63,379 nucleotides of DNA from a virus (taxonomy: Duplodnaviria > Caudoviricetes). Where the stretch lies: positions 1-63,379 of IMG/VR virus record IMGVR_UViG_3300036770_002271; one strand, 5' to 3'. The position numbers were made by a program, and so were the translations under genes. Positions 1 to 63,379 of this stretch are shown piece by piece; the stretch's first letter is position 1; each line of letters starts with the position of its first letter. The notes beneath the pieces are model-generated. The model saw nothing but the letters and a program-made list of their open reading frames with translations, made no database searches and had not been told where the DNA came from.

Positions 1-3000
1 GTGTTCCTTGTGTACCCTGTGTACCTTGAAGTCCCTGTAGCCCTTGTGTACCTTGTGTACCTTGAAGTCCCTGTAGCCCTTGTGTACCTTGTAAACCTTG
101 TAGTCCTTGTAATCCTTGTGTTCCTTGTGTACCCTGTGTACCTTGAAGTCCCTGTAGCCCTTGTGTACCTTGTGTACCTTGAAGTCCCTGTAGCCCTTGT
201 GTACCTTGTAAACCTTGTAGTCCTTGTAATCCTTGTGTTCCTTGAAGACCTTGTAAGCCTTGTAGCCCTTGTGTGCCCTGTGTACCTTGAAGTCCCTGTA
301 GCCCTTGTGTACCTTGTGTACCTTGAAGTCCTTGTAGACCTTGTAGACCTTGTAGTCCCTGAAGTCCTTGTAGCCCTTGTGTGCCCTGTGTACCTTGAAG
401 TCCCTGTGTACCTTGTGTTCCTTGTAGACCTTGTGTTCCTTGTAAACCTTGTAGCCCTTGTAGACCCTGAAGTCCTTGTAGACCTTGTAAGCCTTGTGTT
501 CCTTGTGTTCCTTGTAGTCCCTGAAGTCCTTGAAGTCCCTGAGTACCTTGTGTTCCTTGTAATCCCTGTAGACCTTGTGTACCTTGTAATCCCTGTAGAC
601 CTTGTGTACCTTGAAGACCTTGTAAGCCTTGTGTACCTTGTAAGCCCTGTAGACCCTGAATGCCTTGTATACCTTGTACACCTTGTAGTCCTTGTGTACC
701 TTGTAAGCCCTGTATACCTTGTACACCTTGTAGTCCTTGTGTACCTTGTAGTCCTTGTGTTCCTTGTAAGCCCTGTAGACCTTGTGTGCCCTGTGTACCT
801 TGAAGTCCCTGTAGCCCTTGTGTTCCTTGTAAGCCCTGTAGACCTTGAACTCCTTGTGTTCCTTGTAGACCCTGAACACCTTGTGTTCCTTGTAGACCCT
901 GTAGACCCTGTGTACCCTGAACGCCTTGTGTTCCTTGTAAGCCCTGAAGTCCTTGAAGACCTTGTGTACCTTGTAGTCCTTGTAATCCCTGTAGACCTTG
1001 TGTACCTTGTGTTCCTTGTGTTCCTTGTAAGCCCTGTAGTCCCTGAGTGCCTTGTGTACCTTGTAAGCCCTGTAGACCTTGTGTTCCTTGTAGACCCTGT
1101 AGACCCTGTGTACCCTGAACGCCTTGTGTTCCTTGTAAGCCCTGAAGTCCTTGAAGACCTTGTGTACCTTGTACTCCTTGTAATCCCTGTAGACCCTGAA
1201 CGCCTTGTGTTCCTTGTAAGCCCTGTAGGCCTTGAAGTCCTTGTGTACCTTGTAAGCCCTGAAGTCCTTGTGTTCCTTGTGTTCCTTGTAAGCCCTGTAG
1301 ACCTTGTGTTCCTTGTAAACCTTGTGTACCCTGTGTTCCTTGTAAGCCCTGAAGTCCTTGTGTTCCTTGTAAGCCCTGTAGACCTTGTGTACCCTGTGTA
1401 CCTTGTAAGCCCTGAAGTCCTTGTGTTCCTTGTGTTCCTTGTGTTCCTTGTAAGCCCTGTAGACCTTGTGTACCCTGTGTACCTTGTAAACCTTGTAGTC
1501 CTTGTGTACCTTGTAATCCCTGAAGACCTTGTGTACCCTGTGTTCCTTGTAAACCTTGTAGTCCTTGTGTACCTTGTAAGCCCTGAAGTCCTTGTGTTCC
1601 TTGTGTTCCTTGTAAACCTTGTAGTCCTTGTGTACCCTGTGTACCCTGTGTACCTTGTAAACCTTGTAGTCCTTGTGTACCCTGAGTGCCTTGAGTACCT
1701 TGTAGTCCTTGTGTACCCTGTGTTCCTTGTAAACCTTGTAGTCCTTGTGTACCTTGTAAGCCCTGAAGTCCTTGTGTTCCTTGTGTTCCTTGTAAGCCCT
1801 GTAGACCTTGAGTGCCTTGAGTGCCTTGTAAACCTTGTAGTCCTTGTGTTCCTTGTAAGCCCTGTGTGCCTTGTGTTCCTTGTAACCCCTGTAGACCCTG
1901 AGTGCCTTGTGTACCTTGTAATCCCTGAAGTCCTTGAGTACCTTGTGTTCCTTGTAATCCCTGAAGTCCCTGAGTGCCTTGAGTACCTTGTAGTCCTTGT
2001 GTACCCTGAATACCTTGTAGTCCTTGTGTACCTTGTGTACCCTGTGTTCCTTGTAATCCCTGTAGCCCTTGTGTACCCTGTGTTCCCTGTGTTCCTTGTA
2101 GACCCTGAAGTCCTTGAGTGCCTTGTAAACCTTGTAGTCCTTGTGTACCTTGTAAGCCTTGAAGTCCTTGTGTTCCTTGTAATCCTTGTAATCCCTGTAG
2201 ACCTTGTAATCCCTGTAGACCTTGAACTCCTTGTGTTCCTTGTAATCCCTGTAGACCTTGAACTCCTTGTGTTCCTTGTAGACCTTGTGTTCCTTGTAAT
2301 CCCTGTAGACCTTGAACTCCTTGTGTTCCTTGTAGACCTTGTAGTCCTTGTGTGCCTTGTAAGCCCTGTAGACCTTGAACTCCTTGTGTTCCTTGTAAGC
2401 CCTGTAGGCCTTGTAATCCCTGTAGACCTTGAACTCCTTGTGTTCCTTGTAATCCCTGTAGACCTTGAACTCCTTGTGTTCCTTGTAGACCCTGAAGTCC
2501 TTGTGTACCCTGTGTTCCTTGTAGACCTTGTAGACCTTGTAGTCCTTGTGTGCCTTGTAAGCCCTGTAGACCTTGTGTTCCTTGTATTCCTTGTATTCCT
2601 TGTAGTCCCTGTAGACCTTGAACTCCTTGTGTTCCTTGTAGACCCTGAAGTCCTTGTGTACCCTGTAGTCCTTGAACTCCTTGCGTTCCTTGTAAGCCTT
2701 GAGTGCCCTGTGTTCCTTGTAAACCTTGTAGACCTTGAACACCTTGAACACCTTGAACACCTTGTGTTCCTTGTAAGCCCTGTGTACCCTGTACTCCTTG
2801 AGTTCCTTGTAGACCCTGTAGACCCTGAACGCCTTGTGTTCCTTGTAGACCTTGAACACCTTGAACACCTTGTGTTCCTTGTAAGCCCTGTGTACCCTGT
2901 ACTCCTTGCGTTCCTTGTAGACCCTGTAGACCCTGAACGCCTTGTGTTCCTTGTAAGCCCTGTGTACCCTGTACTCCTTGAGTTCCTTGTAGACCCTGTG

Positions 3001-3304
3001 TACCCTGTGTACCTTGTAATCCTTGTAGCCCTTGAACACCTTGTAAGCCCTGAGTACCTTGAGTACCTTGTACTCCTTGTAATCCCTGTAGACCCTGTGC
3101 ACCTTGTGTACCTTGAACACCTTGTGTTCCTTGTAATCCCTGTAGACCTTGAGTACCCTGTATTCCTTGTAAGCCCTGTGTACCTTGTACTCCTTGAACG
3201 CCCTGTACACCTTGTGTACCTTGAAGTCCTAAATCACCTTGTAGACCTTGTGTTCCTTGTGTACCTTGGATGCCTTGTAATCCTTGGATGCCTTGAAGTC
3301 CTTG
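1..3304 (-). repeat. 9-bp-period coding repeat (GGN-NNN-CAR; Gly-X-Gln), including a 117-bp tandem duplication at 1-117/118-234
   Basis: Plus strand shows continuous ccttg/ccctg 9-nt periodicity; the antisense ORF translation repeats with a 39-aa period at its start. Confidence 0.95.
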
Positions 3305-6300
3305 CAAATTACCTAAATCTGTAAGATACTGAGCACTACCAATGAAGTATTGAGCATATACATTACCTGCACCACCTACTTGTAATCCCTGAGTAGAAAA
3401 TACTCCTACATTACTCACACCCTGTACACTAATTGTTACATTACCATCAGCATTTGGTATAGTTACATTGCTTGTTCCATTACTAATGCCTGTGCCACTT
3501 GGTAACCCTGTTAAGAAAGCACCATTACCTAAGTAATAGTTAGCAGTGACATTTCCAGAGAATACTCCCTGTACTCCTTGTATTCCTTGAATGGCATAAA
3601 AGTTATTTGCCCATATTGTATTAGCAACTAATCCTGAATCTCCAGCATTTCTACCAACATAAACATTTCCCGTTGGATTTACATTTCCATTAGCATAAAC
3701 AGAGACAAGGTTTAAGTTACCTAAAGTTGTTCTAAATTCAAAATCAGTAGCAACTGTATTACTTGATGATATTGTAGCATTACTTGTTACACTAGCAATA
3801 ATAGTAGCACCTTCACGTCCTGTTGTCCCATTAAATGCTTGGAAGGTCATACTACCAATTCTATCTCCTGCTTGTACAGGTAATGCGCCGTCTCTATCCC
3901 CTCTACGTCTTTCAATATACCAAAACGCAGCGTTTGTAGCAGCATTTCCAAATACAATATTATTAATACCTGGTGTTGTTCCTGTCCAAGCACCTAGTGT
4001 CATTTGTAAACGTGAGTGTTGGTCAAAGCTGTATAAGTTTTGATTATTTGTAGAAGTATTATTCGCTGTTACATTACCATTTGGGTTACCAGTAACAATT
4101 TGAAAAGTGCCTGGCATCCATGGTGTCCAAGGCTGTCTAAATGCTGTAGTCGAGGCACTTGGAGCAGTTAATCTAACTTGACCTGCTAAGGCATAATAAT
4201 TGTTACCTGTGTAAACATAATGTCTTTGACCATATATTGTAGAAAAGCTTGTTACCGGAGTTGGGCTTTCAATAGTTCCATTTGCTTTTACATAATTTAC
4301 GTATAGAGGAGTAGAACCATAATCTGTTGTTTGGGTAGAAAAATTGTTTCCTATTGTAGCAGTATTAATTGTATTGCCATCACCATAAAACAGATATTGT
4401 GCTGCCTGACCTGTTCCTTGAACTTGTAAAGTATTAGCACTTAAACCACTAATTTGAACTGTATTACCAATTGTGATACTAGCACCATCAGGACTTGACA
4501 AACTAATATTATTACCGTCAGGACTACTAATTGTAGCATTACCTACATAAATTGTTGCGTTTGATAGATATAAATCTCTCCAACGGTTTGTAGCAGAACC
4601 TAAATCGTAAATGATGTCAGTATCAGGAATTAAACTTCCTGTCACATTTCCTGTAACCTTTAAGTTATTAACATTTAGGTTACTCCAAACATTAGACGAA
4701 GATCCCAAATTATATGTGAGATTGGCATCAGGTATTAAATTACTACTAATTCGTCCTGACACATTAAATTTACCATTTCCACCTACTACTACTGTATTAC
4801 TTGTATTATCAAAAATGAACTCACTGTAACCGGCTAACAGTCCGTTGTTATTATATTGTATTTGTGTGTTACTACCACCAATAGCAGGCAATGGGCCCTG
4901 AACACCTTGAGTTCCTTGTACACCTTGTAAGCCTTGAAGTCCTTGTAGGCCTTTATCTCCTGTTCTATCAAATGTAATAGTTAACAATTGGTCATTCGAT
5001 GGCGTAATACCACTTACATAACTTACAGTCAATTGTGACCAACCTACATTTGTTGATACAGCAGAAATAGCAAAGATGCTTGTTACATTACTATTATTAT
5101 CGTTTGCTAAAAACGTAATATAACCTTTAACTGTGCTGTCAGAGTTATCCCAAGTGTTAATCCAATTAGCAAAATTTATACCTGAAGCCCCTAAGTCATC
5201 AATAGCAATAGATGTAACACTTGATATTGTGCCATTATTAAATCTTACATAACCTGATCCAGGATCAACCATAGATGTGTTGGTACTAAAGTAATAAGGT
5301 ATACCACCTTTATCACCTTGAGCACCTTGTAAACCTTGAATACCCTGAGCAGCATAAGCACCATCAAGACCCTGTATGCCTTGAGTGCCTTGAATACCTT
5401 CACCTTGTATCCCTTGTGTGCCTTGTAGACCTTGTAATCCTAACCCTTGTGAACCTTGAAGTCCTTGTGTACCTTGTAAACCTTGGATACCCTGAGCAGC
5501 ATAAGCACCATCAAGCCCTTGTATACCTTGAGTACCTTGTAACCCATCTATACCTTGTATACCCTGTGTTCCTTGTATACCTAAGTCACCTTGTAATCCT
5601 TGTGTACCTTGTAATCCTTGTGTACCTTGTAATCCTTGTGTGCCTTGAATTCCTTGTAAACCTAGTGTTCCTTGAACACCCTGTAGCCCTATCGTGCCTT
5701 GTAGACCTTGCGTGCCTTGTAGACCTTGTGTTCCTTGTAGTCCTTGTGTGCCTTGTAGACCTAAATCACCCTGTAGACCCTGAACACCCTGTAGCCCCTG
5801 TGTTCCTTGTAGTCCTTGTGTTCCTTGTAGTCCTTGTGTGCCTTGTACACCCTGTAGCCCCTGTGTTCCTTGAAGTCCTTGTGTTCCTTGTACACCTTGT
5901 GTTCCTTGAAGTCCTTGTGTTCCTTGTACACCTAAATCACCTTGTAGACCTTGTGTGCCTTGAAGTCCTTGTGTCCCCTGAAGTCCTTGCGTACCTTGTA
6001 GACCCAAGACTCCTTGCGTTCCTTGTGGACCTTGTGTTCCTTGTAGTCCTTGCGTTCCCTGAAGTCCTTGAGTTCCTTGTATACCTAAATCACCCTGTAT
6101 ACCTTGTGTTCCTTGTAGTCCCTGTGTGCCTTGTAGTCCTTGAGTTCCTTGTATACCTAAATCACCCTGTATACCTTGTGTTCCTTGAAGACCTTGTGTT
6201 CCTTGTAGTCCTTGTGTGCCTTGTAGACCTAAATCACCCTGTATACCTTGTGTTCCTTGAAGTCCTTGTGTGCCTTGTAGTCCTTGTACACCTTGTGTCC

Positions 6301-7573
6301 CTTGTATACCTAAATCACCCTGTATACCTTGTGTCCCTTGAAGACCTTGTGTCCCTTGTAGTCCTTGTGTTCCCTGCGTACCTTGAATCCCCTGAACACC
6401 TTGCGATCCCTGCGTACCTTGTAGTCCTTGTGTACCTTGTAACCCTTGTGTTCCTTGTAGTCCTTGTGTACCCTGAACTCCTTGCGTACCTTGTACACCC
6501 TGAACTCCTTGTAGACCCTGTGTACCTTGTAGTCCTTGAATTCCTTGTAGACCCTGTGTACCTTGAACTCCTTGTAATCCTTGTGTGCCCTGTAGACCTT
6601 GAGTGCCTTGTAGACCTTGAACACCTTGTGTCCCTTGTAAACCTTGTACACCTTGTGTACCTTGAACACCTTGTACTCCAATAGCACCATCTAAGTTAAC
6701 TGTCCAACTAGAATATGTTCCTGAACCTTCAGTTTCTAAAACGTTTACAACTAATACACCTGTAGCTGGATCATAACTTACAACTCTACCATTCATATCA
6801 TTGGTAAAGTCATAAGCAATAACAACATCCTGATTTAAGCTATAAGCTAAATTGGTTGCTACAATTAATGTTTTGTTTCCTAAACTTATTGTAAGTGTAG
6901 AATTACTTGTTGTAATATAGGTATCACCTCTGATGCCTTGAGTACCTTGTGATCCTGCTGTCCCTTGTAAGCCTTGTATACCTTGTGCTGCATATTCACC
7001 AGCTAAACCTTGTAAACCTTGATTACCTTGTGTACCCTGAATACCCTGTACGCCTTGACCAGCGAATTGTCCTGCTATACCTTGTACACCTTGAAGTCCT
7101 TGTGAGCCTTGAAGTCCTTGTACACCTTGTAATCCCCTACTTCCTTGTATACCCTGTATACCCTGTAAACTACCATCTTGTGTCCATGTCAGATTACCAT
7201 TGCCATCTGTTGCCAAAAAGTAACCATTAGCTCCGCCACTAATATGTACATTGCTTACATCACCTAAATTAACATTTCCTGTTGTTGTTAAATTTAATGC
7301 TGTTAGTGTACCTGTAGTAGAGGTAAAGGTAAGGTTTGAACTTGCTCCAAATTGACCATTATTATTAAATTGAACTTGAGAATTTGCCCCTGCTGGTGTA
7401 GTTGTTAATGGTTGACCATTACTAAAATAATAATTATTACCATAGATATTATTAGCTGTTACATTACCTGATGTATTAACGTTTGTAACAACGTTTCCAT
7501 TAGCATCTACAACATCTACGGCTGGTATTCCAGCAGAATAACCACCTACACTATTAAACTTTTCGGCTGACAT
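2..7573 (-). CDS. Giant collagen-like virion fibre protein (>2524 aa, C-terminus beyond the left edge of the window)
   Basis: ATG at 7573-7571 ([15 protein letters not shown]...) with an AAGGGA RBS and a TATAAATA late promoter upstream. Start and window-edge codons are in the same frame and I found no stop in the parts I translated. Gly-X-Gln blocks at ~2-3304, ~4890-4960, ~5310-6690 and ~6930-7170 alternate with Asn/Thr/Gly-rich fibre domains. Probably missed by the ORF track because no stop lies in the window. Confidence 0.9.
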
Positions 7574-7594
7574 ATAGTATTATCCCTTATACTA

Positions 7595-7602
7595 TATTTA
7601 TA
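7595..7602 (-). promoter_or_regulatory. T4-type late promoter TATAAATA for the collagen fibre gene
   Basis: Exact T4 gp55 consensus 21 nt upstream of ATG 7573. Confidence 0.8.
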
Positions 7603-7654
7603 CTAATCGGTAAACATATTTTTATGAATAAGTCACCCTTGGTATCTTTTTTTC

Positions 7655-7662
7655 GATAAATA
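7655..7662 (+). promoter_or_regulatory. Late promoter GATAAATA
   Basis: Motif recurs upstream of many structural genes; lies 4 nt before ATG 7667. Confidence 0.65.
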
Positions 7663-7666
7663 TATT

Positions 7667-8038
7667 ATGCTTTATCAACAACCTACAAGACGATTGTGTG
7701 AATCATGCCACGTTAGTTTAGTTAAATCTAACGGCAAAAGTAAGCATGGTTTCACTAAATGGCACAAGTACTGTAACACTTGTAGCAAGGCGGCATACAA
7801 CAAAAAGAATGGTTTTAAACTAAATAAAAAGAATAAGTGCGAAAAATGTGGATTTGTTCCTATTGATATGTGTCAATTAGATATTGTTTATAAAGATGGC
7901 AACACAGGTAATAAAGAAAAGAATAATGTAAAAACACTTTGTGCTAATTGTAGCAGATTGCATAACAAAAAGGTACGACAAAAAAATAAATCAATATTGG
8001 ATATTACGGTTGATACTGATTTAACGATTTGGTTTTAG
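7667..8038 (+). CDS. Zn-finger/HNH-like protein, probably catalytically degenerate
   Basis: Four CxxC pairs (CESC, CNTC, CEKC, CANC); HNH-like segment QLDIVYKDGN...NNVKTLCANC lacks the catalytic His. Confidence 0.65.
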   Translation: MLYQQPTRRLCESCHVSLVKSNGKSKHGFTKWHKYCNTCSKAAYNKKNGFKLNKKNKCEKCGFVPIDMCQLDIVYKDGNTGNKEKNNVKTLCANCSRLHNKKVRQKNKSILDITVDTDLTIWF

Positions 8039-8726
8039 CTAATTTTAAAAATTCAAATAACTTGAGATACTTATAACCTATGTCAATCTCAAACCATTTT
8101 GAACTTAATTTTGGACTAGCTGGGTTTTCATGGTGATTGTTATGCAATTCTTCACCACCTATAATAAAACCAAACGGAATAATATTTCGTGATTTGTCAT
8201 TAGTATTAGTATTGCGGTAACCAAACCAGTGCCCAAGACCATTGATAACTCCCGCAGCCCAAAATGGTATCCAAGCCATTTGAATAAGCCATATAACAAT
8301 ACCCCAACCATGAAAAAATATGGTATTAAGTACAAGTAATAATAATACTCCGTGAAATTCATACTTGCTATAAAGATTTCTTTCTATCCAATCATCAGGA
8401 GTACCAACTCCATATTGTTGTATCATTTTAACATCTTTCGTGGCATTAGTATATAGCCAAGCACCACGAAATAATACATTCATTATCCCATATACATGAG
8501 GACTATGTGGATCTCCTTCACGTTCACAATAACGATGGTGCTTTCTATGAACAGCTACCCATTCTTTAGTAATCATTCCAGTGGTCAACCATAACCAAAA
8601 TCTCATAAAATGACTTAAGATATAATTAAATTCTATAGCTCTATGTGCTTGTCCACGATGTAAAAATAATGTCACACAGATAATTGTTATATGCGTTGCT
8701 ACTAATGTATATAATATTTCGTACAT
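8004..8726 (-). CDS. Membrane fatty-acid (delta-9-type) desaturase, auxiliary metabolic gene
   Basis: Three His boxes (HRGQAH, HRKHH, HNNHH), DPHSP motif and hydrophobic helices. Confidence 0.92.
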   Translation of the reverse strand: MYEILYTLVATHITIICVTLFLHRGQAHRAIEFNYILSHFMRFWLWLTTGMITKEWVAVHRKHHRYCEREGDPHSPHVYGIMNVLFRGAWLYTNATKDVKMIQQYGVGTPDDWIERNLYSKYEFHGVLLLLVLNTIFFHGWGIVIWLIQMAWIPFWAAGVINGLGHWFGYRNTNTNDKSRNIIPFGFIIGGEELHNNHHENPASPKLSSKWFEIDIGYKYLKLFEFLKLAKTKSLNQYQP

Positions 8727-8730
8727 CTAG

Positions 8731-8737
8731 TATTTAG
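8731..8737 (-). promoter_or_regulatory. Late promoter CTAAATA
   Basis: 4 nt upstream of desaturase ATG 8726. Confidence 0.6.
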
Positions 8738-8782
8738 ATATTGGGTACAAACTTAATATCTAGCTTTACTTTATGTAAGAAC

Positions 8783-8804
8783 AAAAAAGGGCACCAAAGT
8801 GCCC
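8783..8804 (-). terminator. Intrinsic terminator after the major capsid gene
   Basis: Minus strand reads GGGCAC-TTTG-GTGCCC-TTTTTT, ~50 nt after the gp23 stop. Confidence 0.85.
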
Positions 8805-8852
8805 AATTTTGTTTGCGAAATTACTTTCAAAAAATCTTGTAAATACTTGATT

Positions 8853-10049
8853 TCACTGAAACGTAAGGTTCTGCACGGCAATTTCACCAACGTAATCCGC
8901 CGCATTGCCAAACGAACTTGCAGTATTCGTAAGCTCAATGTAGCCATACCTGGTCATAAAGCTAACTACTGGTTCGAATGTAGTTGGATCTAGAACAACA
9001 CCGCTGCTCATCAATGGAATGTATGGGCAATAGAATGCTGCTGCATCTGTCTCACTTGAACCTTTGTAACCAACTAATACAGCCTGTGTATCAGGAGCAT
9101 AGCTGTCTACGAAAACACGCATTGCGCCATTCAATGTTCCTACAAACTTGGTATTTGTTGGAGCTTCGAATGTACCTTCTGTGGTACGTGCGAATGCTGA
9201 TGTTGTTGCGCTTTGTAGAACAGTTAAGCTTGCGCTTGATACAACTGCCCAGTTACCAGCACCACGACGTGTGCGTTGTGCGATTAGGTTAGCGACACGA
9301 TTGATTAGAACTGCTAGAGCAGCGTGTTCGTCACCAACGTATGTAGCTGTACCTGATACTGTAGCTTGGTTATATGTAAACTCTGTGCTTGCTAGTGTGC
9401 GTAGTGAAAGTAGAATTTCTTGGTCAATTTCAGCAGTAATTTCTTGTGCTAGAGCTGCCATGATTTCTGCTTCTACGTCGATACCATGCTGACTTTGTGC
9501 GTCTTGCGCGGCTTCGAATGTCCAACGTGCTTGTAGCTTACGTGATTTAGCTTCAACAGCTTGACGTAGAATTTGAACGCTGATTTGTTTACCACCGTTA
9601 CCTTCTAGTACCGCTGTGTTATTTGCTGTATAAGCATCTGTGCTTGTTGTGCTTGAAGCGACACGAGAATAAGCCTGAGCAATTTTGAATGGGCTCAATG
9701 CTTCTTCACCTGCTGTAACACTTGTTGCTGCTGCTGATGTATCAGTCAATGACTGAGCATAGCGAACACGTAGTGTATGAATTTGACCAACTGGTCCTGT
9801 CATTGGCTGAACACCAACTAATTCATTAGCAATAACAGTTGGCATCACACGACGGATTACTGGTAGAATCACACGGTTTAGTGTAGCGATGTTACCTGCT
9901 GTAGTTGTGCCTGCGCTACTTTCTTGTAGTAGTGATTTGCGAGTGTTTTCTAGAATAACACCCATTGTTGAACGACGAGTTCCTTTTAAGCCTTCTAGCA
10001 GGGCGTCTTTTGTCTCGTCCCAACGGCTTTCTAAGAGTACTTTTGACAT
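8853..10049 (-). CDS. gp23: Major capsid protein (T4 gp23-like)
   Basis: VGVQPMTGPVGQI, SRKLQARWTFEAAQD, EITAEIDQE, AFYCPYIPL and FEPVVSFMTRYG motifs; follows scaffold and protease. Confidence 0.96.
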   Translation of the reverse strand: MSKVLLESRWDETKDALLEGLKGTRRSTMGVILENTRKSLLQESSAGTTTAGNIATLNRVILPVIRRVMPTVIANELVGVQPMTGPVGQIHTLRVRYAQSLTDTSAAATSVTAGEEALSPFKIAQAYSRVASSTTSTDAYTANNTAVLEGNGGKQISVQILRQAVEAKSRKLQARWTFEAAQDAQSQHGIDVEAEIMAALAQEITAEIDQEILLSLRTLASTEFTYNQATVSGTATYVGDEHAALAVLINRVANLIAQRTRRGAGNWAVVSSASLTVLQSATTSAFARTTEGTFEAPTNTKFVGTLNGAMRVFVDSYAPDTQAVLVGYKGSSETDAAAFYCPYIPLMSSGVVLDPTTFEPVVSFMTRYGYIELTNTASSFGNAADYVGEIAVQNLTFQ

Positions 10050-10078
10050 TTATATTTTCTCCTAATTATGTCTATAAA

Positions 10079-11191
10079 TTAAAGCCCTGCCAAACGCTTA
10101 ATATCGATAACGTTATCACGTCCTTCGAATTCTTCTTTTACTTCAATCTTGGCAGATTTATTACCAGTTACTTCTGTTACAACTTTTGATTCAGATAAAG
10201 CCTGTTTTGTGGCAGGTTTTGTTTCTGTACCTGAGTTTAAAACTGCTGGTAAATACTTGTCGAAAGCGACTTTCAATTTTGGTGTCTGTACGCTTTCTAG
10301 TAAGTCCTGCATTACTGTAGCCTTTTCCTTATTCAAAGTAGATAATAATTTTGTCATTACTTCTTTTCTTTCGGTTGACTCTTTAATAATACGGACTTCA
10401 CGCTCTTTGCTCTCAACCAATTTTTTAGCTTGGCTGATTACTTGTTGCGATTCAGCTAGTTGTTGTTCTTTTTCTGATAACTTTGTTAGCAATTTACGTG
10501 TTTCTGCCTTATCGTTTAAATAAGTTACACTAAATTCACTAGCAAAGGCTTCGAAAAGTTTACGTCCAAAGTTATTTTCTTTGGCTAGCTTAATGTCTTC
10601 CTTCAACTGTGATAGTTCACCTTTTAGATGTGAAGTTACAATATTATTAATCTTACCAGCAGATTCGTTAACAAACTTAGCTTTTAATTCTTCTAGTTTT
10701 GCTCTGCCTTCGCTGATTAGTTTAACTTTTGCTTCTACTACAGCACGCTTATCCTGAGCGAATTCTTTAATTTCGCGGGCCAATGCGTGAACTACAAACT
10801 TCTCTAACTTTTGTTGGTTTTCCATCTGAGCTTTGCGATCTGTGCGTAGTTCACGGATTTCTTCAGCTAATTTAGTAACCATAAAGTCATTGAATTTTCT
10901 AGCATTTTCTGTTAACTGAACTTTGGCACGAACACGTTCCTCACTTAGTGATTTACGTTCTTCGTTGAATTCAGCAATTTCTGTATGTAGATTTTCTGTA
11001 ATCATCTTATCTAGGGCTTCAACCATCACGCTACGATCATGTTCATAACGTTGTGCGAATTCTTCACGTAGTTCCGCACGTACTTGTTCACGAGCTTCGT
11101 TAAGTTTATGAGTCCAAGCTTCGTTTAGTTCTTGGGCTACATCCTCTTTAATTAAACCGCTTTCAAGTAATGGCTTGATAGCATCAAACAT
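10079..11191 (-). CDS. gp22: Prohead core scaffolding protein (gp22-like)
   Basis: Long charged coiled coil with FGRKLFEAF motif; lies between protease and capsid genes. Confidence 0.85.
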   Translation of the reverse strand: MFDAIKPLLESGLIKEDVAQELNEAWTHKLNEAREQVRAELREEFAQRYEHDRSVMVEALDKMITENLHTEIAEFNEERKSLSEERVRAKVQLTENARKFNDFMVTKLAEEIRELRTDRKAQMENQQKLEKFVVHALAREIKEFAQDKRAVVEAKVKLISEGRAKLEELKAKFVNESAGKINNIVTSHLKGELSQLKEDIKLAKENNFGRKLFEAFASEFSVTYLNDKAETRKLLTKLSEKEQQLAESQQVISQAKKLVESKEREVRIIKESTERKEVMTKLLSTLNKEKATVMQDLLESVQTPKLKVAFDKYLPAVLNSGTETKPATKQALSESKVVTEVTGNKSAKIEVKEEFEGRDNVIDIKRLAGL

Positions 11192-11204
11192 GCTTTTTTC
11201 CCCT

Positions 11205-11846
11205 TTAATTGATTTTGAGGTCCTTGATGAGGCGCATTACTTCCTCTTTCAAGTACTTTTCTACTTTTTTGTTGCCCTTCACTTCCTTGCCAATTTCTAA
11301 TGCCTTATGACCATACTTCATGTTCATAACACCTTCGTAAATTGCCTTTGGATACGCATTTGGTGCGCTTGGTTGAGCAACGATATCGACAGTGATAATT
11401 TCAAAATCACTGACACGGCCATCCAAATCGTTAACATTACCACTACCACGACTTGAGACACCTAATTTAACACCACTTTCCAACATAGTCTTTACTAACT
11501 GACCCATTGGAGTTGGCAATATTTTAAGTTTACCGAAACCATTTGGCCCGTCCATCCACATACTTGTTATCATATGAGATACACGATCCAAGTTAATCTT
11601 TAGATCGTCAGGGTGATCTACTTCCCCTAAAACTGAGTAACCTTCGCTAATTTGTTTGTTAAGGGTCTCAACGGCATTTTCAATTTCAGAAACAGGGTAA
11701 ACACGCTCATTAGCGTTCTTTACCCCACCCTGAATGAAGATACCCTTCATATAGAGGGTCTTCAGGTCGCCTCCCTGCTCGGAGACAGATTCAACGACCA
11801 TACTCGCTCTATCGAACGTTAAGTGCTCTTTGAGTAACAAAGCCAT
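11205..11846 (-). CDS. gp21: Prohead maturation protease (gp21-like)
   Basis: GIFIQ..KNANERVYP, LGEVDHP, LGVSSRGSG and DIVAQPSAPNA motifs. Confidence 0.95.
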   Translation of the reverse strand: MALLLKEHLTFDRASMVVESVSEQGGDLKTLYMKGIFIQGGVKNANERVYPVSEIENAVETLNKQISEGYSVLGEVDHPDDLKINLDRVSHMITSMWMDGPNGFGKLKILPTPMGQLVKTMLESGVKLGVSSRGSGNVNDLDGRVSDFEIITVDIVAQPSAPNAYPKAIYEGVMNMKYGHKALEIGKEVKGNKKVEKYLKEEVMRLIKDLKIN

Positions 11847-11860
11847 TTGTTCTCAGTTCC

Positions 11861-12655
11861 TTAACTTTTAGCTACTGGGCTACGATCATACGCAGCACCG
11901 TCTTTACTTACTGGCTTTGGTGTTGAATCACCTTTCTCTTTGAAATTGTCCTTGCCTGGACTATTCTTAAAGTTACCAGCTCCCTTTACACTTGTTTCAC
12001 CCTTAGCATAAGCATTGCTTGGGCCTTTTGGACCTGTTGGAACACTTTCAGCAGCACCACTAAATTTTACTGGCTTGCTGTCCATTCCTGCTTGTCCACT
12101 GTTTTGTAATCCTGGGCTTCTTGTTTGAACGCCATTGTCGCCATGTGTTACACTTACTTTTTGTAACTGTACAGCTTCCATCATGGCTTCCTCTTCTTCA
12201 GCGCCCATTTCTTCTTCATCACCTATTTCCATATCATCACTGCCGCCCATTTCTGCTTGGAACTCGGCCATTAGTCTTTCTAACTCATCGGTTTTTTCTT
12301 CAAGATCACCGACACGGTCTTCTAAGTCTTCGCCGTCCATGCCATCGTCTTCTTCATCACCAGGCATTAACTCAACTTCTTCTTCATCGTCAATCTCAAT
12401 ATCTTCGTCTTCATCTTCTGACATTTCTTGACCTTCTTCTTCAGCACCGATTTCATCTAATAGTTCGCCAACTTCGCCAACCATTCCTTCATCCATGTCA
12501 CCGTGCATTGATTCATCCATCATTTCTTCGTCCATGATAGACTCATAAATCTCGCGGCTCTTTTCAACAATTATTTCGTGAAATAATTGCTTAGCCTGTT
12601 CTTCGTTCTCATTGATAATTAAATCAATAAGTTGTTCAAATTTTTTGTTATCCAT
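11861..12655 (-). CDS. Highly acidic prohead core-like protein
   Basis: Glu/Asp/Met-rich; occupies the T4 gp67/gp68 position between portal and protease; GGAG RBS and CTAAATA (12693-12699) upstream. Confidence 0.6.
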   Translation of the reverse strand: MDNKKFEQLIDLIINENEEQAKQLFHEIIVEKSREIYESIMDEEMMDESMHGDMDEGMVGEVGELLDEIGAEEEGQEMSEDEDEDIEIDDEEEVELMPGDEEDDGMDGEDLEDRVGDLEEKTDELERLMAEFQAEMGGSDDMEIGDEEEMGAEEEEAMMEAVQLQKVSVTHGDNGVQTRSPGLQNSGQAGMDSKPVKFSGAAESVPTGPKGPSNAYAKGETSVKGAGNFKNSPGKDNFKEKGDSTPKPVSKDGAAYDRSPVAKS

Positions 12656-12761
12656 TATGAATATCTCCTGATGTAAAATGGCTTTGTAGATTTATTTAGT
12701 GCGTATGCCAAAAAATAGCTCTAAATGTGCTGATTTTTTGCGTTTTTGGTAAGATTATTAA

Positions 12762-12995
12762 TTATAGACTTGGAGCGCCAGCTGCTTGCTCTGGTTTTGC
12801 CCCATATTGATCACGCACTTTCTTTAAATATTCTTTTTTTTCAAAGTTGCGAACATCTAACATCTTACGCATTTTGCGTATTTGTTTTAGAGTAAATTTA
12901 GTTTTTCTACTCATTTTCCACATTGGTCTACTGTTATCATTCTTAATATCCTGATAACCAGAGATTGGGGGATCAAACATTTCATTTAAGTGCAT
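12762..12995 (-). CDS. Small basic head-cluster protein
   Basis: 77-aa Lys/Arg-rich ORF directly after the portal gene; GATAAATA (13001-13008) 5 nt upstream. Confidence 0.7.
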   Translation of the reverse strand: MHLNEMFDPPISGYQDIKNDNSRPMWKMSRKTKFTLKQIRKMRKMLDVRNFEKKEYLKKVRDQYGAKPEQAAGAPSL

Positions 12996-13009
12996 AAGTT
13001 TATTTATCT

Positions 13010-14794
13010 TTATGCTGGTGCTGCTGCCGGTGCCGCTGGTGCTGGTGCTGGTGCTGGACTTCCCACAGGTGCTGTTCCTACAGGCCCTGCTACCTCTGGA
13101 CCAGCTTCTTCAGGAGGTGCTTCTAATTCTTCTCCAGTTTGTAAATCAGCTTCAATATCTCCACTGCTTACTCCAACACCACGAATATCAGTACCACTTG
13201 GAGTATCAACAGGTGCTTTATTATTTTCTTCCTGCCATAATTTTTCGTTTCTTGTAATTTCTTCCTCTGTTAATCCTAAAAATCTTTCTAAAGCAAAACG
13301 TTTACTCATATATGGAAATGCTTCCATTGTAGCAAATGTACTTACTCTTGCTGTATCTAATTCACTTTGACGATAAGCAGCAAAGTTTTGTGGTGGATTA
13401 AAAACTAAATTAAACAATCCACTATCAATATTCAAACCTCTCCAACGTAAGAACAATTTAAATTCTTCATCCAATTTCATTGCCAAATAACTTTGCAATC
13501 TTTCGCAATATTGATTAAAACGAAACTCTTGTATCATAGCTGTGCCAACACGACCATCACTTAATGGTGTGGTATTATCATCTGGGCCAGTTGGCAAATA
13601 ACTACTAGGAACACGCAAACCACGAGCTAAACGATTGTTAAAGTATTTTAAGTCATCAATCTCGCCTAAGTTTTGTCCACCTGGTAATACTTCTACACTA
13701 CTTCCACGACCTTCGGCAGTAACAGGGAAAAAATAATCTTCATTCATACTAAGTGGATTATATGTAGCATCTACAATACTTTGTCCACCATATAAACTTG
13801 GTATTCTACGTTGGTGTATTTCATTTTTTATACGTTCTACAAAAGCCATAGCCATGTGACTTGGCATATTACCAACATCAATTTTAAACATTCTACGTTC
13901 AGGCGCACGTTGAACACGATAAATTAATACAGCATCTTCTAATAATTCTTTTTGCTTGTATACTTTAAAAATGTTTTCCAATATACTTTGACCAAAAGGC
14001 CAAAATCTATCTAATCCTTCTGTTAAACTTAAATGAACAATATGTTTAGCATCAATTGCGCTTTCACTTTGTCCCAATGTAAATCTACTACCTGTTGTAT
14101 TATATGGCATAGCTGGAACGGTATACGGTGTATTTGTTCCACCTCCTGTACCACCTAATCCAGTTGCCGGGTTCGCAGCAAAGTCTGTATTAGTTTTTTG
14201 TGCTACGCTAAGATTTTGTAAGTTTATGTTAATATCTTTAAGAACATACTGTTCAGGTTTTTTACCTTCACTTTCATTCACAATAACTTTAATAACTTTG
14301 ACCATATCTACCCAATATAGTTTAAAGTTTTCAGGATCACGAACAAATACCTGATCTCCATATTTTACTACATTACGAAATATTTTAAAGATACGATTAT
14401 CAAATTCATTTAATTTACACCATTGCTGTAATTGAGTTTTTAATAGTTCTACTTCATGCGGAGTAGGATCGTCTTTAAACTCAAACGCAAATGGAGTTTT
14501 ATTGTGTTCATTACGTTGTGTAGAAAATTCTGAAATAATATCTAAGCAAGCATTAATTTCAGCATCAACATCCATCATTTCGTACTGATTATAACGTTCA
14601 ATACGATTTGGGTGCCCTGTATAAACTTCAGGCAAACGACTCATATAATTTTTATAACCAAACTCTGTGTTGTTATATCCACCAGTTGGCATACTATTTT
14701 GTCCAATTCCATTCCAAGCACCATTATTGCTATTAGCTCCACTGATTGGACTTGATACGCCACTACGGTTTAAAAATTTCTTTTTATAAGTCAT
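13010..14794 (-). CDS. gp20: Portal protein (gp20-like)
   Basis: LLEDAVLIYRVQRAPERRMFKIDVGNMP, EDYFFP, LPGGQNLGEIDD and LRVPSSYL motifs; CTAAATA at 14811-14817. Confidence 0.96.
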   Translation of the reverse strand: MTYKKKFLNRSGVSSPISGANSNNGAWNGIGQNSMPTGGYNNTEFGYKNYMSRLPEVYTGHPNRIERYNQYEMMDVDAEINACLDIISEFSTQRNEHNKTPFAFEFKDDPTPHEVELLKTQLQQWCKLNEFDNRIFKIFRNVVKYGDQVFVRDPENFKLYWVDMVKVIKVIVNESEGKKPEQYVLKDININLQNLSVAQKTNTDFAANPATGLGGTGGGTNTPYTVPAMPYNTTGSRFTLGQSESAIDAKHIVHLSLTEGLDRFWPFGQSILENIFKVYKQKELLEDAVLIYRVQRAPERRMFKIDVGNMPSHMAMAFVERIKNEIHQRRIPSLYGGQSIVDATYNPLSMNEDYFFPVTAEGRGSSVEVLPGGQNLGEIDDLKYFNNRLARGLRVPSSYLPTGPDDNTTPLSDGRVGTAMIQEFRFNQYCERLQSYLAMKLDEEFKLFLRWRGLNIDSGLFNLVFNPPQNFAAYRQSELDTARVSTFATMEAFPYMSKRFALERFLGLTEEEITRNEKLWQEENNKAPVDTPSGTDIRGVGVSSGDIEADLQTGEELEAPPEEAGPEVAGPVGTAPVGSPAPAPAPAAPAAAPA

Positions 14795-14818
14795 TATATT
14801 ATCTCTGTTATATTTAGT

Positions 14819-17575
14819 TTAAGTTCTCGCATACTTAACTAACTTATCCTGTAGTGACACTCCTGATTCTAATACAGTAATCATGGTATCTAATTTATCA
14901 CTTAGTTGTTCTTGTGATTTGATAAACATACTCATTAGATCACCCATTTCAGTATTTTTAGTCGAAGTTGCTGGTGATATTGCCTCAGGGAACACACTTT
15001 CTATTGGACTTTTGGTTACATTATCTTCAAGTTTACTTTTCAAATTTTCAACCATTTGATTGGTTAATACGTACTCATCATTTTTAAGTAATACTGGAAA
15101 ATCACCTAAGCTGCTTTTAAAGTATCCACCATTATGTGCGATTTCAACGTGAAAATGTCCACCTGTTGTTTTAGCTGTTTTATGAGCAAAGTATTCATCC
15201 AATACCTTATTAGCACCCATACCCATGAGTTGTTGTCTTATTTCTTCTGCCTCTCTAGCATCTTTAGGAGGCGGATTCATAGCAAAATCAAGAGCCTTTC
15301 CTATAGTGTGCTTACTTGTTTTTCTTTTTTCTTGGTGAAATTTATCGTTTAGTGAGGTAATTACAACACCAGGAAATGTTTCATTAATTTTATGAGCCAT
15401 AGCAATTAAGTTAGGATCAGCTTCTCCGCCACCTGTTCTTTCTTCACGTTTACCACCGAAATTTAGTCCTGCCAGCGGATCTCCTTCACGCTTTCTAACT
15501 TCAGCGCCCATATTTGCTATTCTTTCTTCTTTTGCTGCTCCTGCCATTGCCTGAACTCTAGATCCTGCTCCTTCAAGACCAACCGCACTTAATCCTTTAC
15601 CTAATAATGTTCCAATACCCTCTATACCTTTAGCAGCATAAATTTGAGCCTTATCAACCAAATCTGCTTTTTTCATTAGTTCGGCTTCTTTTTCAGCAAG
15701 TTTTGGATCTTTTTGTTTTTGTTGCTCTAGTGCCTTATTAGGGTCGGTCATTATTGCGCCTGCTGTAGCACCAAAAGTTTTACCGTAAGCTCCTGTTATT
15801 TCACCAAATTTATCTACAGCTTTTCCAAATTGATCTGAAGCATGTGACAAAGTTCCTGCTGAATTTTCATTTCTTATAGCATCTTCACGTTGACTTCTTA
15901 CCAAATCAACTTGTGTTATAGTTTGCTTATCTACAACTTCACGTTGTTGTTTTAGATAATCATCTAAACTTAAGCCCATTTTTTTGGCTTGTTCCGGGGC
16001 ATCTTTCAATCGTAAATAAAAATCGCTTGCTGTTCCAAAGCCCTCTGCCATAACACTTTTCACAGCATCAGCATTAAGTCTACCTACACTAGCAAATTGT
16101 TTTGCTTGATCTTTCATTTCTGTAGCTGCTAATACCATATTTTCTGCTACAGTTCCTTGCCCTTTACTAATTCGATCCAATAATTGTGGAGCACTTTGAA
16201 ATGTTTTTACTGCTTCAGGACTTGTCATTGCTTCACCAGCAGCAAAATATTTTGCTACTCCAGCTGCCATTCCTTTAGCACCAGCAGCATACAAAGATTC
16301 AGCATTTTTTAATGCTCTTTCTAATTTTTCTTTCTCAACAGCGTCTTGTTCATCTAACATAGCAGCACGTAATTCTTCAATTGCTAGTATTTGATTACGT
16401 GCCTCTTCTTGTTCTTTTCTTGTAGCTCCTGTTAATTCAGCAAGCTTATCCATTTCAATGATATAATTAAAAGCTGATTTGTTTAACTTTTCTTGGTCAG
16501 TAATTCTTGCTTTACCTAAACGTGCCTCAGTTGTTAAGAAAGAAATCATGCTTTCACGCTGATCAGCAGCAGTGATACCCATTGTTTCTAATGTTCTACC
16601 CAAATCACTTTTAATTAACGTGCCCGCATTTTTTACAAAACTTTTTAACCCTTCACTTGTACTAGCACCTAATAATTTTAATTCTTTACCTGCTCCTTTG
16701 ACAAGACCTGTGAACTCACTTACTTCAGCCATCGTCAGACCAAGTTCATTTAATTGTCTTTGTAGTTCTGTCATACCACCAGCACCAATCATGCTGGCTT
16801 TGCCTAATTCATTAAATCCTTGGAATAATTTATCCTTAAGTCCTGCTACTTGTGTGGCAAATTCTAGTGCTGTGTCACTTGCTTTAGCATATGCCTTAGC
16901 CCCTACTCCTAAAATAGCAGTTAAGGCTCCAAATGCCAATCCAACTGGGCCACCCATCACTGCCATAACAGCACCCAAGCCTATCGCAAAATTTCCAAGT
17001 TGATCAATTACACTATTAAATGCCTTTCCTACTTGCTCTGATTGTTTTGCTACAAGTTGTTGACCACGTTCTCCTGCTAATAAACTTTTTGTGTAATTTA
17101 CCTGAGCATCATATGCTGCCTTTAAAACCGTGATACCACCATCTACTATAACTCTCAATCCTTGTAATGCTACAGTTGCACCAATACCACCTCCAGCTAA
17201 CTGTGTTAACCTGTCTTGCATAACACTTAAGGCACCGTCAACACCTGAGGACGAATTCATTATCCCCCTAGCTATGTCACCCTGTTTCTTGGCATTGTCT
17301 AATACTACCTTAGTAGCATCTTCTTCTGCTTTCGTGCGCTTTTCTGTCGCATCGAGTGCCTTTTTTTCTGCTTCAGTAGATTTTTGTGTTAATTCTTTGT
17401 CATCTTGACCAAGTTTGTTAACTTGCTTTGTTAATTTGCCAAAGGCTTCACCTAATTTATCACTTTGAGTTTTAGTTGAGGTAAAACTACTACCAAGACT
17501 ACTACTAGTGTTGGTTAACTCACTGAATCGTTGATTTAATTCATTAATAGTATTGGGGTCTAAATTTTCAGCCAT
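14819..17575 (-). CDS. Tape measure protein with C-terminal M15-type peptidase motif
   Basis: 918-aa Ala/Gly/Lys-rich helical protein with a hydrophobic segment; KHTIGKALDF...GGHFHVE metal motif; adjacent to the chaperone-like gp26/gp51 locus. Confidence 0.75.
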   Translation of the reverse strand: MAENLDPNTINELNQRFSELTNTSSSLGSSFTSTKTQSDKLGEAFGKLTKQVNKLGQDDKELTQKSTEAEKKALDATEKRTKAEEDATKVVLDNAKKQGDIARGIMNSSSGVDGALSVMQDRLTQLAGGGIGATVALQGLRVIVDGGITVLKAAYDAQVNYTKSLLAGERGQQLVAKQSEQVGKAFNSVIDQLGNFAIGLGAVMAVMGGPVGLAFGALTAILGVGAKAYAKASDTALEFATQVAGLKDKLFQGFNELGKASMIGAGGMTELQRQLNELGLTMAEVSEFTGLVKGAGKELKLLGASTSEGLKSFVKNAGTLIKSDLGRTLETMGITAADQRESMISFLTTEARLGKARITDQEKLNKSAFNYIIEMDKLAELTGATRKEQEEARNQILAIEELRAAMLDEQDAVEKEKLERALKNAESLYAAGAKGMAAGVAKYFAAGEAMTSPEAVKTFQSAPQLLDRISKGQGTVAENMVLAATEMKDQAKQFASVGRLNADAVKSVMAEGFGTASDFYLRLKDAPEQAKKMGLSLDDYLKQQREVVDKQTITQVDLVRSQREDAIRNENSAGTLSHASDQFGKAVDKFGEITGAYGKTFGATAGAIMTDPNKALEQQKQKDPKLAEKEAELMKKADLVDKAQIYAAKGIEGIGTLLGKGLSAVGLEGAGSRVQAMAGAAKEERIANMGAEVRKREGDPLAGLNFGGKREERTGGGEADPNLIAMAHKINETFPGVVITSLNDKFHQEKRKTSKHTIGKALDFAMNPPPKDAREAEEIRQQLMGMGANKVLDEYFAHKTAKTTGGHFHVEIAHNGGYFKSSLGDFPVLLKNDEYVLTNQMVENLKSKLEDNVTKSPIESVFPEAISPATSTKNTEMGDLMSMFIKSQEQLSDKLDTMITVLESGVSLQDKLVKYART

Positions 17576-17585
17576 TTTTAGGGTT

Positions 17586-17608
17586 TATAAATATTCTATG
17601 TATTTATC
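17586..17608. promoter_or_regulatory. Pair of oppositely oriented late promoters (TATAAATA plus 17586-17593; GATAAATA minus 17601-17608)
   Basis: Both motifs lie in the 63-nt gap between the divergent tape measure and gp26-like genes. Confidence 0.7.
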
Positions 17609-17638
17609 GCATACAAATATCCATATTCAGGAGATATA

Positions 17639-18460
17639 ATGATTAACCCATTAAAGCAATATTTTCGTCGTGCTTCCATTACCGTAAAACTACCAAGCCA
17701 AGGTAAATTCTATCCACCAGATAGTATTGATATGCCAGTGACTGGAGAATTGCCAGTTTATCCAATGACTGCTGTTGATGAGATTACAAGTAAAACACCG
17801 GATATGTTATTTAATGGATCCGCTATTGTAGACATTATAAAAAGCTGTGTTCCTAATATTAAAGATCCATGGCAAATTCCTAGTATTGATATTGACCCAC
17901 TAATGATAGCAATACGTTCGGCTACATTAGGTAATGAAATGGAAATTGAAAGTCAATGCCCAAGTTGTAATAATATAGGAAAGTATGGGATTAATTTAGT
18001 TAGATTATTAGGTTCATTGGAGCCTGGAAATTACGAACAACCACTACAGATTGACGAACTAAAGTTTAAATTTAAACCCTTAAAATATAAAACAGTTAAT
18101 GATACCAATATGAAACAATTTGATATACAAATTGAAATTAATCGTATAAGTGAAATTACTGATGAACAAGAAAAAATGAAGAAGTCAAGTGAAACTATGA
18201 AAAAGTTGAATATGACAACTTTCCAATTGGTAGCAGAAAATATTGAATACATTCAAACTCCAACCGAAGTTATTAATAATAGAGATTTTATCTATGAATA
18301 CGTCACCAATGTAGAAAAGAAAACATTTGATAAAATACGTGACCATGGAATAAATTTAAGAAAACATAGCGAAATTAAACCAATGAAAATTAAATGTGTA
18401 AACTGTAGTCATGAATATGAACAAGGTTTATCATTGAACGTTACTGATTTTTTCGGGTAA
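17639..18460 (+). CDS. gp26: Baseplate hub assembly/tail chaperone protein (gp26-like)
   Basis: LPSQGKFY, PMTAVDE, DIDPLMIAIRSAT.G, CPSC and CVNC motifs and C-terminal DFF; GGAG RBS. Confidence 0.8.
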   Translation: MINPLKQYFRRASITVKLPSQGKFYPPDSIDMPVTGELPVYPMTAVDEITSKTPDMLFNGSAIVDIIKSCVPNIKDPWQIPSIDIDPLMIAIRSATLGNEMEIESQCPSCNNIGKYGINLVRLLGSLEPGNYEQPLQIDELKFKFKPLKYKTVNDTNMKQFDIQIEINRISEITDEQEKMKKSSETMKKLNMTTFQLVAENIEYIQTPTEVINNRDFIYEYVTNVEKKTFDKIRDHGINLRKHSEIKPMKIKCVNCSHEYEQGLSLNVTDFFG

Positions 18461-18498
18461 AGCTTCTGAATAGTAAGCCACAAGATATTCAGAAGCTT
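18448..18498 (+). other. Programmed -1 ribosomal frameshift signal
   Basis: In-frame slippery heptamer T TTT TTC (18448-18454), 5-nt spacer, then a perfect 13-bp stem (18460-18472/18486-18498). Confidence 0.8.
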
Positions 18499-18684
18499 AT
18501 AGATGGATTTGAAAATGAGGCAAAATCCATAAAGGAAAATGCTATAAAATTATGTTGGTATATGAGAGGTGGTATTAGTTATACTGATATTCTTAATATG
18601 AGTCCTTTTGAAAGAGAAAGTATAACCAAACTCATTGAATCTAATTTAGAAACAACTAAAAAGACGGGATTGCCTTACTTTTAA
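18448..18684 (+). CDS. gp51-like frame (78 codons), probably expressed as a -1 frameshift extension of the gp26-like protein
   Basis: Open from TTT 18448 to TAA 18682-18684 (FFRVKLLNSKPQDIQKLIDG...LCWYMRGGISYTDILNMSPFERE...TGLPYF); no ATG in the first 38 codons; not in the ORF track. Confidence 0.75.
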   Translation, partial: FFRVKLLNSKPQDIQKLIDGFENEAKSIKENAIKLCWYMRGGISYTDILNMSPFERESITKLIESNLETTKKTGLPYF

Positions 18685-19081
18685 AGACGAACTTCGTTCG
18701 TCTAAGTCCTTCACTACGTTCGGACTTAACTTTACAAGGAGATTACTTGCCGCTAGGATGTCCATGGTAGTGCTATTCAGCACTACCAAGTTGACTTGCC
18801 ATGCCCGTCAATCCATGTTGTCTTTGCCCATACATACAGCCTTACTGCTTATGTATCCTACCGGTTGCCCTGTAAAGTTTATGGCCTGTAGTGAAGCTAA
18901 TGTCAGTTATGACACCTCTTCGGCAACGCACATCCTATAACATCAAGACAAAATAGTTATAGGCTTGTTGAGTGTTCGCTTTGTCGATTGCACTCTCGGT
19001 ATATTGAGGATATCCCCCTACTCCAGTTCCGTCGGCACAGCACTATCTGTACTTCCTCAAGGAGGGTCGAAGACTTCGACC
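18685..19081 (-). ncRNA. Candidate large structured non-coding RNA of unrecognised family
   Basis: About 400-nt intergenic stretch, more GC-rich than its flanks, with more than 10 helices and several loop-to-distal pairings; two helices extend through G-U pairs only on the minus strand. Confidence 0.7.
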
Positions 19082-19091
19082 AAACAAATTT

Positions 19092-19649
19092 TTAAATGTT
19101 AATACTTAGTATGTTTTGTTTTGATTCTGACTTGGTGTCAATAGTTGCTGAATATTTTTTAAGAAGGTCTTTGTTGTTTTTGAAAAAGTCATCAAATTCA
19201 AGTATGAGCCAATCACCATATTTTGTTGTTGAATAATACATAAAGTTATCTGTGATCCAAGTAAGACCACATTGTACTGCTACAAAACGACCTTTGCGAT
19301 TAAACTTCATAAACAATATGTTTAAGTCATTACTTTCGCTTACAGTCATTAACTGATCAATCCAATTATTTAGTAATTTACAATCACCTAAAAGTACTAG
19401 GTGAAATGGAAAGTCAGCATAACTTTTGCACTCTGCGTTAAAAAGAGGGAAACTTTGTCCAGGCACAATGTCTCCCTTAAAAGATCGAACCTGTCCTTCG
19501 TGTAATAATTCTTTACGGACTTGGTTCTTACCTCCCACATAAGCACCACTACCTGGGGCTCTAATAAAACTCTCATTATAAGTTTCAGTTAAAAACTTCG
19601 CAACTTCTCGCTCAAAACTAGAGCCTTTTTTCTTCTGTGGACTAGGCAT
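19092..19649 (-). CDS. Hjc-type PD-(D/E)XK nuclease, putative Holliday junction resolvase
   Basis: KGSSFEREVA, SGA, GDI and ECK motifs; directly downstream of gp46. Confidence 0.8.
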   Translation of the reverse strand: MPSPQKKKGSSFEREVAKFLTETYNESFIRAPGSGAYVGGKNQVRKELLHEGQVRSFKGDIVPGQSFPLFNAECKSYADFPFHLVLLGDCKLLNNWIDQLMTVSESNDLNILFMKFNRKGRFVAVQCGLTWITDNFMYYSTTKYGDWLILEFDDFFKNNKDLLKKYSATIDTKSESKQNILSINI

Positions 19650-19684
19650 AGTATTATATATTAAAATAAAATGTCATCAAAAAA

Positions 19685-21439
19685 TTATTCTACATCCACA
19701 GTTGTATTGTATGATGTAAAACCGTTCTCTTTTATGACTTTTAAAACATTTGGTACACGCCCAGCAAGTTCCTCACGGTGACTTACTAACCATATACTTT
19801 TGTGTCTGCGACGGCTCATGTCTTTTAATATAGCAATACTATTTTCAACGCCCATTGTATCTAACCCACTGTCTATTAATTCATCAATAAACAATGTGTT
19901 TACTGGAGCGTATAGGTTCTCCCACACATCTCTAAACGCAAAACTTAATCCTAAAATTAATCTATTACGCTCACCCCTGCTCAAATTATCAAAATCAAGC
20001 TCACGTCCTAATTCTGTAATTTCAACCTGTAAGTCATTCTTAAAAACAACTTGATGAGGTAATCCAATCTTATCTAGGTAATGCGTCAATCTAGCATTTA
20101 AATAAGATAAATTTTGATCAATAATCTTTTTACGAACAAAACTATCTTTGCTAGTTAATAACTCTAACAAAAATTTCTGATGTTCTGAAACTTTTGTCAG
20201 TTGGTTAATTTTGTCGAAATTAACTTCTTGTAACGCCTGACTTTCCATCTCGGATATTTGTTCTGAGTATGGATCTGATTCTTTAATCTTGTTATCAATC
20301 GTTTTACTAATGTTTTCAATTTGACTACTATGTTTAACTGCCTCCGCTTCTGTGTCATAATGTGTGATAGGCTTATCCATTACAACAACTGGATTATCAA
20401 CTAATGAATTTAGCTGATGTTCATACTCTTTTAATAATTTTTTACACTCTGTAAGTTGTTTAGTCTTGTCTTTTAATACACTACTATGTTGTTTGTCATG
20501 TAATTCATGTCCACAAGCATAACACTTATGATCTTTTAATGACTTAACTTCTTTATCTAAAGTTTCACGGTCTTTGTCTTCTTTAGAAATATCTTTTCGT
20601 AGTTGATTTACTTTGTGATCGTAAGCAGACTTAAGATTAACTTGTTTAGTATATTCTAACAAATCTTTATGTGCCTGTAATTCACTTTCAATATCTATCT
20701 CAGATAAGTTTGATAACTCAGTAGCCAATTCTAATAAATCTTGTTCATGTTTATTTTGCCAAAGTTTTTGCCTACGTTTCAAACTTTCAATTTGTTCTTT
20801 GACACGCTTATTAGCTTCATCAACAGCCTTTACACGAAATTCTTCTTGCTGGATATCATCCTTTGTCTGTCTTAACAAATCTTTAATAATATCTGCTTTC
20901 TCACTTAATAATGTTATACCAAGTAATTGTTCAATAATAGCACGTTGCTCATTTGACTTTAGTGCTAAGAAAGGTTCGTTATATGTGTTCAATGCTACGA
21001 TATGTCTAAACATATCACTAGTCATGGAAATAGTTTTTTCTATAAACGATTGTGTTTCTTTATTTTCACCTTGGGCATCGTCTGTATTTTTCTGTAGCTT
21101 ATTATCAATATAAAATTTAAGTATGTTAGGTTTACGACCACGTTCAATTTTATAGTCGGTGCCATTTACATTAAACTCAAGCGTAACTAACATACCCTTG
21201 CTATTAGTACGATTTACAAGATTATCTTTTCTAATATTGTTGATTGGTACACCAAACAATGCGTAACATAACCCTTGAATTAGTGTGGTTTTACCTGTTC
21301 CATTTCTAGCACCATCACCACCTAAGTCTAAGTTCTCACCTAGAATAAGTGTAAGTTCTTTTCTATCAAAGTTTACTGCTTGTGTTACCTGTCCTATCGA
21401 TAAAAAATTCCGTAATGTAATATTTTTAAGAGTTATCAT
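19685..21439 (-). CDS. gp46: Recombination ATPase gp46 (Rad50/SbcC-like)
   Basis: Walker A NGTGKTT, coiled coil with CYAC zinc hook, signature LSRGE, Walker B LFIDE and SH motif. Confidence 0.95.
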   Translation of the reverse strand: MITLKNITLRNFLSIGQVTQAVNFDRKELTLILGENLDLGGDGARNGTGKTTLIQGLCYALFGVPINNIRKDNLVNRTNSKGMLVTLEFNVNGTDYKIERGRKPNILKFYIDNKLQKNTDDAQGENKETQSFIEKTISMTSDMFRHIVALNTYNEPFLALKSNEQRAIIEQLLGITLLSEKADIIKDLLRQTKDDIQQEEFRVKAVDEANKRVKEQIESLKRRQKLWQNKHEQDLLELATELSNLSEIDIESELQAHKDLLEYTKQVNLKSAYDHKVNQLRKDISKEDKDRETLDKEVKSLKDHKCYACGHELHDKQHSSVLKDKTKQLTECKKLLKEYEHQLNSLVDNPVVVMDKPITHYDTEAEAVKHSSQIENISKTIDNKIKESDPYSEQISEMESQALQEVNFDKINQLTKVSEHQKFLLELLTSKDSFVRKKIIDQNLSYLNARLTHYLDKIGLPHQVVFKNDLQVEITELGRELDFDNLSRGERNRLILGLSFAFRDVWENLYAPVNTLFIDELIDSGLDTMGVENSIAILKDMSRRRHKSIWLVSHREELAGRVPNVLKVIKENGFTSYNTTVDVE

Positions 21440-22452
21440 AGATTGTTATAAATGTCCAGTAGTAATTTTTTATCAAAGCCTTTACTTTCAATCGCATTGA
21501 TTTGATCAATAATAATTTGATCAACGCTTTCAAACTTAAGGCCTTCAAAATTACCTTGGTCGGTATTTTCAAGTTTCATTGGTATTAATGTCATTTCACG
21601 CAATTTGTGTTCAGGAATAAATGTTTCACGCAAGAAATTTGCCTCCTCATAACTTATATCAATGTCAAGGTGTACCCTAACATGGCTATCAATTAATAGC
21701 AAGCCCTCTGGGTTTTCTAAGATATCGCTTAATTTATGAACACGATATACTGGTTGACGTGGCCAACTATGAAAAGTTGGTTCTTCTCCCCATTCTAATA
21801 TCATCATACCTCTAGCATCATCACCAGCATCAGCATAATTATGTGGGAAGGCATTGCCTATATACCAAATATTTTTACGTGCTTGACGTTTATGAAAATG
21901 TCCACTAAAAGCTTTTTCAATATTTGAAAAATCATCTATTTTTACTGAGTTATCATGCTCTGGCATCATAACTTGAGAATTCATATAAAAATTACCAAGT
22001 TCAAAATGACCGAATACATATTTTGATTTTATTTTTTTTATTTTTTTTATTTCATCACCTATTAGCCATGGGCACAATGTAACATCACCTTCAGTATATA
22101 TCTCATTAATAACATGAACATTTGGTAAGTAATTTGCCCATTCAACACTACTTACATCACGCTTCTCTCTAAAATAAATGTCATGATTACCTGTTATAAA
22201 ATAAACTTTACTAAATGATTTGTTAAGTAATTCCAAACAACGCATTGAATAATGCAATGTATGTATATTGATGCTTGCTCTATGATTATGCCAATCTCCG
22301 CAAATTATTGCAGTATCACAATGGTATTCTTTTGCCTTATCAACGAACCAAATTACAAAATTTAAACAATCTTCGTTATGTTGAATACTATTACTTTTTA
22401 AACCAACATGAAGATCAGTCATTACTGCCGTTTTTTTAAATAAATTATTCAT
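21436..22452 (-). CDS. gp47: Recombination nuclease gp47 (Mre11/SbcD-like)
   Basis: DLH, GDW, GNHD and GHFH metallophosphoesterase motifs; start placed at ATG 22452 (MNNLFKK) because a sigma70 promoter overlaps the longer TTG start. Confidence 0.93.
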   Translation of the reverse strand: MNNLFKKTAVMTDLHVGLKSNSIQHNEDCLNFVIWFVDKAKEYHCDTAIICGDWHNHRASINIHTLHYSMRCLELLNKSFSKVYFITGNHDIYFREKRDVSSVEWANYLPNVHVINEIYTEGDVTLCPWLIGDEIKKIKKIKSKYVFGHFELGNFYMNSQVMMPEHDNSVKIDDFSNIEKAFSGHFHKRQARKNIWYIGNAFPHNYADAGDDARGMMILEWGEEPTFHSWPRQPVYRVHKLSDILENPEGLLLIDSHVRVHLDIDISYEEANFLRETFIPEHKLREMTLIPMKLENTDQGNFEGLKFESVDQIIIDQINAIESKGFDKKLLLDIYNNL

Positions 22453-22459
22453 AGTAATC

Positions 22460-22488
22460 AGTATAAATGTTTTTTTGTTGTATGTCAA
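22460..22488 (-). promoter_or_regulatory. Sigma70 early promoter for gp47-gp46-resolvase
   Basis: TTGACA (22488-22483)-N17-TATACT (22465-22460), 7 nt before ATG 22452. Confidence 0.85.
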
Positions 22489-22505
22489 GAAATATTTTTT
22501 CCAAA

Positions 22506-22574
22506 GATAAATAACATTGAGGATCGCGGTACTGGAATACCCACCCTCTCTATGATTTGAAAGGAATCACAGCA
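22506..22574 (+). promoter_or_regulatory. Late promoter GATAAATA plus structured leader of the HNH gene
   Basis: GATAAATA at 22506-22513; GAGG/CCTC and GGTA/TACC stems; TGATT/AATCA hairpin over the AAGGA RBS. Confidence 0.55.
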
Positions 22575-23210
22575 ATGATATTTATAGAAAATAAATATAC
22601 AGTTATCTATTACAAGATAATTGAAAGAAGTAAAAATAGAAATCTTGAAGGTTATACTGAAAAACATCACATTATTCCTAAAAGTTTAGGTGGTACCAAT
22701 GATAAAACTAATTTGGCAATTCTAACAGCTAAGGAACATTACATTTGCCATATACTTCTCACAAAAATGACTTTTGGAGAAAATAAAATTAAAATGCTTC
22801 ACGCAGTAAATTCATTTATTTCATGGGCATCCAACAAACACAAAAGAAATTTTAAATTTAATTCAAGATTGTTCCAAATATTAAAAGAAAAAAGAAGTCA
22901 TTTTTTGAAAATTGAAATGTCAAAACCTGAAAATAAAAAGAAATCAAGTGATGGCGCTAAAAAATTATGGGCTGATATTAATTACAAAAAAGAACAATCC
23001 AGTAAAAGAAAAGAACTTTGGAAAGATGTTAATTACCAAAATAAAATGAAAAATCGTAAAAAAACTACTAAAAGAATTTGTGTTAATAATGTAGAATTTT
23101 TATCATTAAAAGATGCTGCTTACCATCTTAACTTAGATCCTAGTACTGTATCTAAAAGGTGTTCTAGTCATCATATCAGATTTGCTGAGTGGAAATATAT
23201 AAGAGATTAA
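22575..23210 (+). CDS. Free-standing HNH homing endonuclease
   Basis: YTEKHHIIPKSLGG.N...NL..LT.KEHYICH.LL; basic linker; C-terminal NUMOD-like HTH (FLSLKDAA..L); inverted between gp47 and gp55; ATG 22575 follows AAGGA. Confidence 0.88.
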   Translation: MIFIENKYTVIYYKIIERSKNRNLEGYTEKHHIIPKSLGGTNDKTNLAILTAKEHYICHILLTKMTFGENKIKMLHAVNSFISWASNKHKRNFKFNSRLFQILKEKRSHFLKIEMSKPENKKKSSDGAKKLWADINYKKEQSSKRKELWKDVNYQNKMKNRKKTTKRICVNNVEFLSLKDAAYHLNLDPSTVSKRCSSHHIRFAEWKYIRD

Positions 23211-23213
23211 TTT

Positions 23214-24110
23214 TTAACCCTCTTCTAACCAAGTTTTATTCATACCTTGGTTCATACGTGAATAACTAGGATTCAACCCATTAATTTCTAAAATATCATC
23301 ACGTATGTTTTGATTGCGTTTTTCTGTATTCAATACACGGCAAAAACTATTTGTAATTGCTGCGGTATAATATGCGAAAGGGTTTTGTGATTTAGCTTCA
23401 TTAAAACGTAAACCAACATAAGTCAATTGAAGAATGGCACTGCTACGCATTTCATCATTATATGTATATCCACGCCAATTATATTTCATAGCATATTTTT
23501 CACATAGCATGATATACATTTTAGCTAGTTTATTTGTAATGTTTCCATGATCTTTAGTAAAATGCCCACGTTTTATACCACCAGTCCAATGACTCTTACC
23601 TACACATACGTAGCTACCCTCTTCATCAATCTTATAATGTTGGAAAGGTGGGAAATTGACTTTCATATGTACCATATCATCAATTTCACTTTGTGTACTG
23701 GGATCTTCTAAATCAATAAAGATTTCTTCTTCAATATCTTCAAACTCCATGATATCAATTGCTGTTTTTTTCTTTACTGTTTTTCTTGGTTGTTTTGGGC
23801 TGACCGGGATATGTTCCCATGTCATTACCCTAAAAACTAAATCTGTAGTTGGTATTGATTTTGGTTCTATTTTTGTACCAGTTTCATTTGATAAACGAGT
23901 AGCACGATTTTCTTTTGCTTGTTTGATTGTATCACGTTTACTACAATATTTAAATGATTTTTCTAAATCTTCTTGTGGCATATCAATAATGATATCGTAT
24001 TGATGATAATCGGGTTTTGTATAGTAGCAGTAAGTATTTTTGCTTAAATGAATTTCTTTTAGAATGTCCTTATTATTAAGGTAGTTGACAGGTTTTTTTG
24101 CGGTACTCAT
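23214..24110 (-). CDS. gp55: Late-transcription sigma factor (gp55-like)
   Basis: NYLNNKD, NWRGYTYNDEM and KSQNPFAYYT...F.R....EK motifs; matching late promoters occur across the window. Confidence 0.88.
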   Translation of the reverse strand: MSTAKKPVNYLNNKDILKEIHLSKNTYCYYTKPDYHQYDIIIDMPQEDLEKSFKYCSKRDTIKQAKENRATRLSNETGTKIEPKSIPTTDLVFRVMTWEHIPVSPKQPRKTVKKKTAIDIMEFEDIEEEIFIDLEDPSTQSEIDDMVHMKVNFPPFQHYKIDEEGSYVCVGKSHWTGGIKRGHFTKDHGNITNKLAKMYIMLCEKYAMKYNWRGYTYNDEMRSSAILQLTYVGLRFNEAKSQNPFAYYTAAITNSFCRVLNTEKRNQNIRDDILEINGLNPSYSRMNQGMNKTWLEEG

Positions 24111-24130
24111 AAGATCCTTTATTTTTTAAT

Positions 24131-24159
24131 ATTATAACATATAGTTGCTTGGGACGCAA
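24131..24159 (-). promoter_or_regulatory. Sigma70 promoter of the gp55-like gene
   Basis: TTGCGT-N17-TATAAT with an extended -10 TGn; AAGGA RBS downstream. Confidence 0.75.
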
Positions 24160-24196
24160 CTTTTTGGGCTGGTGTTGGGTAAAATAGTGCTATATT

Positions 24197-24210
24197 TATT
24201 TAGCTAAATA
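24197..24210. promoter_or_regulatory. Palindromic bidirectional late promoter TATTTAGCTAAATA
   Basis: Perfect 14-bp palindrome giving CTAAATA on both strands, between the divergent gp55 and baseplate operons. Confidence 0.65.
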
Positions 24211-24228
24211 TATAATAGGACCTTTAAT

Positions 24229-25812
24229 ATGTCGAACCAGCAAACAGCAAATGATTGGGCTACAGTAAAACGTGAAGCAGAGCAAGATATTGCTAGTATA
24301 ACGCCTTTATTAAGAACCGCCACAGCCAACCTTAAATCAGTAAATGAACGATTTAACGGATTATCTGCCACTGAAAATCAACTACGTGATGATCCAACCC
24401 GTGTTGCTGAATATGAGGCTGCTAGAAATGCTCGCAGAGAATATTATAATAGTTTTGTTAAACCGGCACAAAATGCTGAACAGGCATTACGTGATGAATT
24501 GAATGCTGCCCAACGTGATTTTAATTATGCTTCAGAACAACTGGTTATCGCAAGTTCAGGAGCACCAAATACAAGTACAAATACACCCCCTGCTACCAGT
24601 GGTCCTGGTAATGGAACAACTTTACCTCAACCAACAATAAATCTTGTTGAATCAGACCAGTCAATTATAGATGCTAATGCTGACCCACAAACTGCACAAG
24701 ATTTAGAATTTCAACTACAACAAGAACAACTTCAAGCAGAAAATGAAGGCCCCCAACCAGTAACTGGTGATGATGCTTATCAAGCTTTCTTAGCAGACAC
24801 CGCAACCGAAGATATTGAACCAACGTATGGTTTTAGTCCACCTCAAATTAATGACGATCCTTATCCTGTAGCTGACTTAGGTGAATTAGGAGTTAATACA
24901 GATTTACCTACTGATGCTGCTTTAGGTGAGTTAGGTATTAATACTGATATAAGTCCATTTGGAGCAGGTAGTAATGTAAGAGGTATACAAGGTGCCACTG
25001 ATAGTGCTAGGGCACAAGCTGACTTACAAGATGCTACAAATTTTGGTTTGTTAGAAGATTGGCGTGTAAGATTAAAATTAGCTCCAACTGCCAACTATCT
25101 TTACAGACAGCCTGGTTATAAGGGAATATTAGAACCATTAATAGCAACTGATGGTGTGATATTTCCATATACACCAGCTATTAGTGTAAATTATTCGGCA
25201 ACATATGATTCAACAAGTTTAACACATAACAATTACAAAGTTTACCAATATCAAACAAGTAGTGTAGATCAAATACAAATTACATGTGATTTTACAGCAC
25301 AAGATACTTTTGAGGCAAATTATGTTTTAGCAGTGATACATTTTTTTAGAACAGTGACAAAAATGTTTTATGGTAAAGACCAAGATCCTAAGCCAGGCAC
25401 CCCTCCTCCATTATGTTATTTGATTGGATTAGGTAATTTTCAATTTAATGAACATCCTCTTGTCATTACATCGTTTCAATACAACTTACCAACTGACGTT
25501 GATTATATTAGAGCAAGTACCCCAACTGTAGCCCCTGGTGTAAATCAAAGTAGTAGTGGAACAAGTAAGGCATTTAGATTACAAGGAACAGGAGTTGTGC
25601 CAGGTGGTAATACGCCTCCAGCACAGTTTCAAAATAGTACAAAACCAACAGGCACAATTGAACCAACTTATGTACCAACCAAAATACAAATTAGTATAAG
25701 TGCTTTACCAATAGTAAGTAGAAAAGATATTAGTGATAACTTTAGTCTGAAACGTTATGCTACTGGAGAATTATTACAAGGTGGCAAACGTACAACAGGA
25801 GGCATTTGGTAA
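24229..25812 (+). CDS. Baseplate/tail-tube initiator-like structural protein with a long N-terminal extension
   Basis: C-terminal half GVIFPYTP...HFFRTVTKMFYG...PPPLCYL...P.VITSF.Y.LP.DVDY resembles contractile-tail tube-fold baseplate proteins; first gene of the operon, just before the gp53-like gene. Confidence 0.6.
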   Translation: MSNQQTANDWATVKREAEQDIASITPLLRTATANLKSVNERFNGLSATENQLRDDPTRVAEYEAARNARREYYNSFVKPAQNAEQALRDELNAAQRDFNYASEQLVIASSGAPNTSTNTPPATSGPGNGTTLPQPTINLVESDQSIIDANADPQTAQDLEFQLQQEQLQAENEGPQPVTGDDAYQAFLADTATEDIEPTYGFSPPQINDDPYPVADLGELGVNTDLPTDAALGELGINTDISPFGAGSNVRGIQGATDSARAQADLQDATNFGLLEDWRVRLKLAPTANYLYRQPGYKGILEPLIATDGVIFPYTPAISVNYSATYDSTSLTHNNYKVYQYQTSSVDQIQITCDFTAQDTFEANYVLAVIHFFRTVTKMFYGKDQDPKPGTPPPLCYLIGLGNFQFNEHPLVITSFQYNLPTDVDYIRASTPTVAPGVNQSSSGTSKAFRLQGTGVVPGGNTPPAQFQNSTKPTGTIEPTYVPTKIQISISALPIVSRKDISDNFSLKRYATGELLQGGKRTTGGIW

Positions 25813-26126
25813 TGGCACTTAATACATTATATCCACAAACAAGTCCATATTATGACACATCAGTAACCAATGGTAATTTCTTGGACTTTATGAATTACAG
25901 ACCTATTCCTAAAATTCCAAGTGATGTTTTAATGACAATCACAAAAGTTTATGAGTATAGACCTGATTTATTAGCATATGATTTGTATGGAGATAGTAGA
26001 TTATGGTGGGTATTTGCTGAACGTAACCCAAACCGTATTGGAAAAGATCCTTATTTTGATTTTATTTCTGGTGTACAAATATACGTTCCTAAGTTAGATA
26101 CATTAAAACAAATATTAGGAATATAA
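25812..26126 (+). CDS. gp53: Baseplate wedge subunit (gp53/LysM-like)
   Basis: YEYRPDLLAYDLYGDSRLWWVFA..N motif. Confidence 0.85.
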   Translation: MALNTLYPQTSPYYDTSVTNGNFLDFMNYRPIPKIPSDVLMTITKVYEYRPDLLAYDLYGDSRLWWVFAERNPNRIGKDPYFDFISGVQIYVPKLDTLKQILGI

Positions 26127-28421
26127 ATGGCAGACTACGGAGAATTGAACCAAGCAAATGACGATAACCCTTCTCCTAACCAAACAGGAGTAAATGCTAG
26201 CACTACAGGTGCTACAAATAGTTCAGGTACATCAAATGATAGTCCAAATACTAAGGCACCGAGCAACGCTACAGATAGTAATCCAGGCCGTAGATTATTC
26301 AATCCATTAAGTCAATTCGCCAGTTATACTTACAATTTAAGTTTATATATGGTTACACCTGAAGCATATGATGCTTTTGTAATATCAGGTAGAAGAAATA
26401 TTTACGCACTTAATTCAGGTGATTCAGGAGAAGGAGCTCAACAAACATCTGGTGTTTATTTAATAGCACAGAGTGGAGGTATTGGACAAGGCGAAAAGCG
26501 TGCTCCTGGTTTTAAATTTGATTATTACATTGATGATTTAGTAATTAAAACTGCTACTAATGCTAAAAATACTGGAACAAGCACAAATACAACTAATATT
26601 AAATTTAAGATATATGAGCCATATGGTTTTAGTTTTATTACCAATCTGAAAAAATCACAAGACGCATTACAAGAATATTTGGCAAGTACTGGTAGAACAC
26701 AAAAAGGATTACAAAATCCAACTAGACAATTTTATATATTAGGAATAAGATTTTTAGGATATGATAAAGAGGGTAATGTAGTAACCAGTAAAGATGCTGG
26801 AAAGACAATAGACAATAATGCCAATGAACGCGGTGTATTTGAAAACTTTTATGATATAGTTTTTACAGAATTAAAATTTAAGATATCTGGTAGTATGGTT
26901 GTATACGATATTACGGCAGCCCCAATATCAACAAAAGAGGCGTTTGGTAGAAAACGTGGATTGATTAATCTAGGAGCAAACTTAGAAGCTGAAAATGTTT
27001 ATGAGGCACTTACATTATTAGAAGAAAAACTTAACAAAGACCAACAAGATTTAGTTGGTAATGGTATAGGTAAACCTGATGTATATAAATTTAGTTACCT
27101 CGGCGATATGGAAGAAGTATTAAAGAAATCCAGTTTAGTAAACCCAGCAGACTTAGACAAATATCGTTGGGGAGGATCAGGAGCTAAAACAACAAGTGAA
27201 AGTAATGATGTTGCTGGAGTTAAAAGTACACCTAATCCTACAAAACGCACTATAACTTTTCAAGGCACTACACCTATATTACAATCAATTAATCAAATTA
27301 TGGCACAAAGTTCTTATTTGTTAGACGCACTTAAAGTGGTATATACAAGTGCCACTGAACCAAGTGAGGACGAGGGAGATGATCAGGTAATACCAGCTAG
27401 TAATAAAAAAATACGTTGGTATAATCTAAGTGCCCAAATAAGTAAGGCAGAATGGGATGAGGTACGTAGTGATTTTGCTATGACAATCAATTATATTATT
27501 AGCCCATATGAAACACCTGTTTTACAAAGTGCCTATAGTAATCCAGGAATAAAATATTATGGTCCACATAAACGTTATGAATACTGGTATACTGGACAAA
27601 ATAATGAAATTATTAGTTATGAACAAGTTTTAAACACAGCATATTTTAATGTTGTATTAAATCCAAAAGTAGCAGGTGATGGGTCTAAAGGTGGTAATGC
27701 TGATATTCCTCAAGTACCAAATCAAAGAACAAATCAACCAAGAATTGGTGAGTTAAATGAGGGAATGGAAGCACAAAATAACTTTTTAACAAATCTATTT
27801 GACCCAGGTAGTTATGCTGAGGCCAAGTTGACAATACTCGGTGATCCTGATTATTTAATTTATGACAGTGAGGCAACTAGTGATGTTCAAGCAGTTTATA
27901 ATAAGTTTTATGGTTCAAATCGTTTTACAATAAAGGCAAATGGTGGACAAGTTTTTATTGAAATTGATTTTAAAGAAGCAGTTGATTATGATACTCAAAA
28001 AGGTATAATGACTATTAATGATAAAATATTATTTTGGAATTATCCTGAGGATATAGCTAAAATAGTAAAAGGTGTAAGTTATATGGTATTATTTGTTACC
28101 AGTAATTTTAGTAAAGGTAAGTTCACACAAAATTTAGAGTTATCAATTAATACATTTCCTAATAATAAAAGTGAAAAGAAAAGTACAAATCAAGCTAGAG
28201 TACGTGAAGTTGATAATCAAATTAGTAATACAGGTACACAAGAAGGTGGTACATCTACAAAGAGTTCAAGTGGATTACGTCCTGAACCTGATTTAGGAAA
28301 CTTCAACAGTGATTATCCAGCAGATATCACTAACGCAGGTAAAGTACAAAGTCAACCAATTCAACAATCAAGTAATGATGACCAAGGTAGTGGAGTTGTT
28401 TTAGGTAGACCAGGGGTATAG
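26127..28421 (+). CDS. Putative baseplate hub protein (gp27-like position)
   Basis: 764 aa between gp53 and gp5; LTILGDP and S.FSKGKFTQ.L.L motifs typical of hub proteins. Confidence 0.55.
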   Translation: MADYGELNQANDDNPSPNQTGVNASTTGATNSSGTSNDSPNTKAPSNATDSNPGRRLFNPLSQFASYTYNLSLYMVTPEAYDAFVISGRRNIYALNSGDSGEGAQQTSGVYLIAQSGGIGQGEKRAPGFKFDYYIDDLVIKTATNAKNTGTSTNTTNIKFKIYEPYGFSFITNLKKSQDALQEYLASTGRTQKGLQNPTRQFYILGIRFLGYDKEGNVVTSKDAGKTIDNNANERGVFENFYDIVFTELKFKISGSMVVYDITAAPISTKEAFGRKRGLINLGANLEAENVYEALTLLEEKLNKDQQDLVGNGIGKPDVYKFSYLGDMEEVLKKSSLVNPADLDKYRWGGSGAKTTSESNDVAGVKSTPNPTKRTITFQGTTPILQSINQIMAQSSYLLDALKVVYTSATEPSEDEGDDQVIPASNKKIRWYNLSAQISKAEWDEVRSDFAMTINYIISPYETPVLQSAYSNPGIKYYGPHKRYEYWYTGQNNEIISYEQVLNTAYFNVVLNPKVAGDGSKGGNADIPQVPNQRTNQPRIGELNEGMEAQNNFLTNLFDPGSYAEAKLTILGDPDYLIYDSEATSDVQAVYNKFYGSNRFTIKANGGQVFIEIDFKEAVDYDTQKGIMTINDKILFWNYPEDIAKIVKGVSYMVLFVTSNFSKGKFTQNLELSINTFPNNKSEKKSTNQARVREVDNQISNTGTQEGGTSTKSSSGLRPEPDLGNFNSDYPADITNAGKVQSQPIQQSSNDDQGSGVVLGRPGV

Positions 28422-28422
28422 C

Positions 28423-31400
28423 ATGGCACAAGATGATTATAAGTTAATTGGACCACTTAAAGATAGTTTACCAGATGCAGGTGGTGCTCCTGTACGTAAT
28501 GTGCCAGTACTTGGTGTTGTAAAAGATAATGTAGATCCAAATCGTAGTGGTCGTATATTTGTTTATATTGGAGATAATACAGGACAAGATCCTGATAATA
28601 GAAGTAATTGGACTCCATGTAGTTACCTCAGTCCCTTTTTTGGTAAAACACTACCAAGTGGCGGTGATGATACTTATGGAAGTTATAAAGAAAATCCAAG
28701 TAGTTATGGTATGTGGTTTAGTCCGCCTGATATAGGCACAACAGTTGTATGTTTGTTTTTAAATGGTGATATGAACTATGGATTTTATATAGGTAGTATA
28801 CCTGATCCTGATAGTTTACACATGATTCCTGCTATAGGCAGTAGTGAGGAAGTCACACTTAATCCAAAAGAAGCAAATACATATGGTGGTGCTACAAGAT
28901 TACCAGTCACAAATATCAATCCAAACAATCCAGGTATAAGTGAAACAGGTGGTTTCATTACTGCTGCCAAACCTGTACATAGCTATGTGGCTGGAATTAT
29001 GTCACAACAAGGTATTATACGTGATCCTATTCGTGGTCCAATAAGCACTAGTGCACAACGTGAAACACCAAGTAGAGTTGGTTGGGGTGTTAGTACGCCA
29101 GGTAGGCCAATTTATGAAGGTGGTTTTGATGATCAAACCATAGCACAAGCAGCAACAGACAATACACCAACTGGTCTTAAAGTTGTAGCAAGACGAGGTG
29201 GACACAGTATAGTTTTAGATGACGGTGATTTGATTGGTCGTGACCAGTTAATACGTATTAGAACAGCATTGGGTCATCAAATTATGATGAGTGATGATGG
29301 TCAAACATTATCTATTTTACATAGCAATGGACAAAGCTATGTTGAATTAGGAAAAGAAGGTACAGTTGATATATATTCTACCAATAGTTTTAATGTAAGA
29401 ACACAGGGTGATTTAAACTTACACGCAGACAATAATATTAATATTAACGCTATGAAAAATATTAATATAAGAGGTGAGGCAATTAAAATTAATACTGATA
29501 AAGATTTTACACAACGAGTTGGGGAAAATTTTAAACTTTATAGTTTAGGGAAATATCTTGTAAAATCTGACAGTGCTATAAGTTTACAGGGTGAAGGTGA
29601 TGTAAGTTTAAGTACAAAAGCAACAGCATATGTAAATGGAAAAAACAGAGTAAATCTAAACACAGGTAATACCTCACACATACCTGAAAAAATAGATTTG
29701 ATTCCATTATTAGCACAAACTGATACATTATTTGATCAGGCAAAAGGATTTGCTGCTGCGCCTGGGAAATTGTTAACAATCGTAACAAGAGCTCCAGCGC
29801 ATATGCCATGGGCCAATAGTAATCAAGGTGTAGAAACAAAAGTTAATTTAAATAGTGATGCTAATTTACCAACAACCCCTCCACCTGCACTAGCAACAGC
29901 AAATGAAACAGCACAAGCAAATCCAATTGCTCAAAGCACTGTCACACAATCTGCTACAATGCCTGTTACTCCTGAAGTAAGTCAATCAATTGATAAAAAT
30001 ACAACAAGCGCAGTCTTAGGACAAATGGCAAAAGATGCTGCTACAGGTCCAGCAGCAGAGATAGTTAAAAAGGGATTAGGTACGATTTCACAGAACGGTG
30101 TTCCTACAGCAGTTGTTGGGGCATTTGCTCAAACACCAAAGCAACTTGAAAGTGCTGGTATTATTAAACCAGGTAGTAGCACATTGATTAATTCATTAGT
30201 AGCAAGTGGTATGCCTGTCAATAGAGCAATGTCAAGTAATATGTTTACAGGTAAACCAGGAGCTGAGAATATTACAGGATTGGTATCAAACGTAGGTAGC
30301 CAAGCCTTAGGAGTAGTAAGAAATTTACAACAATCACAAAGGCAATTACAACAATTTGGATTGCTTACAGGACGTGAACCTGCTACACAATCAGTGGGCG
30401 CAGTTATGTCAGGTGTTGTAAATGGTGTTAACAAAACTATGAGTGTCATACGTAATGTTCAAACTGTTAGTAATTTGGCAAGTGGTATAGCAACAGGTGG
30501 AGCAGGTGGTGCTGTAATGGCAGCAATGGCAGCAGGTAGTTTCGCTGCCTCATTGGCACAAAATAAAACAGGTGGATTAGGAGGCATTAGTCAGGCACTA
30601 AATGCTGCTAGTCGTGTTACGTCAGCAGCAGGACTACAACAAGCAGTTCGTGGGGTTACTGGTGCTGCTTTTGATGCTATTGTTAAAAAGTTTGTACCTT
30701 TAAAATCAGGCGTGCCACAAAACTTATTAGCTATTGCTAAACAAAGTTTAACAACAAATGTAGCAAGTGCTGCTATACAATCAGCACTAACAAATCCAAA
30801 AGGTAGTGGATCACTCATTGATGTAGCAAGTAAAGTAGCATTAGGTTCAGTAGGTAGTTTTACTGGAGCAATAGCAAGTGGATTAGGTAATTTACCAGGT
30901 GGACAACGTGTGGCAGCAGCGGTTGTAAACAATGCTATTGGATCTATAAACAATGTACCTGGATTAGGTAGTATTAACTTATTAGCAGCAGGAAGATCAA
31001 CTGCTGCGTTGAATGGTATACCACAGTCAAGTCTACCTAATCCATTAGCCCCTGTAAGTAATTTAGTAAATGCTGTATTACCTGGGGCAGGTGGTGTAAT
31101 TAATAGTTTAGTAGGTGGAGGAAGTGTAAATCCATTAAATCAAACATTACGTAGTGTAAGTAATTTAACTGGATCAGTAGTGGGACTAACCAATAGTTTG
31201 TCTGCCTTAGCTAGTGCTGGTCTACCAGCAGGGGCAGCAGCACAATTAACAGGAGCAATTAGTGCCTTAGGTGGAGGAGGTGCTCAACCAATTAGATTAC
31301 CAACAATTGGTTTAAACACAACAAATAGAACACAAATCAATAGTAGTACAGTTGCTTTGTTAGGAGATAATAGTATACCTAAACCTAATTTAACTGGTAT

Positions 31401-31650
31401 TATTGAAGAATCAACTGCTACATTATATGATAAAGCAACTGAAAAAGTAAAGCAAGATGAGCAAAGAAGAAAAGAACTTTCAGCACGTTTTGATGCTCAA
31501 TTCAAAATAACTAAAATAGCTAAAGATGAATTTGATAACGCTAAAAAAACATTACCAGAAGGTGATCCTCAAATTGATGAATTGTTATTAAAATATGGTG
31601 ATGAGTATAAAAAGTTGTTAGATATAAGAAAAGAAATTTTATTAGGCTAA
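28423..31650 (+). CDS. gp5: Baseplate central spike (gp5/VgrG-like) with a long C-terminal extension
   Basis: OB-fold (GVVKDNVDP.RSGRI.V; PPDIGT.V.C.F), spike region (GHSIVLDD, IRIRT..GHQI.M.D, beta-helix-like repeats), then ~610 aa of Gly/Ala/Ser-rich sequence. Confidence 0.82.
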   Translation: MAQDDYKLIGPLKDSLPDAGGAPVRNVPVLGVVKDNVDPNRSGRIFVYIGDNTGQDPDNRSNWTPCSYLSPFFGKTLPSGGDDTYGSYKENPSSYGMWFSPPDIGTTVVCLFLNGDMNYGFYIGSIPDPDSLHMIPAIGSSEEVTLNPKEANTYGGATRLPVTNINPNNPGISETGGFITAAKPVHSYVAGIMSQQGIIRDPIRGPISTSAQRETPSRVGWGVSTPGRPIYEGGFDDQTIAQAATDNTPTGLKVVARRGGHSIVLDDGDLIGRDQLIRIRTALGHQIMMSDDGQTLSILHSNGQSYVELGKEGTVDIYSTNSFNVRTQGDLNLHADNNININAMKNINIRGEAIKINTDKDFTQRVGENFKLYSLGKYLVKSDSAISLQGEGDVSLSTKATAYVNGKNRVNLNTGNTSHIPEKIDLIPLLAQTDTLFDQAKGFAAAPGKLLTIVTRAPAHMPWANSNQGVETKVNLNSDANLPTTPPPALATANETAQANPIAQSTVTQSATMPVTPEVSQSIDKNTTSAVLGQMAKDAATGPAAEIVKKGLGTISQNGVPTAVVGAFAQTPKQLESAGIIKPGSSTLINSLVASGMPVNRAMSSNMFTGKPGAENITGLVSNVGSQALGVVRNLQQSQRQLQQFGLLTGREPATQSVGAVMSGVVNGVNKTMSVIRNVQTVSNLASGIATGGAGGAVMAAMAAGSFAASLAQNKTGGLGGISQALNAASRVTSAAGLQQAVRGVTGAAFDAIVKKFVPLKSGVPQNLLAIAKQSLTTNVASAAIQSALTNPKGSGSLIDVASKVALGSVGSFTGAIASGLGNLPGGQRVAAAVVNNAIGSINNVPGLGSINLLAAGRSTAALNGIPQSSLPNPLAPVSNLVNAVLPGAGGVINSLVGGGSVNPLNQTLRSVSNLTGSVVGLTNSLSALASAGLPAGAAAQLTGAISALGGGGAQPIRLPTIGLNTTNRTQINSSTVALLGDNSIPKPNLTGIIEESTATLYDKATEKVKQDEQRRKELSARFDAQFKITKIAKDEFDNAKKTLPEGDPQIDELLLKYGDEYKKLLDIRKEILLG

Positions 31651-31657
31651 ATACATT

Positions 31658-32107
31658 ATGCCAAACTATATAGGTTTTTCAACAATCAATGCTAATAAGC
31701 CAAAAAGCACTAATTTACCCACAGGAGAAAATGGCGGTGTGGGAAGTGTAGTAAGACCTATTGTGCCTGGTAAAAAGTTTAGGATAGTAGATCAACCGTT
31801 AGTTATACAAGACTTTATTAACGCATTAAATATTCCACGTGGACAAAAAGTAGGTCAACCTGAGTATGGAACTACTATTTGGGATTTTGTATTTGAACCA
31901 AATACAGCAGATGTTCAATATCAACTTGAAAATGAAATACGTAGAATTATAACGTCTGATCCAAGATTAGAACTAAATTATGTAAAAGCTTTTCCTAAAG
32001 AGAATGGAATCTTAATTGAAGTTGAATTAGCAGTCAATCCATTCAATCAATCTGAACTTATAAGTGTATTTTTTAATAGTAAAACAAATCAAGCCAGTCT
32101 ACAATAA
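31658..32107 (+). CDS. gp25: Baseplate wedge subunit gp25-like
   Basis: GQKVGQPEYGTTIWDFVFEP...I..DPR motif; CTAAATA at 31647-31653. Confidence 0.9.
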   Translation: MPNYIGFSTINANKPKSTNLPTGENGGVGSVVRPIVPGKKFRIVDQPLVIQDFINALNIPRGQKVGQPEYGTTIWDFVFEPNTADVQYQLENEIRRIITSDPRLELNYVKAFPKENGILIEVELAVNPFNQSELISVFFNSKTNQASLQ

Positions 32108-32158
32108 TCCTTAAAAAACCGATATTTTAGGTATGATAAATACTTAAAAGAGATTATT

Positions 32159-35100
32159 ATGGCTACAAGTTCAAGACAATCAGCACTATTTGGGGTAAAT
32201 GACTGGAAAGCTATTTATCAAACTTTCCGTGAAGCCGATTTTCGTAGTTACGATTATGAAACACTACGCAAAAGTTTCATTGACTATCTACGCTTGTATT
32301 ATCCCGAAACTTTTAATGATTACATAGAAAGTAGTGAATTTATCGCCTTGCTTGATGTTATGGCTTTTATGGGCCAAGGTCTAGCATTTCGTAATGACTT
32401 AAATGCACGTGAAAACTTTATTGATACTGCTGAACGCCGTGATAGCGTCATCAAATTAGCAAACTTAGTGAGCTATACTCCAAAGCGTAATCTTTGTGCT
32501 GAAGGGTATTTAAAGGTTACAAGCATTAGAACTACACAGAACATAACTGATTTAAACGGATTAAATCTTAGCAATCTTACAATATTATGGAATGACCCAG
32601 CAAACCCAAATTGGCAAGAACAATTTAATACAATTATTAATGCTAGTTTAGTAAACACACAACGTATAGGTAGACCAGGTAATGTAGCTGATTTACTTGG
32701 TATTATTACAGCAGAATATGCTATAAACATACCAGCAGATAACTTACCAATAGCTCCATTTACTAGTACAGTGGATGGCATTACAATGAATTTTGAACTT
32801 GTAAGTGCTACAAGCTTAGATGAAGATTATATCTATGAAATTCCTCCTGCTCCAAGCGGACGTTTTAATATACTTTATCGTAATGACAAATTAGGATTTG
32901 GTAGTCCTGAAACAGGATTCTTTTTCTATTTCAAACAAGGTATATTACAAACGTTTGATTTTAATTTTGAGCAACAGATTGCTAACCAATTGATTAATAT
33001 TGATATAGAAGGTATAAACAATACTGATACATGGTTATATCAACTTAATGTTAACAATGGAAATCGTTTGTTATGGAAAAAGGTTGAAAATGTATATGCT
33101 AGTGCCTACTTACAAACTGAAAATAGTGACCGTAGAATATTCAGTGTAGATTCACGTTTTAATGACCAAGTAAGCTATGTGTTTGGTGATGGCGTATTTA
33201 GTGAAATTCCAGTTGGAACATTTCGTGCCTATATTAGAGCAGGTAATGCGTTAACGTACACAATTGATCCAAGCGAAATGCAGGGTGTCACAGTAGCATT
33301 TAGTTATATCAGTCGTTTAGGTAAAACAGAAACATTAACATTTACTTTAGAATTGCCAATAGCAAATTCTACAGCACAAGCACGAGAGTCATTGGCACAA
33401 ATTAAACAACGTGCCCCAACCAGATATTATACACAAAATCGTATGGTTAATGGTGAGGATTACAATAACTTTCCATATACTTTGTACAGTTCAATCATAA
33501 AAAGCAAGGCAATTAATCGTGCTAGTATTGGTGTAAGTAAGAATTTAGATTTATTAGATCCAACAGGAAAATATAGTTCTATTAATAGTTATGGTAGTGA
33601 TGGCGCTTTATACCAAGATGATACAAATGGATTTGAAAACATAACCATTAATAATACCACTGATATTAGGGCATTTTTAACTAAGTTGAGTAACATTTTA
33701 GGAACAACTGCGCCAGTACAATATTATGTACAAAATTATGACAGATACAATATAAATGTTTCAAGTGGAGACGGAATTACATATTGGCAAACAAGTACAG
33801 TAGATGCTAATAGTGAAACAGGCTATTTTTATAAAGTAGTTGGTAGCACTAATGTTCCTGTACCAACTGGTACATTTAATAACTATAACATGAAATATGT
33901 TACAACAGGAGCTATTTGTAAGTTTACAGCTCCAGCTGGTTTTTATTTTGATAACAATAACAGATTAGTAGCAGGTATTCCTGGATCAGGTGATACAACT
34001 TATATTTGGTCTACTGTTCTAAATGTAATTGGTGATGGTTATAATTTCGGCGAAGGTCAATTTTTAAACGGTACAGGTCCTATCACATTAAATGGGTATG
34101 TACCATCAGGTTGTATAATCTCCACTGTCATTCCTGTTTTTGATAATATTTTTCCACTTACACTAATTGAAGAAATTCAGGCAAGAATGGAATTACAACA
34201 GGATTTCACATTAGTTTACAACAATAGTTTATTGATTAACCAAAATCGTTGGTCAATAGAATCATTTACAAATACAAATTATTTTGTTAAATTTGAAAGT
34301 ACAGGAACTAATAATTATACAATTACATATCGTTCACTTAATTATTTGTTTGGAAGTGTAAGTGATATAAGATTTGCCTATAGTGTTAATGAACTTGTAT
34401 ATGATCCATTTTCAGGTAAAATTATACAAGACTTTGTAAAGATATTAGGTATTAACAGTCAACCAAATAGCACATATCCAATTGGTCAAGACATTAGTGT
34501 TAATGTAATTGGTCAAACTGTTGAAGACGATGGCTATGTTAATGATTTTGAAATTGAAGTATCATCAACTGATGTAAACAATAATCAAATTATTGTTAAT
34601 CCTGACTTCTTTACTGAAATAACAGGGTATGTTACAGGAGCAAGTAACATAGGCATTTATACATTCTTTGAACTTATCGAAGATGCTATTAATTTAACTA
34701 GATTACAAATTATTCCAACAAGTAGTGTGGTATTTACATTTCCTACAAAAACTCAAATTGAAGTTGTAAAATATGATTATCCTTTGGGACAATTATTTTA
34801 TGCCTATAGTGAAAATGTTTTCTACAAAACATTACAAGATTCAACCAGCACTACTCCATTATATACAGTAACAATACAACCACAATATAGCATAAAACCA
34901 GGTCGTCAAGGATTAAGTTTTCAGTACAGACATAATTCAAATAACACGACAAGAATTGATCCAGCTACAACAAATATAATTGATTTATATGTTGTAACTC
35001 AGGCATATTATACAAGTTATACAAATTATATTCAAGATGTAACTAATACTATTCCCGAACCTGACATGCCAACAATTAATGAATTGCAAAGTGCTTATGG

Positions 35101-35527
35101 TCAGGTAAATGATTACAAGATGTTGAGTGATAGCGTTATTTTAAATAGTGTGGTCTTTAAACCATTATTTGGACCAAAAGCAGCTCCACAATTACGAGCA
35201 ACAATTAAAGTAATTAAGGCTTCAAATACCAGTGCCAGTGATAGTGAAATACGTAGTGCTGTATTAACTGCTATGAATAATTATTTTAATATTAACAATT
35301 GGAATTTTGGAGATACGTTTTATTTTAGTGAACTAAGTGCCTACTTACATGCTGAATGTGGTGAATTGATTAGTAGTGCTGTATTAGTTCCTAATGATCC
35401 TACAAAAAGATTTGGTGATTTATATGAAATTAAATCAATGCCATATGAAATTTTTGTAAACGCAGCAACAGCAAATGATGTACAGGTAATACCAGCATTA
35501 ACACCAACTCAACTACAGATCGCATAA
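32159..35527 (+). CDS. gp6: Baseplate wedge subunit gp6-like
   Basis: ENFIDTAERRDSV..LA...SY.P, FGDGVF, ES...IK.RAP..Y.TQNRMV..EDY motifs; GATAAATA at 32135-32142. Confidence 0.9.
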   Translation: MATSSRQSALFGVNDWKAIYQTFREADFRSYDYETLRKSFIDYLRLYYPETFNDYIESSEFIALLDVMAFMGQGLAFRNDLNARENFIDTAERRDSVIKLANLVSYTPKRNLCAEGYLKVTSIRTTQNITDLNGLNLSNLTILWNDPANPNWQEQFNTIINASLVNTQRIGRPGNVADLLGIITAEYAINIPADNLPIAPFTSTVDGITMNFELVSATSLDEDYIYEIPPAPSGRFNILYRNDKLGFGSPETGFFFYFKQGILQTFDFNFEQQIANQLINIDIEGINNTDTWLYQLNVNNGNRLLWKKVENVYASAYLQTENSDRRIFSVDSRFNDQVSYVFGDGVFSEIPVGTFRAYIRAGNALTYTIDPSEMQGVTVAFSYISRLGKTETLTFTLELPIANSTAQARESLAQIKQRAPTRYYTQNRMVNGEDYNNFPYTLYSSIIKSKAINRASIGVSKNLDLLDPTGKYSSINSYGSDGALYQDDTNGFENITINNTTDIRAFLTKLSNILGTTAPVQYYVQNYDRYNINVSSGDGITYWQTSTVDANSETGYFYKVVGSTNVPVPTGTFNNYNMKYVTTGAICKFTAPAGFYFDNNNRLVAGIPGSGDTTYIWSTVLNVIGDGYNFGEGQFLNGTGPITLNGYVPSGCIISTVIPVFDNIFPLTLIEEIQARMELQQDFTLVYNNSLLINQNRWSIESFTNTNYFVKFESTGTNNYTITYRSLNYLFGSVSDIRFAYSVNELVYDPFSGKIIQDFVKILGINSQPNSTYPIGQDISVNVIGQTVEDDGYVNDFEIEVSSTDVNNNQIIVNPDFFTEITGYVTGASNIGIYTFFELIEDAINLTRLQIIPTSSVVFTFPTKTQIEVVKYDYPLGQLFYAYSENVFYKTLQDSTSTTPLYTVTIQPQYSIKPGRQGLSFQYRHNSNNTTRIDPATTNIIDLYVVTQAYYTSYTNYIQDVTNTIPEPDMPTINELQSAYGQVNDYKMLSDSVILNSVVFKPLFGPKAAPQLRATIKVIKASNTSASDSEIRSAVLTAMNNYFNINNWNFGDTFYFSELSAYLHAECGELISSAVLVPNDPTKRFGDLYEIKSMPYEIFVNAATANDVQVIPALTPTQLQIA

Positions 35528-35528
35528 T

Positions 35529-38500
35529 ATGAGAATAAGAACATTAAACTTTTTACCAGAAGTATTTCACACTCCAACTAATGCTCAATTTTTAAATGCT
35601 ACGTTGGATCAACTTGTTAATCCACCAGTCACACAAAAGATTCAAGGATATATAGGAAGTAAATTAGGGTATGGGATTAATGCTAAAGATTATTATGTAA
35701 CCGAACCAACAAAAGTTCGTACAGACTATCAATTAGATCCTGGTGTTGTTTTTACAAAGAAAAATGAAAGCACAGCATATGACTTTTTAAGCTATCCAGG
35801 TATTATTGATAGTTTAAAATTACAAGGTGGTATCACAAATAATAATAGCGACTTATTCACAAGTGAAATTTACAGTTGGGATAGCTTTACAAATTTAGAT
35901 AAACTAATTAACTTCAATCAATATTATTGGTTGCCGTTTGGACCTCCAGCAGTTACAGTAGCAAGTGATATTGTTTATAGTGAAACTGATTATGTTGTAA
36001 CTAGCGAACCTAATAATTATAACATAAGAATTGAATCAGCAAGTACAGGTAGTGATAATCCTACCATTACATTATTGCGTGGTGGTACATACACATTTAC
36101 TGTTGACCAAGCATCACAATTTTTTATTCAGGGTCAACCTGGTGTAACAGGATATAGTATTACTCAACCTAATCTATCTACAAGAGACATTTTAGGTGTC
36201 ACTAATAATGGCGCTAATGTAGGAACAGTTACCTTTAATGTGCCATTAAGCACAGCACAAAATCAATACATACTACCTGGATCAAATACTGTAGATGTAA
36301 TTTCCACTGTGCCATACGCAAATGTAAATGGTGGAACTTTAAGTAGCATTGGTGGTAGTATAGATGGTGTAACAAGCTTAAATGGACTTACTGTAATGTT
36401 TTACAATACAGGCGTTACAGATCCATTAGAAACTACAAACTTTTACACAATTACAACATCAGGTAGTCCAAGTAATCCTACACTAACATTAACACCAAGC
36501 ACAGCTATTCCTTCCAACCAAAAGATTACAGCTAGTTTTGGTACTGTATACAATGATAGAAATTTTTACAAAAGTACAGGCGGGACAATTGAGTTAATAC
36601 CATATATTAGTGCTAATTTAGACACACTTTATTATCAAGACGGTAGTGTTGCCAATCGTGTTGGTGTGATTAGAATTATTGATAGTAATTTACTAAACAT
36701 AATCAATGTTAATGAAGATATTTTAGGACAAACGAATTATACCTCACCAAATGGAGTAATTTTTACAAACGGGTTAAAGGTAGATTTTGTTGGTGATATA
36801 ATACCTAGTTCTTATGCCAATGGAACATATTATGTTGAAGGTGTGGGAACAGGAATACAACTTATTCCAACTGACTTGTTAGTGAATCCTGAACCATTTA
36901 CAACAAGTGCCTTTATTCCATATGATACAACACCATATGATATTGGTAATTATGATACAGATTTGTTTATACTAAGCAACCAAGATTACATCACCATAGC
37001 AAGAAATTCATTAAGTTATAATCCATGGAGCAGAAGCAATCGTTGGTTTCATATAGAAGTCATAAATGCTACAGCAGAATACAATAATGACCCCAATATT
37101 GTAACTGACTATGCTACATATAATAACAAAGCTAAAAGACCTATTATTGAATTTTATCCTAACTTAAAATTGTATGAGTGTGGCTCTGTAGCGAAAAATC
37201 CAACCGATTTTATTGATTTACGCACAACAGACGCCTTTAGTTTAGTCGCAGGACATGAAAACTATTATCCTGACGTTAATGTATATACTGCTTATGATTG
37301 TACAATCAATGGTGTAGTAAATGGAACATCAACAACAATTAATATTCCTAGCTCAGGAGTTGTTGGTACGTTTGTAATTGGACAATACATAGCTGACTTA
37401 TATGAAGCAGGACCATCAACCAGCCCACCACAAATACCAGATACAGCACAAATTACAGCAATATCAGGGTTAGGTACAAGTACAATTACTCTAACAATAA
37501 ATTGGACAGGCAACACAACTATTACCACTGTAAATAATGCCAGCATTATTGCTACAGAAGAAACTGTTAACAACTACGCATTATTTGAAGGTTGTAGAGT
37601 TATCTTTAATAACGATACTGATAATATTTCAAATAAAATTTATGTAGTTACATTTGCTGAACTTACACCAGGTGGCACTCCAGTTATATCGCTAACAGAA
37701 GCACCAGATGGTCAAGTTGAAAATAATAATCAAGTTGTAATTTTACGTGGTGCTAATAATATTGGTAAAAGTTATTATTACGATATAGATATTTGGAAAT
37801 TAGGTCAACAAAAAACAAATGTAAATCAAGCACCATATTTTGATGTTTTTGATAGTAATGGTATAAGTTTTGGTAACACAGATATTTACATTGGTTCAAG
37901 TTTTGCTGGTTCAAAATTGTTTGCCTATGGAATAGGATCAGGACCAAATGATATATTACTTGGTTTTCCTATACAATATAGCAGTATAGACAATCCAGGA
38001 GACATAAGTTTTGATGTTGTTATTAATTCACAAACATTTGATTATGTAACAGGATCAACTCCGATTACGCAAAATATTAATACGGGTTATGTTTATAATT
38101 ATAGTTCATTAATTGATTATACTAGAATGTTAGGATGGCAAACTTGTGTGTCACCTAGTGTACAATATCAAGTTTTTGAATTCAATTATTTTGCTGACAA
38201 TCCAACTAATATTTTTACTTGTGATGTACCAGCATTGACAACTACAGAAACCAATTGGCCTGTTGTAAAAGTTTTTATTAACAATGTTTTCCAAGAACCA
38301 ACTAATTATACATATAATATAAGTGGTAATAACACTATTGTAAATCTAACTGTAGATGGATTAATTGATACTGTAGTTCAAGTATTAGTATTAAGCAATG
38401 AAGTAAGTGAAAATAGCTATTTTACTGTACCTTTAAATCTAAGCAACAATCCATTTAATACAAATATAACAACAGCGAATATTGGTGACATACGTTCACA

Positions 38501-41500
38501 ATATTCAACTATTTTTATGAACAATCCAAATATGACAGGGGTTATGTTTGGCAGTAATAATTATAGAGACTTGGGAAATTTAGTACCATATGGTAATGCT
38601 ATCATTCAAAATAGTAGCCCATTAACAAGTGTCGGAAGTTTCTTAAGATTACAAAATCACAATATATTTGACAGTTTACAATTTAACAGTCGTGAATATG
38701 TGAAGTTCAAGACTTTATTAATTGACACAGTAAATCAAATTGTTAATGAACAAAATTATACAGCAAGCACATATTTAGATGATGCCCTTGATATTATTAC
38801 CAGCACAAAAAATCAAGAACAACCTTTCTTTTGGAGTGACATGCTTCCAAGCAAAGCTCCATATTTGTCACGTTCATATACATTTAATAATGATTTAGAG
38901 ACAAGTATTTTTCCATTGTCAAGAGTCTATGATTTTTCTAAAGCAAATTATAATGGTGTATTAGTTTATGTTAGTAGAATAGTAAGTGGTACTGTAATTC
39001 AATTACAATTAATAAAGGGTACTGATTATGTAATAAGCACAGACTCACCCTCACTAACAGTATCATTTGATTTGTTAGCAGGTGATATTGTTACAATCAA
39101 TGAATATAATCAAACATATGGAAGTTATGTTCCTAACACTCCAACTAAGTTAGGATTATATCCTAGTTTTATTCCAACAGTTATATTAGATAGTACCTAT
39201 ACTCAACCAACTTACTTCATAATTGGACATGACGGATCATATACAAAAACATATGGAAATTACAATACTACATTGGGTGTATTAGAAGATTTCCGTGATC
39301 AGGCTTTATTAGAATTTGAACGTAGAATTTACAACAATCTAAAATTAAGTCAGACAATACCAGTTAGTGAATATGAAGTTGTTCCTGGATATTTTAGAAC
39401 TACTGATTTAACTTGGGCAGAATTCTTAGAAATTTATAGTAAAAATTTCTTAGATTGGGTTGGACAAAACAGACTAGATTATAAGTCACAATACTATGAC
39501 AATAATAATCAGTTTACTTATAATTATAGTGATAGTGGTATTAGATTAGATAACAAGCCTATATTACAAGGATATTGGCGTGGTGTTTATGAATATTTCT
39601 ATGATACATCACAACCAAATACAAGCCCTTGGGAAATGTTGGGATATACAAGCCAACCTAGTTGGTGGACAAGTGTGTATGGACCAAGTCCCTATACAAG
39701 TGATAACTTAGTATTATGGGGTGATTTAGCAAATGGTTATGATTACAATAATGGAAATCCTGTAATACGAGAAGAATTTATTAGACCAGGATTATTAAAT
39801 GTATTGCCTGTTGATAGTAACGGAAACTTGGTAAGCCCATTAAGTAGTATTGTTGGTAATTATACAAGTAACACATTTCAACGTGAATGGAAAGTTGGTG
39901 ATGATAGTCCAGTTGAATTAAGTTATCGTCGCAGTAGTACATGGCCATATGACTTAATGCGAATATTAGCATTGACCAAACCTGCTAAGTTTTTTAATCT
40001 AGGTATAGATTTAGACAATTACTTATATAATACAGAATTTAATCAATACTTGGTAAACAATAGAAGTCACTTGGTTTTAGATGATGTAGAGATTTATGGT
40101 TCAGGGGTTGCTAAAACAAGTTATATTAATTGGATCGTTGATTACGAAAAACAATTAGGAGTAAATGCTACAACTAACATAACTGATTTATTATTTAATT
40201 TAGATGTTCGTTTAGTCTATCGAGTAGCAGGATATAGTGATAAAACACTATTAAAGTTCTATGTAGAAAAGGGAAGTCCGAACAGCACAAATGCCTCATT
40301 ATTAATACCAGATGAAAGCTATAGCGTTTTATTATATGAAAATCAACCATTTGATAGAATAATTTATACAAGTATTATTATTCAACGAGTAACTAATGGT
40401 TATGCTGTATATGGTAATTCACAAAACCGTGCTTATTTTTCAACACTAAGTCCAAAATACGATGGATTTTATGATAATATTACAGTTGAAGGTTTAAGTG
40501 CTAAGATCACTAAAAACTTTACAACACCAGAACAAGTCGTACCATATGGATATATTTTTAATACCGTACAAGAAACCTCACAGTTTATAGCAAACTATGG
40601 TAGTTGGTTGATTGAAAAGGGTATGATATTTGATCAAATTGAAAATGGTGTAGAAATTAATTGGCGTCAAATGATTGGAGAGTTTTTGTATTGGGCTCAG
40701 ACAGGATGGGATGTGGGAAGTATCGTCACATTAAGTCCTGCTGCAACACAAATTAAAATAGACCGAGATAGTTACATTGTACAACCTTTGACATTACAAC
40801 AATCAAATTTTATTTTAAATCAAAGCTTGTATCCAATTCAAAATATAGACTTATCAATAGTTCGTGACCAAACATTGTTTAATGTTCAACCATTGAATGA
40901 AGGAGATTCATTAAGTTATGGACAGTTTAATATCAGCAACTTTGAACATGGTATAGTATTTGATAATACAACTGTATTTGATGATAGAATTTACAATTTA
41001 GTAACTGGATTACGTCAAAATAGAATTTTAGTAAAAGGTGTTAAAACTGCCGAATGGAATGGCACTGTTACAGCATCAGGATTTATATTAAATCAAGACA
41101 ATATAACAGAATGGCGTACAGCAATTGCTTATACAAAAGGTCAAATTGTAAAATACAAAAACAAGTATTGGGTAGCACTTAAGAAAATTGAACCAAGTAG
41201 TGTGTTTAATGAACTAGATTGGAAAGAAACAGATTACAACGAAATACAAAAAGGTTTGTTACCAAACAGTAGCACACGTAGTTACGAAAGTAGTATATAT
41301 TACAACATTAATGAAGCTAACTTAGAACAAGATGCGGACCTATTAGGATTTAGTTTAATTGGATATAGACCAAGAGATTATCTAGCTTTAGTTGATTTAA
41401 CTGATACAGCACAAATAAATGTTTACAGAAACTTTATTCGTAATAAAGGTACAAGAAATAGTTTAGATGCCTTTAAAGGAGCAAGATTACCACAAGGTGG

Positions 41501-44500
41501 TATTGATTATGACATTTATGAAAATTGGGCTATTAAATTACACAGCTTTGGCGGAACATTAAACGATAACTTTGCTGAATTTAGATTACGTCAAAATTTA
41601 CTAACAGGCAATCCAAGTATTGTTAGTTTGACAAATGGTATTCCTACAATTGGTTCACAACAGGAAGTACCGTTATATTCATTATTCAATTATGGCAGTT
41701 TAATTACTAATCCAAACATATTACCAACTACAGATAATTACACACCACAGATTTATCCTAGTGCTGGTTATGTTAACTTTAACGATGTAAAAATGTCTAG
41801 TTATTTTTATAACGGACTGCCTACTGCTGTAAACGAAGCAGGTGTAATTGTACCAATAGAAGACTTTTATGTTAGAGATTATGTTTGGTTAGCAAACTTT
41901 TTAGGTACATGGCAAGTATATACTTGGCAACCTTTAGGACAAATTATTTTAGCCCGTGGTAATAACGACGGGACTACTACAATTCGTTTTAGTAGTCCAC
42001 AAAACATACCTTTACTAACACCAATTGCTATTGTTAATTTTAGTTCACTTGTAGATGGTTATTATATTGTAACAAGATTAGTTAACAATTCTGAAGTTAT
42101 CATTAATCTAACATTGGACATAAATTTAGGTCAAGTAACGGGATATGGCGTTGTAAGTAAGTTCGCAAGTCAACGTGTAACACAACCAAGTGATATTATT
42201 AATTTACCTTTACTTAATGCTGAATTCATTAAAAACACAGTATGGGTAGATGAAGACACAGATGGCAACTGGAGTGTTTATAGAAAAGGTATTAACTATA
42301 CATTTGATAATGAAAAGACAAAAACAAATAGTGATAATTTTGGTAGTAGTGTAGCGTTTACAACGACAAGTGGTTATTTAATAGGTGATAGTGGATTAGG
42401 TGAATTATATCGTTACACCTATAATATTATACAAGATGATTATGAGTTATCTGAAACTATCACAGAGAGTGTAAGTTTTGGAACTGCCATAACTTACACT
42501 GATAATTTTTATTTTGTAAGCGAACCAACAAGTGGTAGTCCAAAGGTATATGTTTATGTAATTAATGATAGTACAGAAAGCACAGATTTAATTCAATTAC
42601 AAACACTTACAGCATTAGGTGGTTCAACAAATTACGGAGCAAGTTTATCTATTAGTAATGATAGAAAATGGTTGTATGTTGGTGCTCCTGATATTAATCG
42701 TGTTTATGTTTATAGACAACAATATATTCCATTGTCAGCAGGATATTTTGTTAATGGCGAAGTATATACTATAACAGAAGTTGGTACTACTGATTTTACA
42801 TTAATAGGGGCCTTGGAAAATAAAATAGGTATAACATTTGTAGCAACAGGGATAGGTAGTGGTAATGGTACAGCAACTCAAATCAGTTATGAGTATAGTA
42901 CCTATCTTGATGGAAGTATTTTAGGTGACAATTACGGAATTACAGTTAGTACTGATTATTATGGTGATACATTAGTTGTAGGAGCCCCAAGTTACGATCA
43001 AAGTATCTCTGCTACCAATTGGGGTAGAGCTTACATGTATCATAGAACTGTTCAAAACATTGAAGTCCAAAGTAATAGTTATGGAGGATTACCTCAACTA
43101 TTTTCATTAGGTTGGACACCAGCAAAAACAACTGTAAGTGTTACGAATACAACAGCAACAACAAATTTAGTTACAATTAGTAATACAGCTGGTTTAAGCG
43201 TGAATGATCCAATCATATTTACAGGTACAGGATACGGATCAAGTTTATTAGAAACAGAAAAAGTTTATTATATTAGTTCTATAAACTCAGGTGCTCCAGG
43301 TACAATCACATTAAAAACAAGTAGAACAACAAACACTAATGTTACATTGAATACAGAAACAATTGGATCAGGTACAGCTTATATACAAACAACTCCATTA
43401 TATGTTACAGTAAATGGTAGATTAGTACAAGACAATAACTATGCTGTAATTAGCACTAATACTTTTGTATATACAGGAGATGTTTTAGCTGGCGATATTA
43501 TTAATGTAAGTGATAACATCTTTACATTATTACAAACATTTGAAAGTGAAAGTACTCCAAGACCAGGTGTACAATTTGGTATTAGTGTAGGTGTAACAAG
43601 AACAAGTAATGAAATAATTGTTGGAGCACCATTTGAAATAAGTTCACAAAACAGTGAAGGTGTTGTATATCGTTATACAAATGGTGGTGGTCGTTATGGA
43701 GTTATTATTGGTACTGATGAATGTTACATCACTGTACCTAGAAAAATGTTTATTAATGGATTCTTAGTTATACTACCAGTTGGAGATGTTAATACAACTG
43801 TAAATGCAATTAATTCAACACAAGTACCAAACGTACAAGCCTCAGCCACAACAGATGGAAAACTAATAATCAGTGTGGTAGATCAAAACTTATCAGTGCC
43901 AAACGAAAAATTATTAGTAAGTGTTATTGATATTGTTACATTGGATGAATTAGGTTTTGAAATTTATACAAAAACACAAACTGTATTATGTCCCCATTTA
44001 ATTGGAGCAAGTCAATTTGGAAGTGTAGTAAAATTTAATGAATTTGATAGTTTTGTAGTAAGTGCTCCAGTAGGAACACGCTACTCATTTACAACATTTG
44101 ATTTTACAGATGATGAAAATTTTGAAAATGATACAGTATTTGACAATAATGCCACACAATTTGTAGACATGTTACCAAACGCAGGAGCTGTTTACATGTT
44201 TGATTATTTACCTTCTTACAATGAAAGTTTAAGTAATGTAGGTAATTTTGTATATGCTCAAAGTTGTAATGATACCAATCAAAATGTTGGGTCTTTACCA
44301 AGATATGGGTTAAGCTTAGATTTTAATGAATACAAAGTAATGGTAGGATCTCCTTACTATCAGCCAAATATAACAAATGGTCAAGTTGTTATATATCAAA
44401 ACAACGTTGGAATAAAAGATTGGAGTATTTACCGTAGATCAAGTAGCGTTGTTGATATCAACAAAATGCAAAATTTACAAATCTTTAGTGCTGAAACTAA

Positions 44501-47500
44501 TGATACATTAATTAATTTAGATTATTTTGACCCACTACAGGGCAAGTTATTAGGTGCTGTTAGAGAAAATTTAGATTATGTAAGTAATGCTGATCCTGCT
44601 AACTATAACAGTTTAGACAATACTCAAAGTGGTTTAGTTTGGGGTGCTAACAAAGTTGGCTTATTATGGTACAATACAAGTAATACACGTTTTGTAAATT
44701 ATCATCAAAATGATGTTGTTTATAATAGCAAATATTGGGGAAGTGTGTTCCCAGGAAGTAATGTTACTGTATATAGTTGGGTAGCTAGTAATGTTATTCC
44801 TAGTGAATATGAAGGACCAGGCACACCATTTGACATAACAAAATATACAACTCAAGAAGTATTAAATGCTAGTAACTTGTTAAGCCCAGTTTATTACTTT
44901 TGGGTTAGAAATACTAATGTTATTTTTAGAAAAACTAATAAGACATTAGCTGATAGTGTGATTGAACAATATATTAACTCACCAATTAATTCGGGTATAA
45001 GCTATCTTTCTCCGTTGTTACCTAATACATTTGGATTATATAATTGCCAAAGTTATTTTGATGCCAATGACAGTGTGTTACATATAGGTTATAGTACAGG
45101 TACAAGCAGTGATGTACCACATAATGAATATACATTGATTAGAGCAAATTATGCTGATGACTTTTTACCAGGTGTTCCAACATTTGGTAGTACAGAAAGA
45201 CCTACAAGTTTATATGATAGATTACTAGATAGCCTGTGCGGTGTGGATGAAGAAGGTGGAGTTGTACCTAACCCATTCTTACCATTAGCAGTACAATCAG
45301 GAATATTAGTAAGACCAAGACAAAGTTTCTTTTATGATAGATTCTTAGCACTTAAAAATTATCTACAATATGCCAACACAATTTGTAAACAATTTCCAAT
45401 TTTAGAAATAAGAACACCAAGTTATTTGTATACAAGTGGTCTTTATTTTGATACACAAGATTATTGGACAAAAATTACATGGTGGGCTCCTGGTTATGAT
45501 GATAATACAAAGCCAGCATTACAGGTTAACTTCTATGCTGATTTAAGCACATTGAATGTTAATACAGGAACAGTTGTTGCTGTTGGACAAAACAACGGTA
45601 GCCAAGAATATTATGTATATGGTACAGATAGACTTTGGACACGTATTGGGCTACAAAATGGAACCATAGAATTTAATAGCACACTATGGGACTATGCGGA
45701 AGCAAAATTAGGCTTTGGGGATAATTTCTTTGATACTAGTTTATATGATGAGTACCCAAGTGAGGAAACACGTTACATAGTTAGAGCATTAAACGAACAA
45801 ATTTATATTGATGACTTATTAGTTTTTAGAAATAAGAGTTTAATATTATTATTTGAATATATTCAAAGTGAAACAACTGAGTCACAAAATTATTTACCTT
45901 GGTTGAACAAGACAAGTTTGGTTGATGTATCACACAAAATACGAGAACTATTACCCTTCGAAGTTTATCAAACAGATAATCAAGATTTCTTAGCAGGTTA
46001 TTTAAATGAAACTAAACCATATCACGTTGTAATTAAAGATTTCTTATTCACTTATACAGGTACAGATGTATACGAGGGAGATATAACAGACTTTGATTTA
46101 CCAAGTAGCTACAATAGTAACTTCGCAACATTTATAAGTCCACAGCTTGTTTATAATAGTGTAATAGGGGATAACCAATATCTACCAAACAATTCAATTT
46201 GGACAAATAATTTATATTCACAATGGTTTAATAATCGTGGAGTAAGTTTAACAGGTGAAACAAATTATCAAATTACAACATTAGCAGTATATATGACTTT
46301 AGGATCAACTGTAATCGTTGTTGATAATGCGAGCGGTTTTCCAGTAAACGGTGTCATCACTATTGGCACTGAAAAAATTGTTTATAGTAATGTTGATAGA
46401 GCCGCAAATATACTTAGCAATTTACAACGTGGGTATAATGATACAGATATTCAATATCATTTACCTGGTGAATTAATTTATATTGATTTACCACCTGTGC
46501 TTTTATTGAATAGTGGTAGAGATTATACTGAACCACCAAAAATAACAGCATATATTGATACAACAATTTATCCTGAACCACTACAACTAGCGGTATTAGA
46601 GCCAGTAATGAGTTTGGATAAAGTTATAGATGTTAATGTAATTAATCCAGGTCAAGGCTACGCAGTGTTACCTGAAATTCGTATTGATCCAAGTCTAGTT
46701 ATAACCTTTAGTAGTGTAGATGTTAACCTGTTATTAAACACAATACGTTTATTTGCTCCAACACTAGTAACAGGAGATTTAGTACAATATAAAGTTGGAA
46801 CTGGAACAAGTATAGGTGGCTTGGTTAATAGTGCTTGGTATTATATAAATTTACTGGAAGATAATCCTAGTCCAATCATAGCATTATACACATCATATGG
46901 CGATGCTGTAAATAATCGTGATAGAGTTGTATTTTCTAATGCAGGCACAGGTTCTGACCACACATTAAACTTAGGAGCAAGAGCTTCAGCCATATCAACC
47001 AGTTATCCAATACGTGAAATTGATTTGACTTTGCGTTATGATAGAACAACATATACAACACAGGTTATAGATTGGCGTCCAGGTGAATATTACGGAGCTT
47101 TCTATGCTGGACGTTATAGCAATAGTGAAAATATAGCGAGCAGTTCTATTACATTACAAAGTGTATTACCACCAATCAATACTATATTAGCAAGTGCTCA
47201 GGGTGTAGCTTTTGAAATTGTAGAAGTAACTAATGATAGAACAATAGATTATTCAAATTTTGTAAGAAATGTTTTAGAAACAGTTGACGTTGGATCAGGT
47301 GTTGCCGAAGACCGTTATCTAGTAAGATTGACCTATGACTATAATGATCCAAACGCACCTGGATCTACAATTGGTTTCACAGTAGGTATGCCAGTTAAAT
47401 TTATTGGTTTGGCAATAGGTGGATTAGTTGCTGATACAACATACTATGTTAAAAAAGTAATTAACAATAGTGATTTTAGTATTTCTTCAACTCAATTTGG

Positions 47501-50500
47501 AAGTGCTTTAACATTAACTAATGCTAATGTAACCCCAGCTGGGCTAGAATGTTTTACAGCACAAATTATAGACCAAGGCATAATTACAGTAAATTATCCA
47601 AGTATTGTAGAAGTAACAGAAACATTTGCTAATACCAATAAATTATTAGCACCAATTAGTGCCATAGGAACAGGTGGAACAAGTGGATTATATACAAACA
47701 TTAGTATTACCTTTACTGGAAATGTGTTTGGTAATATCGTTGAAAATGAAATTTACTATGTGACTAGTGTAGCTGATAGTGAAACTTTCACCATAAGTAG
47801 AACGCTTGATCCAATTACAACAACACTAACAAATACCAATACTTCAAACATAATTACAGTAGATAGCACTACTGATTTTAATTTAAACGATCCAATTATT
47901 TTTAATCAAATGGTTATTACAGTTGGTAATTTTGTTATTGGACAAAAGTACACAATATTAACATTAGGTAACACTGATTATACAGTATTAGGTGCTAAGG
48001 AAAATTTACGTAGTTTAGAATTTATAGCTACATCAACAGGATTAGTAACAGCAGGAAGCTTTGTTCCTGGCAAACAATATGTTATTCAATCGCTTGGAAC
48101 TGTATTATTTAACGCAGGAAGCTTTGTTCCAGGAAATGCCTATGAAATTGTAAGTGTCGGCACAACTGATTTTACATTAATTGGGGCAGCAAATAATAGT
48201 GTTGGTACTATATTTACAGCAACAGGAGTTGGGTCAGGATCAGGTACAGCAAATTATATAACTGATTTTACGTTGATTGGTTCAAGTGAAAACGTTGTCG
48301 GAGCAACATTTATAGCTACAGGCTTTGGAACAGGTCCAGGTACTGCCACACAAGGATCAGGTACAGTGGCAGTAACAAGTTTTGGTAATATCAATCAAGG
48401 TACTGTTTATTATGTTCAGAACATTTTAAATTCTACTCAACTGAAAATAAGCACAGTTGTTAATGGATCAGAACTTACGTTAAGCAATCAAACAGGTACA
48501 GCAACATTAATTAACCAAAAAGATGTTGTTCAATTAACAAATGCTACTGGATCAATGAATATGAATGTTTCATTACCAGTAAGTCCTGGTCAAGTAAATG
48601 GTCAACTGTTCACACTATATCAAACATCAGGACAATATCCAAGTATTAGTTCAGGAACAGTTAGTAATTTAATTTCACGTACAATTAATGCTACATTAGC
48701 TACAGTAGATAAAATAGCATTACGTACACCAAGTAGAATTTTGTCAGCTACAAGTAATTTTTATTACAACATGCCTTTAGTTGTAGATTCAAATATTGGA
48801 AACTTAACAACAGGGATAATTTACTATGTGATTGAATATACAGGTAGATACGATAGTAATACAGATACAACAACACCTGGGTTACAAGTTACTGTTACGA
48901 CTGTATCAGGATCAGTATTGACTTGTGATGATACAAATAATTTATATGTTGGAATGCCAATTATCTTTAGTGGCAATGGCATAGGAAGTGTAGTTATAGA
49001 CCTAGAATACTATGTACATAGTATCATAAATGGTACACAATTTAGATTAAGTAACACAAATGGTGGTACTATAGTTACTTTTGTATCAGGTGTTGGATCA
49101 ATGATAGGTACAGGTGATGATTTTATTCAAGTTAGCACATCAATTATAAGCCCAACTGTTGTAACTTTATCTGATGCTGACGGACCTAGCACAATAGAAC
49201 AAACAACTACAACAATCACACCAGCATCATTTGATGTAAGTTATACATTGGGTGGTTATCAAGTAGTAATTAGTGATCAAGGAAGTGGTTATGCTGTTAA
49301 TAATACTGTAACTATCCCAGGTAATTTAATTGGTGGTGTTACAACAACAAATGACTTAACAATTGAAGTAAATTCAATAGGTACAATGGGAGAAATTACT
49401 AGTGTCATTAAATTGGGCACGCCTGCTGGTAATGTCAATCAATACTACTTAAAAGTTATTAGTATAAATCAATTTGAACTTTATAGTAACAAGCAACTAA
49501 CGATTCCTGTAAGTGGACTAACACTTCCATATGAAGGATTTACAAGTTCAACTGTTACAGGAGCTACTAGTAGCGTGTTAACAATTGATACTACAGGGTT
49601 CAATGAATATGATAGTGTGGTATTTACTGGGTCAGTTCCAAATGTGATTACTGAAGGGTATACATATTATCTTTATAATGTTACTCCTACAACAACTCAA
49701 ATTACAACTATTCCAAATGATATAAGTTCAATTGTTGGAAGTATAACATTTACGTCAGATTTTACAATGGCTAAGGCAGGAAGTTTTGCTTTACTTCCTG
49801 AACCATTTAGTTTTAATCGTAGTATTGTTAGATACAATAATAAAGTATGGGAATGTATTGTAAGCAATAATGATGATGACTTTGTATTTGGTAAGTGGGT
49901 AGAATTAAATTCAGGTGATAGAAAGTTAAACGCATTAGATAGAGCATTTGGATATTATCAACCAACTGATAATATGCCAGGTAGAGATTTAACACAAGCA
50001 TTCACAGGACTTATATATCCAAACACAACTTATTTAGGAAATGCTTTTGCTCCTGAAGACCAATATAATATTGATACATTTTTACAAGATCAGCCATTTT
50101 ATCCAACAGATATTGATAATGTAGCGATTACAAATAATGGAACAATTTATTTGGGAGCTGCCAATACAAATGAATACTCAGGATTAATTACTAGTACTAA
50201 TACAACATCATGGGAAGCTAATGGATTAACATCATTACCAATTGGATTCACAGATATTATATATGCTGGTGGCTATTATATTGTTACAACGACAAATACA
50301 GCTACACCAATTTTTTATAGCTCAAATGGAACTGTTTGGACATCAAGTGGAGCATTTACTCCCTATAGTTCAACTCCATATGATGTAACACCTTGGGACG
50401 TTTCAGCACTTAGTGTGCCAGCAGACAGTTTAAATAGTGTTGGGTACAAATCAAACACTTGGGTAGCAGTAGGTTCAAGCATTGTTACAGCAACTAATGT

Positions 50501-53500
50501 AAGTGTATGGAATACTACATTTACATTTACTACATACACCAACACATTGTATGGTGTAAATGGTGTAACAACAACTGGTTTTAATGGTTTTATTGCTGTT
50601 GGAGCAGGACAAGAAGCTACAGGTTCAGGAGTAATAAATTGTAACGTTATAGTAACTAGTCTAGATGGACTTACTTGGACTAGATTGGGATATGTAAGCC
50701 TTAAAGGATTTTACGGAGTAAGTAGTAATGGCACAGTAGCAGTAGCAGTAGGTGAAGATGGGGTCATTTATAATTCTCAAAATGGTAGCGATTGGTATGG
50801 AATAAATGAATCAACTATACTAAGTGTAAATTCTGTTAGCGATACACTTATTGTTGACAGTACCATTGGAGTTAATGTAAATGATGTAATCAGATTTAAC
50901 AACTCATTTAGTAGTATTACAACAGGAACAAGTTATTATATTGTTGCTATACCAACATCAAATCAAATACAAATTAGTACAAGTTTAGGTGGTCCTGTAT
51001 TAACACTGACTGCTGGTACACCTAGTGATAATACATATTATTTCACTTACCCTACTACCGATACATTATATGATATAAGTTACGCAGGTGGTGTTTTTGT
51101 AACTGTTGGTGACAATGGTTTAATTAGAACGAGCAGTGATGGTATAACTTGGACAACAAGAACTTCAGGTACTACAAGAGATTTGCGTGGTATCACATAT
51201 AATTCAGGTATATGGATAGTAGTTGGACTTAATAATACTATTTTAAAGAGTACAGATAATGGTATTACATGGACAGATGTTTCATCATTTATTACAGAAG
51301 ATCCAGCTTACACTGTAAAAGGAGATAGTTTCTTATCAGGTTACGGCCCAGAAGAACTTGTTCCAGGTGTAGTAAGTGATAACCTTACAATGATTGTTAA
51401 TACACGACCTGGCACAAATTGGAGTGCTACAGAATATCAAAATGTAGGATATAATGTTGTAAGTATTGAATTTACACCGACCCCGTCAAATCAAGTTACT
51501 TATAGCTTTGACGAAATAGTTCAAGTTCCAGCACAGGTTGCTTTATTTGAGATTGTTAGTGCATCGGGATTATCAACAAGTTTATATGAAACATTAGATT
51601 ACACAGTAAATTGGATTAATAATACTATTACTTTAAATAGTTCATTACCTGTAGGTAATAAACTTAGACTTGATGTATATGAGGTGGGTAACGGAGATCA
51701 ATTAGTAAAATCAAATACTAAGATTGATCCGTTATTAACAAATAGTGTAACTGGCTTTAATGAAATTGTTTTAAATTGTAATTATAGCGAAAACATTTAC
51801 TTAGGTAGTGGTGTTCTTAGAACTGGAAGTAGTGCTATTGAAGAAACTGCTACACAAACTGATAGCGTTGATAATACAATTGTTGTTGGTGATGCTAGCA
51901 AATTTACATTGAACTCACCAATTTATTTTCAAGGTACGGTATTTGGTGGCATTGTTGCTAATAATACATATTATGTTAAAACAATTAGTATAGTAACTAA
52001 TAGAATTACTGTGTCTAGTACCTTTAATTTAATATCAGGTTTAGCTGGACCCACACTTACTGTAACAGATGCTACAGGAAGTATGACAGTAATTATACGT
52101 ACAGGAACAGGTAGTGTATGGACAGAACCTTACGTGGCACATAATGGGACAAAATTAATATTAGGTAAAACAGGTACGGTTAATGCTACAATTGCTGCTA
52201 CAGATACAGTTGTAGTCAATAGTACAGGTGGTATGGTAGCAGGAACACAAATAGTGTTTAGTAGCACGATGTTTGGGGGTGTTTTAACACCACTTACACC
52301 ATATAACATTTTAGTTATTGTAGATGGTAATGAATTTCAAATTGAAGACCCAAGCAGTCCAGGAAATCCATTAGCATTGACCGATAGCTCAGGTGGGGCT
52401 AGTTTTGTTAGTGGAGACTACAGCATAGCATTGGCAAGCAATGGAGTTAGTGCTAAATTAATATTCGCCGATGCATATAATGTTTCAACAGATTATTTGG
52501 TATACAGTGTATTTGGAGAAACAGAACCAGAACAATATGGTTACACAATACCTGAAACACAAGTATTTACAGCAACAGCTGGACAAACTGTTTTCAATTT
52601 AGATAATTTTGTTGGATATAATAATATTACTGATGCTATAGTAGAAGTTGACGGGTTACGTGTAAGTGATACATTATATACAATTGATTTTGTTTTAGAA
52701 ACATTAACATTTGGATCAGGATTAACTCTTGGTCAAATTGTTGCTGTAACAACTTATAATGATACGTTTAGACAATATCTAAACACACAATTTGACATAA
52801 CCAATAATTCTGTAGTTAACGTAACTAATGCTGTTTTAACAGTTGTAAGTCCTACTCCATATAGTGCTTATGTTACAGTAACCGTATCAGCACTACCACA
52901 AGTAAACGGAGTAGCAATAACAACAGGAGATGTCGTAAGATTTGCTGAATGTGTTGGAGCAGACCAATTAAATGGTCAAGCATTCTATATTGATAATATT
53001 GTAGGAAACACTTTTAGAATTTACACAGGTATATCAGGTGGTACACCAGTAGATCCTGTGAGCTTATTAGCAACATATATATCAGGTGGAGTATGTTGGA
53101 TAGACAGAACCTTCACATTAACAACAACTGTGGGAACAAGAACATTCAGTGCTAACAATAGAATATTAGTAAACAACACTGATAACTTAGTTGCTGGAAC
53201 ACCAGTATACTTTACACAAACAGGAAGTACATCAGGTGATATATTGCCTGGTGGATTAATTGATAGCCAAGAATATTTTGTATTAGAGGTTGCTCCAATT
53301 GTTACAATGGATGAAATTGTAACAAATGAAGTATACACAATTGAGGCACAAGGTATTCTAACTGATGCTGTAGAACTTGAAACAGGTAGAATTTATCAAA
53401 TCGTAACCATTGGAACTACAGACTTTACATTAGTTGGAGCAGCAAGTAATACGATTGGTATATACTTTACAGCAACAGGAGCAGGAACAGGAACAGGAAC

Positions 53501-54671
53501 AGCAATATTAGAACCAACTTACTATACATTACCTTATATAGGAGCAGGTGCTAATACCACAGGAACTGTGTTTACGGGTATCAATACTGGTCCTTATCCA
53601 GCAACAAGCATTGTAGCAGGGTATGTTTACACAATCATAAGTGTTGGTTCAACAGACTTTACGTTAATTGGTGCTAGTTCAAACACAGTAGGAACTACAT
53701 TTATAGCAACGGGAGTAGGTCTTGGCACAGGCACAGCAAGACAGGGTATAGGAACTATAATTGCTAGAAGCTTTACAGTGAGTGAGACAAGATTTGGTGA
53801 TGAACTAGTTTTAACAAATAGTGGGCCTGACACTATTCTAGTAAGTCAATTTGACCAAACTAATGTTGATAGACTCTGGGTTACATTAAATGGTTATCGT
53901 GTACCATCAAGTCAACTAGTTTTGTATCCTGGAAATAATTTAGGTATTCTAGTTCCAATTCTTACAACTGATGATGTAACAATTACAACAATGATGCCTA
54001 CCCCAACTCCAAATCAAGAAGTATACCTACAAAATGTAAACAAAAATGGTGTTGGAACAGTATTTAGAGAAAATACAAGAAATAGAACATGGTTAGCAAA
54101 TCAGTTACTATACACTGATAGTGAAATTGTTGTAAATAATGCTGAGTATATTACTGATGTTATTACTCAAACTTCAACAGTTCCTGCTTTAGGCTTAGAT
54201 GGACTATACACAATTGGATTAACTGCTGATAAAAATACCATTCTTTCAATCACTGTTTATAATAATACCACATCAGCGACAATTAATTCAAGTAATTATG
54301 TATTAAGTTTCGTTGGTAATCAACCAGTTATTGAAATAAACCCAGGAGCCTATATCAATGTAGGTAATAGTTTAACAATAACAGTAATAGTAGGAGGATT
54401 AATTTATATTAATGGTGAGCAGATACGCTTCACAGATGTTGATTTTGCTACTAACACATTGAGTGGCTTGACAAGAGGTGTCAATGGAACAGGGGTTCAA
54501 TTAAATATACCACAATATTCTGTTGTTTATAGCTTGATTTACACAAATCAATTAAGTCAAATAAATTACAACCAAACTTGGAATAGTAATCAATACAATA
54601 GCACATTGGGCGACCCACTACAGATTAGTAACACAGAAGCTTCAATATTCTTAAAAACGGATATAAATTAA
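35529..54671 (+). CDS. Giant (6380 aa) baseplate wedge/adsorption protein in the gp7 position
   Basis: Directly follows gp6; DKLINFNQYYW N-terminus; FG-GAP-like repeats (~42330-44400), Asp-box S.DG.TW repeats (~50150-51290) and many small beta modules. Confidence 0.75.
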   Translation: MRIRTLNFLPEVFHTPTNAQFLNATLDQLVNPPVTQKIQGYIGSKLGYGINAKDYYVTEPTKVRTDYQLDPGVVFTKKNESTAYDFLSYPGIIDSLKLQGGITNNNSDLFTSEIYSWDSFTNLDKLINFNQYYWLPFGPPAVTVASDIVYSETDYVVTSEPNNYNIRIESASTGSDNPTITLLRGGTYTFTVDQASQFFIQGQPGVTGYSITQPNLSTRDILGVTNNGANVGTVTFNVPLSTAQNQYILPGSNTVDVISTVPYANVNGGTLSSIGGSIDGVTSLNGLTVMFYNTGVTDPLETTNFYTITTSGSPSNPTLTLTPSTAIPSNQKITASFGTVYNDRNFYKSTGGTIELIPYISANLDTLYYQDGSVANRVGVIRIIDSNLLNIINVNEDILGQTNYTSPNGVIFTNGLKVDFVGDIIPSSYANGTYYVEGVGTGIQLIPTDLLVNPEPFTTSAFIPYDTTPYDIGNYDTDLFILSNQDYITIARNSLSYNPWSRSNRWFHIEVINATAEYNNDPNIVTDYATYNNKAKRPIIEFYPNLKLYECGSVAKNPTDFIDLRTTDAFSLVAGHENYYPDVNVYTAYDCTINGVVNGTSTTINIPSSGVVGTFVIGQYIADLYEAGPSTSPPQIPDTAQITAISGLGTSTITLTINWTGNTTITTVNNASIIATEETVNNYALFEGCRVIFNNDTDNISNKIYVVTFAELTPGGTPVISLTEAPDGQVENNNQVVILRGANNIGKSYYYDIDIWKLGQQKTNVNQAPYFDVFDSNGISFGNTDIYIGSSFAGSKLFAYGIGSGPNDILLGFPIQYSSIDNPGDISFDVVINSQTFDYVTGSTPITQNINTGYVYNYSSLIDYTRMLGWQTCVSPSVQYQVFEFNYFADNPTNIFTCDVPALTTTETNWPVVKVFINNVFQEPTNYTYNISGNNTIVNLTVDGLIDTVVQVLVLSNEVSENSYFTVPLNLSNNPFNTNITTANIGDIRSQYSTIFMNNPNMTGVMFGSNNYRDLGNLVPYGNAIIQNSSPLTSVGSFLRLQNHNIFDSLQFNSREYVKFKTLLIDTVNQIVNEQNYTASTYLDDALDIITSTKNQEQPFFWSDMLPSKAPYLSRSYTFNNDLETSIFPLSRVYDFSKANYNGVLVYVSRIVSGTVIQLQLIKGTDYVISTDSPSLTVSFDLLAGDIVTINEYNQTYGSYVPNTPTKLGLYPSFIPTVILDSTYTQPTYFIIGHDGSYTKTYGNYNTTLGVLEDFRDQALLEFERRIYNNLKLSQTIPVSEYEVVPGYFRTTDLTWAEFLEIYSKNFLDWVGQNRLDYKSQYYDNNNQFTYNYSDSGIRLDNKPILQGYWRGVYEYFYDTSQPNTSPWEMLGYTSQPSWWTSVYGPSPYTSDNLVLWGDLANGYDYNNGNPVIREEFIRPGLLNVLPVDSNGNLVSPLSSIVGNYTSNTFQREWKVGDDSPVELSYRRSSTWPYDLMRILALTKPAKFFNLGIDLDNYLYNTEFNQYLVNNRSHLVLDDVEIYGSGVAKTSYINWIVDYEKQLGVNATTNITDLLFNLDVRLVYRVAGYSDKTLLKFYVEKGSPNSTNASLLIPDESYSVLLYENQPFDRIIYTSIIIQRVTNGYAVYGNSQNRAYFSTLSPKYDGFYDNITVEGLSAKITKNFTTPEQVVPYGYIFNTVQETSQFIANYGSWLIEKGMIFDQIENGVEINWRQMIGEFLYWAQTGWDVGSIVTLSPAATQIKIDRDSYIVQPLTLQQSNFILNQSLYPIQNIDLSIVRDQTLFNVQPLNEGDSLSYGQFNISNFEHGIVFDNTTVFDDRIYNLVTGLRQNRILVKGVKTAEWNGTVTASGFILNQDNITEWRTAIAYTKGQIVKYKNKYWVALKKIEPSSVFNELDWKETDYNEIQKGLLPNSSTRSYESSIYYNINEANLEQDADLLGFSLIGYRPRDYLALVDLTDTAQINVYRNFIRNKGTRNSLDAFKGARLPQGGIDYDIYENWAIKLHSFGGTLNDNFAEFRLRQNLLTGNPSIVSLTNGIPTIGSQQEVPLYSLFNYGSLITNPNILPTTDNYTPQIYPSAGYVNFNDVKMSSYFYNGLPTAVNEAGVIVPIEDFYVRDYVWLANFLGTWQVYTWQPLGQIILARGNNDGTTTIRFSSPQNIPLLTPIAIVNFSSLVDGYYIVTRLVNNSEVIINLTLDINLGQVTGYGVVSKFASQRVTQPSDIINLPLLNAEFIKNTVWVDEDTDGNWSVYRKGINYTFDNEKTKTNSDNFGSSVAFTTTSGYLIGDSGLGELYRYTYNIIQDDYELSETITESVSFGTAITYTDNFYFVSEPTSGSPKVYVYVINDSTESTDLIQLQTLTALGGSTNYGASLSISNDRKWLYVGAPDINRVYVYRQQYIPLSAGYFVNGEVYTITEVGTTDFTLIGALENKIGITFVATGIGSGNGTATQISYEYSTYLDGSILGDNYGITVSTDYYGDTLVVGAPSYDQSISATNWGRAYMYHRTVQNIEVQSNSYGGLPQLFSLGWTPAKTTVSVTNTTATTNLVTISNTAGLSVNDPIIFTGTGYGSSLLETEKVYYISSINSGAPGTITLKTSRTTNTNVTLNTETIGSGTAYIQTTPLYVTVNGRLVQDNNYAVISTNTFVYTGDVLAGDIINVSDNIFTLLQTFESESTPRPGVQFGISVGVTRTSNEIIVGAPFEISSQNSEGVVYRYTNGGGRYGVIIGTDECYITVPRKMFINGFLVILPVGDVNTTVNAINSTQVPNVQASATTDGKLIISVVDQNLSVPNEKLLVSVIDIVTLDELGFEIYTKTQTVLCPHLIGASQFGSVVKFNEFDSFVVSAPVGTRYSFTTFDFTDDENFENDTVFDNNATQFVDMLPNAGAVYMFDYLPSYNESLSNVGNFVYAQSCNDTNQNVGSLPRYGLSLDFNEYKVMVGSPYYQPNITNGQVVIYQNNVGIKDWSIYRRSSSVVDINKMQNLQIFSAETNDTLINLDYFDPLQGKLLGAVRENLDYVSNADPANYNSLDNTQSGLVWGANKVGLLWYNTSNTRFVNYHQNDVVYNSKYWGSVFPGSNVTVYSWVASNVIPSEYEGPGTPFDITKYTTQEVLNASNLLSPVYYFWVRNTNVIFRKTNKTLADSVIEQYINSPINSGISYLSPLLPNTFGLYNCQSYFDANDSVLHIGYSTGTSSDVPHNEYTLIRANYADDFLPGVPTFGSTERPTSLYDRLLDSLCGVDEEGGVVPNPFLPLAVQSGILVRPRQSFFYDRFLALKNYLQYANTICKQFPILEIRTPSYLYTSGLYFDTQDYWTKITWWAPGYDDNTKPALQVNFYADLSTLNVNTGTVVAVGQNNGSQEYYVYGTDRLWTRIGLQNGTIEFNSTLWDYAEAKLGFGDNFFDTSLYDEYPSEETRYIVRALNEQIYIDDLLVFRNKSLILLFEYIQSETTESQNYLPWLNKTSLVDVSHKIRELLPFEVYQTDNQDFLAGYLNETKPYHVVIKDFLFTYTGTDVYEGDITDFDLPSSYNSNFATFISPQLVYNSVIGDNQYLPNNSIWTNNLYSQWFNNRGVSLTGETNYQITTLAVYMTLGSTVIVVDNASGFPVNGVITIGTEKIVYSNVDRAANILSNLQRGYNDTDIQYHLPGELIYIDLPPVLLLNSGRDYTEPPKITAYIDTTIYPEPLQLAVLEPVMSLDKVIDVNVINPGQGYAVLPEIRIDPSLVITFSSVDVNLLLNTIRLFAPTLVTGDLVQYKVGTGTSIGGLVNSAWYYINLLEDNPSPIIALYTSYGDAVNNRDRVVFSNAGTGSDHTLNLGARASAISTSYPIREIDLTLRYDRTTYTTQVIDWRPGEYYGAFYAGRYSNSENIASSSITLQSVLPPINTILASAQGVAFEIVEVTNDRTIDYSNFVRNVLETVDVGSGVAEDRYLVRLTYDYNDPNAPGSTIGFTVGMPVKFIGLAIGGLVADTTYYVKKVINNSDFSISSTQFGSALTLTNANVTPAGLECFTAQIIDQGIITVNYPSIVEVTETFANTNKLLAPISAIGTGGTSGLYTNISITFTGNVFGNIVENEIYYVTSVADSETFTISRTLDPITTTLTNTNTSNIITVDSTTDFNLNDPIIFNQMVITVGNFVIGQKYTILTLGNTDYTVLGAKENLRSLEFIATSTGLVTAGSFVPGKQYVIQSLGTVLFNAGSFVPGNAYEIVSVGTTDFTLIGAANNSVGTIFTATGVGSGSGTANYITDFTLIGSSENVVGATFIATGFGTGPGTATQGSGTVAVTSFGNINQGTVYYVQNILNSTQLKISTVVNGSELTLSNQTGTATLINQKDVVQLTNATGSMNMNVSLPVSPGQVNGQLFTLYQTSGQYPSISSGTVSNLISRTINATLATVDKIALRTPSRILSATSNFYYNMPLVVDSNIGNLTTGIIYYVIEYTGRYDSNTDTTTPGLQVTVTTVSGSVLTCDDTNNLYVGMPIIFSGNGIGSVVIDLEYYVHSIINGTQFRLSNTNGGTIVTFVSGVGSMIGTGDDFIQVSTSIISPTVVTLSDADGPSTIEQTTTTITPASFDVSYTLGGYQVVISDQGSGYAVNNTVTIPGNLIGGVTTTNDLTIEVNSIGTMGEITSVIKLGTPAGNVNQYYLKVISINQFELYSNKQLTIPVSGLTLPYEGFTSSTVTGATSSVLTIDTTGFNEYDSVVFTGSVPNVITEGYTYYLYNVTPTTTQITTIPNDISSIVGSITFTSDFTMAKAGSFALLPEPFSFNRSIVRYNNKVWECIVSNNDDDFVFGKWVELNSGDRKLNALDRAFGYYQPTDNMPGRDLTQAFTGLIYPNTTYLGNAFAPEDQYNIDTFLQDQPFYPTDIDNVAITNNGTIYLGAANTNEYSGLITSTNTTSWEANGLTSLPIGFTDIIYAGGYYIVTTTNTATPIFYSSNGTVWTSSGAFTPYSSTPYDVTPWDVSALSVPADSLNSVGYKSNTWVAVGSSIVTATNVSVWNTTFTFTTYTNTLYGVNGVTTTGFNGFIAVGAGQEATGSGVINCNVIVTSLDGLTWTRLGYVSLKGFYGVSSNGTVAVAVGEDGVIYNSQNGSDWYGINESTILSVNSVSDTLIVDSTIGVNVNDVIRFNNSFSSITTGTSYYIVAIPTSNQIQISTSLGGPVLTLTAGTPSDNTYYFTYPTTDTLYDISYAGGVFVTVGDNGLIRTSSDGITWTTRTSGTTRDLRGITYNSGIWIVVGLNNTILKSTDNGITWTDVSSFITEDPAYTVKGDSFLSGYGPEELVPGVVSDNLTMIVNTRPGTNWSATEYQNVGYNVVSIEFTPTPSNQVTYSFDEIVQVPAQVALFEIVSASGLSTSLYETLDYTVNWINNTITLNSSLPVGNKLRLDVYEVGNGDQLVKSNTKIDPLLTNSVTGFNEIVLNCNYSENIYLGSGVLRTGSSAIEETATQTDSVDNTIVVGDASKFTLNSPIYFQGTVFGGIVANNTYYVKTISIVTNRITVSSTFNLISGLAGPTLTVTDATGSMTVIIRTGTGSVWTEPYVAHNGTKLILGKTGTVNATIAATDTVVVNSTGGMVAGTQIVFSSTMFGGVLTPLTPYNILVIVDGNEFQIEDPSSPGNPLALTDSSGGASFVSGDYSIALASNGVSAKLIFADAYNVSTDYLVYSVFGETEPEQYGYTIPETQVFTATAGQTVFNLDNFVGYNNITDAIVEVDGLRVSDTLYTIDFVLETLTFGSGLTLGQIVAVTTYNDTFRQYLNTQFDITNNSVVNVTNAVLTVVSPTPYSAYVTVTVSALPQVNGVAITTGDVVRFAECVGADQLNGQAFYIDNIVGNTFRIYTGISGGTPVDPVSLLATYISGGVCWIDRTFTLTTTVGTRTFSANNRILVNNTDNLVAGTPVYFTQTGSTSGDILPGGLIDSQEYFVLEVAPIVTMDEIVTNEVYTIEAQGILTDAVELETGRIYQIVTIGTTDFTLVGAASNTIGIYFTATGAGTGTGTAILEPTYYTLPYIGAGANTTGTVFTGINTGPYPATSIVAGYVYTIISVGSTDFTLIGASSNTVGTTFIATGVGLGTGTARQGIGTIIARSFTVSETRFGDELVLTNSGPDTILVSQFDQTNVDRLWVTLNGYRVPSSQLVLYPGNNLGILVPILTTDDVTITTMMPTPTPNQEVYLQNVNKNGVGTVFRENTRNRTWLANQLLYTDSEIVVNNAEYITDVITQTSTVPALGLDGLYTIGLTADKNTILSITVYNNTTSATINSSNYVLSFVGNQPVIEINPGAYINVGNSLTITVIVGGLIYINGEQIRFTDVDFATNTLSGLTRGVNGTGVQLNIPQYSVVYSLIYTNQLSQINYNQTWNSNQYNSTLGDPLQISNTEASIFLKTDIN

Positions 54672-54686
54672 GAGATAAATATAACT

Positions 54687-54863
54687 ATGACTAACTTTAC
54701 CTTAACACAATTAATGCATAATAGAGTTGCACAAAAGAAAGAACACGAGCAACAGGAACAGAAAAAGCCTAATGAAAATTCGGGGATTTTACTTTCTAGC
54801 CATGTTAAAATTTATGATCCAAATACGAGTGAGGTATTAGTTCAGAAAAGGGCGGATGAGTAA
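54687..54863 (+). CDS. 58-aa small protein (not in the ORF track)
   Basis: MTNFTLTQ...KPNENSGILLSSHVKIYDPNTSEVLVQKRADE; GATAAATA at 54674-54681; its TAA overlaps the next ATG (TAATG). Confidence 0.75.
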   Translation: MTNFTLTQLMHNRVAQKKEHEQQEQKKPNENSGILLSSHVKIYDPNTSEVLVQKRADE

Positions 54864-55483
54864 TGTCAATAATCAATTTATCCTATAAAGTTGAAGGGTT
54901 TTTAAAGATTTATGACCCAAATAGCATGGAAGTTTTTGTAGATAAGAAGAATGCTATCAACTATGAAAACATGAGCAATGCTATGGCTGACACATTAAGC
55001 AGTCGTGGATATGGAGAAATATATCAAATGGCTTTTGGAAATGGTGGAGCCAGTGTTAATGAGACTGGAATTATTACATATTTGCCACCAAATACCACAG
55101 GTCAGAATGCTAGTTTGTATAATGAAACCTATGCTAAGATAGTTGATGATACCAGTGTGTTTAATTTAGATCCAACACGTAACAAAATGACAGTTTTTCA
55201 CACTGCTGGAAAAGTTTATAGTGATATTCTTGTACAATGTTTGTTAGATTATGGGGAACCAGCTGGACAAGATACATTTGATAATAGTACACAAACAGAT
55301 AGCAGTTATATTTTTGATGAATTAGGATTATTAGCTAATTATGGCACAGACGCTAATGGTGAAGTCATTACTAGACTATTAACGCATGTAATTTTTCATC
55401 CAGTACAAAAATCATTAAACAGACAAATTCAAATTGATTATACAATACGAATTCAAAGTCTAACAAACTTAGTAACTATATAA
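54863..55483 (+). CDS. Baseplate/fibre-attachment structural protein (putative)
   Basis: 206 aa with MAFGNGG, FDELGL and HVIFHPVQKS motifs; within the structural operon. Confidence 0.55.
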   Translation: MSIINLSYKVEGFLKIYDPNSMEVFVDKKNAINYENMSNAMADTLSSRGYGEIYQMAFGNGGASVNETGIITYLPPNTTGQNASLYNETYAKIVDDTSVFNLDPTRNKMTVFHTAGKVYSDILVQCLLDYGEPAGQDTFDNSTQTDSSYIFDELGLLANYGTDANGEVITRLLTHVIFHPVQKSLNRQIQIDYTIRIQSLTNLVTI

Positions 55484-55511
55484 GATAAATAATATACGGA
55501 GAGTGTAAAAA

Positions 55512-56723
55512 ATGGCATATACGATTGTAAAAAGTGATGGGACAGTTCTAACAACCATTGCTGACGGTACTATCAACACAACTAGTACCCCGTTAGGGCT
55601 ACCAGGTAGAAATTATGCGGGATATGGACAAGCACTCGATACCAATTTTGTTCATCAGCTTGAAAACTTTGCCGATACGACTCCTCCTCCAAATCCATTA
55701 CGTGGGCAATTATGGTATGATATTAATAATCAAACATTAAACGTATGTCCTAGTGATGGTGAAACAAATACAGCAGCTTGGTTTACATTGGCACAATCAG
55801 GTAGCACAGGTACAACAACATTTGGTAATGTTACAGTAGCAGGAAATCTTGTAGCCAATAACATTACAGCAACCAACAACAGTAATGCTAATGCTATAAC
55901 AGTAGCATATCTTACAGTAACAGCAAATAGTTCTATTGCTAATAGTACAATAACTGCAGGAAACATTGTATCACTTACTACATCAAATATTACAACAGGT
56001 GCGGTAAGTAGTCCAGGTAACTTAACTGGTACTTGGACAATGAATGGAAGTGTAAGTGGCAATGGTCTTGTAATGGCAGGCGGTAACGTATATATTAATA
56101 ATACTGGTAACATTTATGGTATTAAGACAGACAAATACATGTATGCTAATGGTGATCCAATCAGTTTTGCTGGCACATATAGTAATTCAAACGTAGCAAG
56201 TTATTTAACTGTTTATGGTGGTAATATTTTAGCTAGTAGAGTACAAATGACACAACTTACTACTGGAGCAAATACTACACCAGGAAATATCACAGGTAAT
56301 TGGACATTAACAAGTGGTAGCAGATTACAAGCAACATATGCTGACTTAGCAGAACGATTTGAAGCAGACGATACATACGATCCTGGCACAGTTGTAGAAT
56401 TGGGCGGTATTAAGGAAATTACATCAGTCAAACAAGAGTTGAGTGATGATATCTTTGGTGTAATTAGTAATACTGCTGCTTATTTAATGAACGCAGGAGC
56501 AGGAGATGATAACACACATCCTCCTGTAGCAGTAAGTGGTCGTGTACAAGTTAGAGTAAAAGGTTTAGTTAAAAAGGGTGACAGGCTTGTTAGTGCGGGC
56601 AATGGGATAGCAAGGTCAGCAAAGATTAACGAAGCAACAGCATTTAATACAATAGGTAGAGCATTAGCTAACAAGACTACTGAAGGAATAGGTACTATTG
56701 AGGCTATAGTTAGCATAAGGTAA
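55512..56723 (+). CDS. Tail fibre/spike with C-terminal intramolecular-chaperone (Peptidase G2-like) domain
   Basis: Fibre-type N-terminus (GRNYAGYG...LENFA..P....GQLWYD), Thr/Asn-rich shaft and YADLAERFE...PGTVV...VAVSGRV.V C-terminus; GATAAATA at 55484-55491 and GGAG RBS. Confidence 0.75.
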   Translation: MAYTIVKSDGTVLTTIADGTINTTSTPLGLPGRNYAGYGQALDTNFVHQLENFADTTPPPNPLRGQLWYDINNQTLNVCPSDGETNTAAWFTLAQSGSTGTTTFGNVTVAGNLVANNITATNNSNANAITVAYLTVTANSSIANSTITAGNIVSLTTSNITTGAVSSPGNLTGTWTMNGSVSGNGLVMAGGNVYINNTGNIYGIKTDKYMYANGDPISFAGTYSNSNVASYLTVYGGNILASRVQMTQLTTGANTTPGNITGNWTLTSGSRLQATYADLAERFEADDTYDPGTVVELGGIKEITSVKQELSDDIFGVISNTAAYLMNAGAGDDNTHPPVAVSGRVQVRVKGLVKKGDRLVSAGNGIARSAKINEATAFNTIGRALANKTTEGIGTIEAIVSIR

Positions 56724-56732
56724 GGATAAAAA

Positions 56733-57683
56733 ATGACATATGCACAATATGGCTTAGTAGAAGCAAGTGATTATAACAACTTAATTGGTACCAGTCCTGG
56801 TACTACAGCAAATAGACTTAATACCGTTTGGGCAACAGGTGGAGGTAGTGCAGGTTATGGTCAAACAGCTATAGCCAATGTAAGTGTGGGAAATACTGTA
56901 ACTGCTAGTCAATGGAATAGTGTTATAAATAATACAGCTAATAGTGCCAGTCATCAAGGATCAAGCATCACTAGTGTTTCAGCGGTAGTTGCCGGTGGCA
57001 CAATAACTTTCTTAAGTGCTATCCCAACAAACTTAACGACCATTTATACAAATAGATTAAATGCTGCTGCTCAAGGATCAACATCAAGTAACGCAGTAAC
57101 AAGAGGAAGTACATGGACTAATTCTTTAGTTTTCACACATACTATAACATTTTCAAGTGGTGACACAGCACGTTACTTTTTTAATTCAGGTGGACAAATA
57201 GCTATAACAGCAAGTCATCCAGCTGGATCAGGCATTAATACAACATTTAATGGATTAGCAAGTAATATCGGCACAGTTGTATTAAGTGCTCCCACTAGTG
57301 GAACAATTACTGTATCAGGTGTTTCATATAATGGAGTAACAAAAATTGGGGGAGGTGGTAACAGCCCAACTATAAGTCAAAATAATGGATATTATGCCCT
57401 TACAACTAGCAATGCTAATGTATTCACACAAACTGCGAGTAGTGGTTATGTTGGATATCTTGGAAGCTTCATACGTATAATTGTAAAATCAAATGGTACC
57501 CAAGGTTCAAATAGTGACGCAGGAAGTGTAATTAATGTATACACTGTTTGGGATGAAGTTCCAGATGGTCAAATAGTTAGCATAGGAAGTGTTACCACAT
57601 GTACATTAAGACCACCAAGTACAAGTTATATTGCTAATACTTGGGGAGCTATAGGTTTGTCAGGCTCAGTATCAGGTTCTTAA
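56733..57683 (+). CDS. Virion structural protein (fibre-associated, putative)
   Basis: 316 aa, Ser/Thr/Gly-rich; GYGQ, TASQW and RYFFNSGG motifs. Confidence 0.55.
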   Translation: MTYAQYGLVEASDYNNLIGTSPGTTANRLNTVWATGGGSAGYGQTAIANVSVGNTVTASQWNSVINNTANSASHQGSSITSVSAVVAGGTITFLSAIPTNLTTIYTNRLNAAAQGSTSSNAVTRGSTWTNSLVFTHTITFSSGDTARYFFNSGGQIAITASHPAGSGINTTFNGLASNIGTVVLSAPTSGTITVSGVSYNGVTKIGGGGNSPTISQNNGYYALTTSNANVFTQTASSGYVGYLGSFIRIIVKSNGTQGSNSDAGSVINVYTVWDEVPDGQIVSIGSVTTCTLRPPSTSYIANTWGAIGLSGSVSGS

Positions 57684-57709
57684 TAATTTTCATCAACAAT
57701 TTGCTGTAT

Positions 57710-57716
57710 CTAAATA
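57710..57716 (+). promoter_or_regulatory. Late promoter CTAAATA heading the modification-enzyme cluster
   Basis: 15 nt upstream of ATG 57732, with an AGGAG RBS in between. Confidence 0.65.
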
Positions 57717-57731
57717 CTTTTAGGAGTATTT

Positions 57732-58043
57732 ATGGATACAGCAACATTAATTTCAGACGCTAAAGCAAGATTCGCACATAATTCACATAGAAACTATTTA
57801 AGAGAAAAGTATACAAGCAAACTCATTGTTGCTGAACAAGGAGGCTTATGGAAAGTTACGCCTGAACTAATCAGTTTCTTACACACAATGACAAGCAATA
57901 CCGTATCTGATATGATTTTACAGGATAGCTATAATAATCCAATTAAGATTAATGTAAACAAATTACTTAAAACTTGTACAGAAACATATAATCAAACAAT
58001 GGTAGATTGGTACAATGAACTTCATAATACAGAAAAGAAATGA
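57732..58043 (+). CDS. Hypothetical protein (103 aa)
   Basis: AGGAG RBS; overlaps the next gene (ATGA). Confidence 0.7.
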   Translation: MDTATLISDAKARFAHNSHRNYLREKYTSKLIVAEQGGLWKVTPELISFLHTMTSNTVSDMILQDSYNNPIKINVNKLLKTCTETYNQTMVDWYNELHNTEKK

Positions 58044-58843
58044 TACGAGGAGCTTTACTCTTTGCCTACAATAATGATACATGTGACTATTTCAAACAAG
58101 CAGAAATAACAGCATGTCGTATTAATCATTTTCTTAATTTACCAGTTACCGTAATTACTGATGAAAATAGTTTGCCTGAAAATCCAATTAATGTTTTTGA
58201 TAAAATTATTTTAACAGATCCTAACAAATCAAATAAAAAATTTAGAGAAGTTTGGATTAACAAAAATAGATATAGGGCTTTTGAATTAAGTCCATATGAT
58301 GAAACATTATTAATTGATACAGATTACGTTGTAAATTCAAAACAATTAAGTAAGCTTTTTACTTTATACACAGATTTTGCTTGTCACAATTCAACTAATT
58401 TTTTAATGACTGAAAATAAATATTCTGAGTATTTAAGTCAGTTTAGTTATAAAACAGAATGGGCAACTGTTGTTTATTTTAGAAAAACAAAAAAATCCAA
58501 ACAGATTTTTGATTGTATTAAAATGATACAAGACAATTATTTACATTATGCTAATTTACATAATTTTCTTTCAGAACCATTTAGGAACGACTATGCCTTA
58601 ACATTGGCAAGACGTATTGTACAGGGACAAACTGAACTAGAAAGAGAAGTTATCCCATGGTGTCTTACACACATAGGAGATAAAACAAAAGTTTATAAGC
58701 TTAATAATAATTTTTATGATACAGAATTTATTATTGTTTACGACAAATGGATGAATGGTAAGATCAAAAAAGAATATATGACTATTAAAGATTATGACTT
58801 TCATTTAATGGACAAAGAAAATTTCATGGAGTTATGGACTTGA
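58040..58843 (+). CDS. GT-A fold glycosyltransferase-like protein
   Basis: LSPYDETLLIDTDY DxD motif; PV.VITD and RNDYA motifs. Confidence 0.7.
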   Translation: MIRGALLFAYNNDTCDYFKQAEITACRINHFLNLPVTVITDENSLPENPINVFDKIILTDPNKSNKKFREVWINKNRYRAFELSPYDETLLIDTDYVVNSKQLSKLFTLYTDFACHNSTNFLMTENKYSEYLSQFSYKTEWATVVYFRKTKKSKQIFDCIKMIQDNYLHYANLHNFLSEPFRNDYALTLARRIVQGQTELEREVIPWCLTHIGDKTKVYKLNNNFYDTEFIIVYDKWMNGKIKKEYMTIKDYDFHLMDKENFMELWT

Positions 58844-59637
58844 ATAAAGGATATATAATCTATGCTCAAAATTCTACAACTGTAAATTATATAGGTTGTG
58901 CCACAACATTGGCAAAAAGTCTTAAACGAGTTATGCCTTATTGTAATGTAAGTTTACTTACTAATGAAAAGGTTGAAAGTACTATATTTGATCATGTTAT
59001 AAAATTACCATATGGAGATTTGGATCCTTTCAATAATTGGAAATTAGTAAATGATTGGCAAGTTTATGAAGCTAGCCCATATGATTATACAATTAAACTA
59101 GAGGCAGACCTTTACATTCCTTGTGATATTGATTATTATTGGGATGTGCTACAACAGAAAGATTTGGTTTGTTGTACAACAATTAGAGATTTCAAACAAA
59201 ATATTTCAAATATTAAGTCATACAGAAAGTTTATAACTGATAACAAGTTACCAAATACTTATAACGCTATTACTTATTTTAAAAAATCAAATTTAGCAGA
59301 TGAGTTTTTTAAAATTGTAAGAAACATTTTTGAAGATTGGGATAGTTATAAAAATATTTTAGTTTGTAATAATGATGAATTAGTAACCACTGATTGGGCT
59401 TATGCTATAGCATCGCATATATTAGGACAAGAACATACTACAATGCCTGATTTTACACCTTATAGTATGATACATATGAAAAAATTTATTAATAATTTGT
59501 ATACTGAAAATTGGACAAAAAATTTAGTATATGAAATCTTGCCACATGCGTTTAAAGTAAATACATATCCTCAACGATATCCTTTTCATTATTTGATAAA
59601 AGATTTTTGTTATGAGATAGATAAGGCAGTGCTATGA
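58834..59637 (+). CDS. Paralogous GT-A-like protein
   Basis: ASPYDYTIKLEADL (ExD variant); aligns by eye with the preceding gene (Y.A..YF.K, TDWAYAIA). Confidence 0.65.
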   Translation: MDLNKGYIIYAQNSTTVNYIGCATTLAKSLKRVMPYCNVSLLTNEKVESTIFDHVIKLPYGDLDPFNNWKLVNDWQVYEASPYDYTIKLEADLYIPCDIDYYWDVLQQKDLVCCTTIRDFKQNISNIKSYRKFITDNKLPNTYNAITYFKKSNLADEFFKIVRNIFEDWDSYKNILVCNNDELVTTDWAYAIASHILGQEHTTMPDFTPYSMIHMKKFINNLYTENWTKNLVYEILPHAFKVNTYPQRYPFHYLIKDFCYEIDKAVL

Positions 59638-59972
59638 CAACAGAAACAATTGTATTATGGGAAGCACCTGCTCTTGAAAAGCCCGAATTTAGATTATATT
59701 ATGATGAAGAAGGGAATGTAATTACATATACTACAGAAAAATTGCCAGGTAACTTTATTGTTATTGATAAGATGACATTTGCCGAAGCAAGACCAGATGT
59801 TAAAGTTTTTGAAGGTTCTTTAACACGAAAATCTAATCTTACAGTAGTAAGTAAATTAATTCCTAACATAGAGGGAATAAGTTGTAGTATTGATGATATT
59901 AGTATTTTATATAATGGAAGTGAAACAATTAATTGGAGTTTGAAGACCCGTGAGTACAGAATTGATAGTTGA
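59634..59972 (+). CDS. Hypothetical protein (112 aa)
   Basis: Overlaps both neighbours in a tightly coupled operon. Confidence 0.65.
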   Translation: MTTETIVLWEAPALEKPEFRLYYDEEGNVITYTTEKLPGNFIVIDKMTFAEARPDVKVFEGSLTRKSNLTVVSKLIPNIEGISCSIDDISILYNGSETINWSLKTREYRIDS

Positions 59973-60900
59973 TGTTGCTGACTTAGATTGTATCTATTTG
60001 AGCTATGATGAACCACAAAAAGAATTATTTTGGTTACAAATACAAGACATGATACCTTATGCTAAACGTGTGGATGGTGTTAAAGGAAGTGATGCTGCTC
60101 ACAAAGCAGCAGCAGAGGCTAGTGATACCGAACGTTTTATACTCATCGATGGCGATAATATGCCACAATCTGAATTCTTTAATATTCAATTAGATTTTTC
60201 AAAAGTTGATGAAGTTTTTCAGATTGCTCAGTTTCGTTGGAAGGCTGTAAACCATATAAATGGTTTATGTTATGGTAATGGTGGTATGAGCAGTTGGACA
60301 AAATCATATGTTCGTAATATGAAAACACATGAGCATAGTCAAGGTAATAAAAACAGCACTGTAGATTTTTGTTTGGATAGTAGCGATAATGTTTATTATG
60401 CTATGTGGGATTGTTACAGTACAACTTATCCGAACTATACACCATTTCAAGCTTGGCGTGCTGGATTTCGTGAAGGTGTAAAAATGTCGTTAAGACAGGG
60501 TATTGTACCTACTGTAACTGAATTTCAGGAAAGTGTAAGTAAACGAAATTTAAATAATTTAACGATATGGCATAATGTTGGAACTGATGTTGACAATGGT
60601 ATATGGGCTATATATGGAAGTCGATTAGGTACATATATGACTATGCTTACAGATTGGGATCATAGCCAAGTTCAATGGTTTGATAATTTTTTGTCAATGT
60701 GGGAACAATATGAACATGTGGATCCAAGTTTAGAAGCAGAAAAGATTGGGGTAATTTTATCTGACAAACTTAAGCTGCCAATTTGTACACTAAATAGTGA
60801 ACAAAGTAAATTCTTTAAACTCCATCTTAATTCAAATAGACACAATTTAGGACCATTGGTTCGTGAAATGGATGTAATAAGAAAAATAGAAGGATGGTAA
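59950..60900 (+). CDS. Glycosyltransferase-like protein
   Basis: LSYDEP, RVDGVKG..AAHKAAA, FILIDGDN (DxD) and QAWRAGFREGVK motifs; GTG start. Confidence 0.6.
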   Translation: MSTELIVDVADLDCIYLSYDEPQKELFWLQIQDMIPYAKRVDGVKGSDAAHKAAAEASDTERFILIDGDNMPQSEFFNIQLDFSKVDEVFQIAQFRWKAVNHINGLCYGNGGMSSWTKSYVRNMKTHEHSQGNKNSTVDFCLDSSDNVYYAMWDCYSTTYPNYTPFQAWRAGFREGVKMSLRQGIVPTVTEFQESVSKRNLNNLTIWHNVGTDVDNGIWAIYGSRLGTYMTMLTDWDHSQVQWFDNFLSMWEQYEHVDPSLEAEKIGVILSDKLKLPICTLNSEQSKFFKLHLNSNRHNLGPLVREMDVIRKIEGW

Positions 60901-61847
60901 TGGATCACAAATATATTAAATTAGTTCACAGTAATCCCGCACATGAAGATTGGTTTGTAGTAAATTGGTGTTTAGGAAACACATGTAATTATAGTTGTAG
61001 CTATTGTCCAAGTAGTTTACATGATGGTTCAATTAAATGGCCTGAACTTGATAAAATAAAACAATTTATAACAAGAGTTGTTGAACAAACATATCCGCGT
61101 AAAGTGTATTTTGAATTAACTGGGGGCGAAGTAACACTATACAAATATTTCACCGAAATTTGTCAACATTGTACAGAATTAGGCGCTAAAGTAGGTCTTA
61201 TAAGTAATGGTAGTCGTACATTACGTTGGTGGGAGGAAAATAAACAATACTTTGATCATGTATGTTTAAGCTTTCATCCTGAATTTGCTGAACCCGAACA
61301 TTTTATTGAGGTAGTAAAGATATTACATAATGAAGTTCGTGTCCATGTCAATGTAATGATGGCTCCTGATAAATTTGATTATTGTTATAGTGTAGCTGAT
61401 CGAGTAAAAGATTTAGGTAATATCAGTATGGCATTACAACCATTAATACATGATTTTGGTGAGGTTGTATATGATTATAATGAGTTTCAGAAAAATGTAT
61501 TTGATAGACAGCATGAATTAATTACAAAACATATAAAATTTAACAAATCATTTGATTATTATCGTGGTGCTATGCGACTAATTTATCCTGACGGAACAAG
61601 TGAAGTTAGTAGTGCACATCGTTTTATAAGCTTTAAAACTAATGATTGGAGTGGTTGGAAATGTTATGCTGGAGTTGAACAAATCATTGTAGATTTAGGT
61701 GGTAATATATTTCGTGGTTGGTGTAGGGTAGGGGGCAAGATTGGACATATACATGATGAAGATTTATTAATACCAATAGACCCTGTTATGTGTAACAAAA
61801 CTATGTGTCATTGTAATTTTGACATAATGTCAACTAAGGAGTTGTAG
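60900..61847 (+). CDS. Radical SAM enzyme with C-terminal SPASM/twitch-like domain
   Basis: CNYSCSYC, TGGE, SNG; C-terminal C.AG......D..G....C and C....C.C; ATG 60900 overlaps the upstream TAA (60894 is an alternative start). Confidence 0.9.
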   Translation: MDHKYIKLVHSNPAHEDWFVVNWCLGNTCNYSCSYCPSSLHDGSIKWPELDKIKQFITRVVEQTYPRKVYFELTGGEVTLYKYFTEICQHCTELGAKVGLISNGSRTLRWWEENKQYFDHVCLSFHPEFAEPEHFIEVVKILHNEVRVHVNVMMAPDKFDYCYSVADRVKDLGNISMALQPLIHDFGEVVYDYNEFQKNVFDRQHELITKHIKFNKSFDYYRGAMRLIYPDGTSEVSSAHRFISFKTNDWSGWKCYAGVEQIIVDLGGNIFRGWCRVGGKIGHIHDEDLLIPIDPVMCNKTMCHCNFDIMSTKEL

Positions 61848-62563
61848 TGAGATATTGTATTGTTTCTAGTCCTAGGACTGGAACAACTGCCCTAACAGAA
61901 GCATTAAGAATTTATTCATTTCAAAATAATCCTATAAGTGTGTATTATGGAGAATTACATCATATTAATCTAAACACACTTCATGTATCAGGACATAAAT
62001 CGATAACAACTATCAATGATTATAATAGCCAAGAAAGTAAAGAAATTAGGAATTTAATAAAGTATTATATAGAGCAAACAAATTCTGCTATGGTGGGTAA
62101 ATATTTCCCACATATTTGGCACTTTGAATATTTTGATCCAATGGAAATTCCGAAATATTTATTAGAACATAATTTTAAATTAATTCATATCCGACGTAAT
62201 TTATTTGATGTTATAATTAGTGGTTTAGTTGCTAATATTACTGGTTACTATCATACAAATATGAATCCCTCATATAAAGATCAAATCAAGCCTAATTTTA
62301 AAGACAAATTAAAATTAACTTTCGAATTTTGTATAAAAACAGCTAACCACATGTCTTTAAGCTATTATCTTGTTACACAAATCTGTAAAAAATATCCTAT
62401 TACTGTAATAAATTATGATAATTTAATAGAGGAAAGTACTAATTTATTACCATGTAGTTGGGATCAAGTAACATTAGAAAAAACCTATAAAGAGCCATAT
62501 GAAGAAATTATTGAAAATTATAATGAAGTAAAAAGTTGGATTAAAGATTTTATACATGAGTAA
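61847..62563 (+). CDS. PAPS-dependent sulfotransferase-like protein
   Basis: 5'-PSB motif SSPRTGTTAL, 3'-PB motif RRNLFDVIIS, YDNL and C-terminal IENYNEV; GTG start overlaps the upstream TAG. Confidence 0.78.
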   Translation: MRYCIVSSPRTGTTALTEALRIYSFQNNPISVYYGELHHINLNTLHVSGHKSITTINDYNSQESKEIRNLIKYYIEQTNSAMVGKYFPHIWHFEYFDPMEIPKYLLEHNFKLIHIRRNLFDVIISGLVANITGYYHTNMNPSYKDQIKPNFKDKLKLTFEFCIKTANHMSLSYYLVTQICKKYPITVINYDNLIEESTNLLPCSWDQVTLEKTYKEPYEEIIENYNEVKSWIKDFIHE

Positions 62564-63379
62564 TAAAAATTCCAACAAACAATTAAGAATTTATGATGAA
62601 ACCGGTAAGTTTACTTTATTGTCAGTAGACGAAACTATTGCTAGGGATTACAATCATTGGAAAGATTGGCATTGTAGTGCTGGTATAAGAGGGTTGTATA
62701 TTGATTATGATGGTAATGTTTGGGTATGTAATACAGCAAGTTCAAAATTCAATCGTTTTAATTATGATGAATGGAAAACAACCTATATGAAGTATATAGG
62801 TCATTATGGTAATAATGTTCCAAGTGAATGGCAGTCTACTGGTGAAAAATGGATAAAATTAAACAATGAATATCTTAAAACTAAAAATGCCTTTAAAAAA
62901 ATTATACCAGTAACTTCAGAAGGTAAAAAAGATAATCCAGGATTCATTGGTAATATCTATGAAAACATTGATTTTACAAAAACTTGGTTTACATGTCCAT
63001 GGGATCAATGTGGGTGCGGGGCTGACGTTGTTTTAAGTAAAGTAAAAGACAAAAGTAAAGTTGATATATTAAGTGTAACTAATTATGGAATTCGTGGTAA
63101 AGAAATTACAGAATACGATGAAGTAGAAAATATACAAATGCCAATTGGTATTGAACTAGACTTTCCTATGCCATATCAGATATTGTGGGATTTAAGTAGA
63201 AAGTGTAATTATGATTGTAGTTATTGTTGGCCTAGCGTACACAATAATACTGATGAACATAAAGATTATAATTTGTTACTAAACACAGTAGATAACATCA
63301 TACAAAATTGGGCTAACCATAATACAATTCGTTGGAACTTTGGAGGAGGAGAGCCTACATTACATCCTAACTATAAAGA
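62556..63379 (+). CDS. Radical SAM protein with an N-terminal SPASM-like domain (truncated at the right edge; not in the ORF track)
   Basis: MSNKNSNKQLRIY...WHCSAGIRGLYIDYDGNVWVC...CPWDQCGCGAD...LSRKCNYDCSYC (from 63204)...FGGGEPTLHP. Confidence 0.88.
   Translation, partial: MSNKNSNKQLRIYDETGKFTLLSVDETIARDYNHWKDWHCSAGIRGLYIDYDGNVWVCNTASSKFNRFNYDEWKTTYMKYIGHYGNNVPSEWQSTGEKWIKLNNEYLKTKNAFKKIIPVTSEGKKDNPGFIGNIYENIDFTKTWFTCPWDQCGCGADVVLSKVKDKSKVDILSVTNYGIRGKEITEYDEVENIQMPIGIELDFPMPYQILWDLSRKCNYDCSYCWPSVHNNTDEHKDYNLLLNTVDNIIQNWANHNTIRWNFGGGEPTLHPNYK

What the first reader, a model, noticed from the sequence alone, without database searches (positions are those of the whole stretch)
18685..19081. 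~400-nt multi-pseudoknot non-coding RNA candidate directly downstream of a PD-(D/E)XK nuclease
Seen: this is the only large intergenic gap in a densely packed window, and nearly all of it can pair. Local stems: 18685-92/18696-703, 18703-09/18722-28, 18765-74/18779-88, 18791-95/18807-11, 18830-36/18850-56, 18901-05/18910-14, 18934-41/18956-63, 18970-74/18991-95, 19004-10/19054-60, 19065-71/19075-81. Long-range helix: 18728-39/18868-79. Pseudoknot-type pairings: loop CTTCACTAC 18709-17 with GTAGTGAAG 18888-96; loop AAGACAA 18945-51 with TTGTCTT 18818-24; TTGCCG 18747-52 with CGGCAA 18921-26; CTCC 19021-24 with GGAG 19061-64. TAGGAT(GT) at 18754 has two alternative partners (18855-60 and 18930-37). 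G-U pairs in 18728-39/18868-79 and 19035-40/19047-52 favour the minus strand, co-oriented with the nuclease and starting ~10 nt after its stop. I do not recognise tRNA, tmRNA, RNase P or group I/II hallmarks. Inference: an uncharacterised large phage RNA. It could be a nuclease or recombination partner, a ribozyme, a multimerising RNA using loop-loop contacts (compare phi29 pRNA, ROOL, GOLLD), or a structured replication origin.
Basis: partly seen in the sequence, partly recalled or inferred. Interest (0 to 1): 0.88.

Follow-up and report, generated by a model that had tools for sequence, protein, structure and literature searches.

The report
New structured RNA gene in jumbo phages
The gap holds a real, strongly conserved, roughly 400-base folded non-coding RNA found in a clade of uncultured T4-like jumbo phages; it matches no catalogued RNA family and its job is unknown.

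Summary
The gap 18685-19091 is non-coding and encodes a conserved structured RNA on the minus strand, co-oriented with the resolvase-like nuclease gene. Homologous sequence follows the nuclease gene in 80 of 80 related viral loci. A motif scan found at least 120 viral contigs and none in 185,579 prokaryote genomes. On 117 distinct sequences, 85.9% of cells pair, against 75.3% when shuffled and 35-46% when slid, and 68 of 90 pairs change on both sides. G-U outnumbers A-C by 269 to 39, which fixes the strand. The long-range helix and three alternative pairings are not conserved. No Rfam 15 family matches. In a sister clade the same slot holds different RNAs. One contains the Rfam motif Polynucleobacter-1, which also sits in an integrase-rich contig without the nuclease. 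Only the two 3' hairpins are shared with the window's RNA. I read it as an autonomous, probably trans-acting RNA gene in a variable slot. It is unlikely to be a dedicated nuclease partner. Function and transcription are not shown.

The parts
18685..19091 (-). Whole conserved non-coding RNA region. RNA index 1 is window 19091 and index 407 is 18685. This is the shortest form seen among 122 distinct gaps.
19065..19081 (-). H1, the 5' hairpin, starting 10 nt after the nuclease stop. Its sequence varies while the stem is kept.
   Evidence: helix 1 (6 of 6 pairs change on both sides, 69.6% paired in a poor alignment)
19021..19064 (-). H2/H3, a long irregular hairpin. CUCC pairs with GGAG, with a near-invariant internal loop, a GGA bulge and a variable tip that covaries.
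   Evidence: helices 3-5
19006..19018 (-). H4, a variable hairpin.
   Evidence: covarying columns 84-88 with 97-101
18859..19001 (-). Central four-way junction. It is closed by H5 (19001-18997 with 18863-18859) and holds H6 (18995-18970), H7 (18968-18930) and H8 (18927-18922 with 18869-18864). H8 encloses the variable hairpin H9 (18921-18893) and the invariant ACUACA (18892-18887).
   Evidence: covariance model R1 (149.5 bits, the single hit in the window)
18945..18951 (-). Pseudoknot PK-A, 5' strand, in the H7 loop. It pairs with 18818-18824.
   Evidence: helix 10 (6 of 7 pairs change on both sides); (G-test 77-125 against a 99.9th percentile of 53)
18818..18824 (-). Pseudoknot PK-A, 3' strand.
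18886..18887 (-). Tertiary pairs 18953:18886 (five pair types, 116 of 116 paired) and 18952:18887 (invariant U:A). They tie the H7 loop to the strand after ACUACA.
   Evidence: helix 1
18858..18877 (-). Junction pairs 18877:18858 (invariant C:G) and 18876:18859 (four pair types, 117 of 117 paired).
   Evidence: helix 3
18830..18856 (-). H10, a hairpin with many compensatory changes.
   Evidence: 100-116 of 117 paired per pair, up to 6 pair types. It is misaligned for the window row in A1 (helix 12).
18765..18788 (-). H11, a 10-bp hairpin that is nearly invariant in sequence.
   Evidence: helix 13, 96% paired
18728..18746 (-). Variable A/U-rich linker, up to about 100 nt in relatives.
18704..18727 (-). 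H12, a hairpin read by eye as stem, tandem G-A pairs, two Watson-Crick pairs and a GNA triloop. This part is shared with the sister-clade RNAs.
   Evidence: (motif occurs once in the window)
18685..18703 (-). H13, the terminal 8-bp hairpin with a GAA loop. It has no U tract. It is shared with the sister-clade RNAs.
   Evidence: helix 17 (98.4% paired, 8 of 8 pairs change on both sides)
19092..19649 (-). PDDEXK_15 (Holliday-junction-resolvase-like) gene directly upstream. A sigma-70-like promoter match lies at 19680-19653.
17639..18684 (+). Convergent gp26-like baseplate gene with a -1 frame extension. The slippery site T_TTT_TTC is at 18448-18454.

Best explanation
The gap encodes a free-standing structured non-coding RNA of about 350-400 nt, read from the minus strand.

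What is shown:
- The RNA has a conserved fold: a 5' hairpin domain, a four-way junction, a 7-bp pseudoknot, two further covarying tertiary contacts, a sequence-invariant hairpin, an A/U-rich linker and two terminal hairpins.
- The strand is the minus strand.
- It is restricted to phages.
- It is fixed in single copy directly after the resolvase-like gene in one clade of uncultured T4-like jumbo phages.

What is inferred:
- It is made early, as the tail of the SbcD/SbcC/resolvase transcript or from a start near that gene's end.
- It ends at hairpins H12-H13.
- It acts in trans as a compact folded particle that binds a protein or a nucleic acid, as a scaffold, decoy or catalyst. Many invariant bases sit in junctions and loops, which points to such a role.
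- It is one of several interchangeable RNA genes that occupy a variable slot at this convergent gene junction. It is unlikely to be a dedicated cofactor of the neighbouring nuclease.
For: Conservation and synteny. blastn finds the gap sequence in 80 of 80 loci fetched with the nuclease. Nuclease, then gap, then convergent gene is kept in 78 of 78 loci (the window's own included) that have both flanks; 3 of 81 are cut. The same order holds in 100 of 120 motif-found loci, and the other 20 are cut by locus ends.

Fold. See for the covariation figures.

Strand. G-U 269 against A-C 39 in helices.

Not coding. The longest open frame has a median of 72 aa, against 66 aa when shuffled, and column variability shows no 3-base period.

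Phage-only. 0 matches in genome contigs.

Autonomy. Five long gaps carry an inserted gene between the RNA and the baseplate gene, never between the nuclease and the RNA. In the sister clade, model R1 hits 12 of 78 loci. At least 39 of the other 66 keep a 385-602 nt gap in the same synteny, filled with other sequence families of 35, 10, 7 and fewer members. The largest family has covarying helices of its own. Its 5' part scores 112 bits for Rfam Polynucleobacter-1. That RNA recurs at 92.4 bits on an integrase-bearing contig.

Shared parts. The type-1 profile matches the sister loci only over H12-H13, with E 2.5e-4 to 2.8e-3 in 5 loci. The H12 motif occurs once in the 63-kb window.

Promoters. 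A sigma-70-like promoter match lies before the nuclease gene. By my reading, late-type TAAATA boxes precede many structural genes but not the RNA.
Against: Transcription is not shown. Metatranscriptome contigs from two studies (X19, X20) touch both the RNA and the nuclease gene at depth 2-6, carry no strand information and may include DNA. The 10- to 20-fold higher depth over 18770-19098 in X17 and X18 comes from libraries flagged as probably DNA, and could arise from conserved sequence of many strains collapsing into one contig.

The 5' and 3' ends are unknown.

No partner, substrate or phenotype is known, so 'trans-acting' rests only on the pattern of conservation.

Keeping the position while the sequence turns over also fits a locus-bound cis role.

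No phylogeny-aware covariation test such as R-scape was run. The shuffle control ignores relatedness. The slid control is the fairer one, and it also supports the fold.
Confidence: 0.55

Rival explanations
1. Cis-acting 3' end element. The fold would protect the early recombination-operon mRNA from 3' exonucleases, and would stop or insulate transcription where early and late units converge.
For: The element sits at the 3' end of the operon at a convergent junction. It ends in two covarying hairpins. The position is kept while the sequence turns over in the sister clade, and only the terminal hairpins are shared.
Against: A four-way junction, a pseudoknot, tertiary pairs and dozens of invariant unpaired bases are far more than a 3' stabiliser needs. 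No terminator-like site with a U tract was found. The H12 motif is not used at other junctions in the window. The sister RNA also occurs in a different gene context.
Confidence: 0.15
2. Dedicated RNA partner of the adjacent resolvase-like nuclease or of the SbcCD-like complex, acting as guide, regulator or scaffold.
For: The RNA is adjacent to and co-oriented with the nuclease in every complete type-1 locus. Insertions fall only on the far side.
Against: Nuclease homologues in three cultured jumbo phages have no downstream gap and no R1 match in the whole records. Sister-clade nucleases of 56-100% identity to one another are followed by unrelated RNAs. One such RNA sits beside integrases with no ORF of 100 aa or more matching this family.
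Confidence: 0.1
3. A ribozyme. It could be self-processing, releasing itself from the operon transcript, or it could act on another RNA.
For: The size, the pseudoknotted core and the invariant junction bases resemble those of large catalytic RNAs. H1 begins 10 nt after the stop codon. Different RNA families occupy one genomic slot. From recall, that pattern is seen for interchangeable self-cleaving ribozyme classes.
Against: No match, even a weak one, to any ribozyme family in Rfam 15. No cleavage data exist. No read pile-ups marking ends were reported (table 6: none, and only contigs were laid).
Confidence: 0.1
4. Replication-origin or primer RNA. The structured transcript, followed by the A/U-rich stretch, would form an R-loop that primes DNA synthesis.
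For: The element neighbours recombination genes, and an A/U-rich variable linker follows the core. From recall, T4 origins use R-loops. This was not checked here.
Against: There is no direct evidence. GC skew follows gene orientation only. The strand-specific G-U pattern and the tertiary pairs argue for a folded RNA, with no sign of a DNA unwinding element.
Confidence: 0.05

Closest known systems
Polynucleobacter-1 RNA motif (Rfam RF01718; Weinberg et al. 2010, PMC2864571; only its Table 1 row was seen)
   Same: In a sister clade of the same phage group it occupies the same slot, after the nuclease gene and before the convergent gp26-like gene. It lies on the same strand and forms part of a non-coding region of about 440-480 nt. 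That region ends in the same kind of tandem-G-A hairpin plus terminal hairpin as H12-H13 here. It comes from freshwater samples and its function is unknown.
   Different: The window's RNA gives no Polynucleobacter-1 match even at E up to 10 (L069). The type-1 profile does not align to the sister loci outside H12-H13. The core architectures differ.
ROOL and GOLLD large ornate RNAs (Nature 2025, PMC12286853; search listing and start of abstract only)
   Same: They are large, intricately folded non-coding RNAs of unknown function. From recall, they are also associated with phages.
   Different: No Rfam match to either. This RNA is smaller, at about 400 nt. Oligomer formation was not tested. The genomic context differs: it sits after a resolvase-like gene in T4-like jumbo phages.
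Candidate structured RNAs predicted from IMG/VR (Fremin et al. 2023, PMC10690425; passages seen)
   Same: The data source is the same and the approach is comparative. This RNA may be among their more than 10,000 candidates.
   Different: The passages seen mention candidates upstream of resolvase or RusA genes, not downstream. The supplementary tables that list the motifs were closed, so overlap could not be checked.
Intrinsic terminators and 3'-UTR stabilising hairpins
   Same: H12-H13 sit at the 3' end of an operon and covary the way terminator stems do.
   Different: No U tract was found. About 350 nt of conserved complex fold lies upstream of them.

Membership tests
Any Rfam 15 family (includes GOLLD, ROOL, RNase P, tmRNA, group I and II introns, riboswitches) | Covariance-model score at or above the family's gathering score | tested here: not met
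   0 matches in the whole window. With E up to 10 there is only noise: the best are GA-cis at 18.8 bits against 34.7 for a truncated match, and RT-7 at 16.2 bits against 116.8. A diverged homologue, L069, also gives nothing.
Polynucleobacter-1 RNA | RF01718 model score of at least 37 bits | tested here: not met
   The window gives no match at E up to 10. As positive controls, L232 scores 112 bits and L310 scores 92.4 bits.
Polynucleobacter-1-containing long RNA of the sister clade ('type 2') | Same locus, same strand and shared 3' hairpin module | tested here: met
   Synteny is shown. nhmmer matches type-1 profile positions of about 399-472 in 5 loci at E 2.5e-4 to 2.8e-3.
Polynucleobacter-1-containing long RNA of the sister clade ('type 2') | Homologous core (sequence or model similarity outside the 3' hairpins) | tested here: not met
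   R1 gives no hit in 66 of 78 sister loci. nhmmer aligns nothing outside H12-H13.
tRNA / tmRNA | ARAGORN detection | tested here: not met
   0 genes in the window.
Structured non-coding RNA (generic) | Base pairs kept by compensatory changes, above controls | tested here: met
   85.9% paired against 75.3% shuffled and 35-46% slid; covariation score 0.334 against 0.148 shuffled and at most 0.123 slid; 20 of 30 pairs are compensatory.
Protein-coding gene | Conserved open frame and 3-base periodicity of variation | tested here: not met
   open frames are no longer than in shuffles, the best frame differs among sequences, and mean entropy by phase is 0.814, 0.805 and 0.820.
Riboswitch or 5' leader | A co-oriented gene directly downstream | tested here: not met
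   The next gene is convergent in 78 of 78 loci with both flanks.
Intrinsic terminator | G+C-rich hairpin followed by a U tract | tested here: not met
   0 terminator-like sites in 18300-19900.
RNA-only homo-oligomers (ROOL/GOLLD-like behaviour) | Self-assembly into defined multimers | not testable with these tools
   This needs native gels, SEC-MALS or cryo-EM.

The most novel reading that the evidence does not exclude
The RNA would be the founding member of a new class of large functional RNA specific to jumbo phages. It could be a ribozyme, or a self-assembling or decoy particle used in host takeover or counter-defence. On this reading it belongs to a wider set of interchangeable 'cassette' RNAs, Polynucleobacter-1 among them. 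These cassettes share a 3' hairpin module and move between phages and integrase-bearing elements.
Probability: 0.2. Interest if true: 0.9.

Novelty: new member of a known kind. Interest (0 to 1): 0.72.

Why it matters
Few natural RNAs of 300 nt or more with complex, covariation-supported folds still lack a function. Past examples have turned out to be ribozymes, ribonucleoproteins or RNA-only assemblies.

This RNA is fixed in one clade of environmental jumbo phages. The diversity available already defines much of its fold, so it is ready for chemical probing, cryo-EM and activity assays.

The work also gives the 2010 Polynucleobacter-1 motif a concrete phage context. It suggests that the motif is only the 5' part of a longer RNA. 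It also points to a genomic slot where related phages swap different RNA genes, which offers a way to find more of them.

Tried and rejected
- Known families: Rfam at gathering and at permissive thresholds on the window and on a diverged homologue gave nothing. ARAGORN found nothing. A weak truncated GA-cis match (18.8 bits against 34.7) did not appear when the flanks were included, so I dropped it.
- Cultured phages: blastn of the region against 50,697 phage records found no match. R1 against the whole records of Salicola phage SCTP-2, Sinorhizobium phage Phosso and Pseudomonas phage PA5oct found nothing (best E 0.26).
- PK-B (18709-17 with 18888-96): the best helix averages 5.92 bp against 5.13 bp shuffled, and its CUUC part is taken by the covarying H9 stem. 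I leave it as unproven.
- GGCA/GGCA duplex (18800-18797 with 18751-18748): only the two central pairs hold, in 92 and 87 of 117 sequences. Unresolved.
- Identity covariation between 18804 and 18753 (G/G 61, U/U 18, C/C 18): unexplained.
- Anti-Shine-Dalgarno mimicry by the CCUCCUU stretch: rejected, because variants change it with compensating changes in the partner strand.
- An anticodon-like loop on H11: rejected, because the loop varies among homologues.
- Read laying: no usable evidence on expression, ends or strand. Parts without cover are not interpreted.
- Literature: searches for this RNA found nothing specific. The supplements of Fremin 2023 and Weinberg 2010 were closed and may bear on priority.

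Full report
**Setting.** The window is a 63-kb fragment of a viral record, with completeness estimated at 18%. PHROGs and Pfam place it in the structural and recombination region of a T4-like myovirus. It holds a major head protein (8853-10049), a portal (13010-14794), a baseplate wedge (32159-35527), a Rad50-like protein (19685-21439) and an Mre11-like protein (21436-22488). Related contigs reach 364 kb, so these are jumbo phages.

The gap 18685-19091 lies between two convergent genes. One is the minus-strand PDDEXK_15 gene at 19092-19649 (E 2e-24). Cultured-phage records annotate its homologues as Holliday junction resolvase or D14-like. The other is a plus-strand gp26-like baseplate gene whose -1 frame extension ends at 18684.

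**Conservation.**
- The nuclease protein retrieved 195 relatives in IMG/VR, of which 80 loci were kept. blastn finds the gap sequence directly after the nuclease gene in 80 of 80.
- In 78 of 78 loci with both flanks (the window's own included), the order is nuclease, then a gap of 407-1233 nt, then the convergent baseplate gene. Three of the 81 are cut.
It matched none of the 32 million contigs of 185,579 prokaryote species.
- Of those 120 loci, 100 show both neighbours. The other 20 end too close to the motif.
- Pooled, there are 122 distinct gap sequences, and the window has the shortest. Identity to the window ranges from 58% to 93%, with a median of 67%.

**Fold.** I aligned the 117 distinct gaps shorter than 700 nt and left out the five longer ones. 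On the tool's alignment A1, my 90-pair model pairs in 85.9% of 10,194 cells.

| Measure | Observed | Shuffled | Partner slid 1-3 columns |
|---|---|---|---|
| Cells paired | 85.9% | 75.3% (0 of 500 reach observed) | 35-46% |
| Covariation score | 0.334 | 0.148 | at most 0.123 |

In addition, 68 of the 90 pairs change on both sides.

The best helices pair in 96-100% of cells: H2/H3, H5, H6, H7, H8, H11 and H13. H10 looks poor in A1 (35.9%) only because the window's row is shifted there. In my L-INS-i alignment its pairs hold in 100-116 of 117 sequences, with up to six pair types. RNAalifold on 52 sequences of the central domain, filtered to under 90% identity, gives the same junction, with 20 of 30 pairs compensatory.

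An unbiased G-test over 125,751 column pairs puts these helices at the top. It also picks out the pseudoknot between the H7 loop and the strand after H10, with scores of 77-125 against a 99.9th percentile of 53.

Two further contacts covary:
- 18953:18886, with five pair types and 116 of 116 paired.
- 18876:18859, with four pair types and 117 of 117 paired.

Each has an invariant neighbouring pair.

G-U pairs outnumber A-C 269 to 39 in the helices, so the RNA is on the minus strand.

- Seven of ten local stems, the pseudoknot 18945-51/18818-24 and the CTCC/GGAG helix hold up. The CTCC/GGAG helix is nested, so it is not a pseudoknot.
- The 12-bp long-range helix is peculiar to the window.
- Stem 19004-10/19054-60, the TTGCCG/CGGCAA pairing and both partners for TAGGAT are not kept.
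- Pairing 18709-17/18888-96 is at best partial and competes with the covarying H9 stem.

**Known families.** Rfam 15 gives nothing at gathering thresholds, and only noise at E up to 10 for the window and for a diverged homologue. ARAGORN finds nothing. The phage collection has no DNA match. Literature searches found no description.

**Which neighbour matters?** In the five long gaps, the extra DNA is a gene lying between the RNA and the baseplate gene. It encodes either a protein of 244-248 aa or one of 165-166 aa. By eye these resemble an SGNH hydrolase and a GIY-YIG endonuclease, but I did not test that. The insertion is never between the nuclease and the RNA.

Even so, the nuclease does not need the RNA. 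Homologues in three cultured jumbo phages are followed at once by another gene. A covariance model of the central domain (R1, 154 positions) finds nothing in their whole genomes.

**Walking outwards.** I used more distant nuclease sequences as queries and reached a sister clade of 78 loci.
- R1 hits 12 of the 78.
- At least 39 of the other 66 keep a 385-602 nt gap in the same synteny.
- The gap sequences there are different, falling into families of 35, 10, 7 and fewer members.
- The type-1 profile matches them only over the two 3' hairpins.
- The largest family has covarying helices of its own.
- Its 5' 136 nt are the Rfam motif Polynucleobacter-1 at 112 bits. Table 1 of Weinberg et al. 2010 lists that motif as from Burkholderiales and fresh water.
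- That motif, followed by similar downstream elements and the same terminal hairpins by my reading, also occurs on a 6.5-kb contig binned to a Haliscomenobacter MAG. There it lies among integrase genes, and no ORF of 100 aa or more matches this nuclease family.

**What it most likely is.** I read it as an autonomous RNA gene sitting in a variable slot at a convergent junction, where related phages carry different RNAs that share a 3' hairpin module. The many invariant junction and loop bases, the pseudoknot and the tertiary pairs argue for a compact three-dimensional fold that works as a folded particle. The sigma-70-like promoter match before the nuclease gene, and the lack of a late-type box before the RNA, suggest early expression with the recombination operon (my reading).

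Transcription itself is not shown. Only contigs could be laid, and they give no strand, no ends and no clean separation from DNA. The mechanism is inferred. The rivals are a cis-acting 3' element, a nuclease partner, a ribozyme and an origin RNA. They are weighed above.

**Verdict.** This is a real and well-supported new RNA family of unknown function. It is related by position and by its 3' module, but not by its core, to the uncharacterised Polynucleobacter-1 RNA.

Noticed in passing
window 18448-18684 (frame overlap at 18448-18460): The gp26-like baseplate gene (17639-18460) continues in the -1 frame for 78 codons after a T_TTT_TTC slippery heptamer. The extension peptide is conserved at about 50-70% identity. 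A canonical X_XXY_YYZ heptamer sits at the overlap in 77 of 78 loci, and it is TTTTTTC in 70 of them. This looks like a programmed -1 frameshift in a baseplate hub gene.
   Followed up: partly
L232 2017-2459; L310 about 4600-5125 (minus strand): The Rfam motif Polynucleobacter-1 (141 positions) appears to be only the 5' part of a conserved non-coding RNA of about 440-500 nt. The rest includes a GGAGGUACCGGACAACCGCCUCC-type hairpin, a helix flanked by GAUGAA repeats and the shared terminal hairpins. The longer RNA is seen in phages after the resolvase-like gene and, in one MAG contig, beside integrase genes.
   Followed up: partly
L275-L290 group, L236/L244-L248 group and others (sister-clade loci): At least two further sequence families fill the same slot after the nuclease: 10 loci at GC 0.38 and 7 loci at GC 0.45. 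L275, L286 and L244 gave no Rfam match at E up to 1. I did not examine them for structure or for small genes.
   Followed up: no
window 35529-54671: A single open reading frame of 6380 codons lies among baseplate and tail genes. I did not analyse it.
   Followed up: no
window 3002-7130: Long arrays with 9- and 18-base periodicity (CCTTG-type units) run across 3002-3308, 4895-4961 and 5369-7130. A stretch poor in ORFs lies at 3325-5289, so the RNA gap is not the only low-coding stretch in the window.
   Followed up: partly
L030, L037, L176 (about 247 aa); L135, L188 (about 165 aa): Extra genes are inserted between the RNA and the baseplate gene in five loci. They start MRIYFNGDSHT... or MTIYLY.KTHNITGLKYLGKT.... 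By eye these look like an SGNH-type hydrolase and a GIY-YIG homing endonuclease. I did not test this.
   Followed up: no
3' ends of the longer gaps, e.g. L013, L069 (after H13): Many homologues with gaps of 480-680 nt carry an additional conserved element containing TAAATGAATAG after H13. In some it appears to form a further hairpin. The window lacks it.
   Followed up: no
window, upstream of structural genes (e.g. 7667, 14819-17575, 17639, 32159, 55512): A TAAATA-type box about 10-30 nt upstream of many structural genes resembles T4 late promoters (recalled). I read this by eye and did not test it statistically.
   Followed up: no
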